Part shown: positions 1 through 54,758 of the stretch, one piece after another
Position numbering within the stretch: position 1 is the stretch's first letter
Layout of the letters: the number at the start of each line of letters is the position of its first letter
Virus record (IMG/VR): IMGVR_UViG_3300048631_000451
Span: 1-54,758 of that record
Direction: 5' to 3' (one strand)
Length of the DNA stretch: 54,758 nucleotides
Source of the DNA: a virus
Taxonomy: Duplodnaviria; Caudoviricetes
Notes under the pieces: generated by a model
Database searches by the model: none
What the model was told of the DNA's origin: nothing
What the model saw: only the letters and a program-made list of their open reading frames with translations
Program-made: the position numbers and the translations under genes

Positions 1-19
1 TTATAATAACCGATTAGAA

Positions 20-709
20 TTATAGAAATTTAGCTCTGTAAGCTTCACAATTTGACAACTTTGAAACTAAAAATTCTGCTTCTTTAATTGTTATTCTAAG
101 ATTGTATTTCAATTTTACTGCTCTCCATTTCATCAGGTAGTCACAATGAAATGCCTTATTTTCCGGCATCCACTCTAATGGTGACTTAGCGCCTTTAGCT
201 TGATTTGAATTATCTTCAACCGCTAATAAGTTTTCAAAATCATTCGCAAAAGCCCGCTTTTGTTCTCGAGTCCAATTTGCTGCACCTGTTTCATGTGCAT
301 GCGCTAAAGGAACTATATGATCAATGTCTAAATCAGATGCTTTAGTAAAAACTTGTAAAGTGTATGGATCTAACCATTCGCCCCATGAAACATTGCAGCC
401 TTTATTTCTTTTGAATTTTACAGGGGCTCGAGAGTCGCGGATCAGTATCTCAGCTCGAGTATCTTGGCAGTCAGAGTCTGCATCTACCCAGTGAGGCCAA
501 TCTTTTCTGTTGTAACTTGTTAGAACTGGTGGAGAAGTTGGCGTGATTACTGAAGTGGATTTATTTGTATAGGGCTTTGTCTTTGCGCCATGACAATGAT
601 AGCCACCATTTTTGCGGTCATTATGACAGCCTTCTGAATTCGTTCGCCCACTATGAGCAGAAGATGATAAAGAAATCATGGATAACGATAAAAAAACAAA
701 CAGTTTCAT
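20..709 (-). CDS. Secreted HNH-family nuclease (DUF1524-like) with N-terminal YHYH-type His/Cys domain
   Basis: Start reassigned to M42 of the ORF (AAGGA RBS upstream), giving a signal peptide MKLFVFLSLSMISLSSSA. Motifs HSGRTNSEGCH..GGYHCH, YNRKDWPHWVDADSDCQDTR, DIDHIVPL, NLLAV..SNQAKG..PLEWMP. Confidence 0.85.
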   Translation of the reverse strand: MKLFVFLSLSMISLSSSAHSGRTNSEGCHNDRKNGGYHCHGAKTKPYTNKSTSVITPTSPPVLTSYNRKDWPHWVDADSDCQDTRAEILIRDSRAPVKFKRNKGCNVSWGEWLDPYTLQVFTKASDLDIDHIVPLAHAHETGAANWTREQKRAFANDFENLLAVEDNSNQAKGAKSPLEWMPENKAFHCDYLMKWRAVKLKYNLRITIKEAEFLVSKLSNCEAYRAKFL

Positions 710-881
710 ATAAATTCCTTTTAAACATTTAAAAACTAGTTGACGATGAGGTGTCGTTTTATGTACTTTTGAATTGTTCAAAATTATGTACTGAATTACT
801 TGCTTATTCATTTTACATCCTTTTAAGGACATTCCTTTTGTGGAGGCCCCCTACCCAAGGGTCAGAAGCATTGGACGATTG

Positions 882-911
882 GGCAGGTCCAATTTTAGTA
901 TTGGACCTGCC
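882..911. repeat. Perfect 12-bp inverted repeat GGCAGGTCCAAT-N6-ATTGGACCTGCC in a divergent intergenic region
   Basis: Read directly from the sequence; an extra TTGGAC half-site lies at 871-876. Confidence 0.8.
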
Positions 912-1140
912 TTAAATTGCCAGCAATTTCTTATCTTCAAATTCCAATCAAATAGTATTGATCCAAAGGTACTCAATTAAAACAAATAAAATCCAAACAA
1001 GATGTTGAACTATATTTTTTAAAGCCCACTTCATATTAGATTAAGCTAACCTAGTATAAAATTTTTCAATTTTTAAGAACTACTAGGAAAATCTGCTTGA
1101 CTTAGGTAACATACAACAAAATGGAATTTGTGGCGAAACA

Positions 1141-1920
1141 ATGACAACAACAATTTACGATATCTATAACAAACGTGTTGCTTCTGATACGCGTTGGTCT
1201 GCAAAAGCAAGACTTTCTGATGGTAACGTTTACTTTTTCTATACTGATATTGCTAAGTTTGAGAAAATAGCTAATCTTGAAAATGCAGTTCTTATTCTTG
1301 CAGGAAATGGGCAATTAATAGCTCAATGGAAAGATTGGTGGTTCAACAGCTTGGACACAAGCAAACTACCAGAAACTAAAGATAGCTCAGGAAAAGAGGC
1401 TATTAGTCTGCTGATAATTGATAAAAAAAATAACGAAGTACTTTTTGATGCAGGACATAAGTATTTATGCTTTTGTAAAGAAACAGATGAAGTTATTTCT
1501 GTTTTTTCAGGCTCAGGCAACTTGTATGCTGCTCAGTGCTGGAACTTGAACCGATGTACAGACCTTGCGATCAAGACTGCATCGACACTAGACCTACATA
1601 CCAGTGATATTGTGAAATATGTATGCTTTGAAAGTGACGACAATAATGTCAGTGTACCAAACAATGATTACAACACCATCGTTGATTCGATGCTTACGGA
1701 GGGTTATTTTATGGAATTAAACATAGAAACTGCTGCTAACGATATTGGTGAGCCTTTATCTAAAAGTAAAATTCATGATGAAATTGCTAAGCAACTTTTC
1801 AATGGTGATGTTGTTGCCTCAGCTCCTGCTCCAGGTCTAAGCAACTTTAAGTGGGATGAGAAAAACAAGTCCAAATTTGAAGCAGCTATTAAGAAAGTTA
1901 AAGAGTTAGAGTCTCTTTAA
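1141..1920 (+). CDS. Ntn-hydrolase (HslV/proteasome beta-like) fold protein, putative moron
   Basis: N-terminal MTTT..VASDTR, K..I..L.LAG and SGSG motifs parallel Thr1, D17, K33, G47 and GSG of proteasome-type subunits. AT-rich and opposite in orientation to the late operon. Confidence 0.6.
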   Translation: MTTTIYDIYNKRVASDTRWSAKARLSDGNVYFFYTDIAKFEKIANLENAVLILAGNGQLIAQWKDWWFNSLDTSKLPETKDSSGKEAISLLIIDKKNNEVLFDAGHKYLCFCKETDEVISVFSGSGNLYAAQCWNLNRCTDLAIKTASTLDLHTSDIVKYVCFESDDNNVSVPNNDYNTIVDSMLTEGYFMELNIETAANDIGEPLSKSKIHDEIAKQLFNGDVVASAPAPGLSNFKWDEKNKSKFEAAIKKVKELESL

Positions 1921-1939
1921 TTAATTAAGACTTATGTTT

Positions 1940-1965
1940 AAAGCCCGCTATTGAGCGGGCTTTTT
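1940..1965. terminator. Bidirectional intrinsic terminator
   Basis: AAAGCCCGCT-attg-AGCGGGCTTT-TT between convergent stop codons at 1920 and 1970. Confidence 0.9.
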
Positions 1966-1969
1966 CATA

Positions 1970-4900
1970 TCACTCACCCAACTTAAATGCCAAGTAAGCT
2001 TTATGGTAAATGATATTAATTTTTTTCTGTATTTTATCTATCTGCTCGCGTTTCTGAGAACTAGTTAATTGCCTACTATCATTAATTGCATTCTTAGCTT
2101 TGGTTAACTTTGATATAGAGCGTTGAACCTTTGCTAATCCCGTTCTAGAACGTAGTTTACTACCATCATCTTCAAGTAGCTCCTTAATGCGAGTAGTATC
2201 ACCAAGCTCCATAGCGCGCTTATAACTTCCATAGGCTTGATTAGCAGCATCAAGCGCATCATAGAACTCATTTGCAAACTTAGTGTTCGATTTGGGCGTG
2301 TCACCTTGGTAAAAAGATTTAATCACCGGGTATCTATTAATTGGTGTTTCAGCATTAACCTTACCAATGGCCTGTCTTGCAATCATATCGCTGACTCCAA
2401 GAACATAGCTCCCCATCGTACCGGTATAACCTAAAATCACATGCTCAATTTTCTTAGGTGACCAACCAAGCGTTTTGCCCAATGCAATTGCGGTGTCACT
2501 AGTGAAAGCACTGTAACGGTCTTGGGCTTGTTTATTTTGATCTGCCATGCCTTCAATAGGTGCATCTCTAAAGAATGAACGGTTTAATGACGTTTCAACA
2601 AGCGGCAGTATAAATTGGGGTGTAGGGTTTAATGCCATCGTTGTTAGGGCTGCATGCATTAATGACTTTTGCAGATCCTTGCTGCTCTGGTTACCCGCGG
2701 CGTAGTTAAACAACCTCTCTGGAATGGTGCCAAAAATCACGCCTAACTCAAATGGCTTAGGAATGCGCCAATGATCATCACCAGAAAAGAAATGCCAGTT
2801 AGCATCTTTATCCCAATCAGGTAATGCTTGGTAACGTTCGTCATCATCATTATACATAGCCAATGCAAGACTAAAGGCTGCGACTTTAATACCTTTCATT
2901 GCTAGTTCACGACTGAGCACTTTAACTAATTGATCATCACCTTGTGCTTTAGCCGCTCTTACTAGTTTACTCATGCCTTGTAAACGTGCGTTAAAGAATG
3001 GCAATACATCAACCATGAAATTAATTGTCGTAAAATTACCTTTAAGGCTGTAATCCATTAAGTCTTTCGCTTCAAAAGCTGCTTGTCGCTTACTTTTGTT
3101 GTTTGCTAATGCCGCTTCATATGTGCTTAACCGGTTGGCATTCTCAACCTTGTCGCTTATATTCCGATATGTTTCTAGTAACTGCTTACCGTTGGTCACT
3201 AAACTGCCTAGATAAGTATTTATCTCGTTCTCAGATAAACCTTTCTTTGCTAATGCTCTACGAGTTTGCTGTGCGGCAGCTTCTGGATCTGCTCCATGAA
3301 TATAACCACCTTGGAAGGCTGCTCCACTGAATATAAGGTCTCGGTACGCTTCATCTTCCTTAAACGCTTTTTTCAAACCTTTAACGCTGTCTGCAGCAAA
3401 TTTGAACCCATCTTTATTGATCATCCAAGCATGCGCCGCATCACGAATAAAGTTCTTTGCAATAAAGTCAGGTGACAATGTTATACCTGCAGTTAAAAAC
3501 CTTTTTGCGCTACGGCCGATTTTATTAACGATATTCTGGCTACCCGAGCTGTTCACTTGAATAAGTGAGCGCATGAGAGCGGGATCACTAACTAAGTATG
3601 CTTGTGGCTCACCGTTTATCATAACTCGTACTTTACTGTTTCGATTCAACTCTTCTTGCGTCATGCTTTTAGCATCATCGCTCTTTTCATGGATCATAAA
3701 GTCAGTGCCATCAAGGTTTGATACGACTTCCTGCATAGCTTTGTTCTTGAGTGACGCTTCAATTAAAGTGCTTTGGCGAGTGATGATGTTCTCTAATAGG
3801 TCCTTGGTAGATTGTTTGCCGCCCTTAAGTTCTTTAATTTGTGCTGACTGGCCTGCAATACCTTTGCGTGTGTGAGGCTCGACGATAGAGCGTTTTATTG
3901 CATCCATTTCTGGATCGGTTTCACCTATATCACGGAAAAATGGGACGTAGTATTCTTCATCGAATGACTTGCGCTGCTGTGTATTAATGAGCCCTGCACC
4001 TTGAGCTACATCGAGAATAGCTGAATTGATTTTATTGTACTCGGCTCTAACCTCTTCAAAGAGTTTTTCTTTTCCTTTCGCTAGTGACTTGAGTTCTTCA
4101 ATATCAGCTTTTGATAAATTATTTTCTCTTCCTTGTGCCTTTAATCGTTCAGCTCTGTGAGCCCCCATCCACGCTAACCAATCATTTAAATCGTTTTCAA
4201 CCATACTAAAAACTTCGAGCAAGCCCTTTGTGTTTTCTTTACGTTGAATGATCCCGTCTTTCCATTGCGGCGCACCATAATTGAATACACCGTGTAATAC
4301 GTCAGAAACTCCTGCCGCCAAACGCGCACTTACATAGCCTTGTTTATTGGGATCAGTTACACCAATCGCTTCCTCTGCTTGTTTAATGCCTGCAAGACCA
4401 TCAAAGATACCTTCATTCAATCGGTTCCAAAAAGGAGCACTCTTTAAAGTCTCCATAACTTCAGCCGTTCGCTCTTTCGCTTTATCTGACAAGGTTTTCT
4501 GAGCACTTTCAGTTAAGCCCAGCTTTTCTTTGGCAGTGCGTTTATCAGCAGTCGTCGTTTGACTAAATTTATTTCCCGTCTGGCTGTATGCTAACTCCCC
4601 TATTGAGTCGGTGTATGGAGCATTTTTCGATTTAAAGCCTTTCACAATGCTGTGCAGCATTTCGCGCATATGAGTAATCTCATCATCTTCACGATACATA
4701 ATACCGGCTTTATCAAGCTGTGCTTTTAGCCAACGCTTTAATGCCTGCCACCAATACTTAAGCTCACCTTTACTAGGCTCATTCTCAACAAATCGTGCAA
4801 ATATTTCTTCTGCTTTTACGTCATCGCTGGAATCCCAATAATCTTTATTGGCATCTTTCCAATATTGTTCAAATGCTTTTCGACCTTTCGTTTTTTTTAT

Positions 4901-7900
4901 GCGATTTAAGAACTCTTGATGTGCTTCCTTACCTATAACAGTGTCTAAACCACCATGAGCAATAGTTTCATGTGCTAAAGTTCGTTTTAAATCTGATTCG
5001 CTTTCAATATTCTCTGCTATTACATAGACCGTTTTAGTTTTATCGTTATAAGCCCCCTTAACGATTGAGTCACTTAAACTCATACGCCATAGCTTCTCAG
5101 CATCGTTAGTTGATTCGAGTACATGAATATTAATTCCATTGGCGCCATTCAAAGATTTAATGAAACTATTTGCTGTTTTTTCAGCATCACCTTTTGCAAC
5201 ACCTTTAGCCTTTTCTTTGGCATTGGATTTAGAGAAGAACTTGATCCCTTCAGGCGTTTCTTTATGTTCGATTGTGTCAAACAATGCTTGATAGGCTTCA
5301 TTGATTGGGGTTTGCTCTGAACTCGATGGGTAAGGGAATGTATTGCCATCTTCAAAACCAAGTGACTCCGCCGCACTCCAAGCTTCATCACTAACTACAT
5401 TTGCTAAATAATCGTTTTTAATTTTTCCTTTATTCAACTTATCGATTATGAATGTCTCAAATGAACGCGCTGTCATTTCAACATTTGTGGACCAATACTT
5501 TTTAGATTTACGTTGATCTAACTTTAATGACCGGCTGGGTAAATCGCTTGCATTAATAACATTTCGCACCCTCTTAAACGCTTCAGCCATTTCTGGGCGA
5601 ACTTCATCGCCTTTTAAGTGATATGGTGACTCTGTAATAAAATCTGAACCGCTATTTTTTTGCCTGCCAAAATAATTATCAAGTGCATGCCACCATTCAT
5701 GAGCAAGGGAACCTGAACCCGACTTCTTAGTTAAGTTAATAACCATATTGCCTGATTCGTAATGTGCTGCTGCGGGCTCTTTGCCCCCCGTTCCTCTGGC
5801 ACCAAATGCAAGGCCAAGCTGACCATTTAAACTAAGCGCTTTCGGTGGCACATCTATCGCTTCTGCTAAATCCATCAATGCATCATATGCTTGGTTGAGA
5901 TCCTTTTGTCTCTTACCCTGTTCAACCCAATTCCCAAATTCAACACCTCGAAACCCAAATGCTTCAGTAAACGTTCCAGGTGTTACATTATCAGAGTGTC
6001 TTTCTGGTCCTGTTCGTTCCGCATTCACAGGCTTACGCATATTCGGTGTGGACTTTAATTTCTGCAACTTCTCTTCAACTGCATCTCTGTTAGTACTTAA
6101 ATGCTCTCGAGCTTCGCCCGGGGTTTTGAAGTCTTGAATTTTTAATACACCACTCGCACCCTTCCAGCCCAAATACACTTGGCCGGTATACCTGTCACGA
6201 AACACATTTATTTTGGAATGTCTTGCTTGTCTATTTGTTGATTGACTCTCAATCTTAATTATTTCAGCTAACTGCTTTTGAGCTTCTTCCAATGTCTCAA
6301 CTGCATTATCTAAGCTTATACGGCGACCTTGTTTTTCAATAGTGTAAAAAGTTTTAGCTGGCTTGTGTTCTTTGCCATTGAACAAGCTATATTTGGCAGA
6401 ACGTATGCGATATTTCGCCGCCTCTTTCAGAATTGCAGGGTTCGCATTTGCAATTGTGCCTAAAGCCTCTTTAGCGCCATTTAAAGTACCTTTGCGCATG
6501 AAGTGACTAAGTAAGTTAATTTCACTTTCAGGGTCGGCCCCCTCTTTCAAAACTCGATTAATCGATTGCTTAACTTTATCTACATAATCAGCCCAGTCGC
6601 TGACCTTATGACTCAATTTTGGTTTTGCAGGTATGCTCCCTCTTGCCATTGCAATAAAAGTTAATGCTTTAGAATCTGCGCCTTCATCTGACATTTTTTG
6701 GTAATCAGGTTGAGGCAAGGCTTTGCTAAGTGGTTTCGATTTTATTGAGTCTGATTTTTCGTCAAGGCTTTCTGCAAACCCGCCCCATAAATCTTTACGA
6801 GCACCACCTAACTTTTCACCGAAATCTTCAATGACTTCTGAATCACTTGTTTGCTTTCTTTCCTGTTCGCTAGGTACAGAAAAGCCGCTCTGTGGCGGCT
6901 CTGCTTTTTGCTCTGGTGTCTTATCATAAGTTGGCGGCTCTTTATCTTTTATGCCGAACTCTTTTCTTAACTCGTTATAAGCCTGCCGATTAATACTTTC
7001 AGGTGTGTCAGCATTAAACCGCTGATAAGTTTCAAAAGACTGCTCTGCAAACGCTTTATCAACAGCAGACTCATACCCTTCATCTAGTTTTTTCATAGCA
7101 GCTTCATAGCCAGGTGAATCTTTTTTAAGACCTTGCTTTTTAGCTTCAGCTTGAAGCCATTTCCGTTTAGATGTTTTTAGGATTGGTGGCAGTTCGTTTG
7201 TTTGTTCAAGGGTGACCGGGTCTTTTTCAATTGATTTACCAGTGTTGTCCTGAGTTTCAGTACTCGGCATTTCTTTTGCCAGTGGCACTAATCGCTCTAT
7301 TGGTGCATCTAAACGAATTATTTTAACAGGCTTATTCTTTTCACTAGCAGCTAGCCATTGGTGGTGACCATCTAATATATGGTTATCATTCGACACTAAA
7401 ATCGAACGCTCGCCGCCTTCGTATTCTTTAGCTTGTGTAACTTTGTTAGGTGAGAACTCTGCTTGTGTTGGTTTCAACGACTGTGCTGAAACTGTATCTT
7501 GCTTGTGCTCAATGCCTCTGGCTTTCATGAAGTTAACCATGGCACCGCGATTTTCCGCTTTTATTTGTGGCATTTCACCACGCGGTATTTTTTTAGTTTG
7601 GCTTTGTGGTGAAAAAGCCTGCCATTCAGAATCTATCATTTCGCCTTTGATGTCGGCCTGTTTTCCTGTGGCTTCTTCTGTTGCGGGCTCAGTGCCCTTA
7701 CCTTTATTTTGAGCGGGACTTTTAATCGTCCAACCAAAACCATTATCAAAGGAAACTGCTTTAGTTTTATCGCCAGCTCTACGTGCTGCACGTGCCTCTT
7801 TGCTTAACAATGCATCGCGTTTGCTTTTAAATGGTTGTCCGTCCTTTTGAACGTTTATACCACTTTGATCACCTGAAAAAATTATATCTTTATGTTGCAA

Positions 7901-9496
7901 TAAGTTCTCAGCGTCACGACCTGCTTTCTCTACTCGTTGTTGAGCCTCTTGCTTAGGCCTGCCATCTTCAGCAAAGATAATATCTTTTTGTTCAATGCCT
8001 TCTGGTTGCGCGGCAAGATCAGCAAAAACCTTTTCACGCGCTTGGCGATCCGCTATTTCTTGTGATGTTGGGAGTTTGCCCTGTTCTGGCTCTACAGTTC
8101 CTTCGATTGGTGCTTTTTCAATCCCTTGCCTGTTCTGAGGTTCAGCTTCTAAATAGTCGCCTTCATGCGTGTACTTAATGGGGCTAAAACGGTCCTCTGG
8201 TGTTGGTGATTTATCTAAAGCCGCTGCTTGTACTCGCTCATTGACTGACGGCGATCTATTGCCATCATTAAGTGCTTTTATTGAATCTTGGACTGGGCTA
8301 GTAAGCATATCACCATATTGCCCGGCATCTTTGTTTGACTCACCAAAGCCAGCTTGTCTCGCTGCAGTTGGTGCGTCATAATTTACATCACTAACTGCAT
8401 CATTTTCACCTAGATTAGTTGTCACATTTTCATTAGGCGAAGCCTGCTCAGGTAATGGCTCAGGTTCTGATGCTGCATTAAATAAGTCGTTATCTATACC
8501 AAACTTTTCTTTCATGGTTCGAGCAACAATTGCAGAGGCTTCAGCATCAGTAAAACCTTGCTTTTTAGCCGCTTCAAACTGTTTGACTCGTACCATATCA
8601 ATTGCTTCGTCTTGAGGTACACCTGACTCTACTAAACTATCAGCACTATTCTTCACTACCTCAGCTGTTCTTTGCTGATAGCCCAGTGCTTTTTGAGTTG
8701 CCTCAGAGCCAGTTCTAACTATACCCCCTACAACCAAACCGCCTACAAAAGCCTCGTCCAATTTTTCAAACTCATCCAGACTTTTGCCAGCCCCCCACTG
8801 CGCTAATGCTTCTTGGCCTGTCTCTGTAACGCCTTCACCAACTGCGCCTTTTAGTAGCCGTTTAGCAATACTAGGATCACGTACAGCTTCTGTTAATTCA
8901 CCTTTACCATAACGCTTTGCTGTCTCAAGAACTCCATCTCTTAAAATATCTTTACCTAGTTGGCCCATGCTAGCTTTAATGCCAAGTCGTTCAAGTAGCA
9001 TTTGCCCAGCACCTGACACAACTGCGCGTGTTGCATCTTTTTCACCTTCAGGCTGTTTTTCATAAGCTTCTTGTGCAAGGCCGCCGGCCATACCAAAAGC
9101 GCCTACACCCGTTGCAGCTCCCGCCATGTAAGGAATAGAGCCTGCGGTTAACTCGCCTGCATAGCTAGCAAAGTCACCTAGGCTATCAATGTCTTTGTAT
9201 GATTTAACTGTAGGTTCATAGCTATTTTGTTCTTCAATATTTCTGTCAATGCCTTCTTGAGCCCATTTCGATAATGAACCTCCTTGACCTATAGCTCTGC
9301 CTAATGAATTTGTTTGATCTTCTTTAGGTTTGCCAACATCTGTGAAACCTTTTACAGCTCGGTAACCTAACTCTTGTAGCTTATCAACACCTGCACCAAA
9401 TGATGCAGCTATTCCACTCTCTGTCTGTTCTTCAGCAAATGGATCTATAAATTCAATTTCTTTCTTAGTGAATGGGTCTATTATTTTATTGTTCAT
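1970..9496 (-). CDS. Large polyvalent virion/ejection protein (~2508 aa): ParB-like domain, zincin metallopeptidase/LPD1 region, second zincin motif, C-terminal LPD38-like region
   Basis: Start moved to MNNKIIDPF (9496), overlapping the upstream stop. Motifs LKPTQ..ILDGHHQW, EDFGEKLGGARKD, FRGVEFGNW, AHEWWHALD, YWSTNVEMTARSFE, LAHETIAHGGL, IPKPFELG. Last gene of the late operon, as in 933W-like phages. Confidence 0.85.
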   Translation of the reverse strand: MNNKIIDPFTKKEIEFIDPFAEEQTESGIAASFGAGVDKLQELGYRAVKGFTDVGKPKEDQTNSLGRAIGQGGSLSKWAQEGIDRNIEEQNSYEPTVKSYKDIDSLGDFASYAGELTAGSIPYMAGAATGVGAFGMAGGLAQEAYEKQPEGEKDATRAVVSGAGQMLLERLGIKASMGQLGKDILRDGVLETAKRYGKGELTEAVRDPSIAKRLLKGAVGEGVTETGQEALAQWGAGKSLDEFEKLDEAFVGGLVVGGIVRTGSEATQKALGYQQRTAEVVKNSADSLVESGVPQDEAIDMVRVKQFEAAKKQGFTDAEASAIVARTMKEKFGIDNDLFNAASEPEPLPEQASPNENVTTNLGENDAVSDVNYDAPTAARQAGFGESNKDAGQYGDMLTSPVQDSIKALNDGNRSPSVNERVQAAALDKSPTPEDRFSPIKYTHEGDYLEAEPQNRQGIEKAPIEGTVEPEQGKLPTSQEIADRQAREKVFADLAAQPEGIEQKDIIFAEDGRPKQEAQQRVEKAGRDAENLLQHKDIIFSGDQSGINVQKDGQPFKSKRDALLSKEARAARRAGDKTKAVSFDNGFGWTIKSPAQNKGKGTEPATEEATGKQADIKGEMIDSEWQAFSPQSQTKKIPRGEMPQIKAENRGAMVNFMKARGIEHKQDTVSAQSLKPTQAEFSPNKVTQAKEYEGGERSILVSNDNHILDGHHQWLAASEKNKPVKIIRLDAPIERLVPLAKEMPSTETQDNTGKSIEKDPVTLEQTNELPPILKTSKRKWLQAEAKKQGLKKDSPGYEAAMKKLDEGYESAVDKAFAEQSFETYQRFNADTPESINRQAYNELRKEFGIKDKEPPTYDKTPEQKAEPPQSGFSVPSEQERKQTSDSEVIEDFGEKLGGARKDLWGGFAESLDEKSDSIKSKPLSKALPQPDYQKMSDEGADSKALTFIAMARGSIPAKPKLSHKVSDWADYVDKVKQSINRVLKEGADPESEINLLSHFMRKGTLNGAKEALGTIANANPAILKEAAKYRIRSAKYSLFNGKEHKPAKTFYTIEKQGRRISLDNAVETLEEAQKQLAEIIKIESQSTNRQARHSKINVFRDRYTGQVYLGWKGASGVLKIQDFKTPGEAREHLSTNRDAVEEKLQKLKSTPNMRKPVNAERTGPERHSDNVTPGTFTEAFGFRGVEFGNWVEQGKRQKDLNQAYDALMDLAEAIDVPPKALSLNGQLGLAFGARGTGGKEPAAAHYESGNMVINLTKKSGSGSLAHEWWHALDNYFGRQKNSGSDFITESPYHLKGDEVRPEMAEAFKRVRNVINASDLPSRSLKLDQRKSKKYWSTNVEMTARSFETFIIDKLNKGKIKNDYLANVVSDEAWSAAESLGFEDGNTFPYPSSSEQTPINEAYQALFDTIEHKETPEGIKFFSKSNAKEKAKGVAKGDAEKTANSFIKSLNGANGINIHVLESTNDAEKLWRMSLSDSIVKGAYNDKTKTVYVIAENIESESDLKRTLAHETIAHGGLDTVIGKEAHQEFLNRIKKTKGRKAFEQYWKDANKDYWDSSDDVKAEEIFARFVENEPSKGELKYWWQALKRWLKAQLDKAGIMYREDDEITHMREMLHSIVKGFKSKNAPYTDSIGELAYSQTGNKFSQTTTADKRTAKEKLGLTESAQKTLSDKAKERTAEVMETLKSAPFWNRLNEGIFDGLAGIKQAEEAIGVTDPNKQGYVSARLAAGVSDVLHGVFNYGAPQWKDGIIQRKENTKGLLEVFSMVENDLNDWLAWMGAHRAERLKAQGRENNLSKADIEELKSLAKGKEKLFEEVRAEYNKINSAILDVAQGAGLINTQQRKSFDEEYYVPFFRDIGETDPEMDAIKRSIVEPHTRKGIAGQSAQIKELKGGKQSTKDLLENIITRQSTLIEASLKNKAMQEVVSNLDGTDFMIHEKSDDAKSMTQEELNRNSKVRVMINGEPQAYLVSDPALMRSLIQVNSSGSQNIVNKIGRSAKRFLTAGITLSPDFIAKNFIRDAAHAWMINKDGFKFAADSVKGLKKAFKEDEAYRDLIFSGAAFQGGYIHGADPEAAAQQTRRALAKKGLSENEINTYLGSLVTNGKQLLETYRNISDKVENANRLSTYEAALANNKSKRQAAFEAKDLMDYSLKGNFTTINFMVDVLPFFNARLQGMSKLVRAAKAQGDDQLVKVLSRELAMKGIKVAAFSLALAMYNDDDERYQALPDWDKDANWHFFSGDDHWRIPKPFELGVIFGTIPERLFNYAAGNQSSKDLQKSLMHAALTTMALNPTPQFILPLVETSLNRSFFRDAPIEGMADQNKQAQDRYSAFTSDTAIALGKTLGWSPKKIEHVILGYTGTMGSYVLGVSDMIARQAIGKVNAETPINRYPVIKSFYQGDTPKSNTKFANEFYDALDAANQAYGSYKRAMELGDTTRIKELLEDDGSKLRSRTGLAKVQRSISKLTKAKNAINDSRQLTSSQKREQIDKIQKKINIIYHKAYLAFKLGE

Positions 9497-10781
9497 TTGA
9501 TAAATACCCTTGCTGAATTGCAATTTGAATGGCTTGTTGTTCTGACAAATTTTTATTGGCTTCCATAAATTTAGCAATCACTCCTTTTGCATCTACACCA
9601 TCAATATGACTTGTGTATTTGACTGTTCCCGCTTGCTTTTTATTTGATTTTTCTGGAGAGCTACTTTTCCCGTAGATGCTGTCTAATTGTTCCATCTGCT
9701 TTTGAAACTGAGTCTCTACACCTGCGATCGCCTGTTCTTTCGCTTCTCCTTCTAATGGAATAGGCGCCCCTTTTCCAGATTCAACATCTGCTAACGCTTT
9801 TGCCTTGGACTCAAGCAATTGCATCTTAGCTTTTCTATATTCAGCTTCTTTGGCGTCATTAGCTTTAGATTGAGGGCTGGTTCGAATGCCCATATTCGCA
9901 TTCAATTGCATACCAAGACGATCGTAATACTCTGGCCGTTCCATCATATCTGCCATTGTCGCAGCAGAATTGATCGTTCCGATAAGTTCTTTTGGTGTGA
10001 AAGTTAGAACAGGATCATCGCTTTGTGATGTTCTGCCTTTAGTCATGGGTTTGACTTCTTTAGAGCCATTTTCATATGTAACTTCTAAAGCCAATGCAAC
10101 ACGGCCTTCTTTATCTTCAACAGGCACAAAACCAGCGAAATTAACATCTGCGATTTTTGCACCGACTAACTTATCAAAATGCCCAACAGATGAATTAATT
10201 TTCTCTTTGAAAACGTTATTGAATAACTTGATTGAGTCGGGTTCGTTTACTTTAGAAAGCTGGCCCGTTTTGATTGCTTCTCCCATAACACTGTGTAGTT
10301 GCTTAACGCTTTCACGTAAAGCGGGATCTGTATATCGTCTTGGATCTTTCGTTGGATTTCGCTTAAATACTTCTTCTAATGCTTCTGGTACTTTCCCGTA
10401 TTCACGAAAAGCTTGCCAACCTAGCGCTATATCACCTTGATCTTTTTTCCAAGTATCTTGTTGAGTTTGGTAATTTTGCTGCCATGTAGTTTCAGCAGCA
10501 CGCTGTTCTAGTGATTTATTGCGATAGTCATTCATTGACCTAAGCGTTGCTTTTTGATGTTCATTGTTTTGCTTTGCCTGCTGATTTCTAAATGCCACAT
10601 CTTCTGCACGCTCCGCTTTTCTTTGTTTGTCTAAATCAGCTAGTCGCATCTGTCCTTGCTGATATCGTTCCTCATTTCGCTTATCTAAATCACTTAAACG
10701 CTGTTCATTGAATTGACGAGACTGATGGCGCTCCATCATGTTGAAGCCCTTTAACGCGCCATCTACGAATGCACCTGCCAT
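9486..10781 (-). CDS. Putative ejection / DNA transfer (internal virion) protein
   Basis: 431 aa, N-terminal A/G-rich helix then Q/R-rich coiled coil; GGGGGAG RBS; position in the ejection module. Confidence 0.65.
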   Translation of the reverse strand: MAGAFVDGALKGFNMMERHQSRQFNEQRLSDLDKRNEERYQQGQMRLADLDKQRKAERAEDVAFRNQQAKQNNEHQKATLRSMNDYRNKSLEQRAAETTWQQNYQTQQDTWKKDQGDIALGWQAFREYGKVPEALEEVFKRNPTKDPRRYTDPALRESVKQLHSVMGEAIKTGQLSKVNEPDSIKLFNNVFKEKINSSVGHFDKLVGAKIADVNFAGFVPVEDKEGRVALALEVTYENGSKEVKPMTKGRTSQSDDPVLTFTPKELIGTINSAATMADMMERPEYYDRLGMQLNANMGIRTSPQSKANDAKEAEYRKAKMQLLESKAKALADVESGKGAPIPLEGEAKEQAIAGVETQFQKQMEQLDSIYGKSSSPEKSNKKQAGTVKYTSHIDGVDAKGVIAKFMEANKNLSEQQAIQIAIQQGYLSNEQ

Positions 10782-10790
10782 AACTCCCCC

Positions 10791-11027
10791 TTATAAAGAA
10801 CCTGCAGCAAAACCAATTACAGCACCAATAGCAGTGCCCCAGCCTGGCATTATCTGTGTGCCAATCATTGCGCCGGTTGCAGTGCCGCTCATTTGCGAAT
10901 TTTTTTGCGCCTGATCAGCTTGGTCATTTGCTACTTCTCGGTTTTGCTCCATATCTGAGAGCGTTTTGAGTGACTGAGTTGATTTGGCCTTAGTGCTTTG
11001 GCCTGCGTTCATAATTGAATAAGACAT
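10791..11027 (-). CDS. Small virion/ejection protein with glycine zipper
   Basis: C-terminal GTATGAMIG..PGWGTAIGAVIG; overlaps the upstream stop codon. Confidence 0.7.
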   Translation of the reverse strand: MSYSIMNAGQSTKAKSTQSLKTLSDMEQNREVANDQADQAQKNSQMSGTATGAMIGTQIMPGWGTAIGAVIGFAAGSL

Positions 11028-11476
11028 TAGACGTTTCCTATATCAGCAAGCGTGCTTGTAGCACCACCTTGACCAGTTAGTATTTTGTTTTGCAGATCAT
11101 CCACTGAACTGCGTGTTTCATTATTGACAGATGCCGTTGTGAGGCTTTTAAGCAGGTTATTATTGTTATTATCTTGCTTGCTGTTTGCTGCGTTAACACC
11201 AAAACGTGCTAGCTGCCGATCCTCGCTTTCTTTAGCAATCTTGAAGTTGCTATTAATGTTCTGCTCATTTCGTTCAAGCTGCTCTGTTAATAGCGAATCA
11301 TCCGTTGCTAACGAAAATAACTTTTCCTGCACAGGAAGGTATCGCTTTTTATAATCTTCAAATTGCTGACGAGTTAAATCCGCTAACGCATCTTGATACC
11401 GACCTGTGCGTATTTGGCTTGAATCAACTGCATAAAGATCGAATGGGTCATCTGTTGTTGCTGGTGTGTCTGCCAT
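11027..11476 (-). CDS. Putative ejection-module protein
   Basis: 149 aa, GGAGA RBS, helical, in operon context. Confidence 0.65.
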   Translation of the reverse strand: MADTPATTDDPFDLYAVDSSQIRTGRYQDALADLTRQQFEDYKKRYLPVQEKLFSLATDDSLLTEQLERNEQNINSNFKIAKESEDRQLARFGVNAANSKQDNNNNNLLKSLTTASVNNETRSSVDDLQNKILTGQGGATSTLADIGNV

Positions 11477-11487
11477 GGTGTTATCTC

Positions 11488-12144
11488 CTAAGTTGTTCTT
11501 GTTGCATTGATATTGCTATCGTCGAGCAAGCTACTGTTAGTAGTTGCGTTATAGGTGATTGTGTTGGCATTGTTTGCATTTACAGCGGGCTGATTCTTGT
11601 AGTAACTAGCCCCTGCGCCTGCAATCGCACCAGCAGCACCAAGTAAGTTGTCACTTTGCTGTTGTGAGATGCTTGCATCATTAAAGGCTTTACGCTGTGA
11701 GCTTTGTGCAATGTCCGTTAAGGTCGCTGTTGCTTCTTGAGATTGACCTTGGCCCATCGCCATTACATTGCTCATTTTGTCTATATAGCGTTCTTGCCCT
11801 GCTACCTGTGACCGTGCTGTGGTGTCACTCGATACAACTGATTGCTTGTCGCTTAAGTCGCTTAACGTACCTTTAAATTTACCTGAATTTGGATTGACAC
11901 CACTTGCAGCTAAATTCGTGGCGGTGTTTGTTCTTGCATTAGTGAATGCTTTTTGGCTACCAAGGTTTGCACTTTCAGCAATGTCTGAATAAACACTTCC
12001 ATCATTCGCTTCTTTAGCGTCATCAATAACCATATTTTCAAATGGAACTATGCTGTCTTGATAGTAAGCCCATTCCTCTGCGTAGACTTTTGCGAGCTCC
12101 TTTTCGTACTCAGTCTCTTTAATATCCCCGCCTGATTTACTCAT
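11488..12144 (-). CDS. Putative ejection-module protein
   Basis: 218 aa, MSKSGG start typical of internal virion proteins, GVNPNSG motif and C-terminal Gly/Ala stretch; ATGA overlap with the upstream gene. Confidence 0.7.
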   Translation of the reverse strand: MSKSGGDIKETEYEKELAKVYAEEWAYYQDSIVPFENMVIDDAKEANDGSVYSDIAESANLGSQKAFTNARTNTATNLAASGVNPNSGKFKGTLSDLSDKQSVVSSDTTARSQVAGQERYIDKMSNVMAMGQGQSQEATATLTDIAQSSQRKAFNDASISQQQSDNLLGAAGAIAGAGASYYKNQPAVNANNANTITYNATTNSSLLDDSNINATRTT

Positions 12145-12566
12145 GCTTTACAAACCTCTAAAAAATGCCGCCAGACAACTAAACCGTCACGCACACAAAC
12201 TCGACGCCAACCATAAGCCGGTGCGACTTTATTAAAACCTTTACGTGCTGTTGAAAACTCTATGAAGGATGCCCGGCCACACTTGGCAAGGCGAATGATG
12301 TGATAGAGATACCGGTTGATTGCATCGCCCCCATGACAAGAAGCAACGCACACTTGGATATACTCATGTTTCATTTGCGAACGCGGCCTCAAAACAACGA
12401 AGCCATCGGGCGCCACAAACAAAAAAGCCCACTCATTTGAGCAGGCTTTATCTATTTCATTGAACAAGTTGGGTTCGTTCGCCGTGTTACCTATTCGCGT
12501 TATTGGCTCTTTAAGCCGGTCACGGTGGTTGGCCCATGACACACACTGCAGATACGATTTGTCCAT
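12141..12566 (-). CDS. Conserved phage protein, possibly GNAT-like (first gene of the ejection module)
   Basis: 141 aa with DGFVVL..and F.TARKGF..VA..GW pattern. Position matches acetyltransferase-like genes that precede podovirus ejection genes. Confidence 0.55.
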   Translation of the reverse strand: MDKSYLQCVSWANHRDRLKEPITRIGNTANEPNLFNEIDKACSNEWAFLFVAPDGFVVLRPRSQMKHEYIQVCVASCHGGDAINRYLYHIIRLAKCGRASFIEFSTARKGFNKVAPAYGWRRVCVRDGLVVWRHFLEVCKA

Positions 12567-12575
12567 TATGTAAAA

Positions 12576-12604
12576 ATACTAACCTATATTGGGGGGTTTT
12601 GCCA
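12576..12604 (-). promoter_or_regulatory. Second copy of the late (PR'-like) promoter: TGGCAA-N17-TAGTAT with ACCCCCCAAT in the spacer
   Basis: Shares the -10 box, spacer length and spacer element with 36788-36816; fills the short gap between the needle gene and the ejection module. Confidence 0.7.
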
Positions 12605-15600
12605 TTAACTAATCGTTGATCCATCTTTGAAGGTTTGGCAGATAATGCTTTGCGCCGGAGCGTTAACGGTCTGCGTTCCTTCCGTTGATGTCTTCTTGAT
12701 TTTTAATGTTACTGTCCTACTAGAGTTCGCTGGTATTGTTGCCGCTAATGTTTTGGTTACCGCAGTTCGCGTTCCATCATCACCACTAAATGCATGCGTG
12801 TATGAATCTTGTGCGCCGCTGAAACCTGATACATATAACAATACCTCAGCTTCTGGCGCCGCACTAAAACCATGACTACCAATAATCTTAATTCCACTTA
12901 CAGTAACACTTCGAGCAAATGGCAAACTTGCAATTGTAAAACTGATCACCGTGTATTCTTGGCTATGAGTTGTCGCATTTACGTTAGATGATGTTTTCAC
13001 TCTTAAATCAGTTACATCACCCTCTATGTTTGCAGCGTAAACGGTTCCATAGAAACTCGCATTATTACCAAACAAAGTGTTGATATAAGCCTGATCTATT
13101 TGTGCACTGCCAATTGCACCATTTGCAATATATGTACTAACATTTGAGCTCAGGATTTTACTAAGTCCAGCAAACGGGCCTAGCACGGGTTTTCCTGTTA
13201 TCTCGTCATAATCCAAGTAGCCTGTTAACTCATTGAAAGAGAGCGAATTTTTTGCCGCTAGAGTTCCAAGCGTAGGTTTCCCTCCCAACTCATTGTAATT
13301 TAATGAATTTTTACTTGCAAATGTCCCTAGTCCTGTCACTTTAGATGATGGTATAGCCCCTGTAGACGACATAACTACATTGCCACTACTATCTTTTATA
13401 GTGACTGATTCAAGAGTTGCGCTTTTAGCTAGCATATTACCATTAGGATCAATCGAGAAATTGTTACTTCTTGCTCCCGTACTTGGATTATAGTTTATAG
13501 ATGGAGAGCTTAACTGAGAGCCTACAACTACACGGTTTGATAGCAACTCATCGGTAACTAAGCTTTGAATAAATGCTTGGTCAATTACTGCCGTATTTAT
13601 AACTGTCTTGCCGTCAGAAACAGCAAATACAGGAGTTAAGTTAGTAGAATCTTGATCTGTTATAACAGCAAACTTCGCGCCCTTCACCGCAAATATAGGT
13701 TCCACACCATCATTTACAAGGCCAATACTAGACTGCAAGCCGTTAACATTCGTTTTAACTCCCCAAAGCGATGAAAAAACACCTTCGTTTGTCGCGACTG
13801 TTTGACTAAGTGTTTGCAGGCTAGCGCCAACGCTTGAACCGTTAGTATCTTCAATTTGTGATTTTAACGTTGTTGTTGCAGTGCTAATAGCGTTGTTTGC
13901 TGCTGTTTTTGTATAGTAGTTGTTGTATAAATCCGCGCCTATGCTGCTACCAGCCTGATCTTCTATGGTGCTTTTTAATTGCGTTGTCGCATTGCTTATA
14001 GCACTATCTGCAGCCGTTTTTGTGTAATAATTGGTTTTTAAGTCCGACACCAAGAAATCGATATCACTATCAAAACTAGACTGAAGAGCATTGATTGCTG
14101 AGCTTATGGCGCCATCTGTAGCAACTTTCGTGTAATAATCAGACACTAGCATTGCTTGGTTGCTATCGATGTTAGATTTTAAAACTTCTGATGCTTCGCT
14201 TATTGCTGCATCCACTTCCACAGTGGTTGAATAATTAACCTGCAAGTCTGATTCAAGATCATCAATAGTCGAATTTAAAAGCGTTTTAGCTTCGCTAATT
14301 ACAGCGTTCGTTTCTGCCTTTGTTAAGTAGTTAACAAATAAATCAGCACCTATGCTGTCGCCGCTTGGGTCCTCGATTACGTTTTTCAATTGCGTTGTTG
14401 CTGAGCTAATGGCGCTATCAGCTGCGGCTTTCGTGTAGTAGTTCGTTTGTAAATCAGCGCCGATACTATCACCATCAGGATCTTCCATCGCTGCACGCAA
14501 AGCAAGATCAGCACTTGCAATTGCTTCGTTTACACTAGCGCTTGTAAGGTAGTTGTTTATTAAATCTGCTTTAACGTCACCTACATCACTATCAAGCTTT
14601 AATAAGTCTTGTGCTGTTGCTTGCGCCTTTGTAGCAAACGCTGTTTGCAGTTGGTATAAGCCTGCGTTGCTTTCATCTATAGCCGCATTCAAAGCAAAAA
14701 CACTTTCAGACAGAGCAGTTTGCTCATTAGCAAGCACACGCTGATTGAGGATTAAGTCAGCCTCGGCAAATATCCGTCTTTCACCTTCTAAGTCATTAGC
14801 AAGCGCGTTTTCGATAATCGCTTGTGCACTTGGTTCAAACTCGGCTCTTAACTGTTGGCTGGTGCTTGCACTGGCTTCTACTGCGTCCGCTTTTGTTTGA
14901 AAATCATTAAAGAGCGTAGCGCCTAAGCTATCCCCGTCTGGATCTTCAATTTCACTTTTTAACGCAGTGGTTGCCTGGCTAATGGCTGTGTTGGTTTCTG
15001 CCGTAGTTGAATAATTAACTTGTAAGTCTGCATGTATTTCCTCTTTAATGCCCTGATCACCATCTTCAATATCTTGAGTTAGTGAAGATCTTAGCGCTGT
15101 TGTCGCATTTGTTATGGCACTGCTTGTTTGAGACTTCGTGAAAAAGTTTTCATATAAATCAGCATTTGCATCATCAATATTTGACTGTAACTGTGTTGTT
15201 GCATCAGCAATCGCCTGATCCGTTATTGTCTTGGTGTAGTAGTTAACTTGTAAGTCAGCGCTTATTTCATCAATAACAGTCTGGTCACCGTCAGAAACCA
15301 ATTGGCTAAGCGTTGAGTTTAAGGCTGTAGTTGCGTCGCTTATTGCGCTATCTGTCGCCACTTTTGAGTAATATGAATTAAATAAGGTAGCACCTAAACT
15401 CTCACCTTCAGGATCTTCAATTGCGGCTTTTAGTAATTGGTCCGCCTGCGTAATAGAACTATCCGTTTCTGTTTTAGTGTAATAGTTTTGGTCTAAACCT
15501 GCGTTAATTAGCCCAATATCAGTTTCAACGTCGGATCGAAGCGCCGTTACCGCAGAACTTATAGCGCTGTCAGCATTCGCTTTCGTGTAAAAATTTTCGT

Positions 15601-18600
15601 AAATATCAGCACTCACGCCATCTATTGATGATTGAAGTTGCGTGTTTAATTCACTTAAAGCGCTGTCAGTATCTGTCTTAGTATAATAATTTAACTGTAA
15701 GTTCGCTCCTACACTATTTCCATCTGGATCTTCAATTAAACTTCTTAACGCTGTCGTTGCGCTTGTTATCGCTTCGGCTATCGTTGCCGATGTGTCATAG
15801 CTGTTCAATAATGTTGCTGATACGCCGTCTATAGATGACTCTAATCGCGTAACCTCTTTAGCTGTCGCCAAAGCAGTTCCAGCAAACGTTTCTTCAAGCC
15901 TGTATAATTCTGCTTGGCTATCTCCAAATTCGGAGCGTAGTGCAAATATAGATTCAGCAATAGCCCCTTGTTCGTCAACAAGCGCTTGTTGTTTGGATAT
16001 TATTTCTGCTTCAAATAGAAGTCTTTGGCTGTTTGATTCATCATTTGCCAACGCATTTTCAATCGCAGCTAGGCTTAACGGGTCCATTTCAGCCCTGATC
16101 TGTGTATTTAACTCAGCAAGTGCACCGTCTGTATCGGTTTTGGTGTAATACTGAGTAAACAGCTCAGCGCCTAGGCTGTCACCGTTAGGGTCTTCGATTT
16201 CACTTTTTAGCGTCGTTGTGGCTTGAGCAATCGCACTATCAACAGTCACATTCGTATAGTAATTACTTTGTAAATCTGCAGTGACTGCTTGCAGTGTTTC
16301 GATATACCCATTATCAATGGCTTGGTTTAGTTCTGATCTCAACGCTGTAACACTATTTGCAATTGCTTCATCAGCACCAGCAATAGTGTAAACACTATCA
16401 AAAATACTGGCTTCTAAATCATCAATGCTGCTACTCAGTTGAAGGGACGCTTCGCTTATAGCGTTGTCTATTTCTGTTTTTGTCGAATAGTCGCTTATTA
16501 ATATAGCGCCAATGCTATTGCCTTCTGGATCTTCTATTTCACTTTTTAAAAGCTGCGTTGCCTGGCTTATAGCGCTATCTGTTTCAATGCTTGTGAAATA
16601 GTTGTTTTGTAAGTCTGCGGAGACTTCGCCTATATCGCTATCTATTGCTGAACCCAACACGGTTACTGCTGTACTTATCGCGCTGTCTGTTTGTGATTTT
16701 GTGTAGAAGTTTTGGTAAATGTCAGAACTTGTGCCGTTTATGCTTGATTGTAGTCGCGTTTCAGCTTGGCTTATGGCTTCTTCAGTATCAACCTTTGTAA
16801 GATAATTTGTTTCTAAGAATGCTTTGTTTTCATTTATCGTACTAAGTAGTTGGAACGTGCTTTGTGCATTTGCTGCCAAGCTATCTGAAAATGATTTGGT
16901 TAACTCTGTTATGCGAGCGCTACTGTCATTGAATTGCGACTCAATAACAGTTAATGACTCTGCAAGCGCTTTTGTCTCATCCGTAGTAACTTGCTGTTGC
17001 TGTAGAATGTTGGCCGTTATAACTTGTTGTTTGCTGTGTGCTTCATCATTAGCTAGCGCATTATCAATAACAGCTTGTGCCAGCGGGTCAAACCGGCTGT
17101 TCAATTCAAAAATAGAGCGCGATATAGCGGCTTCGGTATCTGCCTTCGTAAAGTAGTCAGTGAAAAGCGTTGCGCCTAAGCTGTTCCCTTCTGGATCTTC
17201 AATTTCTGACTTGAGCAATTGCGATGCTGTAGTGACTGCTTCGTTAGTTTCTGCTTTCGTAAAATAATCACTGGTTAATGTCGCACTTATCTCACCGTCA
17301 ATTTGTGATTTTAACTGTGTAGTAGCTTGGCTAATTGCACTATCAGTTTCAGTGATGGTGTAATACTGCGTGTCTAATGTGGCCTGTATGCTACTTTCAG
17401 TGTCTTGCCCTGCTATCTCAATGGCAGACTCAAGATTTGTGGTTAGTTGGCTTAGAGCGCTATCCGTGTCCGTTTTTGTGTAGTAGTTTGTTTGGAGTGA
17501 AGCCCCTAAACTATCCCCTTCTGGATCTTCAATCATTGCCTTAAGCTGAATACCATAAGCAGAGATAGCACTGTCAGTTTCGACGCTTGTATAATAATCA
17601 TTATTAATTAAAGCGCCCAAGCTATTACCGCTTGGATTTTCGATTTCAGCCTTTAGTTGCTGAGCGAATAGACTAATAGCACTATCGGTATCAACCTTCG
17701 TGTAATATTGCGTATTGAGTAGGGCCCCTACACTAGTACCTTCAGGATCTTCGATTTCTGCCTTAAGCTGATTTCTTGATGTTGCTATCGCCTGATCAGT
17801 GGTCGCTTTTGTGTAGTACGTATTTGATATGTCACCGCTTAATGATGTGCCATGTTCTTCAATTTCTACACGTATTGTTTCCGCTGCAGCAGCAATAGCT
17901 TCATTAGCTTCTGTTTTGGTTAGAAATTCGGCCTCTATCCGAGCGCTCATGTTATTAAGTTCAGACTCAAAAAGAACAAACTTAGTCGCGTTATTTTGCC
18001 AATTCTCGTCGTTAATAAGAGCCGCATCTATTAACTGTCTTGCTAAATCGTCATTACTTATTTCAATTGATTCAACTCTGTTTTTAGCTTCATCGGCGCT
18101 CTGTTTAGCATTTTCAGTTTCAACGTTTAAAGCATTGATCGAGTTGTTAATGTTAGGTATTTCTACTTGTATATTGCTAACGGCACCTTGAATACTAGGT
18201 ATATCAATTAAAAATTGGTCTACGTTCTCACGCAAAGCGGGAATATCAATTTTAAACTGGTCAATATCAGTCTTTAACGCAGGTATCTCTACAAGACTAA
18301 CTTTATCAAGATCTGATCTTAGCTCTGGAATATCAATAAAAAACTGGTCGACATTGGTGCGTAACTCAGCAATATCAATCTCAAATTGGTCAATATCGAC
18401 TTTTAGTGCGGGTATTTCATCTAAAACTATACTGTCTATTAAGTTTTCAATATCAGGTATAGAATCGATAGCAGAAGTAAGGAAGTCACCTAAATGTGAT
18501 TTTTCAATCAAGCCGCCAATTTCATCCAAGATCATAGCAGCTGATTCTTGTGTTACCACTTTCAAGCCAGCTGCGCCCTGTGTCGGTCCTTTCATATCTG

Positions 18601-19072
18601 CGACATTTACAAAGCGAACCCAATAATAATATTCAGCCCCCATACTAACTGAATCACTAAATACATCGGCTACTTCTGTCGCAATAAGTACAGCACTGCT
18701 AAATGAGTCGGTTTCACTTCGCCAAATTTCAGCATAAGCATGGCCGCGATACGTTGGAGCATCCCAAGTAAGCGCAATAAAAGTAAAGCCGCCAGTCCCA
18801 GTTAAATTCACTGGTTTATGAGGACGCTCTACGCCTCCAACTTTGATAGGTAAGCCACCTCCATTAGTGTTACCACTTGTAGCGCTTTGGCGCAGGGCTG
18901 CTATTTTCATCTGCTCAAGATTTACCAGATCTTTAACTAATAACGCTCTGTTTTGTCCATCGCCACGCTGCCCGGTAAGTAACTCTATATTTTCAGCTAA
19001 AGCGCTTTGCGTTTGTTTTCCGCTTTGTCTGCCAATGCCAGGGAAATCACTTCTTTTTAGCTTCTTTGCCAT
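12605..19072 (-). CDS. Giant tail needle / host-specificity protein (FnIII-like N-terminus, long repeat stalk, DUF1983/J-like region, C-terminal beta-rich tip)
   Basis: LTWDAPTYRGHAYAEIWRS..YYWVRFVN (FnIII-like); GLVNDG..FAV..FAV and VFAV.DGKTVIN.A.I..A.I (J/DUF1983-like). Follows the nozzle gene. Confidence 0.8.
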   Translation of the reverse strand: MAKKLKRSDFPGIGRQSGKQTQSALAENIELLTGQRGDGQNRALLVKDLVNLEQMKIAALRQSATSGNTNGGGLPIKVGGVERPHKPVNLTGTGGFTFIALTWDAPTYRGHAYAEIWRSETDSFSSAVLIATEVADVFSDSVSMGAEYYYWVRFVNVADMKGPTQGAAGLKVVTQESAAMILDEIGGLIEKSHLGDFLTSAIDSIPDIENLIDSIVLDEIPALKVDIDQFEIDIAELRTNVDQFFIDIPELRSDLDKVSLVEIPALKTDIDQFKIDIPALRENVDQFLIDIPSIQGAVSNIQVEIPNINNSINALNVETENAKQSADEAKNRVESIEISNDDLARQLIDAALINDENWQNNATKFVLFESELNNMSARIEAEFLTKTEANEAIAAAAETIRVEIEEHGTSLSGDISNTYYTKATTDQAIATSRNQLKAEIEDPEGTSVGALLNTQYYTKVDTDSAISLFAQQLKAEIENPSGNSLGALINNDYYTSVETDSAISAYGIQLKAMIEDPEGDSLGASLQTNYYTKTDTDSALSQLTTNLESAIEIAGQDTESSIQATLDTQYYTITETDSAISQATTQLKSQIDGEISATLTSDYFTKAETNEAVTTASQLLKSEIEDPEGNSLGATLFTDYFTKADTEAAISRSIFELNSRFDPLAQAVIDNALANDEAHSKQQVITANILQQQQVTTDETKALAESLTVIESQFNDSSARITELTKSFSDSLAANAQSTFQLLSTINENKAFLETNYLTKVDTEEAISQAETRLQSSINGTSSDIYQNFYTKSQTDSAISTAVTVLGSAIDSDIGEVSADLQNNYFTSIETDSAISQATQLLKSEIEDPEGNSIGAILISDYSTKTEIDNAISEASLQLSSSIDDLEASIFDSVYTIAGADEAIANSVTALRSELNQAIDNGYIETLQAVTADLQSNYYTNVTVDSAIAQATTTLKSEIEDPNGDSLGAELFTQYYTKTDTDGALAELNTQIRAEMDPLSLAAIENALANDESNSQRLLFEAEIISKQQALVDEQGAIAESIFALRSEFGDSQAELYRLEETFAGTALATAKEVTRLESSIDGVSATLLNSYDTSATIAEAITSATTALRSLIEDPDGNSVGANLQLNYYTKTDTDSALSELNTQLQSSIDGVSADIYENFYTKANADSAISSAVTALRSDVETDIGLINAGLDQNYYTKTETDSSITQADQLLKAAIEDPEGESLGATLFNSYYSKVATDSAISDATTALNSTLSQLVSDGDQTVIDEISADLQVNYYTKTITDQAIADATTQLQSNIDDANADLYENFFTKSQTSSAITNATTALRSSLTQDIEDGDQGIKEEIHADLQVNYSTTAETNTAISQATTALKSEIEDPDGDSLGATLFNDFQTKADAVEASASTSQQLRAEFEPSAQAIIENALANDLEGERRIFAEADLILNQRVLANEQTALSESVFALNAAIDESNAGLYQLQTAFATKAQATAQDLLKLDSDVGDVKADLINNYLTSASVNEAIASADLALRAAMEDPDGDSIGADLQTNYYTKAAADSAISSATTQLKNVIEDPSGDSIGADLFVNYLTKAETNAVISEAKTLLNSTIDDLESDLQVNYSTTVEVDAAISEASEVLKSNIDSNQAMLVSDYYTKVATDGAISSAINALQSSFDSDIDFLVSDLKTNYYTKTAADSAISNATTQLKSTIEDQAGSSIGADLYNNYYTKTAANNAISTATTTLKSQIEDTNGSSVGASLQTLSQTVATNEGVFSSLWGVKTNVNGLQSSIGLVNDGVEPIFAVKGAKFAVITDQDSTNLTPVFAVSDGKTVINTAVIDQAFIQSLVTDELLSNRVVVGSQLSSPSINYNPSTGARSNNFSIDPNGNMLAKSATLESVTIKDSSGNVVMSSTGAIPSSKVTGLGTFASKNSLNYNELGGKPTLGTLAAKNSLSFNELTGYLDYDEITGKPVLGPFAGLSKILSSNVSTYIANGAIGSAQIDQAYINTLFGNNASFYGTVYAANIEGDVTDLRVKTSSNVNATTHSQEYTVISFTIASLPFARSVTVSGIKIIGSHGFSAAPEAEVLLYVSGFSGAQDSYTHAFSGDDGTRTAVTKTLAATIPANSSRTVTLKIKKTSTEGTQTVNAPAQSIICQTFKDGSTIS
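13850..18050 (-). repeat. Intragenic degenerate tandem repeats (YYTKxxTDSAISxAxxxLKxxIEDPxGxSxGAxL) with a higher-order period marked by I[DE][AN]AL[AI]ND
   Basis: More than 20 degenerate copies of the YYT/YFT/YST unit in the translation; marker motif near 18020, 17055, 16050 and 14800. Confidence 0.9.
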
Positions 19073-20697
19073 TAAGCCACAACCTCACGCATCGTCGTTG
19101 CAATTGATACACTGTGTATTATGCCGCAGCCGTACACTTCAAACGCCCACGAATCGCCGCGTGTTGGGGGGAGTCTGAACGCAGCGCTAGGAATTTTACC
19201 GGGCTCAATGTGCAGCACTTCTATTTCGTCAGCAAAAATCCGTAAACCTGATTGGTTAACATTAACGCCTTTAACCATGCCACAAGCAAAGCTTATGTCT
19301 TGTGCTTCAAAGTCCTTAGAACGCCACTGATAACTCATAACAGACGGGCTGGATTCCCACTTGCTTAGGTTTCCTCCTTGGCATGTATATAACGCATCAT
19401 CAACTAAGCTGTTAAAGCCACAGTCTGCAGTTGCTGTAAAATGTCGAAAGTCACCTGTGATTGGATCAAAGATAAAGCCCTTATCCAAGTTAGCGCCATA
19501 AAATGCTAAATAGCGGCCCTCTTGGTGATAGGCTTCGATTGTTTGAGGATCGTACTCCTGCCATTGTTCGCGAGTAATTATTTGATTGGTCAGTATGCTG
19601 AGGCCACTTGTTGACAATGAAATTAAACCATCTGGACTTGCATAGATCAGCGAGCCATTAACAATAACTGCTGATCGCCCACTCACACACGCTTGATTAA
19701 ATTCCAATTTTTGACCAGCCATTGCACTAGGCGTGATACCACTGAACAAGTACGGGTAACCTTTAGTGAGTACCGCCAATGTATTGCCTAGCGCAGCAAC
19801 TGTCACAATGTCATGCTCTGTAGTCTGCTGATAGTCACTCGGCCATGCATAAGGCAAGTACGCCTCACTAAAGCAAACTGTGCTATCAAAAAAGCCTGCA
19901 AGTATGCCGTTTGCCATCGACGTTAAACCAATCATATTTTCGTTTGGCATTTCATAGTCGTATGTATCAAGTGCCGCACCTAATTCATCTCCTTGAATAT
20001 CATCAGTGAAAGCGTTTTGCGAGATTGGTATTTCAGCAACAAATAAATAATCAGCTGAGCCACCTCCGGTTGCAGTTCTATAAATACGTCTATGTGTTAT
20101 GTTTGATGCGTTCACGTTCGGCGGAGAAAATACCAGTGTTACATAGGTGCTATCTTCATCTGGATATTTAATTTCAACCCTTTGTGATGCTTCACCAGGT
20201 GGTCCTTCCTCACCTGCTGCAGTGACAAATGTATGAGTGTAATACCTTGTTTCGTCATCATTAGGATCAATGCTTGCACCATCTTCGTTTTCGTCAACGC
20301 CCTCAGTTACAGACGCTATAATTGGCACTTCTGGCGCTTGTACGCCTAACCGGTAAGATGCTGCAGGCATATTTGAGCCGCTGAATATTTCGTTGTTTGT
20401 TACTTTAGGGTATCCATCACCAGTAAAATACACACGTTGCCACGGATCATCAGCGATAGGACTTGGCACTGCATGAACGTGCTTATCCCACGCAAACCAA
20501 TATTGATTTAAGTATTGGTATATTGTCTTTGCTGTTTGAAGTACCGCGATACCGGTCAAAGCTGGGCGTTTTAGTGGTGATAGGTTGCCATTATCAAAAT
20601 GACAACCATATGCGATAGATGCAGATTCGTTGGGGAGTAAACGAGGATCGAGCTTAGGCCGTTCACCGGCAAAGGTTTTAACAGTGATTGCAGGCAT
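19072..20697 (-). CDS. Tail nozzle / tubular protein (beta-propeller)
   Basis: MPAITVKTFAGERPKLDPRLLP start, YTHTFVT..GEEGPP, IYRT and FSEAYLPYAWP motifs typical of podovirus nozzle proteins. Confidence 0.75.
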   Translation of the reverse strand: MPAITVKTFAGERPKLDPRLLPNESASIAYGCHFDNGNLSPLKRPALTGIAVLQTAKTIYQYLNQYWFAWDKHVHAVPSPIADDPWQRVYFTGDGYPKVTNNEIFSGSNMPAASYRLGVQAPEVPIIASVTEGVDENEDGASIDPNDDETRYYTHTFVTAAGEEGPPGEASQRVEIKYPDEDSTYVTLVFSPPNVNASNITHRRIYRTATGGGSADYLFVAEIPISQNAFTDDIQGDELGAALDTYDYEMPNENMIGLTSMANGILAGFFDSTVCFSEAYLPYAWPSDYQQTTEHDIVTVAALGNTLAVLTKGYPYLFSGITPSAMAGQKLEFNQACVSGRSAVIVNGSLIYASPDGLISLSTSGLSILTNQIITREQWQEYDPQTIEAYHQEGRYLAFYGANLDKGFIFDPITGDFRHFTATADCGFNSLVDDALYTCQGGNLSKWESSPSVMSYQWRSKDFEAQDISFACGMVKGVNVNQSGLRIFADEIEVLHIEPGKIPSAAFRLPPTRGDSWAFEVYGCGIIHSVSIATTMREVVA

Positions 20698-20737
20698 GGT
20701 AATTCGCTTTATGTAAGTTGAAGTAGAAAGGTGGGCG

Positions 20738-21067
20738 TTATTGGTTTAGCTTTATTACTTTGCTCTCCCACTTGTAAGCTTTGTAGCAATGTTTATCACC
20801 ATCGAAAGGCTTAGCTAAAAAATCAATGATGAGCATTTGATAGTTGTAACGCATATCCTGCCGCAACCTGTAGCTACGAGCGGAAATAGATTCAAGCTTG
20901 GTGCCATGGCAAATACTGCAAATTGTTATATCGATACTGTATAAGCTGTTGAAAGCCCAAGCACTGCCAAACAATGCAAATGCCGATAAAACAATAAAAG
21001 GCCCGATAAATAAAAGGCCACATAAAATATAGCCCGTTAACGTTCTAAAAGTTTTAATACTATCCAT
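20738..21067 (-). CDS. Small membrane protein downstream of the tail fibre
   Basis: Start reassigned to MDSIKTF. Hydrophobic N-terminal segment, E.ISAR and H-C motifs seen in small phage tail-region proteins. Confidence 0.6.
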   Translation of the reverse strand: MDSIKTFRTLTGYILCGLLFIGPFIVLSAFALFGSAWAFNSLYSIDITICSICHGTKLESISARSYRLRQDMRYNYQMLIIDFLAKPFDGDKHCYKAYKWESKVIKLNQ

Positions 21068-21074
21068 ATGACGT

Positions 21075-21707
21075 CTACTCAAAAAATGCCTTTCTTGCCA
21101 TAACAAATTGCAAGCCAAACTCTTTGAATTCGGCTTCATCGACAAGCGTCAATACTTGTGTGCCATCGCATGTTTCAGCGTTAAAATTAATAGGGAAAAA
21201 TTGGTCGCTAACTTCAAACTCCTTAGATAACTCAAGTGCACTTTTTAACGCAGACAAGCCATTTTGGTTTGACTCATTAAGTGATATATGAACCCCCTTG
21301 AACTCTATGCCAAGCGCTTTTGTAATTTGCTTTTGGTACGGCTCAAGCACCTCTTGTGGAGTTTGGAGTAGAGGTCTTTCGGGCGCCTCAGGTAATTCCA
21401 GTGGCAACGTTTCAACTTCCTTACCTTCATCGTTCAAATAGGTTGGTAAATTCGCATTGTGTTGCTCTATCTCATAAACACTAATTAAATAAGCAATGTA
21501 CTGTTCCGCCCAATCCCATTGTTCAACTTGTGCAAATTGTTCTGCAAACATTTCAATGTTTTGGACTTTGCCTTTTGCTATTAAATCAGGAATAAATTTA
21601 ACAATAGGGCGTTGTTTAAGCTTGGGAATGCCGTACTCGTCAACGACTGGCCCTTGCTCTTCATCCAGAACGATAAAATCTAAAATAGCGTCTAATTTAT
21701 TTGTCAT
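21075..21707 (-). CDS. Putative tail fibre assembly/chaperone protein
   Basis: Overlaps the fibre stop codon; C-terminal GIEFKGVHISLNESNQNGL resembles DUF4376-type fibre partners. Confidence 0.55.
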   Translation of the reverse strand: MTNKLDAILDFIVLDEEQGPVVDEYGIPKLKQRPIVKFIPDLIAKGKVQNIEMFAEQFAQVEQWDWAEQYIAYLISVYEIEQHNANLPTYLNDEGKEVETLPLELPEAPERPLLQTPQEVLEPYQKQITKALGIEFKGVHISLNESNQNGLSALKSALELSKEFEVSDQFFPINFNAETCDGTQVLTLVDEAEFKEFGLQFVMARKAFFE

Positions 21708-24648
21708 TTTTAATCCATCCTAATGGTTCAACACAACGGGCTGTGCCTACTAAAACAGTGTTACCGTTTTCGTCGAGCATTGTGGTTTGGTTATCGGCGA
21801 TATGAACTTTTCCATCATCTCCCCAGTCCGTGCCGTTATGTTTGAGTTCTGTGTATGCGTAGTTAATAAAAGCTTGCTGGTTTTCAACGACGTTATAGTT
21901 AAGCGCTTTAAAACCTGGGCTGTTATTAAGTGGTGCAATAATTCCTAAAGGCGGATGCTCTGTAAGAAGCGAACCTAAACCAATTAGCATTTCAAACCCA
22001 TCACCAAATTGAACTTTACTCAGAGATATCAGTTCTTGGTCTTTACCATTCCCTGAAGCGTTTTCACTTGTGAGTATTTTACCTGTCAATGAATACCCTA
22101 AAGTTCTCCCTGTTTCATCCCTAGCTCTAGAGCTAGCAAATATATAACCAAGACCCGATTTTTCATTATGAACAAAGGTATTCTTTGTACTTTCTGTTGT
22201 TTTACTTGCGCATGTATATGTAATTAAATATATTGCCGAGCTTGAAAAGCTACCCGTAAAACTATTTTTAGCATTCTGAAAAGTTAATGACGACCTACCC
22301 CAGTTTTGACCTAAATTCAAAGTGCTAATGGTATTGATGTGAGTTAGGCAAGGTCTTGTTCCTCTTGCTTCTTTGGAAGTACCATCTGGAACAATTGGAA
22401 TCCAAGCGCCAAGCCATCCCTCCTTCAAGTCATCGCAGAGTGAAATATTAGAAGGATCACCAATTACATCTATGTGAGTAAACGTACCTGATACCGAAGA
22501 GTTTAAATATTGAGGTATCCAGTACTCTGTCGGTACTTGAACATTTTGCGGAGCACCATCAGAAATAGGGTGAGTAAAACCCTCTAATAAATTTGCCTTA
22601 ATATACGTAGTAGATAATTCTATTATTTTAGCGCCATAAAACTTTGATGTTCCATCGGGCTTAACCCAGATAAAATCTCCAATACATAAATTTCGCTCAC
22701 TTCCAAGATTGGTCCCATAAATAGCTAGTGTTGGGTTTGCTGAGTTATAATAATAAGAGTTTCCAAGTGTAATAGCGGGAGCAAATATACGGAGTTTCTC
22801 ACGACCTCGATACGTTCCTGATTTTATAGCCTTATCTTGAGTTGAAAAATCTTCAGGCTTTAGGCCCCAAGCTGAAAAACACATATCACGGCAAACCCCA
22901 CCTTGTCCGCCTTCATAGTTGGCGTCATAATAACGACCATCAGGTCTTCCTGATGCTTGATAAAGCATTCTCCCAAAGTCTTTATTGGCTCTTGCTCCAC
23001 CATCTTGCTCCAAAATCATGCAGTCAGCCAAAGTGCTATATTGTTTAGTGGTAACATCCCAGGTATCACCACCTGATGCCTCAGAGCCTACACGAACAAA
23101 TCTATTTGCTCCCAAAGAATTAATACTTGGGTGATATGCTCCTTGATTAAGCCGGCTTTGTGTTCCCCCTACAAAAAAGAAACATTCTCCATCTACACCA
23201 CCATATGCTGCCATTGTGTTACTAAATGGACGGAAAAGACCTATCTGATTTTTAGTTAATGTTGCTGAGGCTTGCTCACCATAATAGTGATGTCCTGTAT
23301 TATCTACAAAAGGATTTCCTGTGTGAGGAATGTCTGCTTTGCCTTGAACTGCCACTCTATTGTAAAGATCATATCTTAAAGAGAGTAGATTTGTTGCCGC
23401 GTTGATATCCCCCCAATCACCATTACCAACCCCAGCAAAACTTCGCCCCCGAATACACCATTGGTAAAACTTACCCGTTTCATCATCAAAGAAAATATTG
23501 TTGTTAGGGTCGCTCGCTATCCCAATGCGCTGCGCTTCATTTGCTGTTTGCCAATTTACACCTTTGCCACGGCTTGCGATATCACCTTCATACCACGCAA
23601 AGTATGAAGCCGGACGAACATTGTCATTAACTGTATTAACGCCATTTATGCTTGCTGCTTGAGATTGAATTAATCCGTTATTATAAACAAACGGATCAGC
23701 ATCATTTATTTCACGCAAAAATGCTTCAAACCCCCACAGGTCTACACGCTCTGTAACAACTTTATTTGTATCCGTCTCGCTTGCAAACGCTATAGAAGCG
23801 GATGCGTGTTTGACAGAAACACCTGTAGCACTATCATATGTTCGAGTGCCATCCTCTGTGGGAGGAAGCTTAATATTAGAGGCTATATTTGGATGTATAA
23901 TACTTAAGTGTTCGATTTTAGTTACAACACCCGCAATATTAACTGTCGCATAATTTGTTTTTGAATTGCCAATGGCCACGGCGCTATCCGCTGTCACCCC
24001 CAAATGTAGATTGTCTAAAAAGTCTCCTGTAGAGATATTCCCTGTATAGAAGCCTTCATTAACCTCAATATAATTAGAACTATCAAGTTTTTTACCCTTG
24101 TGAACAAAACCACTGGCTGCAAACTTTTCATTATTAGCTGCACGGCGAGCTTCAAATTCAACTTTACGCATGGCCCACGGAAAGGGGTGAATAGCATCTA
24201 GTTCAGCAAGTTTATTATCATGGTCTCGTACCATTTGCGAAGGTGTTTTTAGAGCCTGTTTAACGCCATGGCTATCTGTTACCTCTTCGCTCGCTTCACC
24301 AGAGTTTAACCAACTTCGCAATTCATCTAAAAACAATTGCTTTTGGTTAAACTGGACTGATATTTGACCAGCTATGCGGGTAAGGATAGTACCGGACGTA
24401 TTACGGATAATCGCATAATTTTCACCATTCGAAGTACTCCCTTCAAAAACACGGTCTAATGTGATGCTTGTATCACTATTTACTGCCGTTACTTCGTACC
24501 ACGTTTTAGTATCAAGCGTAAAAATGTCTCCAATTGCAATAGAGATAACATCATTTTGCCAGTTTGTACCAACACCGGTTACTGATTGACTACCAACTGT
24601 TACGTTTACTGTTCCTACGCGATACCACGCGCCTGCACTTGCTGTCAT
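21697..24648 (-). CDS. Lateral tail fibre / receptor-binding protein (983 aa)
   Basis: N-terminal anchor WYRVGTVNVTVGSQSVTGVGTNW..GD....YEV..VNSDTSITL; follows the adaptor genes. Confidence 0.85.
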   Translation of the reverse strand: MTASAGAWYRVGTVNVTVGSQSVTGVGTNWQNDVISIAIGDIFTLDTKTWYEVTAVNSDTSITLDRVFEGSTSNGENYAIIRNTSGTILTRIAGQISVQFNQKQLFLDELRSWLNSGEASEEVTDSHGVKQALKTPSQMVRDHDNKLAELDAIHPFPWAMRKVEFEARRAANNEKFAASGFVHKGKKLDSSNYIEVNEGFYTGNISTGDFLDNLHLGVTADSAVAIGNSKTNYATVNIAGVVTKIEHLSIIHPNIASNIKLPPTEDGTRTYDSATGVSVKHASASIAFASETDTNKVVTERVDLWGFEAFLREINDADPFVYNNGLIQSQAASINGVNTVNDNVRPASYFAWYEGDIASRGKGVNWQTANEAQRIGIASDPNNNIFFDDETGKFYQWCIRGRSFAGVGNGDWGDINAATNLLSLRYDLYNRVAVQGKADIPHTGNPFVDNTGHHYYGEQASATLTKNQIGLFRPFSNTMAAYGGVDGECFFFVGGTQSRLNQGAYHPSINSLGANRFVRVGSEASGGDTWDVTTKQYSTLADCMILEQDGGARANKDFGRMLYQASGRPDGRYYDANYEGGQGGVCRDMCFSAWGLKPEDFSTQDKAIKSGTYRGREKLRIFAPAITLGNSYYYNSANPTLAIYGTNLGSERNLCIGDFIWVKPDGTSKFYGAKIIELSTTYIKANLLEGFTHPISDGAPQNVQVPTEYWIPQYLNSSVSGTFTHIDVIGDPSNISLCDDLKEGWLGAWIPIVPDGTSKEARGTRPCLTHINTISTLNLGQNWGRSSLTFQNAKNSFTGSFSSSAIYLITYTCASKTTESTKNTFVHNEKSGLGYIFASSRARDETGRTLGYSLTGKILTSENASGNGKDQELISLSKVQFGDGFEMLIGLGSLLTEHPPLGIIAPLNNSPGFKALNYNVVENQQAFINYAYTELKHNGTDWGDDGKVHIADNQTTMLDENGNTVLVGTARCVEPLGWIKNDK

Positions 24649-24649
24649 A

Positions 24650-25303
24650 TTACTGCCCCTTTTGCTGACCCATCATTGCACTATCAGCTTGATTCTTCTG
24701 CCCCAGCTGGTTCTCAAAAGCTTGTAAGTGCATAGTGCTCTTGTTTGGATCTGCCGCATATTCAGCGTCTTTCATATAAGAGCGGTATAAGATCCATTCA
24801 ATGATGGCGTTGACGTATATATCATCTAATGCAATGACTTCACTTGCATTGTGAGCAATCATATTAATTGACGCCGGTGCTTTTGAATAAGCTAGTGTTA
24901 ATTGAACGCCAGCTGTTACACCTGGATAAACGTAAAAGGTTTTTGGAACACGTTCGTCATAGATATAGAGCTGAACTTCTGCAGCATCAGTTCCTGCGTA
25001 CCAGTTCTCATGGTTATCATCGAGCACTTGACGGTTATATGGACCGCGAATAGCCTTGCCGGTTGCGTTACGAGTGATATCAATCAATCGGAGTGCATCT
25101 GCTGGCAGTGCTTGTTTTGTGCCTTCTACACATGCAAAATCATCAATATCAATGCTATATGAATCAGGGCGGCGTAGAACAATTGCTCGCTGCGCATCAT
25201 TCAAGTAATTCAATAACTCTTCTTCCGGCCAGCGAACAAAGCCAGGATCGTTTAGTAACTTATTTACTCGCGTGGTAATTTCTTTAGATGTGACAATAGC
25301 CAT
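24650..25303 (-). CDS. Head-tail adaptor protein (DUF6682-like)
   Basis: VRWPEEELLNYLNDAQR..RPD, FYVYP and YRSYMKDAEYA motifs. Confidence 0.8.
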   Translation of the reverse strand: MAIVTSKEITTRVNKLLNDPGFVRWPEEELLNYLNDAQRAIVLRRPDSYSIDIDDFACVEGTKQALPADALRLIDITRNATGKAIRGPYNRQVLDDNHENWYAGTDAAEVQLYIYDERVPKTFYVYPGVTAGVQLTLAYSKAPASINMIAHNASEVIALDDIYVNAIIEWILYRSYMKDAEYAADPNKSTMHLQAFENQLGQKNQADSAMMGQQKGQ

Positions 25304-25863
25304 TAGTAAAACTCTCTTGGTTTAATTGGTCGCTGTTCGTCCAGCTCATTGATAGCTTCGCGGTATGCAAGGCGGTAACCGTCTACAAAATTACGACGGT
25401 AGTGCTCTGAAAAATTAATGTCAGTCCATTGGGTATTAGGCATTTTCATGAGTGTTGATGCGGCACCATCGGCAAGGTAATCAGCATACTTGCTGATAAG
25501 CGTGTCATTTGCGTCAAAGTCATCAGAGAGTGAGAACAACGGTGTAATGTAATAAAACACTTTAAAGGCTGAAGTATTCTTTGTTAAAAACACTTCGCCA
25601 TTCACTGATACGTTGTAATCAAGTCCACGTTCTAGCTCATGACCGTTAGTATCGAGAACAAAACTAACGCCCCCAAACGAATGCTCATCATCAATGGTTA
25701 ACAGTGCTGCCTCACCTTGATTGAATTGTTGTGAGCGAGCCAAATACAAAGACTCAGCGCAAAACTTTTGATATGCACGCTTAAGATGATCAAGTGCAAA
25801 TTTCTCAAGAACGCCACCGCAACGCTCTCGAACGAGCGGGATCAAGGTAGACAGCTGAGCCAT
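25303..25863 (-). CDS. Head-tail adaptor protein
   Basis: 186 aa, FC.ES, LADGA..LMKMP..W motifs; position before the second adaptor. Confidence 0.7.
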   Translation of the reverse strand: MAQLSTLIPLVRERCGGVLEKFALDHLKRAYQKFCAESLYLARSQQFNQGEAALLTIDDEHSFGGVSFVLDTNGHELERGLDYNVSVNGEVFLTKNTSAFKVFYYITPLFSLSDDFDANDTLISKYADYLADGAASTLMKMPNTQWTDINFSEHYRRNFVDGYRLAYREAINELDEQRPIKPREFY

Positions 25864-25865
25864 GA

Positions 25866-26306
25866 TTATTCCTCGCCCTCTTCACTCGTTAAGGCACGAA
25901 ATGCATCACGCACTTTTTTGCGGTAGTCATCTACTGGCTTTTTAGGGCCTTCAATTTCTAATTCATGCGCGACAACAAAGGTATCTAGCTGTTTTGAACT
26001 GTACTTAGCAAGATCAACTTCTTCGCCTTCAACAATCACTACCATGTTGGCATCAGCTTCAGCTTTCTTAGCGGCTTCTTCTGCAGCAAGTCGCTCTTCT
26101 TCAGCCAGTTTGTCCAGCATTTTTTGTCGCTCAAGAACGCCTTCTAGCTGACTTTCCTTTACCCACACGGTAGGAAAATCCAAAAAGCGTGGCGCTAATG
26201 CATCATCTACCGGAATAGGTTCATGACGTTTAAAAATGAGGCGCGTACCACACACGGTATCTTTCTTTACTGGTTTTGAACCAATATAAACAATATTCGT
26301 AGCCAT
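25866..26306 (-). CDS. Conserved phage morphogenesis protein
   Basis: Start reassigned to MATNIVYIG (GGAG RBS); YIG.K..KKDTV motif. Confidence 0.7.
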   Translation of the reverse strand: MATNIVYIGSKPVKKDTVCGTRLIFKRHEPIPVDDALAPRFLDFPTVWVKESQLEGVLERQKMLDKLAEEERLAAEEAAKKAEADANMVVIVEGEEVDLAKYSSKQLDTFVVAHELEIEGPKKPVDDYRKKVRDAFRALTSEEGEE

Positions 26307-26337
26307 TCTAATGACTCCATAAGTCAATAATTCAAAT

Positions 26338-26362
26338 AAAAAACCCTGCATGAGCAGGGTTT
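26338..26362 (-). terminator. Intrinsic terminator after the capsid/cement genes
   Basis: Minus strand AAACCCTGC-tcat-GCAGGGTTTTTT. Confidence 0.8.
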
Positions 26363-26383
26363 AAGTTCAGTATCAAGCTGCTT

Positions 26384-26776
26384 TTAGTAGCCTTTGAATC
26401 GATACTCGATTTGCAATATTACTTCGCCAGTAGCAGCACCAACGCCTGAGTTTTCAATGACCAAATCACTCGGTCCGGTATCACCAATGTAGATAGGTTT
26501 TACCGGCGTCACATCAGTGCCAGCAGCAACCGTATCAACAACTGACAGCTCTGTTTCAGTACCATTTGAATCAACAAGCTTTGTCGTTAGCTCTGTGTCT
26601 GCGCCAAGCGCACCATTAATAACGCGAATACCGGTTACTTGTGTACCAATAGGCAGTTGCTCGGCTGCAATGACCGTTGAACCCGCAGCTAATGCAGCTA
26701 GCGATAGCGTAAGCACGTGTAATGACAAATTACCTTGCGCACCACGATAAAATGTTTCTTTCATAATCTTGTTCAC
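26384..26776 (-). CDS. Capsid cement/decoration protein
   Basis: 130 aa beta-rich protein directly after the MCP and before a terminator. Confidence 0.7.
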   Translation of the reverse strand: MNKIMKETFYRGAQGNLSLHVLTLSLAALAAGSTVIAAEQLPIGTQVTGIRVINGALGADTELTTKLVDSNGTETELSVVDTVAAGTDVTPVKPIYIGDTGPSDLVIENSGVGAATGEVILQIEYRFKGY

Positions 26777-26822
26777 TATTTAAAAGTTAGAATGAAAAGG
26801 CGGTATGAACCTCCTTTATGAT

Positions 26823-28037
26823 TTACTGAAGTGTTACAGCAGTATCGAGAACCATTGTGCCGTAATCATTTACACGGCCTTCACGGTCCGCAAATCGCAC
26901 TTTTTTACAGCCGTTCATCCAAACAATGGCTGTTTCATTGCCGTTGTCATGGTCGACTTTCTTCGTGCTCATGTGGAAGTGAGTACCTGACTCTGCTTTA
27001 CCATACGCATTACCTAGCGCTTGACCACCCAGCAAGATAGCACGATCGATATCCGCACCCGCTGTTACTTGTTTGGTCGTTGCTAACTTGTCATTGTTTG
27101 AAACAGTAACAGTGTCACCTGCATAGAAACGCACAGGCTTACGATATTGACGAACAAGAATGTTACGCCACATGATCACATCACCTTTGAATACTGGATG
27201 ATTGAAGCCACGACCACGCGCCATTGCACGAGACATAAGCTCTTGCATTTTCTTCTCTGACGCACTGTTCCATAAGTCACGCCACTGACGCGGAGTAACA
27301 AACAGGATGAAGAACGGTGACTCGTTAGCCATTTCGTCTTTTTCAAACGAAATATGTTTCATTGGGTTTTGCTGCTCTTCAAGGATCAACGCTAAGTCAT
27401 CTAATTTGTCTAACGTTAAAATGTCTGCTGGATCCAAGGTTTCAAAAGACGTTGCGTCACCACCAAAGATATGGCGGTCATATGTAGGCGCTTGCACTTC
27501 ATTAACCATGATTTCGTTAAACTCTTCATGGTCTTCAAGTGGGACAATAATGTCACTTGGGTTAAATGAACCACGTGCACCTGCCAGGTGATACATTGCC
27601 ACTTCATCTTTGAGGTCGTTGTAGTAATTACCTAGAAGCGTTTTAGCAGTACTAAGCAGGTTATGCTTAGTACGCTTTTGGCTCATCTTACCGCCCGAAT
27701 CAACCATTTTACGGCCTTGGTCAATGCGTAATTCAAACACTGTTTTGCTTAAGCTCTCGCCGCGGCCTTCTAGTTTCTTATCACCCATTGTTGGCAAACC
27801 ATTTAGGTTGTGGAATAAATCCATTTCAACCGTATCACCGGCTTGTGATTCCAAGTCACGGATCATAACAATTGGCGCACCTTTCTCGGTTTGGTTTTTG
27901 CCATGATTTGTGTCTTTTTTCGCAGATTGCGGAGCACCGCCGGTCAACATGTTTACAAACGTGTTTTGACGGCGAGTGTGTGTAAACAGGGCTGCGCCAA
28001 ATGCTTTTGCAGCCTGTGCTCTAGTGATCGTACTCAT
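26823..28037 (-). CDS. Major capsid protein, N4-gp56/DUF4043 family (933W-like)
   Basis: APIV..DL..QAGD.V, PTMGD..LEGRGE.L, I.QGR..VD.GG.MSQ.RTK, HLAGARG, IDRAILLGGQAL motifs; 404 aa. Confidence 0.93.
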   Translation of the reverse strand: MSTITRAQAAKAFGAALFTHTRRQNTFVNMLTGGAPQSAKKDTNHGKNQTEKGAPIVMIRDLESQAGDTVEMDLFHNLNGLPTMGDKKLEGRGESLSKTVFELRIDQGRKMVDSGGKMSQKRTKHNLLSTAKTLLGNYYNDLKDEVAMYHLAGARGSFNPSDIIVPLEDHEEFNEIMVNEVQAPTYDRHIFGGDATSFETLDPADILTLDKLDDLALILEEQQNPMKHISFEKDEMANESPFFILFVTPRQWRDLWNSASEKKMQELMSRAMARGRGFNHPVFKGDVIMWRNILVRQYRKPVRFYAGDTVTVSNNDKLATTKQVTAGADIDRAILLGGQALGNAYGKAESGTHFHMSTKKVDHDNGNETAIVWMNGCKKVRFADREGRVNDYGTMVLDTAVTLQ

Positions 28038-28047
28038 TATTTAATTC

Positions 28048-29097
28048 CTAGAATAAAACGTCCGACGCTTCGGATAACAAGGCATCGATCTGAGCTTCTG
28101 TCATATTAGACATTTCATCAGTCATCGTTGCCGCGTCCTTATCGAGCAAACTTGCATTTGCGCTAAGGTCGCTTGCTTGTGATCCTAAGTCGGTCGGTGA
28201 ATTGGGGATTGCAGCAGATGGGACTTCGCTTGGCTTAGGCTTATGTTGCTCTCCAAACGCTGACTGGACGCGCTTTTCAACTTCTGCAAAGCGCTCTGCT
28301 ACTGATTTATTTTTAAAAGACGGGTCACTTGCGAGCTTTTCATCTATAACTTGGGCCATTTCCCATTTATCTGAATCATTATCACGCCACGACTTCAGAT
28401 GCTTTGAACTTTCAAAAGCAGTTTGTACTGGGTTGTCACTGACAGACTCTTGCTCTTGATTTTCTTGGGATGCTTGCTTATTAGCGTTGTGCTCTCGGAG
28501 TTGTTCAGCTAAAGCGCCGACCATTTCCCCTAAGTCTGGATATTCCTCTTTAATACGAGCCAACAATTCAGGATCTTCAAGCATTTGCTTAGGTAATTTA
28601 CGTGCGTCGATACCCGCCTCTTTTAACTGACTGCTGTGCAATTCAGCTAACTGCTTAGTTTCTTCGTACTTGCTTTCCAGCTCTGCTTTTTCATCGGCTA
28701 TACGTTGGCTTACCGCTTCTGCGTCTGCCGCACGTTGTCTCGCTTTGACTAGTACATCGTAAGGCAAGCTGTGCTGGCCGTTCTTACTCGTAATGTCTGT
28801 TGCTTCAACGTAGTATTTACCGTCGATTTCCACAAAACCTTCAGGCACATCACCTTTTTGCTCACTTGCTTCGGTTGACGATTCCGGTTTTACGTCTGTT
28901 TCAGCTTGTTCTTTGCCTTGGTCCTGTTCGGCTTCTGCTTCCGCTGTAGGCTCTTCTTTAGTGTCTACTACAGGCTCGCTTACTTCGCTGCCATCTTCAT
29001 CACCAAAAAGCGTGTCACCATCAAGATCAACATCGGCCAGTGCCGCTTCGATTTCTTCTGGTGTACCGTTTTCTAAAATATCGTCGAGATTATCCAC
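28048..29097 (-). CDS. Capsid scaffolding protein
   Basis: GTG start with GGAG RBS; acidic disordered N-terminus, KNGQHSLPYDVL motif and coiled coil; immediately upstream of the MCP. Confidence 0.8.
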   Translation of the reverse strand: MDNLDDILENGTPEEIEAALADVDLDGDTLFGDEDGSEVSEPVVDTKEEPTAEAEAEQDQGKEQAETDVKPESSTEASEQKGDVPEGFVEIDGKYYVEATDITSKNGQHSLPYDVLVKARQRAADAEAVSQRIADEKAELESKYEETKQLAELHSSQLKEAGIDARKLPKQMLEDPELLARIKEEYPDLGEMVGALAEQLREHNANKQASQENQEQESVSDNPVQTAFESSKHLKSWRDNDSDKWEMAQVIDEKLASDPSFKNKSVAERFAEVEKRVQSAFGEQHKPKPSEVPSAAIPNSPTDLGSQASDLSANASLLDKDAATMTDEMSNMTEAQIDALLSEASDVLF

Positions 29098-29184
29098 TTA
29101 TGACTCCATCACTATTTGACACATAGCTGCGAAAATTAAAGTTGTAGGCTGTACGCTGCCTTTGCGAGTTGTTGTGCATCGCAC

Positions 29185-29218
29185 AAAAAAGCCGCCTTGG
29201 GTTTCCCTAAAGCGGCTT
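29185..29218 (-). terminator. Intrinsic terminator upstream of the scaffold gene
   Basis: Minus strand AAGCCGCTTTAGGG-aaa-CCCAAGGCGGCTTTTTT. Confidence 0.8.
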
Positions 29219-29251
29219 AATTTCTGCGTAGTACATACTTAATTGGATTTA

Positions 29252-29431
29252 TTACCGGTAAGGTTTACGTAATCTCACATCAACACTTCCCCAGCTAATT
29301 ACATAAACTGGTTTGCGTTGCTTAATACTTTGATTTATTGGTTCTGGCTTTAATTGTTGTATTTGATGGCTTTCAACAGGCTTGAAAGCTGGCATTATGA
29401 ACTTTAAAAAGAAGTGTTTTAATAAGTTCAT
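29252..29431 (-). CDS. Small 59-aa hypothetical protein (not in the ORF track)
   Basis: MNLLKHFFLKFIMPAFKPVESHQ...YVISWGSVDVRLRKPYR*. Starts 2 nt after the upstream stop and fills the gap before the terminator. Confidence 0.5.
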   Translation of the reverse strand: MNLLKHFFLKFIMPAFKPVESHQIQQLKPEPINQSIKQRKPVYVISWGSVDVRLRKPYR

Positions 29432-29433
29432 AT

Positions 29434-30156
29434 TTAGCCCTGAATAGCTTGTTTAACTATGGTGCTAAAAATAAAGTCTTTCGCTTGTTGTTCTACCGGT
29501 AGATGGTGGAACGGGACCATACAAGGATGCTCTTTTTTATCAGCATCTTTAACCTTGCCATACTTCCAACCTTGAATAGCTTTTTCAGCCATCCAACTAT
29601 CATGGGAAGCACTAACCGGTGCATCAGGGTTAAGGATATGAAAAGCAACACCTTTAATCGCTGAGTCAATTTGCCATTGTGGTGCCATTTCCCAGCTTGG
29701 CTGCTCTTCGCGAAGTGCTTTGCAATAGGCACGGTTTACTTCATGGCACATTTTAGCGATAGCTGTCACCTGCCCCATATGCTCTTTTGGTATGCCCAGC
29801 TCGTCCGCGCCTTCAAAATCAGCAAACTCAATTTTGTTGTATCCATCTTCGAAAACTTCTTTAGGACTAATAGAGACATAATCATTTTCATAAAGTACTA
29901 AATAATCACCTGCTACTGGCTTGTATCTAGCCGTTAGTTCGGTGCTTGCTAAATACGGTAGTTGGACATCAGTACCCGGTATACCGATAATTAAAGATAG
30001 CTCGGGTTGTTCCTCTAACTTAGCTACTGATTTAATTTCAGCTGCCTGTACTACTTTGAAGCATTGAAACTCAGCCATTACTTCACGAATATGAACAGTT
30101 GCGCCATCATTACCGCACACTAAAACATTTATTAATTCTTCGGTTTGCTCACTCAT
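29434..30156 (-). CDS. Two-domain protein: N-terminal GDYLVxYxxxYxSxSPKxxFExGY domain plus C-terminal RyR domain
   Basis: HDSWMAEKAIQGWKYGKVKDADKKEHPCMVPFHHLP.EQQAKD is the RyR-repeat signature. Confidence 0.85.
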   Translation of the reverse strand: MSEQTEELINVLVCGNDGATVHIREVMAEFQCFKVVQAAEIKSVAKLEEQPELSLIIGIPGTDVQLPYLASTELTARYKPVAGDYLVLYENDYVSISPKEVFEDGYNKIEFADFEGADELGIPKEHMGQVTAIAKMCHEVNRAYCKALREEQPSWEMAPQWQIDSAIKGVAFHILNPDAPVSASHDSWMAEKAIQGWKYGKVKDADKKEHPCMVPFHHLPVEQQAKDFIFSTIVKQAIQG

Positions 30157-30158
30157 TT

Positions 30159-32252
30159 TTACACCTGTATAGCGTCTAGTTGCTGTTGTAAGTTTGTTTG
30201 TATTGATGACTTAAGTGCTGCTACTTCTGCGTGTTTCTTCTGTACCTCAGCAATGATATTTTGCGTTTCGGCTTGGATCTTCTCGTCTTTCACGCCTTCA
30301 GTTTCAGCTTTCTTCTGAATTTCATTGATACGTGCTTCAAGCTGCTTATTTTCCAATACGATTTTTTGCACCTTCTGCTGAATTTCTTGTTGCTGCAGTT
30401 GCTCAATTGCTTGTTGTTTTTCAGACTGAGCTTGTGCCTGTGCCAATTCTTCCTCAGTCATATCCTCTTTAGCTTTTGGAATGTTCAAGGCTTGGCGTAA
30501 GGTTGATAGAAATTCTTCTTTGTTTGGCAAATCCATGAGCTCTACAAGCATTGGTAAAGTTGCGGCTTGAGCTTCTGGCGGTATTTGACTCATCGTGTTA
30601 CTGAGCAGTGTCGCTTGTTGCTGTCTGTATGTTGGCGTGGCTTTCACTGGTGCAAGTGCCATGTGCCCGCGCCAACGTGCTACATCATTATTGCGTTTAC
30701 CTTCAGGGTTTGGCTCATTAATAACAATAGAACGGCGCTTTGCTTTATCTTCACGGTTAACGGTTACCTCGATGTTATTTTGAGGCTTAAGATCTTCGAT
30801 AATATAAGCTAGAAGCAGCTCACCTACTTTGTTTCGCGAGTAATGGAAATTATCGTTTATTTCAGCAAGTGTTGTTGTGCCTTGCTCTACCAAGTTGGCA
30901 ATAGCTACACCACTTGTTGCATTACTGTCTTGGCCTAACATCGAGTTATAGACACCGGCACAATCTTGTATCAGCTTCATATCATGCTGCATCAAGTTAA
31001 ACTGTTGTGCTGCAATGCCTACATCGTTTTGAATGCTTATTGCATCACTGGCCTTGCCTTTGTTCTTTCGCTCTGGATTAAGCTTGATGTAACCATCTGG
31101 CTTTTCAACCTCTTCCTTTACGCGCCTATCTGATAACTGTGTTGCATCTTCATCTGCGATAACACGCCTTGCTTGAAGTAAATAGTTTAAACGGATCACT
31201 CGAGCGTTAATGCCATCTTGTGCAGGTATCATTCGACTAACTAGACCATAAGGTTCGCCGCTTGCGTCTTTTTGATAACCGATGAATGGCACAAGGTTAA
31301 ACATACCGCCTGGTGCTTCGCTTGGTCGATCAATAATACGATGTGGGCCAATAAACCATGCTTCACGTACATTAGGGAATGCAGCATATTCAAGCTGAAC
31401 TTTACCGCTATTAACAGCTGCAACATGTGCCGTATTGTTCTTATCAAACTCGATAACACGACCGTCAGACAGTCGAATAATGTGAGCACGCTTCCACACT
31501 TTGTAATAGATAACTTGCAGTAACACACGTTTACGTGTTGTGTCTAACCACTCACTAGTTGCTCTATTCCAGCTTTGTGCATCACTCCATGCAGATTGCA
31601 GCGCATGATCTTCGGTGTGTTCTTCATCCAACGTTCTCAAGAAGTCTTCCCAGTGATTAACTGATTGCTCCAAGATTTCCTTATGCTCTGGAAAAGTCGC
31701 TATTGCTTCATCTAAATCAAGCCATTTGCGACGGGCAATCCAGCGTGCATCACTTCTATCAGCTTCAACAGCATGAAAATCCCACCAAACCTCACGACGA
31801 TGAATAAACTTAATTCGGTATGGCGCTGCAAAAGGGATTGGATTTTTAGTAACTTCCACCCAGCCAATTCCCGCTTTTAATTGGCTCGCGTATGCATCAG
31901 AACACGCTCGGTCGCCATTAGCTAAGCGCCAATAGTCTTTGAACTTTTCATTAAGCGCCTTCGCTAGCTCTTCACCTTGATCGTCATCAGCTGAAACCAT
32001 CAAGTCAGAACGTGAACGAGCTTCTAAGCCTAATACGCCATCAATTGTTGGGCCAATCATGTTGTGAACAATGTCAGGTTGCCCACGCTCTGCTAAAACA
32101 GCTTTAACTTTTGCACTTAATTGGTCGCCATCATAATACGCACAAGCTTTTGTTGCGGGTGTTCGCCAATCAGGTTGTGAGTCAATGTCACCAAGGATCG
32201 ACAATAGCTTATCTAACGACAAGCCATCTTTGTTCTTTGCAAAATCAGCCAT
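30159..32252 (-). CDS. Portal protein (P22-like, with C-terminal barrel coiled coil)
   Basis: YYDGDQ, N.IGPTIDGVLG.E, AGIGWVEV, PYGLV..M..AQD, SGVAI..VEQG motifs; follows terL. Confidence 0.92.
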   Translation of the reverse strand: MADFAKNKDGLSLDKLLSILGDIDSQPDWRTPATKACAYYDGDQLSAKVKAVLAERGQPDIVHNMIGPTIDGVLGLEARSRSDLMVSADDDQGEELAKALNEKFKDYWRLANGDRACSDAYASQLKAGIGWVEVTKNPIPFAAPYRIKFIHRREVWWDFHAVEADRSDARWIARRKWLDLDEAIATFPEHKEILEQSVNHWEDFLRTLDEEHTEDHALQSAWSDAQSWNRATSEWLDTTRKRVLLQVIYYKVWKRAHIIRLSDGRVIEFDKNNTAHVAAVNSGKVQLEYAAFPNVREAWFIGPHRIIDRPSEAPGGMFNLVPFIGYQKDASGEPYGLVSRMIPAQDGINARVIRLNYLLQARRVIADEDATQLSDRRVKEEVEKPDGYIKLNPERKNKGKASDAISIQNDVGIAAQQFNLMQHDMKLIQDCAGVYNSMLGQDSNATSGVAIANLVEQGTTTLAEINDNFHYSRNKVGELLLAYIIEDLKPQNNIEVTVNREDKAKRRSIVINEPNPEGKRNNDVARWRGHMALAPVKATPTYRQQQATLLSNTMSQIPPEAQAATLPMLVELMDLPNKEEFLSTLRQALNIPKAKEDMTEEELAQAQAQSEKQQAIEQLQQQEIQQKVQKIVLENKQLEARINEIQKKAETEGVKDEKIQAETQNIIAEVQKKHAEVAALKSSIQTNLQQQLDAIQV

Positions 32253-32255
32253 CTA

Positions 32256-33989
32256 TTATCGTGCCATCCAAGAGTTAGGGTTGTGCGGTGCGGGAGTATT
32301 ATCTTTAATGAGTTTCTTAGGCATTCTGACAAGCATTTCTTTAGCAATCATGTAGCTCATTACTTGATCATCAAAACCACCAGGCTGAGCGCCCATTCGT
32401 CCTTTTTTATCGTAAACAAAGGTGTTTAATTCGTTGGCTGTTCCGCGCCAAACAATGCCGTCCTTGTCATGTGTAAGTAGTTCATCCAAACCACTAGTGA
32501 GTATTGGTTTAGACTGTGCACTGGTATGCCATCCTACTTTTTTTGTTTCTTCGTCCGTGTCTTCACGATCAATGTGTTCTTCTGTGTAAATCCGGCTAGT
32601 CGGGTAAATCTCAACTAACTCTTGAAGTGTTGCATGACCGTGGTTGTTACGCTCTATGCCAATAAACGCCTTGTTATACATCAGGCCAATATGCTTATTG
32701 ATATGAGCAAAGCGTTTAGGATCTATATGACCAAACCAATGAGCGACTTGGCGACCGTCTGATTTAGCACATACATCTAATGAGCTGCGATCGCCGTGCT
32801 CAAGTCCTTCTGCAACATCGCCGCCGATCGCATATTCTTCGTCATCGTCTGGCAGTTCCCAAACGAGTAAGTAACCAAGTGTTGACTGTGCTAGCTTGTC
32901 AGCTGCTTTAGATGATAAGTCCACTTTGCCATTCATCTTTTTAAGCTTGCCTGTATAGGGCTCAATCTCATAAACAATGAGAGGCTTTTTGCAACGACCT
33001 TCAACACGCATTAAGTCATCACTCGCAAATACTTTGCGGCCTGAAGTTAAAAACGCTTCCATTGGCGTAGATGGAAACTCCTGTTTCATCTTGTCCTTCA
33101 TGTTGCGTTCTTTGCCGGTGTACCAACATATCTGCTCTTCACTGAGCGTTATTCCGTTGGCAGCTTCAACTGACTTAAAGTACTTAACTTGTTCTTTAGT
33201 TAGCTTTAAACCGCCTGTTGGGACTGGTGCAACATACTTAGGGTCTTCAAACCAAGGAAAGAAGTGAAACTTAAAGTTTTGTCTCGTTAATGAAATGCCT
33301 GACTCTAGCAATTCCATTGCTTCTACAGACATATCGAAAAAGTTACCGGCTGCGCCTTCTGCTGTAGACTCAACGAATATTAATGAGCCGTCATGAACAG
33401 CATTGAATGAGCCGCTTTTAACTTCTTCTGCCCGTAATGGGTATTGAGCGCATATCTTGCCGTACTCGGACACGTGCAAGACTTGAAGCGTTCCAGAGCG
33501 GAACGAAACCGCAACGCGAACCCAACTATCATTGTTGAACCAAATACCAGTGCCCGTTTTACTTTTAATCGAGCGCTTACCTGTCTTTAGCCAACTTGGT
33601 AACCGTTCGTATGGGTAAAGTATCTTGGATGAAAATATCGCGCTTGCTTCGTCCTTGCCTTGAGCAATAACGCCACACTGCCTGTTATCGTTGAACATAG
33701 CGTGATCAAGAATAAAAACTTGAATAGCAGTACTAAAGCCCAACTGACGCGCTTTTAAGATGATGTTTAAAAACCACATCGTCATAAACAACATGGTTTG
33801 TGCTAACCGGCAACGAAATAAAACCTCTTGGCCTTTCTCGTTAGCGATAATGTAAAGGTTGTTTAGTCGCCACCACCAACAGTCTAAATATGGCTCACAA
33901 CGTTCTAACAGGTCTACATCATCTAAAGTGAAGCGTTCTTCTTCTGTTAACCAGGTGCTTTTTGGATATTTAGCGAGCTTTGGCTGCAT
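32256..33989 (-). CDS. terL: Terminase large subunit
   Basis: Walker A ILKARQLGFST, LHVSEYGK, ESTAEG; nuclease motifs GGDVAEG, ERNNHG, DDQVMS. Confidence 0.95.
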   Translation of the reverse strand: MQPKLAKYPKSTWLTEEERFTLDDVDLLERCEPYLDCWWWRLNNLYIIANEKGQEVLFRCRLAQTMLFMTMWFLNIILKARQLGFSTAIQVFILDHAMFNDNRQCGVIAQGKDEASAIFSSKILYPYERLPSWLKTGKRSIKSKTGTGIWFNNDSWVRVAVSFRSGTLQVLHVSEYGKICAQYPLRAEEVKSGSFNAVHDGSLIFVESTAEGAAGNFFDMSVEAMELLESGISLTRQNFKFHFFPWFEDPKYVAPVPTGGLKLTKEQVKYFKSVEAANGITLSEEQICWYTGKERNMKDKMKQEFPSTPMEAFLTSGRKVFASDDLMRVEGRCKKPLIVYEIEPYTGKLKKMNGKVDLSSKAADKLAQSTLGYLLVWELPDDDEEYAIGGDVAEGLEHGDRSSLDVCAKSDGRQVAHWFGHIDPKRFAHINKHIGLMYNKAFIGIERNNHGHATLQELVEIYPTSRIYTEEHIDREDTDEETKKVGWHTSAQSKPILTSGLDELLTHDKDGIVWRGTANELNTFVYDKKGRMGAQPGGFDDQVMSYMIAKEMLVRMPKKLIKDNTPAPHNPNSWMAR

Positions 33990-34702
33990 TATTCACTTAC
34001 CACCTGATCTAAGCCGTCAGTGCGACTATCAATGAAGTTATCAAGCTTGCTAGTGCCACCCGCTTCTTTTCTCGCTTTCGTAGCTTCGTGTTCAGCAATT
34101 TCCGCTTGATGTTTACCGCGCTTAGTTGCATGAACCAGTGCTTTAGTTTGTTGTGATATTCTTGATGTTTCAGCAATCAACTTGCCGCGTGCGAGTGAGT
34201 CCGTTTCAAGATTTGATAGCGTTTTTATAATTGATTCAACGCGTGTAATGTTTCTATCTAGCGCTGACTCTGCTTTGAATAATGACTCATAAAACCGCGC
34301 TGCTGTATCAACATCAGTTTCAGGATCTTCAAGCTTCTTATTGATCCCTTCCATGGCCTTCATAACCATGTGAATGCGTGCTCGACAAAGAGCGAGCTCA
34401 TCTTCAAGGGTTGTGGCTTCTACAAGTTGATTTACTTCATTCTCGAAGTATTTTGTATAACCACCATGCGTTACAAGGTGCCGATTTCGAGTGCCAGGTT
34501 TTACACCGGGCTTTTGCTTACCTTCCTTAGTTTTACGCTCTCTAGCCTTTGGTTGTTTCTTCAAGTTGGTTTGAGGCAGCTTTATATAACGTCTTGCTGT
34601 TGCGTAATTAAGGCCGTGACTTTCACAGAAATCACGCGGGCCTATACCACTCTCTTCATGCTCCTTTAAGAATAGTGCCTTTAAATCGTCCCATTTTGAC
34701 AC
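33989..34702 (-). CDS. terS: Terminase small subunit
   Basis: N-terminal HTH (FCESHGLNYATARRYI), N..THGGY motif; overlaps the terL start. Confidence 0.85.
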   Translation of the reverse strand: MSKWDDLKALFLKEHEESGIGPRDFCESHGLNYATARRYIKLPQTNLKKQPKARERKTKEGKQKPGVKPGTRNRHLVTHGGYTKYFENEVNQLVEATTLEDELALCRARIHMVMKAMEGINKKLEDPETDVDTAARFYESLFKAESALDRNITRVESIIKTLSNLETDSLARGKLIAETSRISQQTKALVHATKRGKHQAEIAEHEATKARKEAGGTSKLDNFIDSRTDGLDQVVSE

Positions 34703-34974
34703 TACTGTTCACCGTAGCCTGCCTTGCACTCAGCTAATGCTTGTTCATCGTCACGTACTAGTTCTCTCATACGTGCCTTATGGTACTCAGCATCTTCACG
34801 GCGTTTCTGAAGTTCAAGCTCATGCTTTTTGCTCTGATAACGCCAGTTCATTAAAAACGTTATTACTGTGAACAAAATACCAAGCGCAAGGGCAATGTTA
34901 TTAAGTGACAATAAGCCACCGACACCAGTACCGATGCTTGCGGTGTAACTGGCTGCTGCTGTTGATTTATCCAT
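34702..34974 (-). CDS. Holin (HP1-like)
   Basis: Start MDKSTAAASY; hydrophobic segment LSLNNIALALGILFTVITFLMNWRY followed by a charged C-terminus. Confidence 0.7.
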   Translation of the reverse strand: MDKSTAAASYTASIGTGVGGLLSLNNIALALGILFTVITFLMNWRYQSKKHELELQKRREDAEYHKARMRELVRDDEQALAECKAGYGEQ

Positions 34975-35251
34975 TGTTAAATTCGCTGGCCCATTGTTTG
35001 GTTCGTTTAATGTTTTCATTGCATTTATCTATGACAAACTCTAAATACTGCGCATACGCTAACAAACTCGCGTTTCCTGCTATTTGTTTAATGTCGATGT
35101 TACAGTTGGATAGATATTCTTCCGGCGGTGTTACGTACACGTATTTCGTCTGTACCACCGTCCTTGTCACACTCGCTGGTTCTTGCGTACTTGAGCAAGC
35201 GGATAGCATCACAAGGAACGCTATCATTAGCCCATTGTTTAGTAGCTTCAT
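34967..35251 (-). CDS. Rz1: o-spanin lipoprotein (Rz1-like)
   Basis: Lipobox MLSAC; PP..YL..C and C-terminal Cys; overlaps the i-spanin in another frame. Confidence 0.85.
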   Translation of the reverse strand: MKLLNNGLMIAFLVMLSACSSTQEPASVTRTVVQTKYVYVTPPEEYLSNCNIDIKQIAGNASLLAYAQYLEFVIDKCNENIKRTKQWASEFNNG

Positions 35252-35588
35252 CGCTTGACTCTCGTAACTTGTCTATTTCAGATTGTGAAGTATTTAAGCT
35301 GTTTGTTAGCTGGCTTACTTCATCTTGGTAGGCTTGGTTAATGCGAGATAATGACTCTCGCTCACGTATTAACTTTTGATTCTGCTTTTCGGTTAGTTCA
35401 ACACTTTGCGCTAAGAACTCAGTTTGTATTGCTAGATTATCAATCTCTAAGCTTTTACTTTTAATCGTTTTATTAGCTTCTGTAAGATCGTTTTCAATAG
35501 TCACAAGTTGATATGTTGCGTAAGCCAGTGCCGCTAGTAATACGACGATAGCGATTCTTTCAATGCTGCTGAATAGTGCTTTGAACAT
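35100..35588 (-). CDS. Rz: i-spanin (Rz-like)
   Basis: N-terminal TM segment, coiled coil, WA..VP motif; follows the endolysin. Confidence 0.85.
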   Translation of the reverse strand: MFKALFSSIERIAIVVLLAALAYATYQLVTIENDLTEANKTIKSKSLEIDNLAIQTEFLAQSVELTEKQNQKLIRERESLSRINQAYQDEVSQLTNSLNTSQSEIDKLRESSDEATKQWANDSVPCDAIRLLKYARTSECDKDGGTDEIRVRNTAGRISIQL

Positions 35589-36054
35589 TTGCTACTCCAT
35601 CAAGACATATTGAACGCTCTTTTTCTCTTCGCTTGATTAAGCCTGGTAACCTTTCACCTTTGGCAAAAATCCAGCGTGACAGCTCATTGCAAGCGCCAAT
35701 GCGATCGTTATCGTTTAACTTTTTAAGTAATGTGCTGCTTTGGAAGTTGCCTGAGCCAACGTTGTAATGAAATGATAAATACGCAATGTGCTCGCCTTGG
35801 CTTAGTTTTATATTGATAGCATTCATTAACTGTTCATTATGAGCTGCCAAATCATCAGCTAATAAGTTCAAACATTCATCTTCTGTGTACTCTTTGCCAA
35901 CAACAGCTGTTTCAGTATGACCGTAACAAGTCGTCGCTATGCCAACAGGGTCAACATAGCCGGTTAGTTCTTGCCCCTCGAAAGTAGCGACTGTTACACC
36001 CGCAGCCGCAAGAATGCCGGAAAACCCCAGCGCTATAAGTTTTCCTGCTTTCAT
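35560..36054 (-). CDS. SAR endolysin, GH24 lysozyme
   Basis: Gly/Ala-rich N-terminal SAR helix; E-x8-D-x5-T triad (FEGQELTGYVDPVGIATTCYGH), YNVG, STLLKKLN, GLIKRR. Confidence 0.95.
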   Translation of the reverse strand: MKAGKLIALGFSGILAAAGVTVATFEGQELTGYVDPVGIATTCYGHTETAVVGKEYTEDECLNLLADDLAAHNEQLMNAINIKLSQGEHIAYLSFHYNVGSGNFQSSTLLKKLNDNDRIGACNELSRWIFAKGERLPGLIKRREKERSICLDGVANVQSTIQQH

Positions 36055-36078
36055 AGTTTGTTCTCAAATTTTAGGTAT

Positions 36079-36103
36079 AAAAAAACCCGCGAGGTGCGGG
36101 TTT
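36079..36103 (-). terminator. Intrinsic terminator immediately upstream of the lysis cassette
   Basis: Minus strand AAACCCGC-acctc-GCGGGTTTTTTT. Confidence 0.85.
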
Positions 36104-36119
36104 AACTAATCAATAATTG

Positions 36120-36674
36120 TTAAAAGTGACCAAAAAGCAATTGCTTAGTAATAACTTGATCTTGAGTGGTTCTAAACTTCAATTCAACTCTAAGGTTTTT
36201 CAATAAGAATAAGAACCGCTCATAATTACTCCCGCTCAATCCCCTAGCGGTAATGAGACTATGCGAACTATTAGGACTTATTCCTAACGGTCCTCCAAGC
36301 TCTAACTTAATCTCCTTAAAGCTAGCTTTTATTTTGTCCTCAATTTCAATTTGACTAAGCTCTTTGCCGCCCAAAAATAATTTGTACTCAAGTTTTATGG
36401 CTGCTCCGTTTCCATAGTTGTGAAGGGTGTAGCGATAAAGGCCTTCAGGTTTACTATAGTACTCAAGTTTTTCAATGACTGGCTGAATAGAGTTCAAGAA
36501 TTGCTTTTCATTGTGCCTTAAGCCGTTCCATGCAAATAAAAAAGTAATGAGTGCTGCTGCAGTGGCAATCAAATCACTCAACTTCACTTCGAATGAAAAG
36601 CCTTGACCAACAATGACCCCTGCTGAAAATGTCAATAAAACTGCTATCACAGTCATTTTATCAAACTTCTGCAT
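36120..36674 (-). CDS. Hypothetical membrane protein (cargo between PR' and lysis genes)
   Basis: AAGGAG RBS; two N-terminal hydrophobic segments; N.G.GAA motif in a beta-rich domain; flanked by terminators. Confidence 0.75.
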   Translation of the reverse strand: MQKFDKMTVIAVLLTFSAGVIVGQGFSFEVKLSDLIATAAALITFLFAWNGLRHNEKQFLNSIQPVIEKLEYYSKPEGLYRYTLHNYGNGAAIKLEYKLFLGGKELSQIEIEDKIKASFKEIKLELGGPLGISPNSSHSLITARGLSGSNYERFLFLLKNLRVELKFRTTQDQVITKQLLFGHF

Positions 36675-36739
36675 GCTTTCTCCTTTTAAGCGTTATAGAT
36701 ATAAGATTAACATGCAAAGCTTTGTGGGAATATAAAAAC

Positions 36740-36773
36740 AAAAAATCCGCCAAGTCATAAACTAAGCGGATTT
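36740..36773 (-). terminator. tR'-like terminator just downstream of PR'
   Basis: Minus strand AAATCCGC-TTAGT..ACTTG-GCGGATTTTTT, starting about 15 nt after the -10 box. Confidence 0.8.
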
Positions 36774-36787
36774 CTTCAACATGGAAA

Positions 36788-36816
36788 ATACTATATCAGG
36801 ATTGGGGGGTTTGCAA
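36788..36816 (-). promoter_or_regulatory. Late promoter PR' (TTGCAA-N17-TAGTAT) with a putative Q-binding element ACCCCCCAAT
   Basis: Sigma70-like boxes with a 17-bp spacer, followed at once by a terminator; lies downstream of Q and upstream of lysis; motif duplicated at 12576-12604. Confidence 0.75.
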
Positions 36817-37734
36817 GTTAGAATCGTCATTTTCTGGCTCAACAAAAAATGGTTTGAAATAAGGTAGAGACTTAGAAAAGACTTCATCGAAATGTTCATC
36901 ACTCAACAAGCCTAGCGTATTTATCAAAAATAACGCCCTCTGCAAATCAATTGCAAACAACGCAATATCAAAATCCATACCAGAGTTTGAGTGTAATTTA
37001 ATATGTATCCCAATAAACATAAAGTTTTCAGTTACACTTCTTAGCTGTTCTTCTAAAACAACGCCTTTTGCTGAAGTATCCAATTGGCTTAATCTGTCTA
37101 AGCTTACTATGGGGTTGTCTTTATTAAAGATGACATTACTAGATTTCAAATTAGCATTTTGAATTTCGTGATGATTGTTCTCAGGAAAAGCATGCTTGTA
37201 TAGCCTTTCAGAGAAAATTAACAAGCTCTCCCCTTCAACTTTAGAATTATACCTAAACATTTTCTTACTCAATACTAACAAATTATCTAATTTATCCTTA
37301 AACCTTTGTATATGCTCATGATAAAGCAAGAAGCTTTCTTTTTTCATGTAAAGTGACAATTGACTCTCAAGTCTATCAGACTGTTTTTGAGCTATTTTTA
37401 ATTGTTCAAATGCTAAATTTTGCTGCATCTTTGATAATCTTAGCTGTTCAGAAAACTGCAAGCTTCTAGCGTATAAACCCAGTAACGTTGTTATAGTTAC
37501 CATTAATACAAAAAGTCTAATGGGTAATGCAAACGCAGCCTCCATACCTACCCAATTAGATAACTTCAATACATCATAGTCGATTTGATTTCCAACAAAT
37601 GCAAACTGAGCACCTAATAGCAGTAACGGTAAAATCCAAGTTAACGAAAGAGAAATTTCAAACCTAAACCTCCACTTTTCATATTCCTTTTCTTGGTAGT
37701 TCTTGTGCTTACTAACTAAGTCCAGATTTTCCAT
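36796..37734 (-). CDS. Hypothetical membrane protein with coiled coil (AT-rich moron)
   Basis: Two TM segments, Q-rich coiled coil and a helical C-domain; its last codons overlap PR'. Confidence 0.75.
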   Translation of the reverse strand: MENLDLVSKHKNYQEKEYEKWRFRFEISLSLTWILPLLLLGAQFAFVGNQIDYDVLKLSNWVGMEAAFALPIRLFVLMVTITTLLGLYARSLQFSEQLRLSKMQQNLAFEQLKIAQKQSDRLESQLSLYMKKESFLLYHEHIQRFKDKLDNLLVLSKKMFRYNSKVEGESLLIFSERLYKHAFPENNHHEIQNANLKSSNVIFNKDNPIVSLDRLSQLDTSAKGVVLEEQLRSVTENFMFIGIHIKLHSNSGMDFDIALFAIDLQRALFLINTLGLLSDEHFDEVFSKSLPYFKPFFVEPENDDSNLQTPQS

Positions 37735-37744
37735 AAACTAACCC

Positions 37745-38125
37745 TTAAACAACACTTTTTACACTTCCTCTATGCATTCTCACAGAGCTAATTACAACCC
37801 CTTCAAAAAGGTACTCATCATGCTTGGTAACTTTTACGGGTGGGTATTCATCGCTTGCAGAAAGCAGCAAGTTATTCTTGAGATCAGCAATTTTACAAAC
37901 AAACACGCCGTTGTACGCGCAAACAATAACATCGCCATGCTTAACATCAACGCTGCGGTCAATGATTAGCAGGTCGCCGTCAAAAATTCCGACTCCTTCC
38001 ATAGAACGGCCGCTAGCTACTCCATAGAAGGTTGCATCTTTGTTCTTCTCGATTAGCCCAGCAACTCCATTTTGAAATTCATTATAACTATTTCCTTTAA
38101 TTACATTACTTAGCAACACGCTCAT
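37745..38125 (-). CDS. umuD: UmuD'-like S24 peptidase-family protein
   Basis: ATFY..ASGRSM.G.GIFDGDLLIIDRS..HGDVIV..NG.FVCK..EGVV; lacks the N-terminal (A/C)GFPSPA cleavage segment. Confidence 0.85.
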   Translation of the reverse strand: MSVLLSNVIKGNSYNEFQNGVAGLIEKNKDATFYGVASGRSMEGVGIFDGDLLIIDRSVDVKHGDVIVCAYNGVFVCKIADLKNNLLLSASDEYPPVKVTKHDEYLFEGVVISSVRMHRGSVKSVV

Positions 38126-38240
38126 AGCTCTACCTGTTTTTGAGTTTTACATAACATTAATAATTAGTGGTTTCTCAAAATATTAAAATCAGTAAATTCT
38201 GAGTCCTGCTAGGTATAGTTCGTATTTCATTAGGGCTAGG

Positions 38241-38429
38241 TTAACTGTTTTTATCTCGCTCAATTTTGTCTGCCAAAGCTCTTAGCTTATATGCAATCGT
38301 CGCCTTGGTATCATTCTTATTGAAATAAGCTTCTAAATGTTCATTGTCGATATCTAGAGCTAATGTGAAATTGCAGTAATCGCCAAATCCTACTGGCTGT
38401 ACTTTTATGTTGGTGAGTTTTTGCTGCAT
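38241..38429 (-). CDS. Hypothetical protein
   Basis: Strong AAGGAG RBS; 62 aa. Confidence 0.65.
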   Translation of the reverse strand: MQQKLTNIKVQPVGFGDYCNFTLALDIDNEHLEAYFNKNDTKATIAYKLRALADKIERDKNS

Positions 38430-38568
38430 GTTAATCTCCTTATTTCATGTCTATCTGCGCACATACAATATTTTCATACTATTGTAGCGCATTTAATCGA
38501 ATGTTTGCGCACTTTTATAAGAGTTAAATTTAAAATGACGATATTTATCAAATACTAAACACCGCAGT

Positions 38569-38847
38569 TTAATCTTGTGCGCAGTCAGCTTGCGCAGTGT
38601 ATAGTTTGATAATCTCTTTTATCCTGCCCCTTAAGAGAGAGTTGTCACCTTTGCTGTCAATAATAGCTTTTTGTAGGTAGCAAACCATTTCTATAAATGC
38701 ATCTTCCCTGATTTCATCATGATCACTCATGTACATTTTGCAGAATGAATCAAAATTAGCCTCTATCTCTGCTTGCGCTTCCTCTGCATTATAACGCTTA
38801 AGAATGTCAGCTATGCCGTATTCATCTACTGGCTTTGCTTCTGTCAT
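38569..38847 (-). CDS. Hypothetical protein
   Basis: GGGAG RBS; ATGA overlap with the upstream gene (start MTEAK). Confidence 0.65.
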   Translation of the reverse strand: MTEAKPVDEYGIADILKRYNAEEAQAEIEANFDSFCKMYMSDHDEIREDAFIEMVCYLQKAIIDSKGDNSLLRGRIKEIIKLYTAQADCAQD

Positions 38848-39065
38848 ACTAACTCCCACTTAAAAGTGTGCAGCCCTGTCATTACCCTTTTAAAAGTTAA
38901 CCTAGTTATAGCTCGCTTAGATATATCTTCATTAGGGTTAAATGACTCTAATCGGTTCGGATCGTAATCTACCTCGTAAAATTCAGGTTGCTCATCTGTC
39001 CAATGCTTAGGAAGCTTGTCTTTTATCGCCTTAAGCTCTTCGTCACTTAAAACTATATTACTCAT
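38844..39065 (-). CDS. Hypothetical protein
   Basis: Start MSNIVLS overlapping the upstream stop codon. Confidence 0.6.
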   Translation of the reverse strand: MSNIVLSDEELKAIKDKLPKHWTDEQPEFYEVDYDPNRLESFNPNEDISKRAITRLTFKRVMTGLHTFKWELV

Positions 39066-39261
39066 GCTTATCTCTCTTGACCTGAATGCTATTAAGAACC
39101 CATACATCTATGCCGTTTTTTGGCCTTGAAGCATATTTGATTGTCGCTTGCATACTAAATACTAAGTTTTTTGGTTTTAGCTTTGGTGTTGCAATACTGT
39201 TTAGCATTTCTTTTATGCTGCTAAACATTAATTCATCAGAAATGTATGCCGAAGAGCTCAT
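39058..39261 (-). CDS. Hypothetical protein
   Basis: ATGA overlap with the Q stop codon. Confidence 0.6.
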   Translation of the reverse strand: MSSSAYISDELMFSSIKEMLNSIATPKLKPKNLVFSMQATIKYASRPKNGIDVWVLNSIQVKRDKHE

Positions 39262-39818
39262 GCTACATCGTCCATTTTCTCATGAATGTTTTTAAATATA
39301 TCTCTCTCCCACTCGTTTATTAACCTTAAAAGCTCTTTTGTTACTTCGTCATGTGCACAACTGTAGCTTTTATGGTTGATACCGATGATTTGGCAACGAC
39401 TTCTCTTTGATATTGGCTTACGCCCTCTACCATGGCAATGAATGCAAATTTCAGGGCTTAGGCTTGTCGCTTTCTCCCCAGGCGCTAAACCGCTGCCATC
39501 GCATTCATTGCATACCGGCTGTACGTGCTCATATATTGCCGACATAACCAAGCCGTTTAATGTGTCGGGCTTTATCTTGTACTGTCGTATTTTGATAAAC
39601 AGCGTTGCATGCATCGTTAAAGAGCGCACTACGCGTTTAAGTCTCTGTTCTTCACCTACATATCGAAAGTAAGCCCAGCTTGTTTGACATGGTGGCAGAC
39701 CAGCAAGTGCATGTGCTGCTGTTCTCCAATCGATAACGTCTTGACCGCTGCCGCCAAACGTACCAGTTAGATTAAGTGTTTTAGTTGTTAGTTTTGCTAG
39801 TAGTTTAATCGGCTGCAT
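39258..39818 (-). CDS. Q: Late antiterminator Q-like protein with zinc finger
   Basis: CNECDGSG..CIHCHGRG zinc finger and C-terminal HTH-like segment; lies at the end of the nin region, upstream of PR'. Start reassigned to MQPIKLL. Confidence 0.75.
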   Translation of the reverse strand: MQPIKLLAKLTTKTLNLTGTFGGSGQDVIDWRTAAHALAGLPPCQTSWAYFRYVGEEQRLKRVVRSLTMHATLFIKIRQYKIKPDTLNGLVMSAIYEHVQPVCNECDGSGLAPGEKATSLSPEICIHCHGRGRKPISKRSRCQIIGINHKSYSCAHDEVTKELLRLINEWERDIFKNIHEKMDDVA

Positions 39819-39823
39819 TCTGT

Positions 39824-40261
39824 TTACCCCCAAAGCGCAATCATTGCTGCGTCGCGTTTGTCTTCGTTTGTTCGGCCTTGCCACCCTGTGATTTTATTGA
39901 AGTAATTGCCGTCTTTTTTCGCTTGTCGCTTATGTGGCCCTTTAAGAGGTCTTACTTTAGTGACTTGGTAACCTTGGCTTTCAAGAACTTCACAAATTAG
40001 CCGACCTGTCGCTTTGCATGCACCTACGTCTTGGCAAATTTTTTCGCGCACTGAGCGCTTGTTCTTAACTTTCTCACCAAATAAAGGCTTTATTGCTTCG
40101 GGGTTTTCTACTTTGATTGTGATTGAATCTTTTGGCCCTGCTGCAGCGATGTATTCAAACAGGTCAACAAAGCTAAGTGACTCAAGGTGTAAAATAGTTT
40201 TCCCTTGAATTACAGCAATACCGCTTTTCACAAAGTCAGGATCTATTCCAATTGTTAGCAT
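39824..40261 (-). CDS. RuvC-like (RNase H fold) Holliday junction resolvase
   Basis: IGIDPD..SGIA, VENP and NEDKRDAA catalytic motifs. Confidence 0.8.
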   Translation of the reverse strand: MLTIGIDPDFVKSGIAVIQGKTILHLESLSFVDLFEYIAAAGPKDSITIKVENPEAIKPLFGEKVKNKRSVREKICQDVGACKATGRLICEVLESQGYQVTKVRPLKGPHKRQAKKDGNYFNKITGWQGRTNEDKRDAAMIALWG

Positions 40262-40563
40262 GCGCTTGGTACCTCAATTAGACCTTGCTCTAATAGAATT
40301 GATTGCGTTCTGATCATCCCCTCATATGCATACAAACGATTGATACGCGGATCGCCTACTCGAGTTCTGTTATCAATAACATCGTGGCATGCCGAGCACG
40401 CATACGTTGCATGTATGTCATCACACTTCTGGCCCATACCTGAGCCTTTCCCTACATGCGCAAGTACCACTGTTTCACTATTGCCATTGCACACACCAGG
40501 TATGCGCACTTGGCATTGTTGGCCTCTGGCGCTATTGCGAATTTTCTTACTAATGAGCGACAT
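40255..40563 (-). CDS. DUF1364/YbcO-like Zn-binding HNH-type nuclease
   Basis: SARGQQCQVRIPGVCNGNSETVVLAH..GMGQK..D..ACSACHD.ID. Confidence 0.9.
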   Translation of the reverse strand: MSLISKKIRNSARGQQCQVRIPGVCNGNSETVVLAHVGKGSGMGQKCDDIHATYACSACHDVIDNRTRVGDPRINRLYAYEGMIRTQSILLEQGLIEVPSAC

Positions 40564-40999
40564 TTGTTTCCCCATATAGAGCGAGCATGTATAAATCGTC
40601 AGGCCTTGTTAGCATTAGCTCTAAGTACTCTGCGCAGTATTGCTCTAGCCAATTAAGGTATTCAGTAAACTCTTTGGTATTCAGCTTTCGAGTGCGCTTT
40701 CTGACAATGATTGGCTCTTCATTGCCTGCTTGGATAACGCGCACACCAAACTTTTTGCGCACAAATACTTCGTGAACATCTTCTGAGCTGTTTTCTTGCC
40801 CAAAATGCTCTCGCAAGTGTTCTGCTATTTCCTGATTCCACACCCACATAAGTCGGTTTTGAGCTAAAGAACGCTTTGCCTTGAATTCTTTGAATTCAAT
40901 CACAACGTCTTTACCAAAGCGCAGCATATCTCTTACTGCTTGCCCTATTTGAGGCAAGTAATACTGGGCATTAGTAGCCGTTAAAACTTTCTTTGCCAT
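40550..40999 (-). CDS. ninB: NinB/YbcN-like recombination mediator
   Basis: RSLAQNRLMW.W..EIA and T.KL...EF..YL..LE motifs. Confidence 0.85.
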   Translation of the reverse strand: MAKKVLTATNAQYYLPQIGQAVRDMLRFGKDVVIEFKEFKAKRSLAQNRLMWVWNQEIAEHLREHFGQENSSEDVHEVFVRKKFGVRVIQAGNEEPIIVRKRTRKLNTKEFTEYLNWLEQYCAEYLELMLTRPDDLYMLALYGETNVAH

Positions 41000-41302
41000 T
41001 TACGCAGCCTTCTCTGGTTCTTTTACTAACTCTTGTTTGGCTACTTCCTCTTGATGTGCCAGTTTCAATACTTCTGCAGTTGCTGCTAGCATTGAGTCAC
41101 GTAAATCACGGGGCAAGTTATATCGCTCAGTGATCACTGTTGTTGACTTAACCAGAAGCTCAATTGCTTTGTTAACATTTGCCTGGCTTCCCTCTTGTAT
41201 AGCTTTTGCTGCATGCCCCTTTGCAGCTGATAGAAACCCATCACTGATAAGTTCGCCAGTTGGTGATAGTTGCTGTAATGTGCTTTTCTTTACTTGTGCC
41301 AT
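41000..41302 (-). CDS. Hypothetical protein
   Basis: GAGG RBS; abuts the next gene. Confidence 0.7.
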   Translation of the reverse strand: MAQVKKSTLQQLSPTGELISDGFLSAAKGHAAKAIQEGSQANVNKAIELLVKSTTVITERYNLPRDLRDSMLAATAEVLKLAHQEEVAKQELVKEPEKAA

Positions 41303-41311
41303 GATTAACCT

Positions 41312-41737
41312 CTATGCAGTTCTTGCTTGTTTAAATGTTTTTTCCATTTCAGCGTTGAGCGAGTAGCCCTGATTTAATGGAACCTTATTTGATGTGAAGT
41401 TACCCGGGTGAGCTTTTACATTACTCACCTGGTCTGCAGCCTTGCGATGCTGACGGCGAGACTCTTCACGTTTTATCTTTTCCTGCTTAAATGCTTCTTT
41501 CTGGTCCTTGATGTACTGAGGCACACTAAGAACACCAGCAAGTTTTGCTGCTCTGGCCATTACCCTATTACCTGCTGCAGTAGCTGCATTTAAGTCTCTT
41601 GGGCTTGGCTCATTTATTCCTTTAAGCACCTCTTCCTTGGCCTTACGCGCTTCAACGACTGCAAGCCAATACCCATCACCTAAAATCTCTTTTAGTGCCC
41701 GGATGAATTGCTTTTGGTCTTGTTCGTAAGACTTCAT
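41312..41737 (-). CDS. Hypothetical protein
   Basis: 141-aa ORF in operon, 3 nt after the P-like gene. Confidence 0.7.
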   Translation of the reverse strand: MKSYEQDQKQFIRALKEILGDGYWLAVVEARKAKEEVLKGINEPSPRDLNAATAAGNRVMARAAKLAGVLSVPQYIKDQKEAFKQEKIKREESRRQHRKAADQVSNVKAHPGNFTSNKVPLNQGYSLNAEMEKTFKQARTA

Positions 41738-41740
41738 GGC

Positions 41741-42307
41741 TCACCCCACGTACTTCAAGTAAGCCGGTGGTGCTGAGTACTCAAGCTTTAGCGGTATAGG
41801 GCTGAGTTCCCCTTTGCCATATAGCTCTGCAAGGTTTGTGTATTTCTCTTTAGCCATTTTCTGCCAAGCGCTATCAGTAAGATTTGCTCTTGCTGCAGCA
41901 ATACTTTGGTTAAGCCAGTAAACTAAAGGCTCAGACCATTCTTTGTCCTTGCCGTAGTTTTTAATTCGTTGGTCGTTTATCTCAGCCATGCATTGCGCAA
42001 GTGTTGGCATACCACGGGCGTGCAAACATAAAATTTTAAATTCAATGGGGTTTGGAGCGTGACGTTCTGAAACAGATCGAGTTCTAGCCAAATTAAGCGC
42101 AGCTCTGATTTCCTTCACTAAGAACTTCATCCCAAAGAGTTGATTCGCATATTCAACTGCTGTCTGCTCTAAGTTTCCACGCCAATTAAAATCACTTGCT
42201 GGGTAATAAGCTCTTAGCGCTGGCAATATCTCACCACCGATCAGGCTAGCAAGCGCTTGATCGGGACAGCGTTGCGATTGATTGAGTGTCGATACTTGAT
42301 TGTTCAT
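41741..42307 (-). CDS. Replication protein P-like (helicase loader)
   Basis: ATGA overlap with O; P..EF..C..G.P and WS.P.VY motifs resemble the lambda P family. Confidence 0.7.
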   Translation of the reverse strand: MNNQVSTLNQSQRCPDQALASLIGGEILPALRAYYPASDFNWRGNLEQTAVEYANQLFGMKFLVKEIRAALNLARTRSVSERHAPNPIEFKILCLHARGMPTLAQCMAEINDQRIKNYGKDKEWSEPLVYWLNQSIAAARANLTDSAWQKMAKEKYTNLAELYGKGELSPIPLKLEYSAPPAYLKYVG

Positions 42308-43206
42308 CCGATCACCTCGTCATCATGAAGTGCTGGCATGTGTGCCACCGCTGCTTGCATTGCAGCTAGTTGGTCACCAACGTTGTTAGATTTGTGTTGG
42401 CTAAAATGACTTGGTGCTGATGGCCGGTCCTGCTCTCTCGATAACCAACTAACAATAAATCGCGGCATACCTCGCTGTGTTTTACGACGAGTGGGGTTTG
42501 CGTTACTCCACGAATACATTTCTCGTAGCTGTTGTAAAACATCAACTGCCGGATAGGTTTCAGACCATTCATCAATTTGAGTTTGAGTTATTTCGTAGCG
42601 TTCATCTTTTTTGTTGGTCGGTATCCATGCAACGGCTGGTTCAGAGCCTTGCTCTGAACAAGAATTAACTTTAGTTAATTCTTTATCTTTAGAGTTGTCT
42701 TTAAGACTTTCTTTTGTGTGTACTGTTTCAGTACTAGCATGTGTTACCGTTTCAGTACTAGTAAGTGTTACTGTTTCGGTACTGTACTGTTTTGGTTGTT
42801 TGCTAGTACTGTTTTGGTAACACTTCTTAGGTTTATGTTCTGTCCATTCACTCGTTTTTTTATTGATTTCTAGCTCACCTTGAGTTCCGCCTGTACGAAT
42901 AATCAGCTTCATTTCAATCAATTCATTCAATACTTCACTACAGCGTGCTCTTGGCATATTAGTTATCTCAGATAACTGAGAGCCACTAATACGGTCGCGC
43001 TTCTTCTGAAAGCCATACGTCTTACGTATGACTGCTAGAAACACCTTATATTGACGCTTTGTCATATCATGACTAATCGCAGCATCCAGCAATGTATTTG
43101 CTAGGCGCGTAAAGCCTTTTTCTAAACTTGCCACAGTAACGACCTCGGCCTGTTTGGTTTGCTCCTGGCTACATGGGAACTTGTAAATCTCTGCTAAATT
43201 AGCCAT
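42304..43206 (-). CDS. Replication initiator O-like
   Basis: GFTRLAN.LLDA..RQYKVFLAVIRKTYGFQKK.DRI..SQL..INK..SEW (Phage_rep_O N-domain); contains iterons. Confidence 0.92.
   Translation of the reverse strand: MANLAEIYKFPCSQEQTKQAEVVTVASLEKGFTRLANTLLDAAISHDMTKRQYKVFLAVIRKTYGFQKKRDRISGSQLSEITNMPRARCSEVLNELIEMKLIIRTGGTQGELEINKKTSEWTEHKPKKCYQNSTSKQPKQYSTETVTLTSTETVTHASTETVHTKESLKDNSKDKELTKVNSCSEQGSEPAVAWIPTNKKDERYEITQTQIDEWSETYPAVDVLQQLREMYSWSNANPTRRKTQRGMPRFIVSWLSREQDRPSAPSHFSQHKSNNVGDQLAAMQAAVAHMPALHDDEVIG
42661..42822. promoter_or_regulatory. Replication origin: iterons inside O plus an adjacent AT-rich palindrome
   Basis: Three GTG(T)TACYGTTTCRGTACT repeats at about 24-bp spacing (42718, 42741, 42765) plus degenerate GTACTGTTTTGGT copies; AGAATTAACT-tt-AGTTAATTCT at 42661-42682. 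Confidence 0.85.
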
Positions 43207-43227
43207 AATTACTCCTGTTATTACTCA

Positions 43228-43268
43228 ACCCGCTATCGTGCCGACCAAAGCTGATGCGGGTTTTGTTT
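43228..43268 (+). terminator. Hairpin with T-tract on the + strand just upstream of O
   Basis: AACCCGC...GCGGGTTTTGTTT. Confidence 0.45.
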
Positions 43269-43498
43269 TATCTGCGAGTTACATCAGCCTTTGCTGTAGC
43301 TCGCGCCTTAAATTCTTTTGCTTTATTCAGTTTTCTTCTTCCAATAACCACGCAACCAATTAAGTTAATTACAAAAGCCATCACAGCTAACATGGCTAAT
43401 AAATCAGAAATTGTTTCATGTTTACTGGCGAGAGTACTTATCACCATCAGCAGCACCCCAATGCTTATAGAGTGACGAACTATAAAGCTCATACTCAA
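43268..43498 (-). CDS. Small two-TM membrane protein
   Basis: Two hydrophobic segments and a basic tail; overlaps the stop of the dksA-like gene. Confidence 0.6.
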   Translation of the reverse strand: MSMSFIVRHSISIGVLLMVISTLASKHETISDLLAMLAVMAFVINLIGCVVIGRRKLNKAKEFKARATAKADVTRR

Positions 43499-43704
43499 CG
43501 CCTAAACTGGCGTCTTTGTAATTCTTGAAGTTCAGCGCATCCAATACACAAATTCGTTTTAACTGCCTTTCTACGCTCTTCAGGAATATCAGCACCGCAC
43601 TCAACACAATCTAATGACTCTTGAATATCTTCTTGTTTTAAGTTCGCTAACTGTCTTTCTTGTTCTCGCTCTATTTCAATTTGAGCACTATCAGCTGCAT
43701 CCAT
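43495..43704 (-). CDS. TraR/DksA C4 zinc-finger protein
   Basis: MDAADSAQ (DxxDxA) and CVECGADIPEERR..LCIGC; GGAG RBS. Confidence 0.92.
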   Translation of the reverse strand: MDAADSAQIEIEREQERQLANLKQEDIQESLDCVECGADIPEERRKAVKTNLCIGCAELQELQRRQFRR

Positions 43705-43754
43705 TACGACTCCATTAACTACTTGAATAAGTTTTAAAAAACACACATTCTGTA

Positions 43755-43942
43755 TGTTCGCTATAGGCGGTAGCGACAGGGAGAGTTAGTCTATTGGCTT
43801 GCACAGACCGTTGCCCTAGACGTGATTAGGGACTAATAGACTCCCCCTCCCTTGCCTCCGAGTTTGCAAGGCTCGGAACTCGTCGGCCAAATTTTCATTG
43901 GTCGCTGAGCGCTCGGCGACTTGTGATGGAGTGAGATTTCTC
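43755..43942 (+). ncRNA. Highly structured RNA leader (about 5 stems) upstream of a small peptide ORF
   Basis: Stems TCGCTA/TAGCGA; GGGAG..AGTCTATTGG/CTAATAGACT..CTCCC enclosing CCCTAG/TTAGGG; CCGAGTTT/AGGCTCGG; CGGCCAA/TTGGTCG; GTCGCTGA/TCGGCGAC. Non-Watson-Crick positions are mostly G-U on the + strand. Confidence 0.6.
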
Positions 43943-44044
43943 ATGAAGTTTCAAGTCTCTGTTAAGATCACTGTAGATATCTCTAAAATTATCTATGCAT
44001 TAGCATCGATGGTTTTAGCGCTATACACTGCAGGGCTCTTATAA
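43943..44044 (+). CDS. 33-aa hydrophobic peptide MKFQVSVKITVDISKIIYALASMVLALYTAGLL (type I toxin-like; not in the ORF track)
   Basis: GGAG RBS at 43928-43931, single TM helix, strong hairpin 6 nt after the stop codon. Confidence 0.65.
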   Translation: MKFQVSVKITVDISKIIYALASMVLALYTAGLL

Positions 44045-44076
44045 GAAAGTCCTAGCCACCCACAACGGTGGCTAGG
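44045..44076. terminator. Perfect 10-bp hairpin; terminator-like (tR-like) on the minus strand
   Basis: CCTAGCCACC-cacaac-GGTGGCTAGG, followed by ACTTTCTT on the minus strand. Confidence 0.7.
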
Positions 44077-44198
44077 CACCCTCACCATTGCTAACCTTTC
44101 ACAGTTAACTCATCACAAACTGCCAATTTTAAAGCGCCCTTTTGTCTGCTAGCATGCAAGTGCGAATTACAAAAACCAGACACACAAAAGGACTAAAC

Positions 44199-44390
44199 AT
44201 GCCAAATATTGATCACTTACCACCTGTGCTCTGCCCGGTGTGCAAAGCAAAATTCAATAAACCGCCTAGTTGGTTTCATGACCAATCGGTGTACATTTGT
44301 CCCTGTGGGTATGAAGTCCCAATAGATAATGCGATCAAGGCGCACTTCGCCATGCTCGCAAAACAGATCTCGGAATTCCCTAAGTTTTGA
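44199..44390 (+). CDS. 63-aa zinc-ribbon protein antisense to the PR operon
   Basis: AAAGGA RBS; CPVC..W..CPCG motif; overlaps a minus-strand ORF. Confidence 0.55.
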   Translation: MPNIDHLPPVLCPVCKAKFNKPPSWFHDQSVYICPCGYEVPIDNAIKAHFAMLAKQISEFPKF

Positions 44391-44501
44391 TTCAGGCCAT
44401 TCAGCCCATTTGAGCTCCGTTGTAAAAATGGGTTTATCAACCAGATGCAACCAAGGTGGCGGCGTATCTTCATTAATAAAACTCATGAGCTCGTCACTCA
44501 T
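44217..44501 (-). CDS. Hypothetical protein following cII
   Basis: ATG 2 nt after the cII stop; antiparallel overlap with the zinc-ribbon ORF makes this call uncertain. Confidence 0.45.
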   Translation of the reverse strand: MSDELMSFINEDTPPPWLHLVDKPIFTTELKWAEWPESKLREFRDLFCEHGEVRLDRIIYWDFIPTGTNVHRLVMKPTRRFIEFCFAHRAEHRW

Positions 44502-44503
44502 AT

Positions 44504-45031
44504 TCAAGCCACCTTCAATGATGTAGCTTTCACTGAAGCCGGTTCATTTGGATCAGGACGAACCATTTGCTCGAGCTCAGCTGTCACATGCAAAATAGCT
44601 GTAATAGCTTGTTGTGCTCGCTTTTGAATAACATCGAAATTTGATTCGGTAATAACGCCATCAGAACGTGAAGTGTGAACAGCTTTGGCAAAGTCACCAC
44701 ATGCGGCTTGTAACTGAAGTATTTGGTCTGCTAGTTCTTCATCTGATAAACCAACATCAGGCAAATCAACAACTGTTTTGCCTACGCTAAATGCCCAGGC
44801 TTCTAGTGAACGGTAGTCTTGTGTTAGGTCTGACATTGCAATAATTTGTCGATACCCAAGAATGTGTGTATCGCAACTATCATCTAGCTTACTTCTTAAA
44901 ACGGTTGGGTTTACGCCCATCTGCCTAGCAAGCTCAGCAATGTTGTAGTCATTTTTAAAACTTTCTGCTGCTGCCATTGGGCATCGTGTAACAGGCGCAT
45001 GAGCACACGTACCTTTCTTTGATAAAAGCAT
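44504..45031 (-). CDS. cII: Phage regulatory protein CII (186/CP76-like)
   Basis: N..ELA.QMG.NPTVLRSKL..H.L HTH; DGVIT..E C-terminal motif; follows cro. Confidence 0.85.
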   Translation of the reverse strand: MLLSKKGTCAHAPVTRCPMAAAESFKNDYNIAELARQMGVNPTVLRSKLDDSCDTHILGYRQIIAMSDLTQDYRSLEAWAFSVGKTVVDLPDVGLSDEELADQILQLQAACGDFAKAVHTSRSDGVITESNFDVIQKRAQQAITAILHVTAELEQMVRPDPNEPASVKATSLKVA

Positions 45032-45043
45032 TTATATTATTCC

Positions 45044-45256
45044 CTAAGCTGCTGACTGAGGCTGGTCATTCTCATAAAGAGACAGATCAACTTTAAGTGC
45101 ACCCTTAGTGATCATTTGAAGTTCAAAAGCTCGACCGCGAGGAACTCGCCCGTCATTTGACCAATGAGTTATTGACCCTTTAGTTAGAGGTGGAGTAAAA
45201 GCTTGGGCTAATTTTGACTTGCCACCAAAATATGAAACTGCATCACTCGTTTTCAT
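45044..45256 (-). CDS. cro: Cro-like repressor
   Basis: MKTSDAVSYFGGKSKLA..W..VP..RAFELQ.IT.GALK; AGGAGG RBS; divergent from cI. Confidence 0.93.
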   Translation of the reverse strand: MKTSDAVSYFGGKSKLAQAFTPPLTKGSITHWSNDGRVPRGRAFELQMITKGALKVDLSLYENDQPQSAA

Positions 45257-45283
45257 GTGATCCTCCTAATTAATTTAATTGGG

Positions 45284-45358
45284 AGTATAGTTTTATGAAC
45301 CATTTTAAGTCAAGTTAAATGAACCAACAAAATAGTAATGTGTTTAGATAACTATACT
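45284..45358. promoter_or_regulatory. OR region: three 16-bp operators with PR and PRM
   Basis: GTATAGTTTTATGAAC (45285-45300), GTCAAGTTAAATGAAC (45309-45324), GTTTAGATAACTATAC (45342-45357). PR on the minus strand is TTGACT-N18-TATACT; PRM -10 TATACT at 45353-45358. Confidence 0.85.
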
Positions 45359-45372
45359 ATCAGGTTGTTAAT

Positions 45373-46017
45373 ATGACATTTCAAGAACGCTTAATTGAGC
45401 AAATGTCCGCCGCTGACATAAAAGCAGTTGAGATAGCACGAGCGCTAAAAATATCTAAGGGAACTGTCAGTCAATGGTGTACCGGGTTAAACAAACCGCG
45501 TGGCGAAAACGCAGTTAAATTGGCTAAAGTTTTAAGATGTAACGTGTCTTGGCTTATGGAAGGAAAAGGGTCTCCTAATAAAAATGTAGAATTAGAATTA
45601 GGCCCCGACTTAAGAGGTAAAGCACCGCTAATCTCATGGGTTCAAGCGGGAAAATGGAAAGAGATTGATAGGGAAAGTTTGCAGCAAGCCTCTGATATAA
45701 CTTTTTATCAACATACAGCTAGTGTTAGCGATCAAGCCTTTGCTCTACGAGTCAAAGGTGACAGTATGACCAGCTTTACAGGTGGAAAATCAATACCCGA
45801 AGGCTCTGTTATCATTGTTGATCCAAATATGCAGGCAGAGCATGGGAAAGTAGTTGTGGCTCGCCTGGAAGAAAGTGACGAAGCAACGTTAAAGCAGCTA
45901 GTTTTAGACGGTGGATCTAAATACTTGAAACCATTTAACAACAGCTATCCGACGATGCCTATTAACGGAAACTGCACAATAATCGGAGTTGTTAAGCAAG
46001 TAATCCAAGATTTTTAA
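45373..46017 (+). CDS. cI: CI repressor (HTH plus S24 autopeptidase)
   Basis: N-terminal HTH, PLISWVQAG cleavage site, VKGDSM Ser and ATLK Lys. Confidence 0.96.
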   Translation: MTFQERLIEQMSAADIKAVEIARALKISKGTVSQWCTGLNKPRGENAVKLAKVLRCNVSWLMEGKGSPNKNVELELGPDLRGKAPLISWVQAGKWKEIDRESLQQASDITFYQHTASVSDQAFALRVKGDSMTSFTGGKSIPEGSVIIVDPNMQAEHGKVVVARLEESDEATLKQLVLDGGSKYLKPFNNSYPTMPINGNCTIIGVVKQVIQDF

Positions 46018-46042
46018 AAAGCCCCTTTACGGGGCTATCTTT
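46016..46042. terminator. Terminator between cI and the convergent gene
   Basis: AAAAAGCCCC-tttac-GGGGCTATCTTT. Confidence 0.75.
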
Positions 46043-46097
46043 AAACAACTACCTAGCAAACATGCATTTACCGGATCTTTATAAAATTTCAGCGCGC

Positions 46098-46526
46098 TTA
46101 ATAGCAGTTTCCTCTCGAATCACAAATAATTATTTTAATCTCTCCTGTCTCTGCATTGTACGAGTCATACGTCGTGTTTCCAGAAGAGTCAGTAAAACTA
46201 TTCCACGTACTGCCGTTATCGCTAGATCCTAGTGTTTGACTGGTACTTCCTGAATCATAAGTGCTCGAGTTCCAGTAAGAGCCTTTGCTACTATAGCCCT
46301 GTGTTTGACTTACACTTCCACTTCTATATGTGTTACTGCCCCATGTCGTGCCTGTATCGCTATTGTAACCACTCGTAACTGATGACGTTCCATAATCGGA
46401 CGTAATATAACTATTACCACTGTCATAGTCATAGCAGTAAGTTGTATCGCCTACAGTTGTGCATTGAGCAGCAACCGAAGATGTGAACGCTATAGACACT
46501 AATATTGATAACGATTTTAAAAACAT
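46098..46526 (-). CDS. Secreted Ser/Thr/Gly/Tyr-rich protein in the immunity region
   Basis: Signal peptide ending VAA-Q; internal G..W.S.TY.SG repeats; Cys pairs at both ends; AAGGGA RBS. Confidence 0.8.
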   Translation of the reverse strand: MFLKSLSILVSIAFTSSVAAQCTTVGDTTYCYDYDSGNSYITSDYGTSSVTSGYNSDTGTTWGSNTYRSGSVSQTQGYSSKGSYWNSSTYDSGSTSQTLGSSDNGSTWNSFTDSSGNTTYDSYNAETGEIKIIICDSRGNCY

Positions 46527-46639
46527 GATTGCATCCCTTAACTAATTAATTCCAAAATAAATAATAAACGCTCCAAAATATTTATCAAGCTGAAACAGTT
46601 GCTACTAGTGGCTTTGTAATTCTAAATCAAAACAAATAA

Positions 46640-46714
46640 GTTTAGTTTTATGAACTTTTTCTTGACAAGATTGTTTAGTTATATAGACTAAAATGACAGT
46701 TTAGAAAAACGAAC
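46640..46714 (+). promoter_or_regulatory. OL region: three 16-bp operators with PL
   Basis: GTTTAGTTTTATGAAC (46640-46655), GTTTAGTTATATAGAC (46673-46688), GTTTAGAAAAACGAAC (46699-46714). -35 TTGACA at 46662-46667; candidate -10 TAGACT at 46684-46689. Confidence 0.85.
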
Positions 46715-46730
46715 TTTGAGAGTTACAAAA

Positions 46731-47033
46731 ATGGATAGCAACACTAAACAAAATGCTTTTACTCATATATCGCTAGAAGCAAAAACGCTTATTGCAGCAT
46801 TAGCGGTTGAGTCATTCAACTTTCGCAATTACGTGCATGTGAATGTTGTAACCACCGCAACGGACCCATCAATTTGCGTGTTTATTTACGTAAACGGTAA
46901 ATGCGAACAATCAATAACTATTTATTTAACTGATAACGATGCAATAGCGGCTCTCCAAAAAGCATTCGACTTAGTTATTGCATACAAAAAGCAAGATAAG
47001 TCGCTTGCTCCACTAATCCAATTAGCGAGCTAA
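46731..47033 (+). CDS. Hypothetical protein, first gene of the PL operon
   Basis: ATG (MDSN) just downstream of OL. Confidence 0.7.
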   Translation: MDSNTKQNAFTHISLEAKTLIAALAVESFNFRNYVHVNVVTTATDPSICVFIYVNGKCEQSITIYLTDNDAIAALQKAFDLVIAYKKQDKSLAPLIQLAS

Positions 47034-47037
47034 GCCA

Positions 47038-47961
47038 ATGCATGACGTTCAAGAAATTCAGCGCTTATTAGCCGACCCTTTTGAAGAACATGACATTGAA
47101 TGGCGTGTTCAGCAAAGCGGTGTTTCTAACAATCAGAAGCCTTGGGTAATGGTTATTCCATACATCACTAACCGCGCAATCCAACAAAGACTCGATGACG
47201 TTCTCGGTCTGGATGGGTGGGAAAACGTTTATCAAGAAGCGGCTAACGGTAAAGGCTATCTTTGCGGGTTAAAAGTTCGCATTGGTGATAAATGGGTAAC
47301 TAAGTGGGATGGCGCAGAGTTCACAAATATAGAGCCCCTTAAAGGTGCTTTATCGGGTGCTATGAAGCGAACAGCCGTTCAATTTGGTATTGGCCGTTAC
47401 CTCTACTCTCTTGAATCAGAGTTTGCAACTTGCTCACCAGTCAATAACCGCTTTGAGTGCGATGGTGAATACATTCGCATTCCGCTTAATAAGCAACAGA
47501 AAAACGGCCCAAAAATGGAAGCGCAATGGTTCCCTCCCCAACTACCTGATTGGGCGTTACCAAAAGCGAAATTCGATAAGTACTTAGAAGCAATTGAGTC
47601 CGCAGAGTTAATGGAATCAATGCGAGAAGCTTATAACAAAGCTTACAAATACGCTGAAGCCGTAAACAGAATCGATATTCGAGACAAAGCGATAGCAATC
47701 AAAGACCGCAAAAAAGCTGAGCTTGAGAAGCAAAACCAAGATGAGGCAATAAATAAAAACAAAAAGTTTTTGAATTGGATCAAAACAAAAATCAGCGACC
47801 TGATCACAAGCGCTGAGAACGAATCAATTTTAAACCTTAACCATAAGAAACTGCTTCAAGAGGTTAAGGGCCATTGTAGAGCCAACAAAATTGACGCAAC
47901 CAATTTTGTTAGCCAGGTAAACGAAGCGCATCAACAAGCACTAATCAACCTAAGAAACTAA
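47038..47961 (+). CDS. Rad52/Rad22-family single-strand annealing protein (Sak-like)
   Basis: L..PF...IEWRVQ, YITNRAIQQRLD.V.G..GW, KGA.S.AMKR.AVQFGIGRYLY. Confidence 0.92.
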   Translation: MHDVQEIQRLLADPFEEHDIEWRVQQSGVSNNQKPWVMVIPYITNRAIQQRLDDVLGLDGWENVYQEAANGKGYLCGLKVRIGDKWVTKWDGAEFTNIEPLKGALSGAMKRTAVQFGIGRYLYSLESEFATCSPVNNRFECDGEYIRIPLNKQQKNGPKMEAQWFPPQLPDWALPKAKFDKYLEAIESAELMESMREAYNKAYKYAEAVNRIDIRDKAIAIKDRKKAELEKQNQDEAINKNKKFLNWIKTKISDLITSAENESILNLNHKKLLQEVKGHCRANKIDATNFVSQVNEAHQQALINLRN

Positions 47962-47976
47962 ATGGAGCATAGCACC

Positions 47977-49131
47977 ATGACTACAGCAAAGCAAAGCACT
48001 GCAACAAGTCTAGTAGAAGTCGTATTTCAAGAAGACCTAACAAAACAAGGTCTGGCAGAACTTCGTAAGAAGTACCCGAAGTCATTAAAACTTGATATGC
48101 AAGATGATGATGACTTCAAAGAAGCCCGTAAAATTCGAACTGAGCGCAACAAGCTAGCCAAGGCAATCAATGATCGTCGAATCAGCTTCACTAGTGAACT
48201 TAAAGATCACGGTGATGACTTAATCAATAAAATTGATGTTATTTACAATCCTATCATTACAGCGTTTGAAGCAGAGGATAAACGCCGTAAAGAAGAAGCA
48301 GCACGTATTAAAGCAGAACACGAAGCAATGCTAGATAAGCAGCGCCTAGATATTGCTGAGTTCAAAGGTTTTATTCAGCAATGCAAGGGCAAAGACTCTC
48401 AGTATATTGCTGATGCACTGGAGTCAGTAGATCTCATCGAAACTGATTCATTCCACAAAGACATTATTCATGAAGCTATCGACGCTAAAAAAGAAGTGAT
48501 CGAAACACTTAATGAAATGTATCAAACAGCGAAAGCTAACGAAAAAGTTGAAGCTGAACGTGCTGAGTTACGCGCCAAAGAAGAGCAAATTGAAAAAGAG
48601 CGCACTATTGAAAACCGCATTAATAAATTGCGTAACAGCCCTATGGATTTCTTTGGCAAGTCTAGCCAACTGATCCAAGACCGTATTACTCAGTTAGAAA
48701 ACTACACACCTACTGAAAGTGACTTTGGGCCTCGTCTAGATGAAGTTATCCAGCTTCAAGCACAGGTAATTCAGCAATTGCGAATGATGCTTACACAAGC
48801 CAAACAACTTGAATCTGTTAACTCAGTTGCTCAGCCAGTTGATGAGCAAGTCACCAGCCAAGATGTGCATAGCGTTCAGCAGGCTCAATTTGAACAACAA
48901 GAAGATAACCAACTTCTATCTCAAGATGCACCGCTTCTAGGCGGGACAATCAAGTCAGATGTTTTTGAAACTACAACTAATACTGATGGCTATATCCCTC
49001 TTGACTTATGGCCGAGTGCAATGGACCGAGCAGAGAACGATGAATTAGACCGCGTTTGTGATCAGCTCGAAGTAGCTGAAAGTCACATCGCATTCTTAGA
49101 AGCAGAATTAAACAAAGCGCTTGCTGCTTAA
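47977..49131 (+). CDS. Coiled-coil recombination-module protein (DUF1351-like)
   Basis: A.K.R.E.NKL.KAI.D.R N-terminal pattern and long helical body; GGAG RBS favours the MTTAK start. Confidence 0.6.
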   Translation: MTTAKQSTATSLVEVVFQEDLTKQGLAELRKKYPKSLKLDMQDDDDFKEARKIRTERNKLAKAINDRRISFTSELKDHGDDLINKIDVIYNPIITAFEAEDKRRKEEAARIKAEHEAMLDKQRLDIAEFKGFIQQCKGKDSQYIADALESVDLIETDSFHKDIIHEAIDAKKEVIETLNEMYQTAKANEKVEAERAELRAKEEQIEKERTIENRINKLRNSPMDFFGKSSQLIQDRITQLENYTPTESDFGPRLDEVIQLQAQVIQQLRMMLTQAKQLESVNSVAQPVDEQVTSQDVHSVQQAQFEQQEDNQLLSQDAPLLGGTIKSDVFETTTNTDGYIPLDLWPSAMDRAENDELDRVCDQLEVAESHIAFLEAELNKALAA

Positions 49132-49153
49132 TTCCAAACTTTAAACAAATGTA

Positions 49154-49167
49154 GCGCCTTCGGGCGC
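49154..49167 (+). other. Stable cUUCGg tetraloop hairpin in the intergenic spacer
   Basis: GCGCC-TTCG-GGCGC with no U-tract. Confidence 0.55.
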
Positions 49168-49187
49168 GTCATTTAAGGGGAGAAACT

Positions 49188-49430
49188 ATGTCATCAGTAA
49201 CAAGAATAGCTCAACACCGTATGACTCAGCACTTACGTTGTAACAACATTATTTTTGGGTCAGCAATAGTAGTATGCGCAAAAATAGAAAACGTGGAAGG
49301 TTGGGTTTTACCTGGTGGGAAATTTACTCGAAATAGAACTGAAGCTTTTAAAACGTGTAGAAAGATGCACTGCCTAATCGAGGTTCTAGGTGGCATAAAA
49401 CCAGTAAGTCATACAGATAGAGCGGCTTAA
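49188..49430 (+). CDS. Small phage protein (DUF1317-like)
   Basis: GGGGAG RBS; GWVLPGG....R..A motif. Confidence 0.65.
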   Translation: MSSVTRIAQHRMTQHLRCNNIIFGSAIVVCAKIENVEGWVLPGGKFTRNRTEAFKTCRKMHCLIEVLGGIKPVSHTDRAA

Positions 49431-49432
49431 TT

Positions 49433-49576
49433 ATGATGCACGATTACATGGCAATTCGCGGCAACTCAACACGCGCTTGTAAGGCTCGAAAACGCAAAGA
49501 ATTTATTAAATTAACTGCTGTCATTGGGGCAATTGTGTTTTTAGTTGCCACCGCTGTCTGGCTCACAACCAAGTAG
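49433..49576 (+). CDS. 47-aa tail-anchored membrane peptide (not in the ORF track)
   Basis: MMHDYMAIRGNSTRACKARKRKEFIKLTAVIGAIVFLVATAVWLTTK*; fills the gap between two genes. Confidence 0.6.
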   Translation: MMHDYMAIRGNSTRACKARKRKEFIKLTAVIGAIVFLVATAVWLTTK

Positions 49577-49583
49577 GTCCAGT

Positions 49584-51122
49584 ATGTTTTGTGTCTTTGG
49601 CGTAAGTAAAAAGAAATGTAAAGCCGCTGCTGAAAAGAAGGTAAATGCTATGCGTGGCGAACTTGCGCCAAAAAATCCAGCACAGCACAAACAACTGGTT
49701 GAGGTTATGACTGAAGAATTGTTTTTAAAGTCAAAACCTACAGCTGTCAGCGGCGAATTGTCAAGCCCAAGTCTAGTTGATGACTTTATAGAGCTAGCAA
49801 AAAAAACGGGCGATATACGAGCTTTAAAAGGTATGAGACGAGTACATAAAGCAAATAAAAAAGGTGCTTTGCAATACTCCAAGCGTACTAAAAAACCAAT
49901 TTTTGAGTGGGTGCCTCTTGAACAAAATTTCACTCAAGAGCTCATCAATGAAGAATTTTTTAAAGGTAATTTTATGCTTTTTTCAAATTTAATAATTTAT
50001 AAATTCAAGCAAGAAATTGAGTTCAATAATGAACAATTCAACGAAGCACTTGAGCAAGATATGTTTCGTCATTGTGGTGAACAAGAGTTGTCAACTTTAG
50101 GTTGGACTAAAGCTTTTGGGAAACATGGTGAAGCACTATGCCACTTTTCAAATCGCAAAATCCTAGTGTGCGCTAAACGTGAAGAAAAAGTCCTTCCAGC
50201 GGCTGTGATTAATGAAATAGTTGCGGAAAAAATTGAGCAAATTGAACTTGAGGAAAATCGCACTGTTAAGAAGAAAGAACGTGACGAACTAAAAGAAAAC
50301 ACTTTGCACACGCTGCTACCTCAAGCGTTTACTAAATCAAGCCTACAATACGCATTCATTGATATGGACAGCGGTTTATTAGTGGTTAACAGCGCTAGTT
50401 TTGGAAAAGCTGAAGAGCTCACCGCCCTATTGCGCAAGTCACTTGGCACCCTGCCAATTGTTCCAGCATTTGGGGAATTTGATTTAGATGTTTTTCTTAC
50501 TGATTGGTTAACTAACTTCTCTACCCCTGCCAACTTCTCAATTGGCGCAGATGCAGAAATGCAAGAGGCAGACGATAGTGGCGCAATTGTAAAACTGAAA
50601 GGTCATGACTTACAAGGTGACGAAATTAAAGCTCATTTAGATTTGGGTAAACGAGTAACAAAACTAGCTCTTAACTGGAAAGACCGTATCAAGTTTAACT
50701 TCCAAAATGATGGTGCCATCAAACAAGTTGGCTATTCAGACACACTGAAAGAAGAAAACGCTGATATTCCTGCTGAAGATATGCCAATTAAGTTAGATGC
50801 GGACTTCATTTTAATTGCAAGTGAATTGGTCGAAATGGTGACCGAGCTTACAAATGGCGGCCTTGTTAATGGGTACCCTGAAGATCAAGACGATACAAAC
50901 GAATCATTGCTCACAAAATTTCAAGACAACAATGGTAATGATGAGTTCTATACCGAAGCAGTAGAGTTTGTTCAAAAATCAAAACACGCAACCGTCTCAC
51001 GCATTCAGCGAAAATTTCGAATTGGCTATAACCGAGCTGCTCGATTAGTTGAACAGCTTGAAGCAAACGGCATCATCACCGCGCCTGGTCATAACGGCGC
51101 TCGAGAAGCATTAGTTAAGTAA
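49584..51122 (+). CDS. rdgC: RdgC recombination-associated protein with a basic N-terminal extension and C-terminal FtsK-gamma domain
   Basis: RdgC begins at MLFSNLIIYKF (49974, own AAAGGT RBS) with EEKVLP, LLPQAF, LRKSLG.LP and DADF.L motifs. FtsK-gamma motif SRIQRKFRIGYNRAARLVEQLE..GI. Confidence 0.9.
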   Translation: MFCVFGVSKKKCKAAAEKKVNAMRGELAPKNPAQHKQLVEVMTEELFLKSKPTAVSGELSSPSLVDDFIELAKKTGDIRALKGMRRVHKANKKGALQYSKRTKKPIFEWVPLEQNFTQELINEEFFKGNFMLFSNLIIYKFKQEIEFNNEQFNEALEQDMFRHCGEQELSTLGWTKAFGKHGEALCHFSNRKILVCAKREEKVLPAAVINEIVAEKIEQIELEENRTVKKKERDELKENTLHTLLPQAFTKSSLQYAFIDMDSGLLVVNSASFGKAEELTALLRKSLGTLPIVPAFGEFDLDVFLTDWLTNFSTPANFSIGADAEMQEADDSGAIVKLKGHDLQGDEIKAHLDLGKRVTKLALNWKDRIKFNFQNDGAIKQVGYSDTLKEENADIPAEDMPIKLDADFILIASELVEMVTELTNGGLVNGYPEDQDDTNESLLTKFQDNNGNDEFYTEAVEFVQKSKHATVSRIQRKFRIGYNRAARLVEQLEANGIITAPGHNGAREALVK

Positions 51123-51132
51123 GGGGTAAACC

Positions 51133-51777
51133 ATGGCTCACGGAGTTAATAAAGTAATCTTAGTTGGCAACTTAGGCCAAGATCCTGAAGTACGTTATAT
51201 GCCTAATGGCAATGGCGTGGCAAATATCAGTGTGGCTACAACTGATAGCTGGAAGGACAAAAATACAGGTCAATTGCAAGAGCGCACAGAATGGCATCGC
51301 GTAATTTTGTTCGGGAAACTTGCTGAGGTGGCCGGTGAATACTTACGTAAAGGTTCACAAGTTTTCATTGAAGGCCGCTTGCAAACTCGCAAATGGACCG
51401 ACCAATCAGGTCAAGAAAAATACACAACAGAAATCGTTGTCGATATGGGCGGACAGATGCAGATGCTTGGTGGCAGAAGTAACGATCAACATCAAGGAAC
51501 TGCCTATCAAGGTGGTGGTTATCAGGGCGGCCATCAACAAGGCGGTTATCAAGGTGGACAGCAACAAAGAGGTCCCCATCAAGGCGGACAACAGAATAAC
51601 CAACGTCAAAGCAATGCGCGAAATAACAATGCACAATGTGGATATGCCCCTAAACCGCAACAATCACAGCAGTACGGCGGACCTCAAAACCCTATGGAGC
51701 CACCTATTGATTTTGATGATGATATCCCATTCGCGCCCATCGGCTTGCAGTACCCTGCTCTATTGATGTGTATGTAA
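51133..51777 (+). CDS. ssb: Single-stranded DNA-binding protein
   Basis: [31 protein letters not shown]-rich linker, DFDDDIPF plus a 14-aa extension. Confidence 0.97.
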
Positions 51778-51787
51778 GGAAGGTCCC

Positions 51788-52420
51788 ATGTTTGAACAAT
51801 TTAAAGGCAATAAATTCAACCTTATATACGCTGATCCCGCTTGGTCATTCAGCAATAAAAAGACAGGTGGAAGCATGACAAGCGGTGCTAAGCATCAATA
51901 CAAGTCGACAATGACTGTAGATGAAATCAAAGCAATGCCTATAGATGACATTGCAGCCGACGATTGCATATTGGTTCTGTGGTATGTCGGCGCAATGCCA
52001 CAAGAAGCACTAGACGTTGTGAAAGCATGGGGTTTCACACTTAAAAATATGAATGGCTTCGTATGGAACAAGCTTACTGTAAATAACATCCCATTTTTTG
52101 GTATGGGCTTTTGGACTCGCGGTGGGAGCGAGTCAGCCATTATCGCAATTAAAGGCAAGCCAAAAGTTGCAAGCCACTCAGTTAGAGCTGTGGGTCACTA
52201 CGATCCTGAAAGCTTAGATGAAGTTTTGAAGCACACAATATTTAGCGGTGCTTTTAAGGTTGGACAGCATAGCGAAAAGCCAAACGAGTATAGAGAGGCA
52301 TGCGTAGAGCTCGCAGGTGACGTGCCTCGTATCGAGTTATTTTCTCGTAAGCGTGTTAAAGGCTGGTCTGTTTGGGGTAATGAAGTGGGTAAATTAAATA
52401 AGAAGGCGAAAGCGGCATGA
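51788..52420 (+). CDS. MT-A70-family N6-adenine methyltransferase (orphan)
   Basis: IYADPAW, AWGF, FVWNK, GMGFWTR..SE, HSEKP, IELFSR..GW.VWGNE. Confidence 0.92.
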   Translation: MFEQFKGNKFNLIYADPAWSFSNKKTGGSMTSGAKHQYKSTMTVDEIKAMPIDDIAADDCILVLWYVGAMPQEALDVVKAWGFTLKNMNGFVWNKLTVNNIPFFGMGFWTRGGSESAIIAIKGKPKVASHSVRAVGHYDPESLDEVLKHTIFSGAFKVGQHSEKPNEYREACVELAGDVPRIELFSRKRVKGWSVWGNEVGKLNKKAKAA

Positions 52421-53940
52421 GCTTATTAAAAAATGAAATCGTCGTTGATAACTTTGCCGGAGGTGGAGGCGCGAGCACTGGCATGGAATTAGGCTTGAAT
52501 AGGCACGTTGATATAGCAATCAATCACGACCCTGCGGCTATTGATATGCACAAAGTTAATCACCCAGAAACAAAACACTATTGTGAATCAGTTTGGGATG
52601 TTAGTCCTATTGAAGCATGTGCTGGCCGCCCTGTTGGTCTAGCTTGGTTTAGTCCTGACTGTAAACATTTTAGTAAAGCCAAAGGCGCTAAACCTGTAGA
52701 AAAGTCAATTCGAGGTCTAGCTTGGGTGGTAGTTCGTTGGGCCGCTCTAGTGCCAATGCGCACATTCATGCTAGAGAATGTTGAAGAATTTTTAACCTGG
52801 GGACCGGTTATTGAAGTTGAGCCAGGGAAATATAGGCCATGCCCTCACCGAAAAGGTGAAACATTTAATGCCTTTATTGATTGCATGACAACAGGCTTGG
52901 ATATAAATCACCCTGCATGGACTGAAATTAAAGAAGTACTTGGCGATGACTTCCCATATGACAAGTTAGAAACCGGATTAGGGTATGACATTGAACATAA
53001 AATATTAACTGCTTGCGATTTCGGCGCACCAACAACAAGAAAGCGGCTTTTCCTGATTGGACGAAATGATGGATTATCTATCAATTGGCCAATGCCAACG
53101 CACGGCAAAACTGGCTCAGGTTTAGCCCCCTACAAAACAGCAGCGGATATTATCGACTGGTCCATTCCAGTTAAGTCGATATTTAATCGAAAAAAAGACT
53201 TAGCTGAATCAACTATGTCTCGTATTGCAAAAGGCATTCAAAAATTCATAGTTGAAGCTGATGAGCCATTTATTGTTGATAGTGAAAAAGCAGCGCCCTT
53301 TATTACAGAGCATGCGAATGCTTCTAACCAGCGCAACATGGCAGCAAATGAGCCACTAAGAACTATTTGCGCTCAAGTTAAAGGCGGTCATTTTGCACTA
53401 GTGGCCCCAATCATTGAAAGGCAGTTTAGCGCTTCAACTTGCAATCGTGCAAATGATCCTTTGGCAACGATTACTGCTGGCGGTGGCGGTAAATCAGCCC
53501 TTGTCACAAGCCATATGATAAAACTGCGTGGAGACAATGTTGGTCATGCTACCAGCGAGCCACTACAGACAATATCAGCCGGCGGCAATCATTTTGGTGA
53601 AGTACAAGCGTTCTTAATTAAGTATTACGGTACATCTGATGCACAAGACGTCAAGAAGCCACTCGGAACAGTGACAACTAAAGATCGTTTTGGTCTGGTA
53701 ACTGTTAAGGGCGAGCAATACCAAATAGTTGATATAGGAATGAGGATGCTTGAACCGCATGAACTATTTGCAGCAATGGGCTTTCCTGCTGACTACCAAA
53801 TTGCATTTGATTCTAAAGGCAAAAAGAACACCAAGAAAAACCAAGTTGCTCGATGTGGTAATGCAGTATGTCCACCTATCGCGCAAGCATTAGTAAAAGC
53901 AAACTTTGAACATGCGGAAGTAATGGAGGTAGCAGCTTAA
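52417..53940 (+). CDS. C5-cytosine DNA methyltransferase (orphan)
   Basis: Motif I DNFAGGGGAS, IV SPDC, VI ENVEEF, VIII T.RKRLF, X GNAVCP. Confidence 0.95.
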   Translation: MSLLKNEIVVDNFAGGGGASTGMELGLNRHVDIAINHDPAAIDMHKVNHPETKHYCESVWDVSPIEACAGRPVGLAWFSPDCKHFSKAKGAKPVEKSIRGLAWVVVRWAALVPMRTFMLENVEEFLTWGPVIEVEPGKYRPCPHRKGETFNAFIDCMTTGLDINHPAWTEIKEVLGDDFPYDKLETGLGYDIEHKILTACDFGAPTTRKRLFLIGRNDGLSINWPMPTHGKTGSGLAPYKTAADIIDWSIPVKSIFNRKKDLAESTMSRIAKGIQKFIVEADEPFIVDSEKAAPFITEHANASNQRNMAANEPLRTICAQVKGGHFALVAPIIERQFSASTCNRANDPLATITAGGGGKSALVTSHMIKLRGDNVGHATSEPLQTISAGGNHFGEVQAFLIKYYGTSDAQDVKKPLGTVTTKDRFGLVTVKGEQYQIVDIGMRMLEPHELFAAMGFPADYQIAFDSKGKKNTKKNQVARCGNAVCPPIAQALVKANFEHAEVMEVAA

Positions 53941-54170
53941 TGAAAGCAGTCGTTAAACGCCGAGCGCATAACTGGTTTGCACTCAATAACAAAGAGGGGT
54001 TGCCCATGGCAAAAAATGAGTATAAATGCCGAGTTGATGGCGTACTAGGCAAAGTAGGAAAAGCTTTTGCCCTGTGCGGCAAAGCTGGTGTTAATAGCAA
54101 GTGTGCGGCGCATGGCAATTATAAATGCGAACACAAAATGAAGGTAGTAAAGCAAAAGGTGAAAGCATGA
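53940..54170 (+). CDS. Small Cys-rich basic hypothetical protein
   Basis: Overlaps both neighbours; an alternative start at 54006 has a GAGGGG RBS. Confidence 0.6.
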   Translation: MKAVVKRRAHNWFALNNKEGLPMAKNEYKCRVDGVLGKVGKAFALCGKAGVNSKCAAHGNYKCEHKMKVVKQKVKA

Positions 54171-54463
54171 AAAAACGACCAACTTGCAAGCAGTACCTAA
54201 CGCATCTATTTCGACAAATGCGAATAGCAATGCCTGATAAGCCAGGTGAGCCTGTTAAGCTATTTCAGCTTTACATGAATGATGTTATGACAGAGCCAAA
54301 GATACGCATTTACTACAGCACAGTGAATGGACGCACTTATTACGATATGGAAATACCAGACCAAGACGAAGGTTTTGCAGAGCGTTTAGAAATAGTGGCA
54401 GGACATATTAATAGTGCCATTTATTTGGCTGCAAACCCGATTGATAACAAGAAAACAGCATAG
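54167..54463 (+). CDS. Hypothetical protein
   Basis: ATGA overlap and AAGGTG RBS (start MKKRPT). Confidence 0.7.
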   Translation: MKKRPTCKQYLTHLFRQMRIAMPDKPGEPVKLFQLYMNDVMTEPKIRIYYSTVNGRTYYDMEIPDQDEGFAERLEIVAGHINSAIYLAANPIDNKKTA

Positions 54464-54470
54464 GTGATGT

Positions 54471-54695
54471 ATGAGCTTACCATCAAGCAAGTTTTACACA
54501 ACTCAGGAAGTAGCAGCCATGGAAGGAGTAACAGAGGACTACTTAAGAAAGCTGGTTGCTAAAGGCGATTTTATTAAACCCAACCGCCCTGGCAAGCCTC
54601 ATCGTTGGCTTAAAACTTCAATTGACAAATACTACTCTGATTTAGATAAATATCATTTAGGCGCGAATTCAAGTCCGAAGTGCACCACTCGCTAA
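54471..54695 (+). CDS. xis: Excisionase / AlpA-type HTH protein; 3' end altered by an IS insertion
   Basis: YTTQEVAAMEGVT..LRKLV.KG.F.KP....RW...ID; last gene of the PL operon. Confidence 0.75.
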   Translation: MSLPSSKFYTTQEVAAMEGVTEDYLRKLVAKGDFIKPNRPGKPHRWLKTSIDKYYSDLDKYHLGANSSPKCTTR

Positions 54696-54758
54696 ATTAG
54701 GCTGCTTTGCGTAATTCATCGAATATTACCGCTGGTTGCCTAAACCCTAGACATTTTC
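54660..54758 (-). mobile_element. Right end of an IS30-family insertion sequence (truncated by the window edge)
   Basis: Minus frame 54756-54697 reads KCLGFRQPAVIFDELRKAA*, matching the IS30 transposase C-terminal RPRKxLGxxxP motif. It is followed by an IR-like GGTGCACTTCGGACTTGAATTCGCGCC. Confidence 0.8.

Follow-up and report, generated by a model that had tools for sequence, protein, structure and literature searches.

A 412-base cassette in the PR operon of a lambdoid, marine Pseudoalteromonas prophage is a discrete accessory insert of patchy distribution, and no other region of the phage is as strongly structured. Our tentative reading, which we hold to be possible rather than probable, is that it represents an orphan type I toxin-antitoxin-like moron, with a locked plus-strand mRNA, a 33-aa membrane peptide and, as antagonist, a minus-strand RNA that would end at 44041. 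The window, i.e., the whole stretch of DNA that was analysed, is a complete IMG/VR virus record of 54,758 bp, for which the nearest host record is a Pseudoalteromonas shioyasakiensis genome (L008). Coordinates of the features are collected in Table 1.

The region around the cassette consists of lambdoid immunity and replication genes. Nearly all large frames between 20 and 45256 are on the minus strand. The CII gene is followed by a 94-aa frame and then by a gap, past which the minus-strand order is the DksA/TraR-like zinc-finger gene, a 76-aa membrane protein, the O-like initiator and a P-like loader. Given the position of the PR promoter and the minus-strand frames on both flanks, the cassette lies against the PR operon, and a preliminary description of this DNA was correct in calling the locus antisense to that operon. 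The Shine-Dalgarno (SD) sequence of the DksA-like gene is supplied by the cassette. A mechanical ORF list starts this gene at GTG 43746 (83 aa); relatives place the true start at ATG 43704. Elsewhere in the phage, a 142-aa frame adjoining the repressor gene (46098-46526, minus strand) has a signal-like N-terminus and Ser/Thr/Gly/Tyr-rich repeats and may be a lysogenic-conversion moron, and the late region contains two huge minus-strand frames, 1970-9577 and 12605-19072 (2535 and 2155 aa).

Table 1. Features of the cassette and its surroundings, with positions in the window.
Feature	Position	Strand	Remarks
O-like initiator	43206-42304	-	
DksA/TraR-like zinc-finger gene	43495-43704	-	start ATG 43704, 69 aa; SD GGAG 43710-13 within cassette
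Accessory cassette (indel), 412 bases	43705 to ~44116		blastn and sequence comparison; between DksA/TraR-like gene and conserved 85-bp element
Best plus-strand promoter candidate, weak, TTGAAT-17-CATTCT	43723-43751	+	score 5.5, versus 12.0 for PR
GC-rich leader, four stems	43758-43914	+	fold prediction
Palindromic hairpin	43901-43920		alternative to stem 43884-90/43898-43904 and to the long-range helix
5' arm of long-range helix	43915-43932	+	includes SD GGAG 43928-31; fold prediction
33-aa frame MKFQVSVKITVDISKIIYALASMVLALYTAGLL	43943-44044	+	start codon in hairpin loop; no homologues or family matches
Intrinsic-terminator-like site	44041-44076	-	10-bp stem, 7 G-C pairs, loop of 6, then ACTTTCTTAT
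3' arm of long-range helix (anti-SD)	44108-44124	+	fold prediction
Promoter-like site ATGCTA-18-TAAAAT	44155-44126	-	score 5.1, versus 12.0 for PR; only one found for antisense RNA
Conserved ~85-bp element GCGCCCTTTTGTCTGCTAGCATGCAAGTGCGAATTAC...AAAAGGACTAAACATG, internal palindrome	44131-44201	+	beside DksA-like gene in 11 IMG/VR contigs (L017-L028)
Extended -10 of element, TGcTAGCAT	44147-55	+	lenient scan score 7.3
RBS of element, AAAAGGAC	44186-93	+	precedes plus-strand frame
63-aa CPxC...CPC zinc-ribbon frame	44199-44390	+	strong RBS; fully overlapped by 94-aa frame
94-aa frame	44501-44217	-	own RBS; between CII and gap
CP76-type CII	45031-44504	-	
Cro	45256-45044	-	
PR promoter TTGACT-18-TATACT	45313-45284	-	strong; position-weight scan score 12.0
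CI-type repressor	45373-46017	+	

Relatives without the cassette have 19 bp at its site, so that the DksA start codon is 19 bp from the conserved element. The right edge is blurred by the sequence AAACTG at 44117-44122, which is common to both forms. The cassette is carried by the window, by the prophage of genome G001 (L003/L008/L010/L027), by G068 (L011) and, in a deleted form, by the metagenome contig L009. When 43705-44116 was compared by blastn with five loci collected via the neighbouring 96-aa frame (the 94-aa frame counted from a TTG start), one locus matched (L003, 98%). An exact scan for the flanking element gave 12 loci on 11 IMG/VR contigs; 11 loci were analysed, L025 being left out as it is on the same contig as L024, and the cassette was present in one (L027) and absent from the other 10. 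DNA searches found the cassette in two of 140 Pseudoalteromonas species genomes, where two further matches of 23-27 nt (E 0.006-0.009) were treated as chance, and, in a family sample of 401 genomes, only in G001 itself. Used as query, a 48-aa TTG-start frame recovered one near-identical contig each in IMG/VR and GTDB and, from a metagenome, one contig with a deletion. In phage and plasmid collections blastn found no match to 43700-44200, and exact-pattern scans of IMG/VR with two leader stretches gave no locus for one and, for the other, a single locus on an already known contig. Two other identities were considered and rejected. The cassette is not a MITE or host repeat, as there is one match in G001 and only two prophage copies exist among the 140 genus genomes, and it is not a retron noncoding RNA, as no match to the reverse transcriptase family RVT_1 was found anywhere in the phage.

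The four cassette copies are 98-99% identical and have about nine variable sites, too few for covariation or dN/dS. No diverged homologues of the cassette, the RNA or the frame were found in the genus, family-sample, IMG/VR, GTDB and protein searches. The collection of homologues and the covariance model envisaged in the preliminary description therefore came down to these four copies and to a model (R1, built on 43758-43942) that, run over the genus, recovered only the two known genomes. The DksA allele linked to the cassette is only 70-81% identical to the alleles of cassette-less relatives; since a distinct allele accompanies the cassette, arrival may have been by module exchange rather than by transposition. 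That same allele is part of the case that the cassette is a non-functional relic, brought in by recombination from another phage with a different DksA allele and with hairpins that are the leftovers of a decayed element. Such a relic would sit well with the tiny distribution, with copies too alike to show selection, and with the fact that one copy is already damaged: L009 lacks window positions 43973-44088, a 116-bp deletion by which codons 11-33 of the frame are lost along with the hairpin. We nevertheless consider a relic most unlikely, as the cassette includes the most structured segment of the whole phage (z -8.3, see below), is not a repeat in the host or the genus, and has a 102-nt frame that is identical in the three intact copies, though only about two changes would be expected. 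Ahead of its deletion, L009 has one synonymous change in the frame.

In all six loci examined (6 of the 11 with the element), a plus-strand frame, 63-109 aa long, comes directly behind the AAAAGGAC of the conserved element beside the cassette. Each is the zinc-ribbon frame or belongs to a diverse family that appears winged-helix-like from weak Pfam hints only. Because plus-strand genes recur behind the element, the site does host genes running against PR, which makes plus-strand transcription at this site plausible. Where the zinc-ribbon and 94-aa frames overlap, their third codon positions coincide, and relative to L004 each frame has 8 codons with synonymous and 9 with non-synonymous differences. 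Neither frame is interrupted in the relatives checked; AlphaFold, run on single sequences, gave the zinc ribbon a pLDDT of 67.8 and the 94-aa frame one of 56.8, and the protein database contains only the minus-strand (94-aa) product of the pair. In L003, at 2875-3630, and also in L002, L005, L006 and L009, a 757-bp insert lies between two diverged copies of the 85-bp element and contains a 105-aa frame directed against PR and, convergent to it, a 133-aa frame in the PR direction. Pfam and PADLOC searches with the relatives' 105-aa and 133-aa proteins gave nothing above threshold. To judge by this arrangement, the repeated elements look like recombination points for module swapping.

The GC content is 52-53% in 43750-43950, versus 34-44% in the flanks. 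The preliminary description had proposed a GC-rich leader with consecutive stems, and the predicted plus-strand fold has four: 43758-64/43770-76, a long hairpin at 43778-43852, 43857-65/43869-77, and 43879-90/43898-43909. Its proposal that two leader stems exclude one another through 43901-43904 also held up, the pair being the palindromic hairpin and the stem 43884-90/43898-43904; the palindrome formed in a 201-nt fold and not in the 391-nt fold. The excess of G-U pairs that it had noted on the plus strand did not survive examination: 9 of 51 leader pairs are G-U, and 36 of 200 shuffles had at least as many, so that the excess is not significant and G-U asymmetry was dropped as a strand marker. 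Stability is a different matter. The 391-nt plus strand has a z-score of -5.7, with none of 100 shuffles as stable, versus -3.9 for the minus strand. For 43915-44127 the plus-strand z-score is -8.26, with none of 200 shuffles as stable, versus -3.92 for the minus strand. When folding energy was regressed on GC for 341 windows on both strands, this plus-strand segment was the most extreme 213-nt window of the phage, none of the 682 strand-windows being as stable, and the two most extreme windows sampled both overlap the cassette. The leader alone (43758-43914) departs less from chance than the preliminary description had supposed, with z-scores of -2.2 (plus) and -2.4 (minus).

A search of Rfam with 42500-45500, on both strands and at E<=10, gave nothing inside 43705-44130; four weak matches outside the cassette were far below gathering scores, and the Rfam family that might have accounted for the fold, for which a scan had been suggested, did not emerge. 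A tRNA/tmRNA scan found none. Two smaller sequence features may be mentioned. A 19-nt direct repeat, 74% identical, joins the leader (43852-43870, TTGCCTCCGAGTTTGCAAG) and the 85-bp element (44142-44160, TTGTCTGCTAGCATGCAAG); both copies fit TTGY-N8-WTGCAAG and could represent a shared protein-binding site, or chance. In L009, at 3057-3080 (window 44090-44109), a small hairpin that is imperfect in the window has become, through two substitutions, a perfect 7-bp stem (GTTAACC/GGTTAAC), and G068 has another base again at the first of these two sites.

In the minimum-free-energy fold 43915-32 is paired with 44108-24, and this long-range helix includes the GGAG sequence, which sits 11 nt before the ATG at 43943. 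The preliminary description had predicted that two downstream segments could pair with this ribosome-binding region. For one of the two, 44108-24, the helix bears out that prediction as far as the fold goes, but the duplexes themselves are not rare: that of the SD region with 44104-44127 (-19.2 kcal/mol) is equalled or beaten by 0.43% of 18,218 phage windows, and that with 44076-44099 (-14.4) is matched by 6.4% of them. The individual anti-SD pairings are therefore within chance. In partition-function folds of the full-length RNA the SD pairing probability is 0.67-0.74, and cutting the 3' end at 44079 or 44100 reduces it to 0.05-0.30 for three of the four SD bases. Two of the approximately nine variable sites are within the long-range helix, and both weaken it: the G001 copy has AGAG for GGAG, and three of the four copies have A for T at 44110, with the loss of one pair.

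The GGAG sequence, the 33-aa frame and its hydrophobic stretch are present as first described. Nearly the whole frame is inside an imperfect hairpin of about 35 bp (43958-44046), and the AUG is in the loop of a separate small hairpin. The peptide has an 18-residue hydrophobic C-terminus (Kyte-Doolittle about 1.94-1.97) and no cysteines. An SD core lies 5-13 nt upstream of 16 of the 328 ATG frames of 25-60 aa that the phage has in its six reading frames, and the 33-aa frame alone combines an SD core with a hydrophobic 17-mer, by thresholds (17-residue Kyte-Doolittle >=1.9, SD at 5-13 nt) that were chosen after the frame had been seen. We regard the frame as credible. A frame of 42 aa on the minus strand (43816-43944) was rejected as coding, as a change in the length of a C-run breaks it in the other three copies.

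Database searches with the peptide gave no relatives. Phmmer against 1.84 billion representative proteins found none at E<=0.001, so that coding conservation, which the preliminary description had hoped to trace with the peptide, found no homologue to rest on; a protein search with the 48-aa TTG-start frame gave no candidate. Pfam had no families at E<=0.01 and NCBIfam none at E<=10, PHROG and PADLOC gave none, and in the atlas the best score was 0.82, which is noise level, with no useful neighbour. Type I families are represented in Pfam and NCBIfam by, among others, Hok_Gef, Ldr, Ibs, TisB and Fst, and in Rfam by, among others, Sok, IstR and Sib. No significant match to a model of a known type I toxin or antitoxin family was found in Pfam, NCBIfam or Rfam.

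The rare frame features and extreme structure would also suit a plus-strand moron of another kind, one whose product is a small membrane protein or a structured noncoding RNA but not a toxin. Such a moron could be, for example, an exclusion or regulatory factor, co-expressed with the plus-strand gene that follows the 85-bp element. Plus-strand genes against PR are frequent at this site, the element has its extended -10 on the plus strand, and no plus-strand terminator separates the cassette from the next gene. We rate this alternative as unlikely, in that there is no notable promoter upstream of the leader, no homologue of the peptide or the RNA was found, and an ordinary gene for a small protein would not usually have its SD and AUG so heavily buried.

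A consensus scan found no promoter at threshold upstream of either proposed transcript. A more lenient scan, using our own position weights, gave the two weak candidates of Table 1 as well as a promoter-like site inside the 33-aa frame (score 7.5, versus 12.0 for PR). A LexA box near 43750 was dropped, as only a CTGT half-site was seen by eye. The perfect 10-bp hairpin of the preliminary description is indeed present (arms 44051-60/44067-76), but a U-tract follows it on the minus strand only, and the site has the form of an intrinsic terminator on that strand only. On the plus strand there is no terminator after the hairpin, and none between the cassette and the neighbouring plus-strand gene. 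A distance of 1-3 nt separates the end of the minus-strand terminator from the stop codon of the 33-aa frame. In G068 the hairpin loop has a 1-nt insertion, and the stem is intact.

The direction of this terminator raises the main rival explanation, namely that the minus strand is the functional one. The cassette would then be a structured leader of the DksA-O-P genes in the PR transcript that opens with an intrinsic terminator, downstream expression would depend on antitermination or leak-through, and the plus-strand frame would be incidental. Only the minus strand has a strong known promoter, PR, and all of the flanking genes are on that strand, including the DksA-like gene that takes its SD from the cassette. 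The whole cassette (43705-44127) folds slightly better on the minus strand (-142.3, versus -138.9 for the plus strand), and the long hairpin at 43778-43852 is more stable there (43776-43854, z -3.7 versus -2.6). On the other hand, the same operon runs without the cassette in 10 of the 11 related contigs, so the cassette is not needed for operon function; the terminator is lost in L009; and the 3' domain is far more unusual on the plus strand (z -8.3 versus -3.9). A leader on the minus strand would also leave the rare combination of an SD and a hydrophobic frame as a coincidence. On balance we are doubtful of a minus-strand leader.

We return to the type I toxin-antitoxin-like module, in which transcription of both strands is inferred, as are translation, toxicity and control by antisense RNA. 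Its plus-strand RNA, about 370 nt long and running against the PR operon, would encode the 33-residue membrane peptide. In the predicted full-length fold, the long-range helix would close the 3' domain and bury the SD, with the start codon in its small hairpin, so that the message could be translated only after trimming of its 3' end or refolding. The antagonist would be an antisense RNA from the minus strand, either short and locally transcribed or formed by read-through from PR; ending at the terminator 44076-44041, it would base-pair with the 3' part of the mRNA, which would be silenced or destroyed. In favor of this module are the accessory nature of the cassette, the z-score of the 3' domain (-8.26), the predicted freeing of the SD by 3' cuts, the rare frame and the terminator beside its stop codon. 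Against it, both promoter candidates are weak (5.5 on the plus and 5.1 on the minus strand, versus 12.0 for PR), and the strand assignment is weak, since the leader folds equally well on both strands and the long hairpin folds better on the minus strand. Further, L009 is without most of the frame, and both variable sites in the long-range helix weaken it, one of them by making the SD of the G001 copy AGAG.

As outlined for T1TAdb, type I systems have an mRNA of 150-400 nt, a protein of 20-60 aa, typically hydrophobic, and an antisense RNA of 60-200 nt (PMC8594479). The 33-aa frame is in the size range of these proteins and is hydrophobic. The size of the cassette and its fold fit the mRNA, for which the promoter candidate is weak (5.5) and there is no plus-strand terminator. 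For the antisense RNA there are the minus-strand terminator at 44076-44041 and the promoter-like site with a score of 5.1, with no Rfam antitoxin match. Among the papers listed for type I toxin-antitoxin systems of Pseudoalteromonas prophages, none describes such a locus, to judge by titles and abstracts.

Several known systems resemble the cassette in part. The oop RNA of λ is a 77-nt noncoding antisense RNA that lies between cII and the replication genes and runs against the PR transcript. The cassette is likewise a small unit between cII and the replication genes, against PR, but its terminator points with PR and the unit is about 400 nt long with a frame. Among prophage type I systems, bsrG/SR4 and txpA/RatA of Bacillus subtilis have a convergent toxin mRNA and antisense RNA that overlap at their 3' ends. 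The cassette is also prophage-borne, and a minus-strand RNA ending at 44041 would give such a 3' overlap; it differs in belonging to another phylum, in having no evident homology to these systems and no bidirectional terminator, and in that an antisense promoter is not evident. The hok/Sok system, which is found on mobile elements, has an mRNA of about 400 nt that is closed by 5'-3' pairing and has alternative leader stems. The cassette shares the predicted 5'-3' closing helix, the alternative leader stems and the location on a mobile element. Unlike hok/Sok, it has no Hok_Gef domain, no Sok match and no overlapping leader frame that we could identify, and its peptide is of 33 aa without cysteines.

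A further parallel is aapA1/IsoA1 of Helicobacter pylori. In the account of aapA1, for which 3' end processing is named alongside that of Hok, the full-length fold blocks translation and 3' processing unmasks the SD (PMC5416894). Like the cassette in our reading, aapA1/IsoA1 has a peptide of about 30 aa, a translation-blocking full-length fold and an antitoxin from the opposite strand (PMC5416894). In the cassette, too, removal of the 3' end frees the SD, in silico only. The two are not related by sequence or family, and the candidate antisense RNA of the cassette would overlap the 3' end rather than the 5' part; moreover, transcript, processing and antitoxin are proposals in the case of the cassette.

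Should the cassette prove to be only a terminator and leader, or a relic, its interest would be local, for the annotation of this phage group. A more ambitious proposal, in which the cassette is the first of a new family of Hok-style, fold-back-regulated toxin modules of marine phages, seems to us improbable. On this proposal a translationally locked mRNA, expressed in the lysogen, would lie against the PR operon, and the antidote would be the early transcript of the phage itself or else a short RNA that ends at the shared hairpin. Release of the peptide would then be tied to the state of the lytic switch, and would, for example, kill cells in which early transcription had aborted or from which the prophage had been lost. 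If instead the more limited reading is right, and RNA structure together with an antisense transcript restrains a toxin, the cassette would be a type I system without a sequence relative. It would lie among the early-operon genes of a temperate marine phage, where related phages have other genes against PR. It would extend type I systems to prophages of the Alteromonas group and provide a compact model for the coupling of toxin control to the lysis-lysogeny switch.
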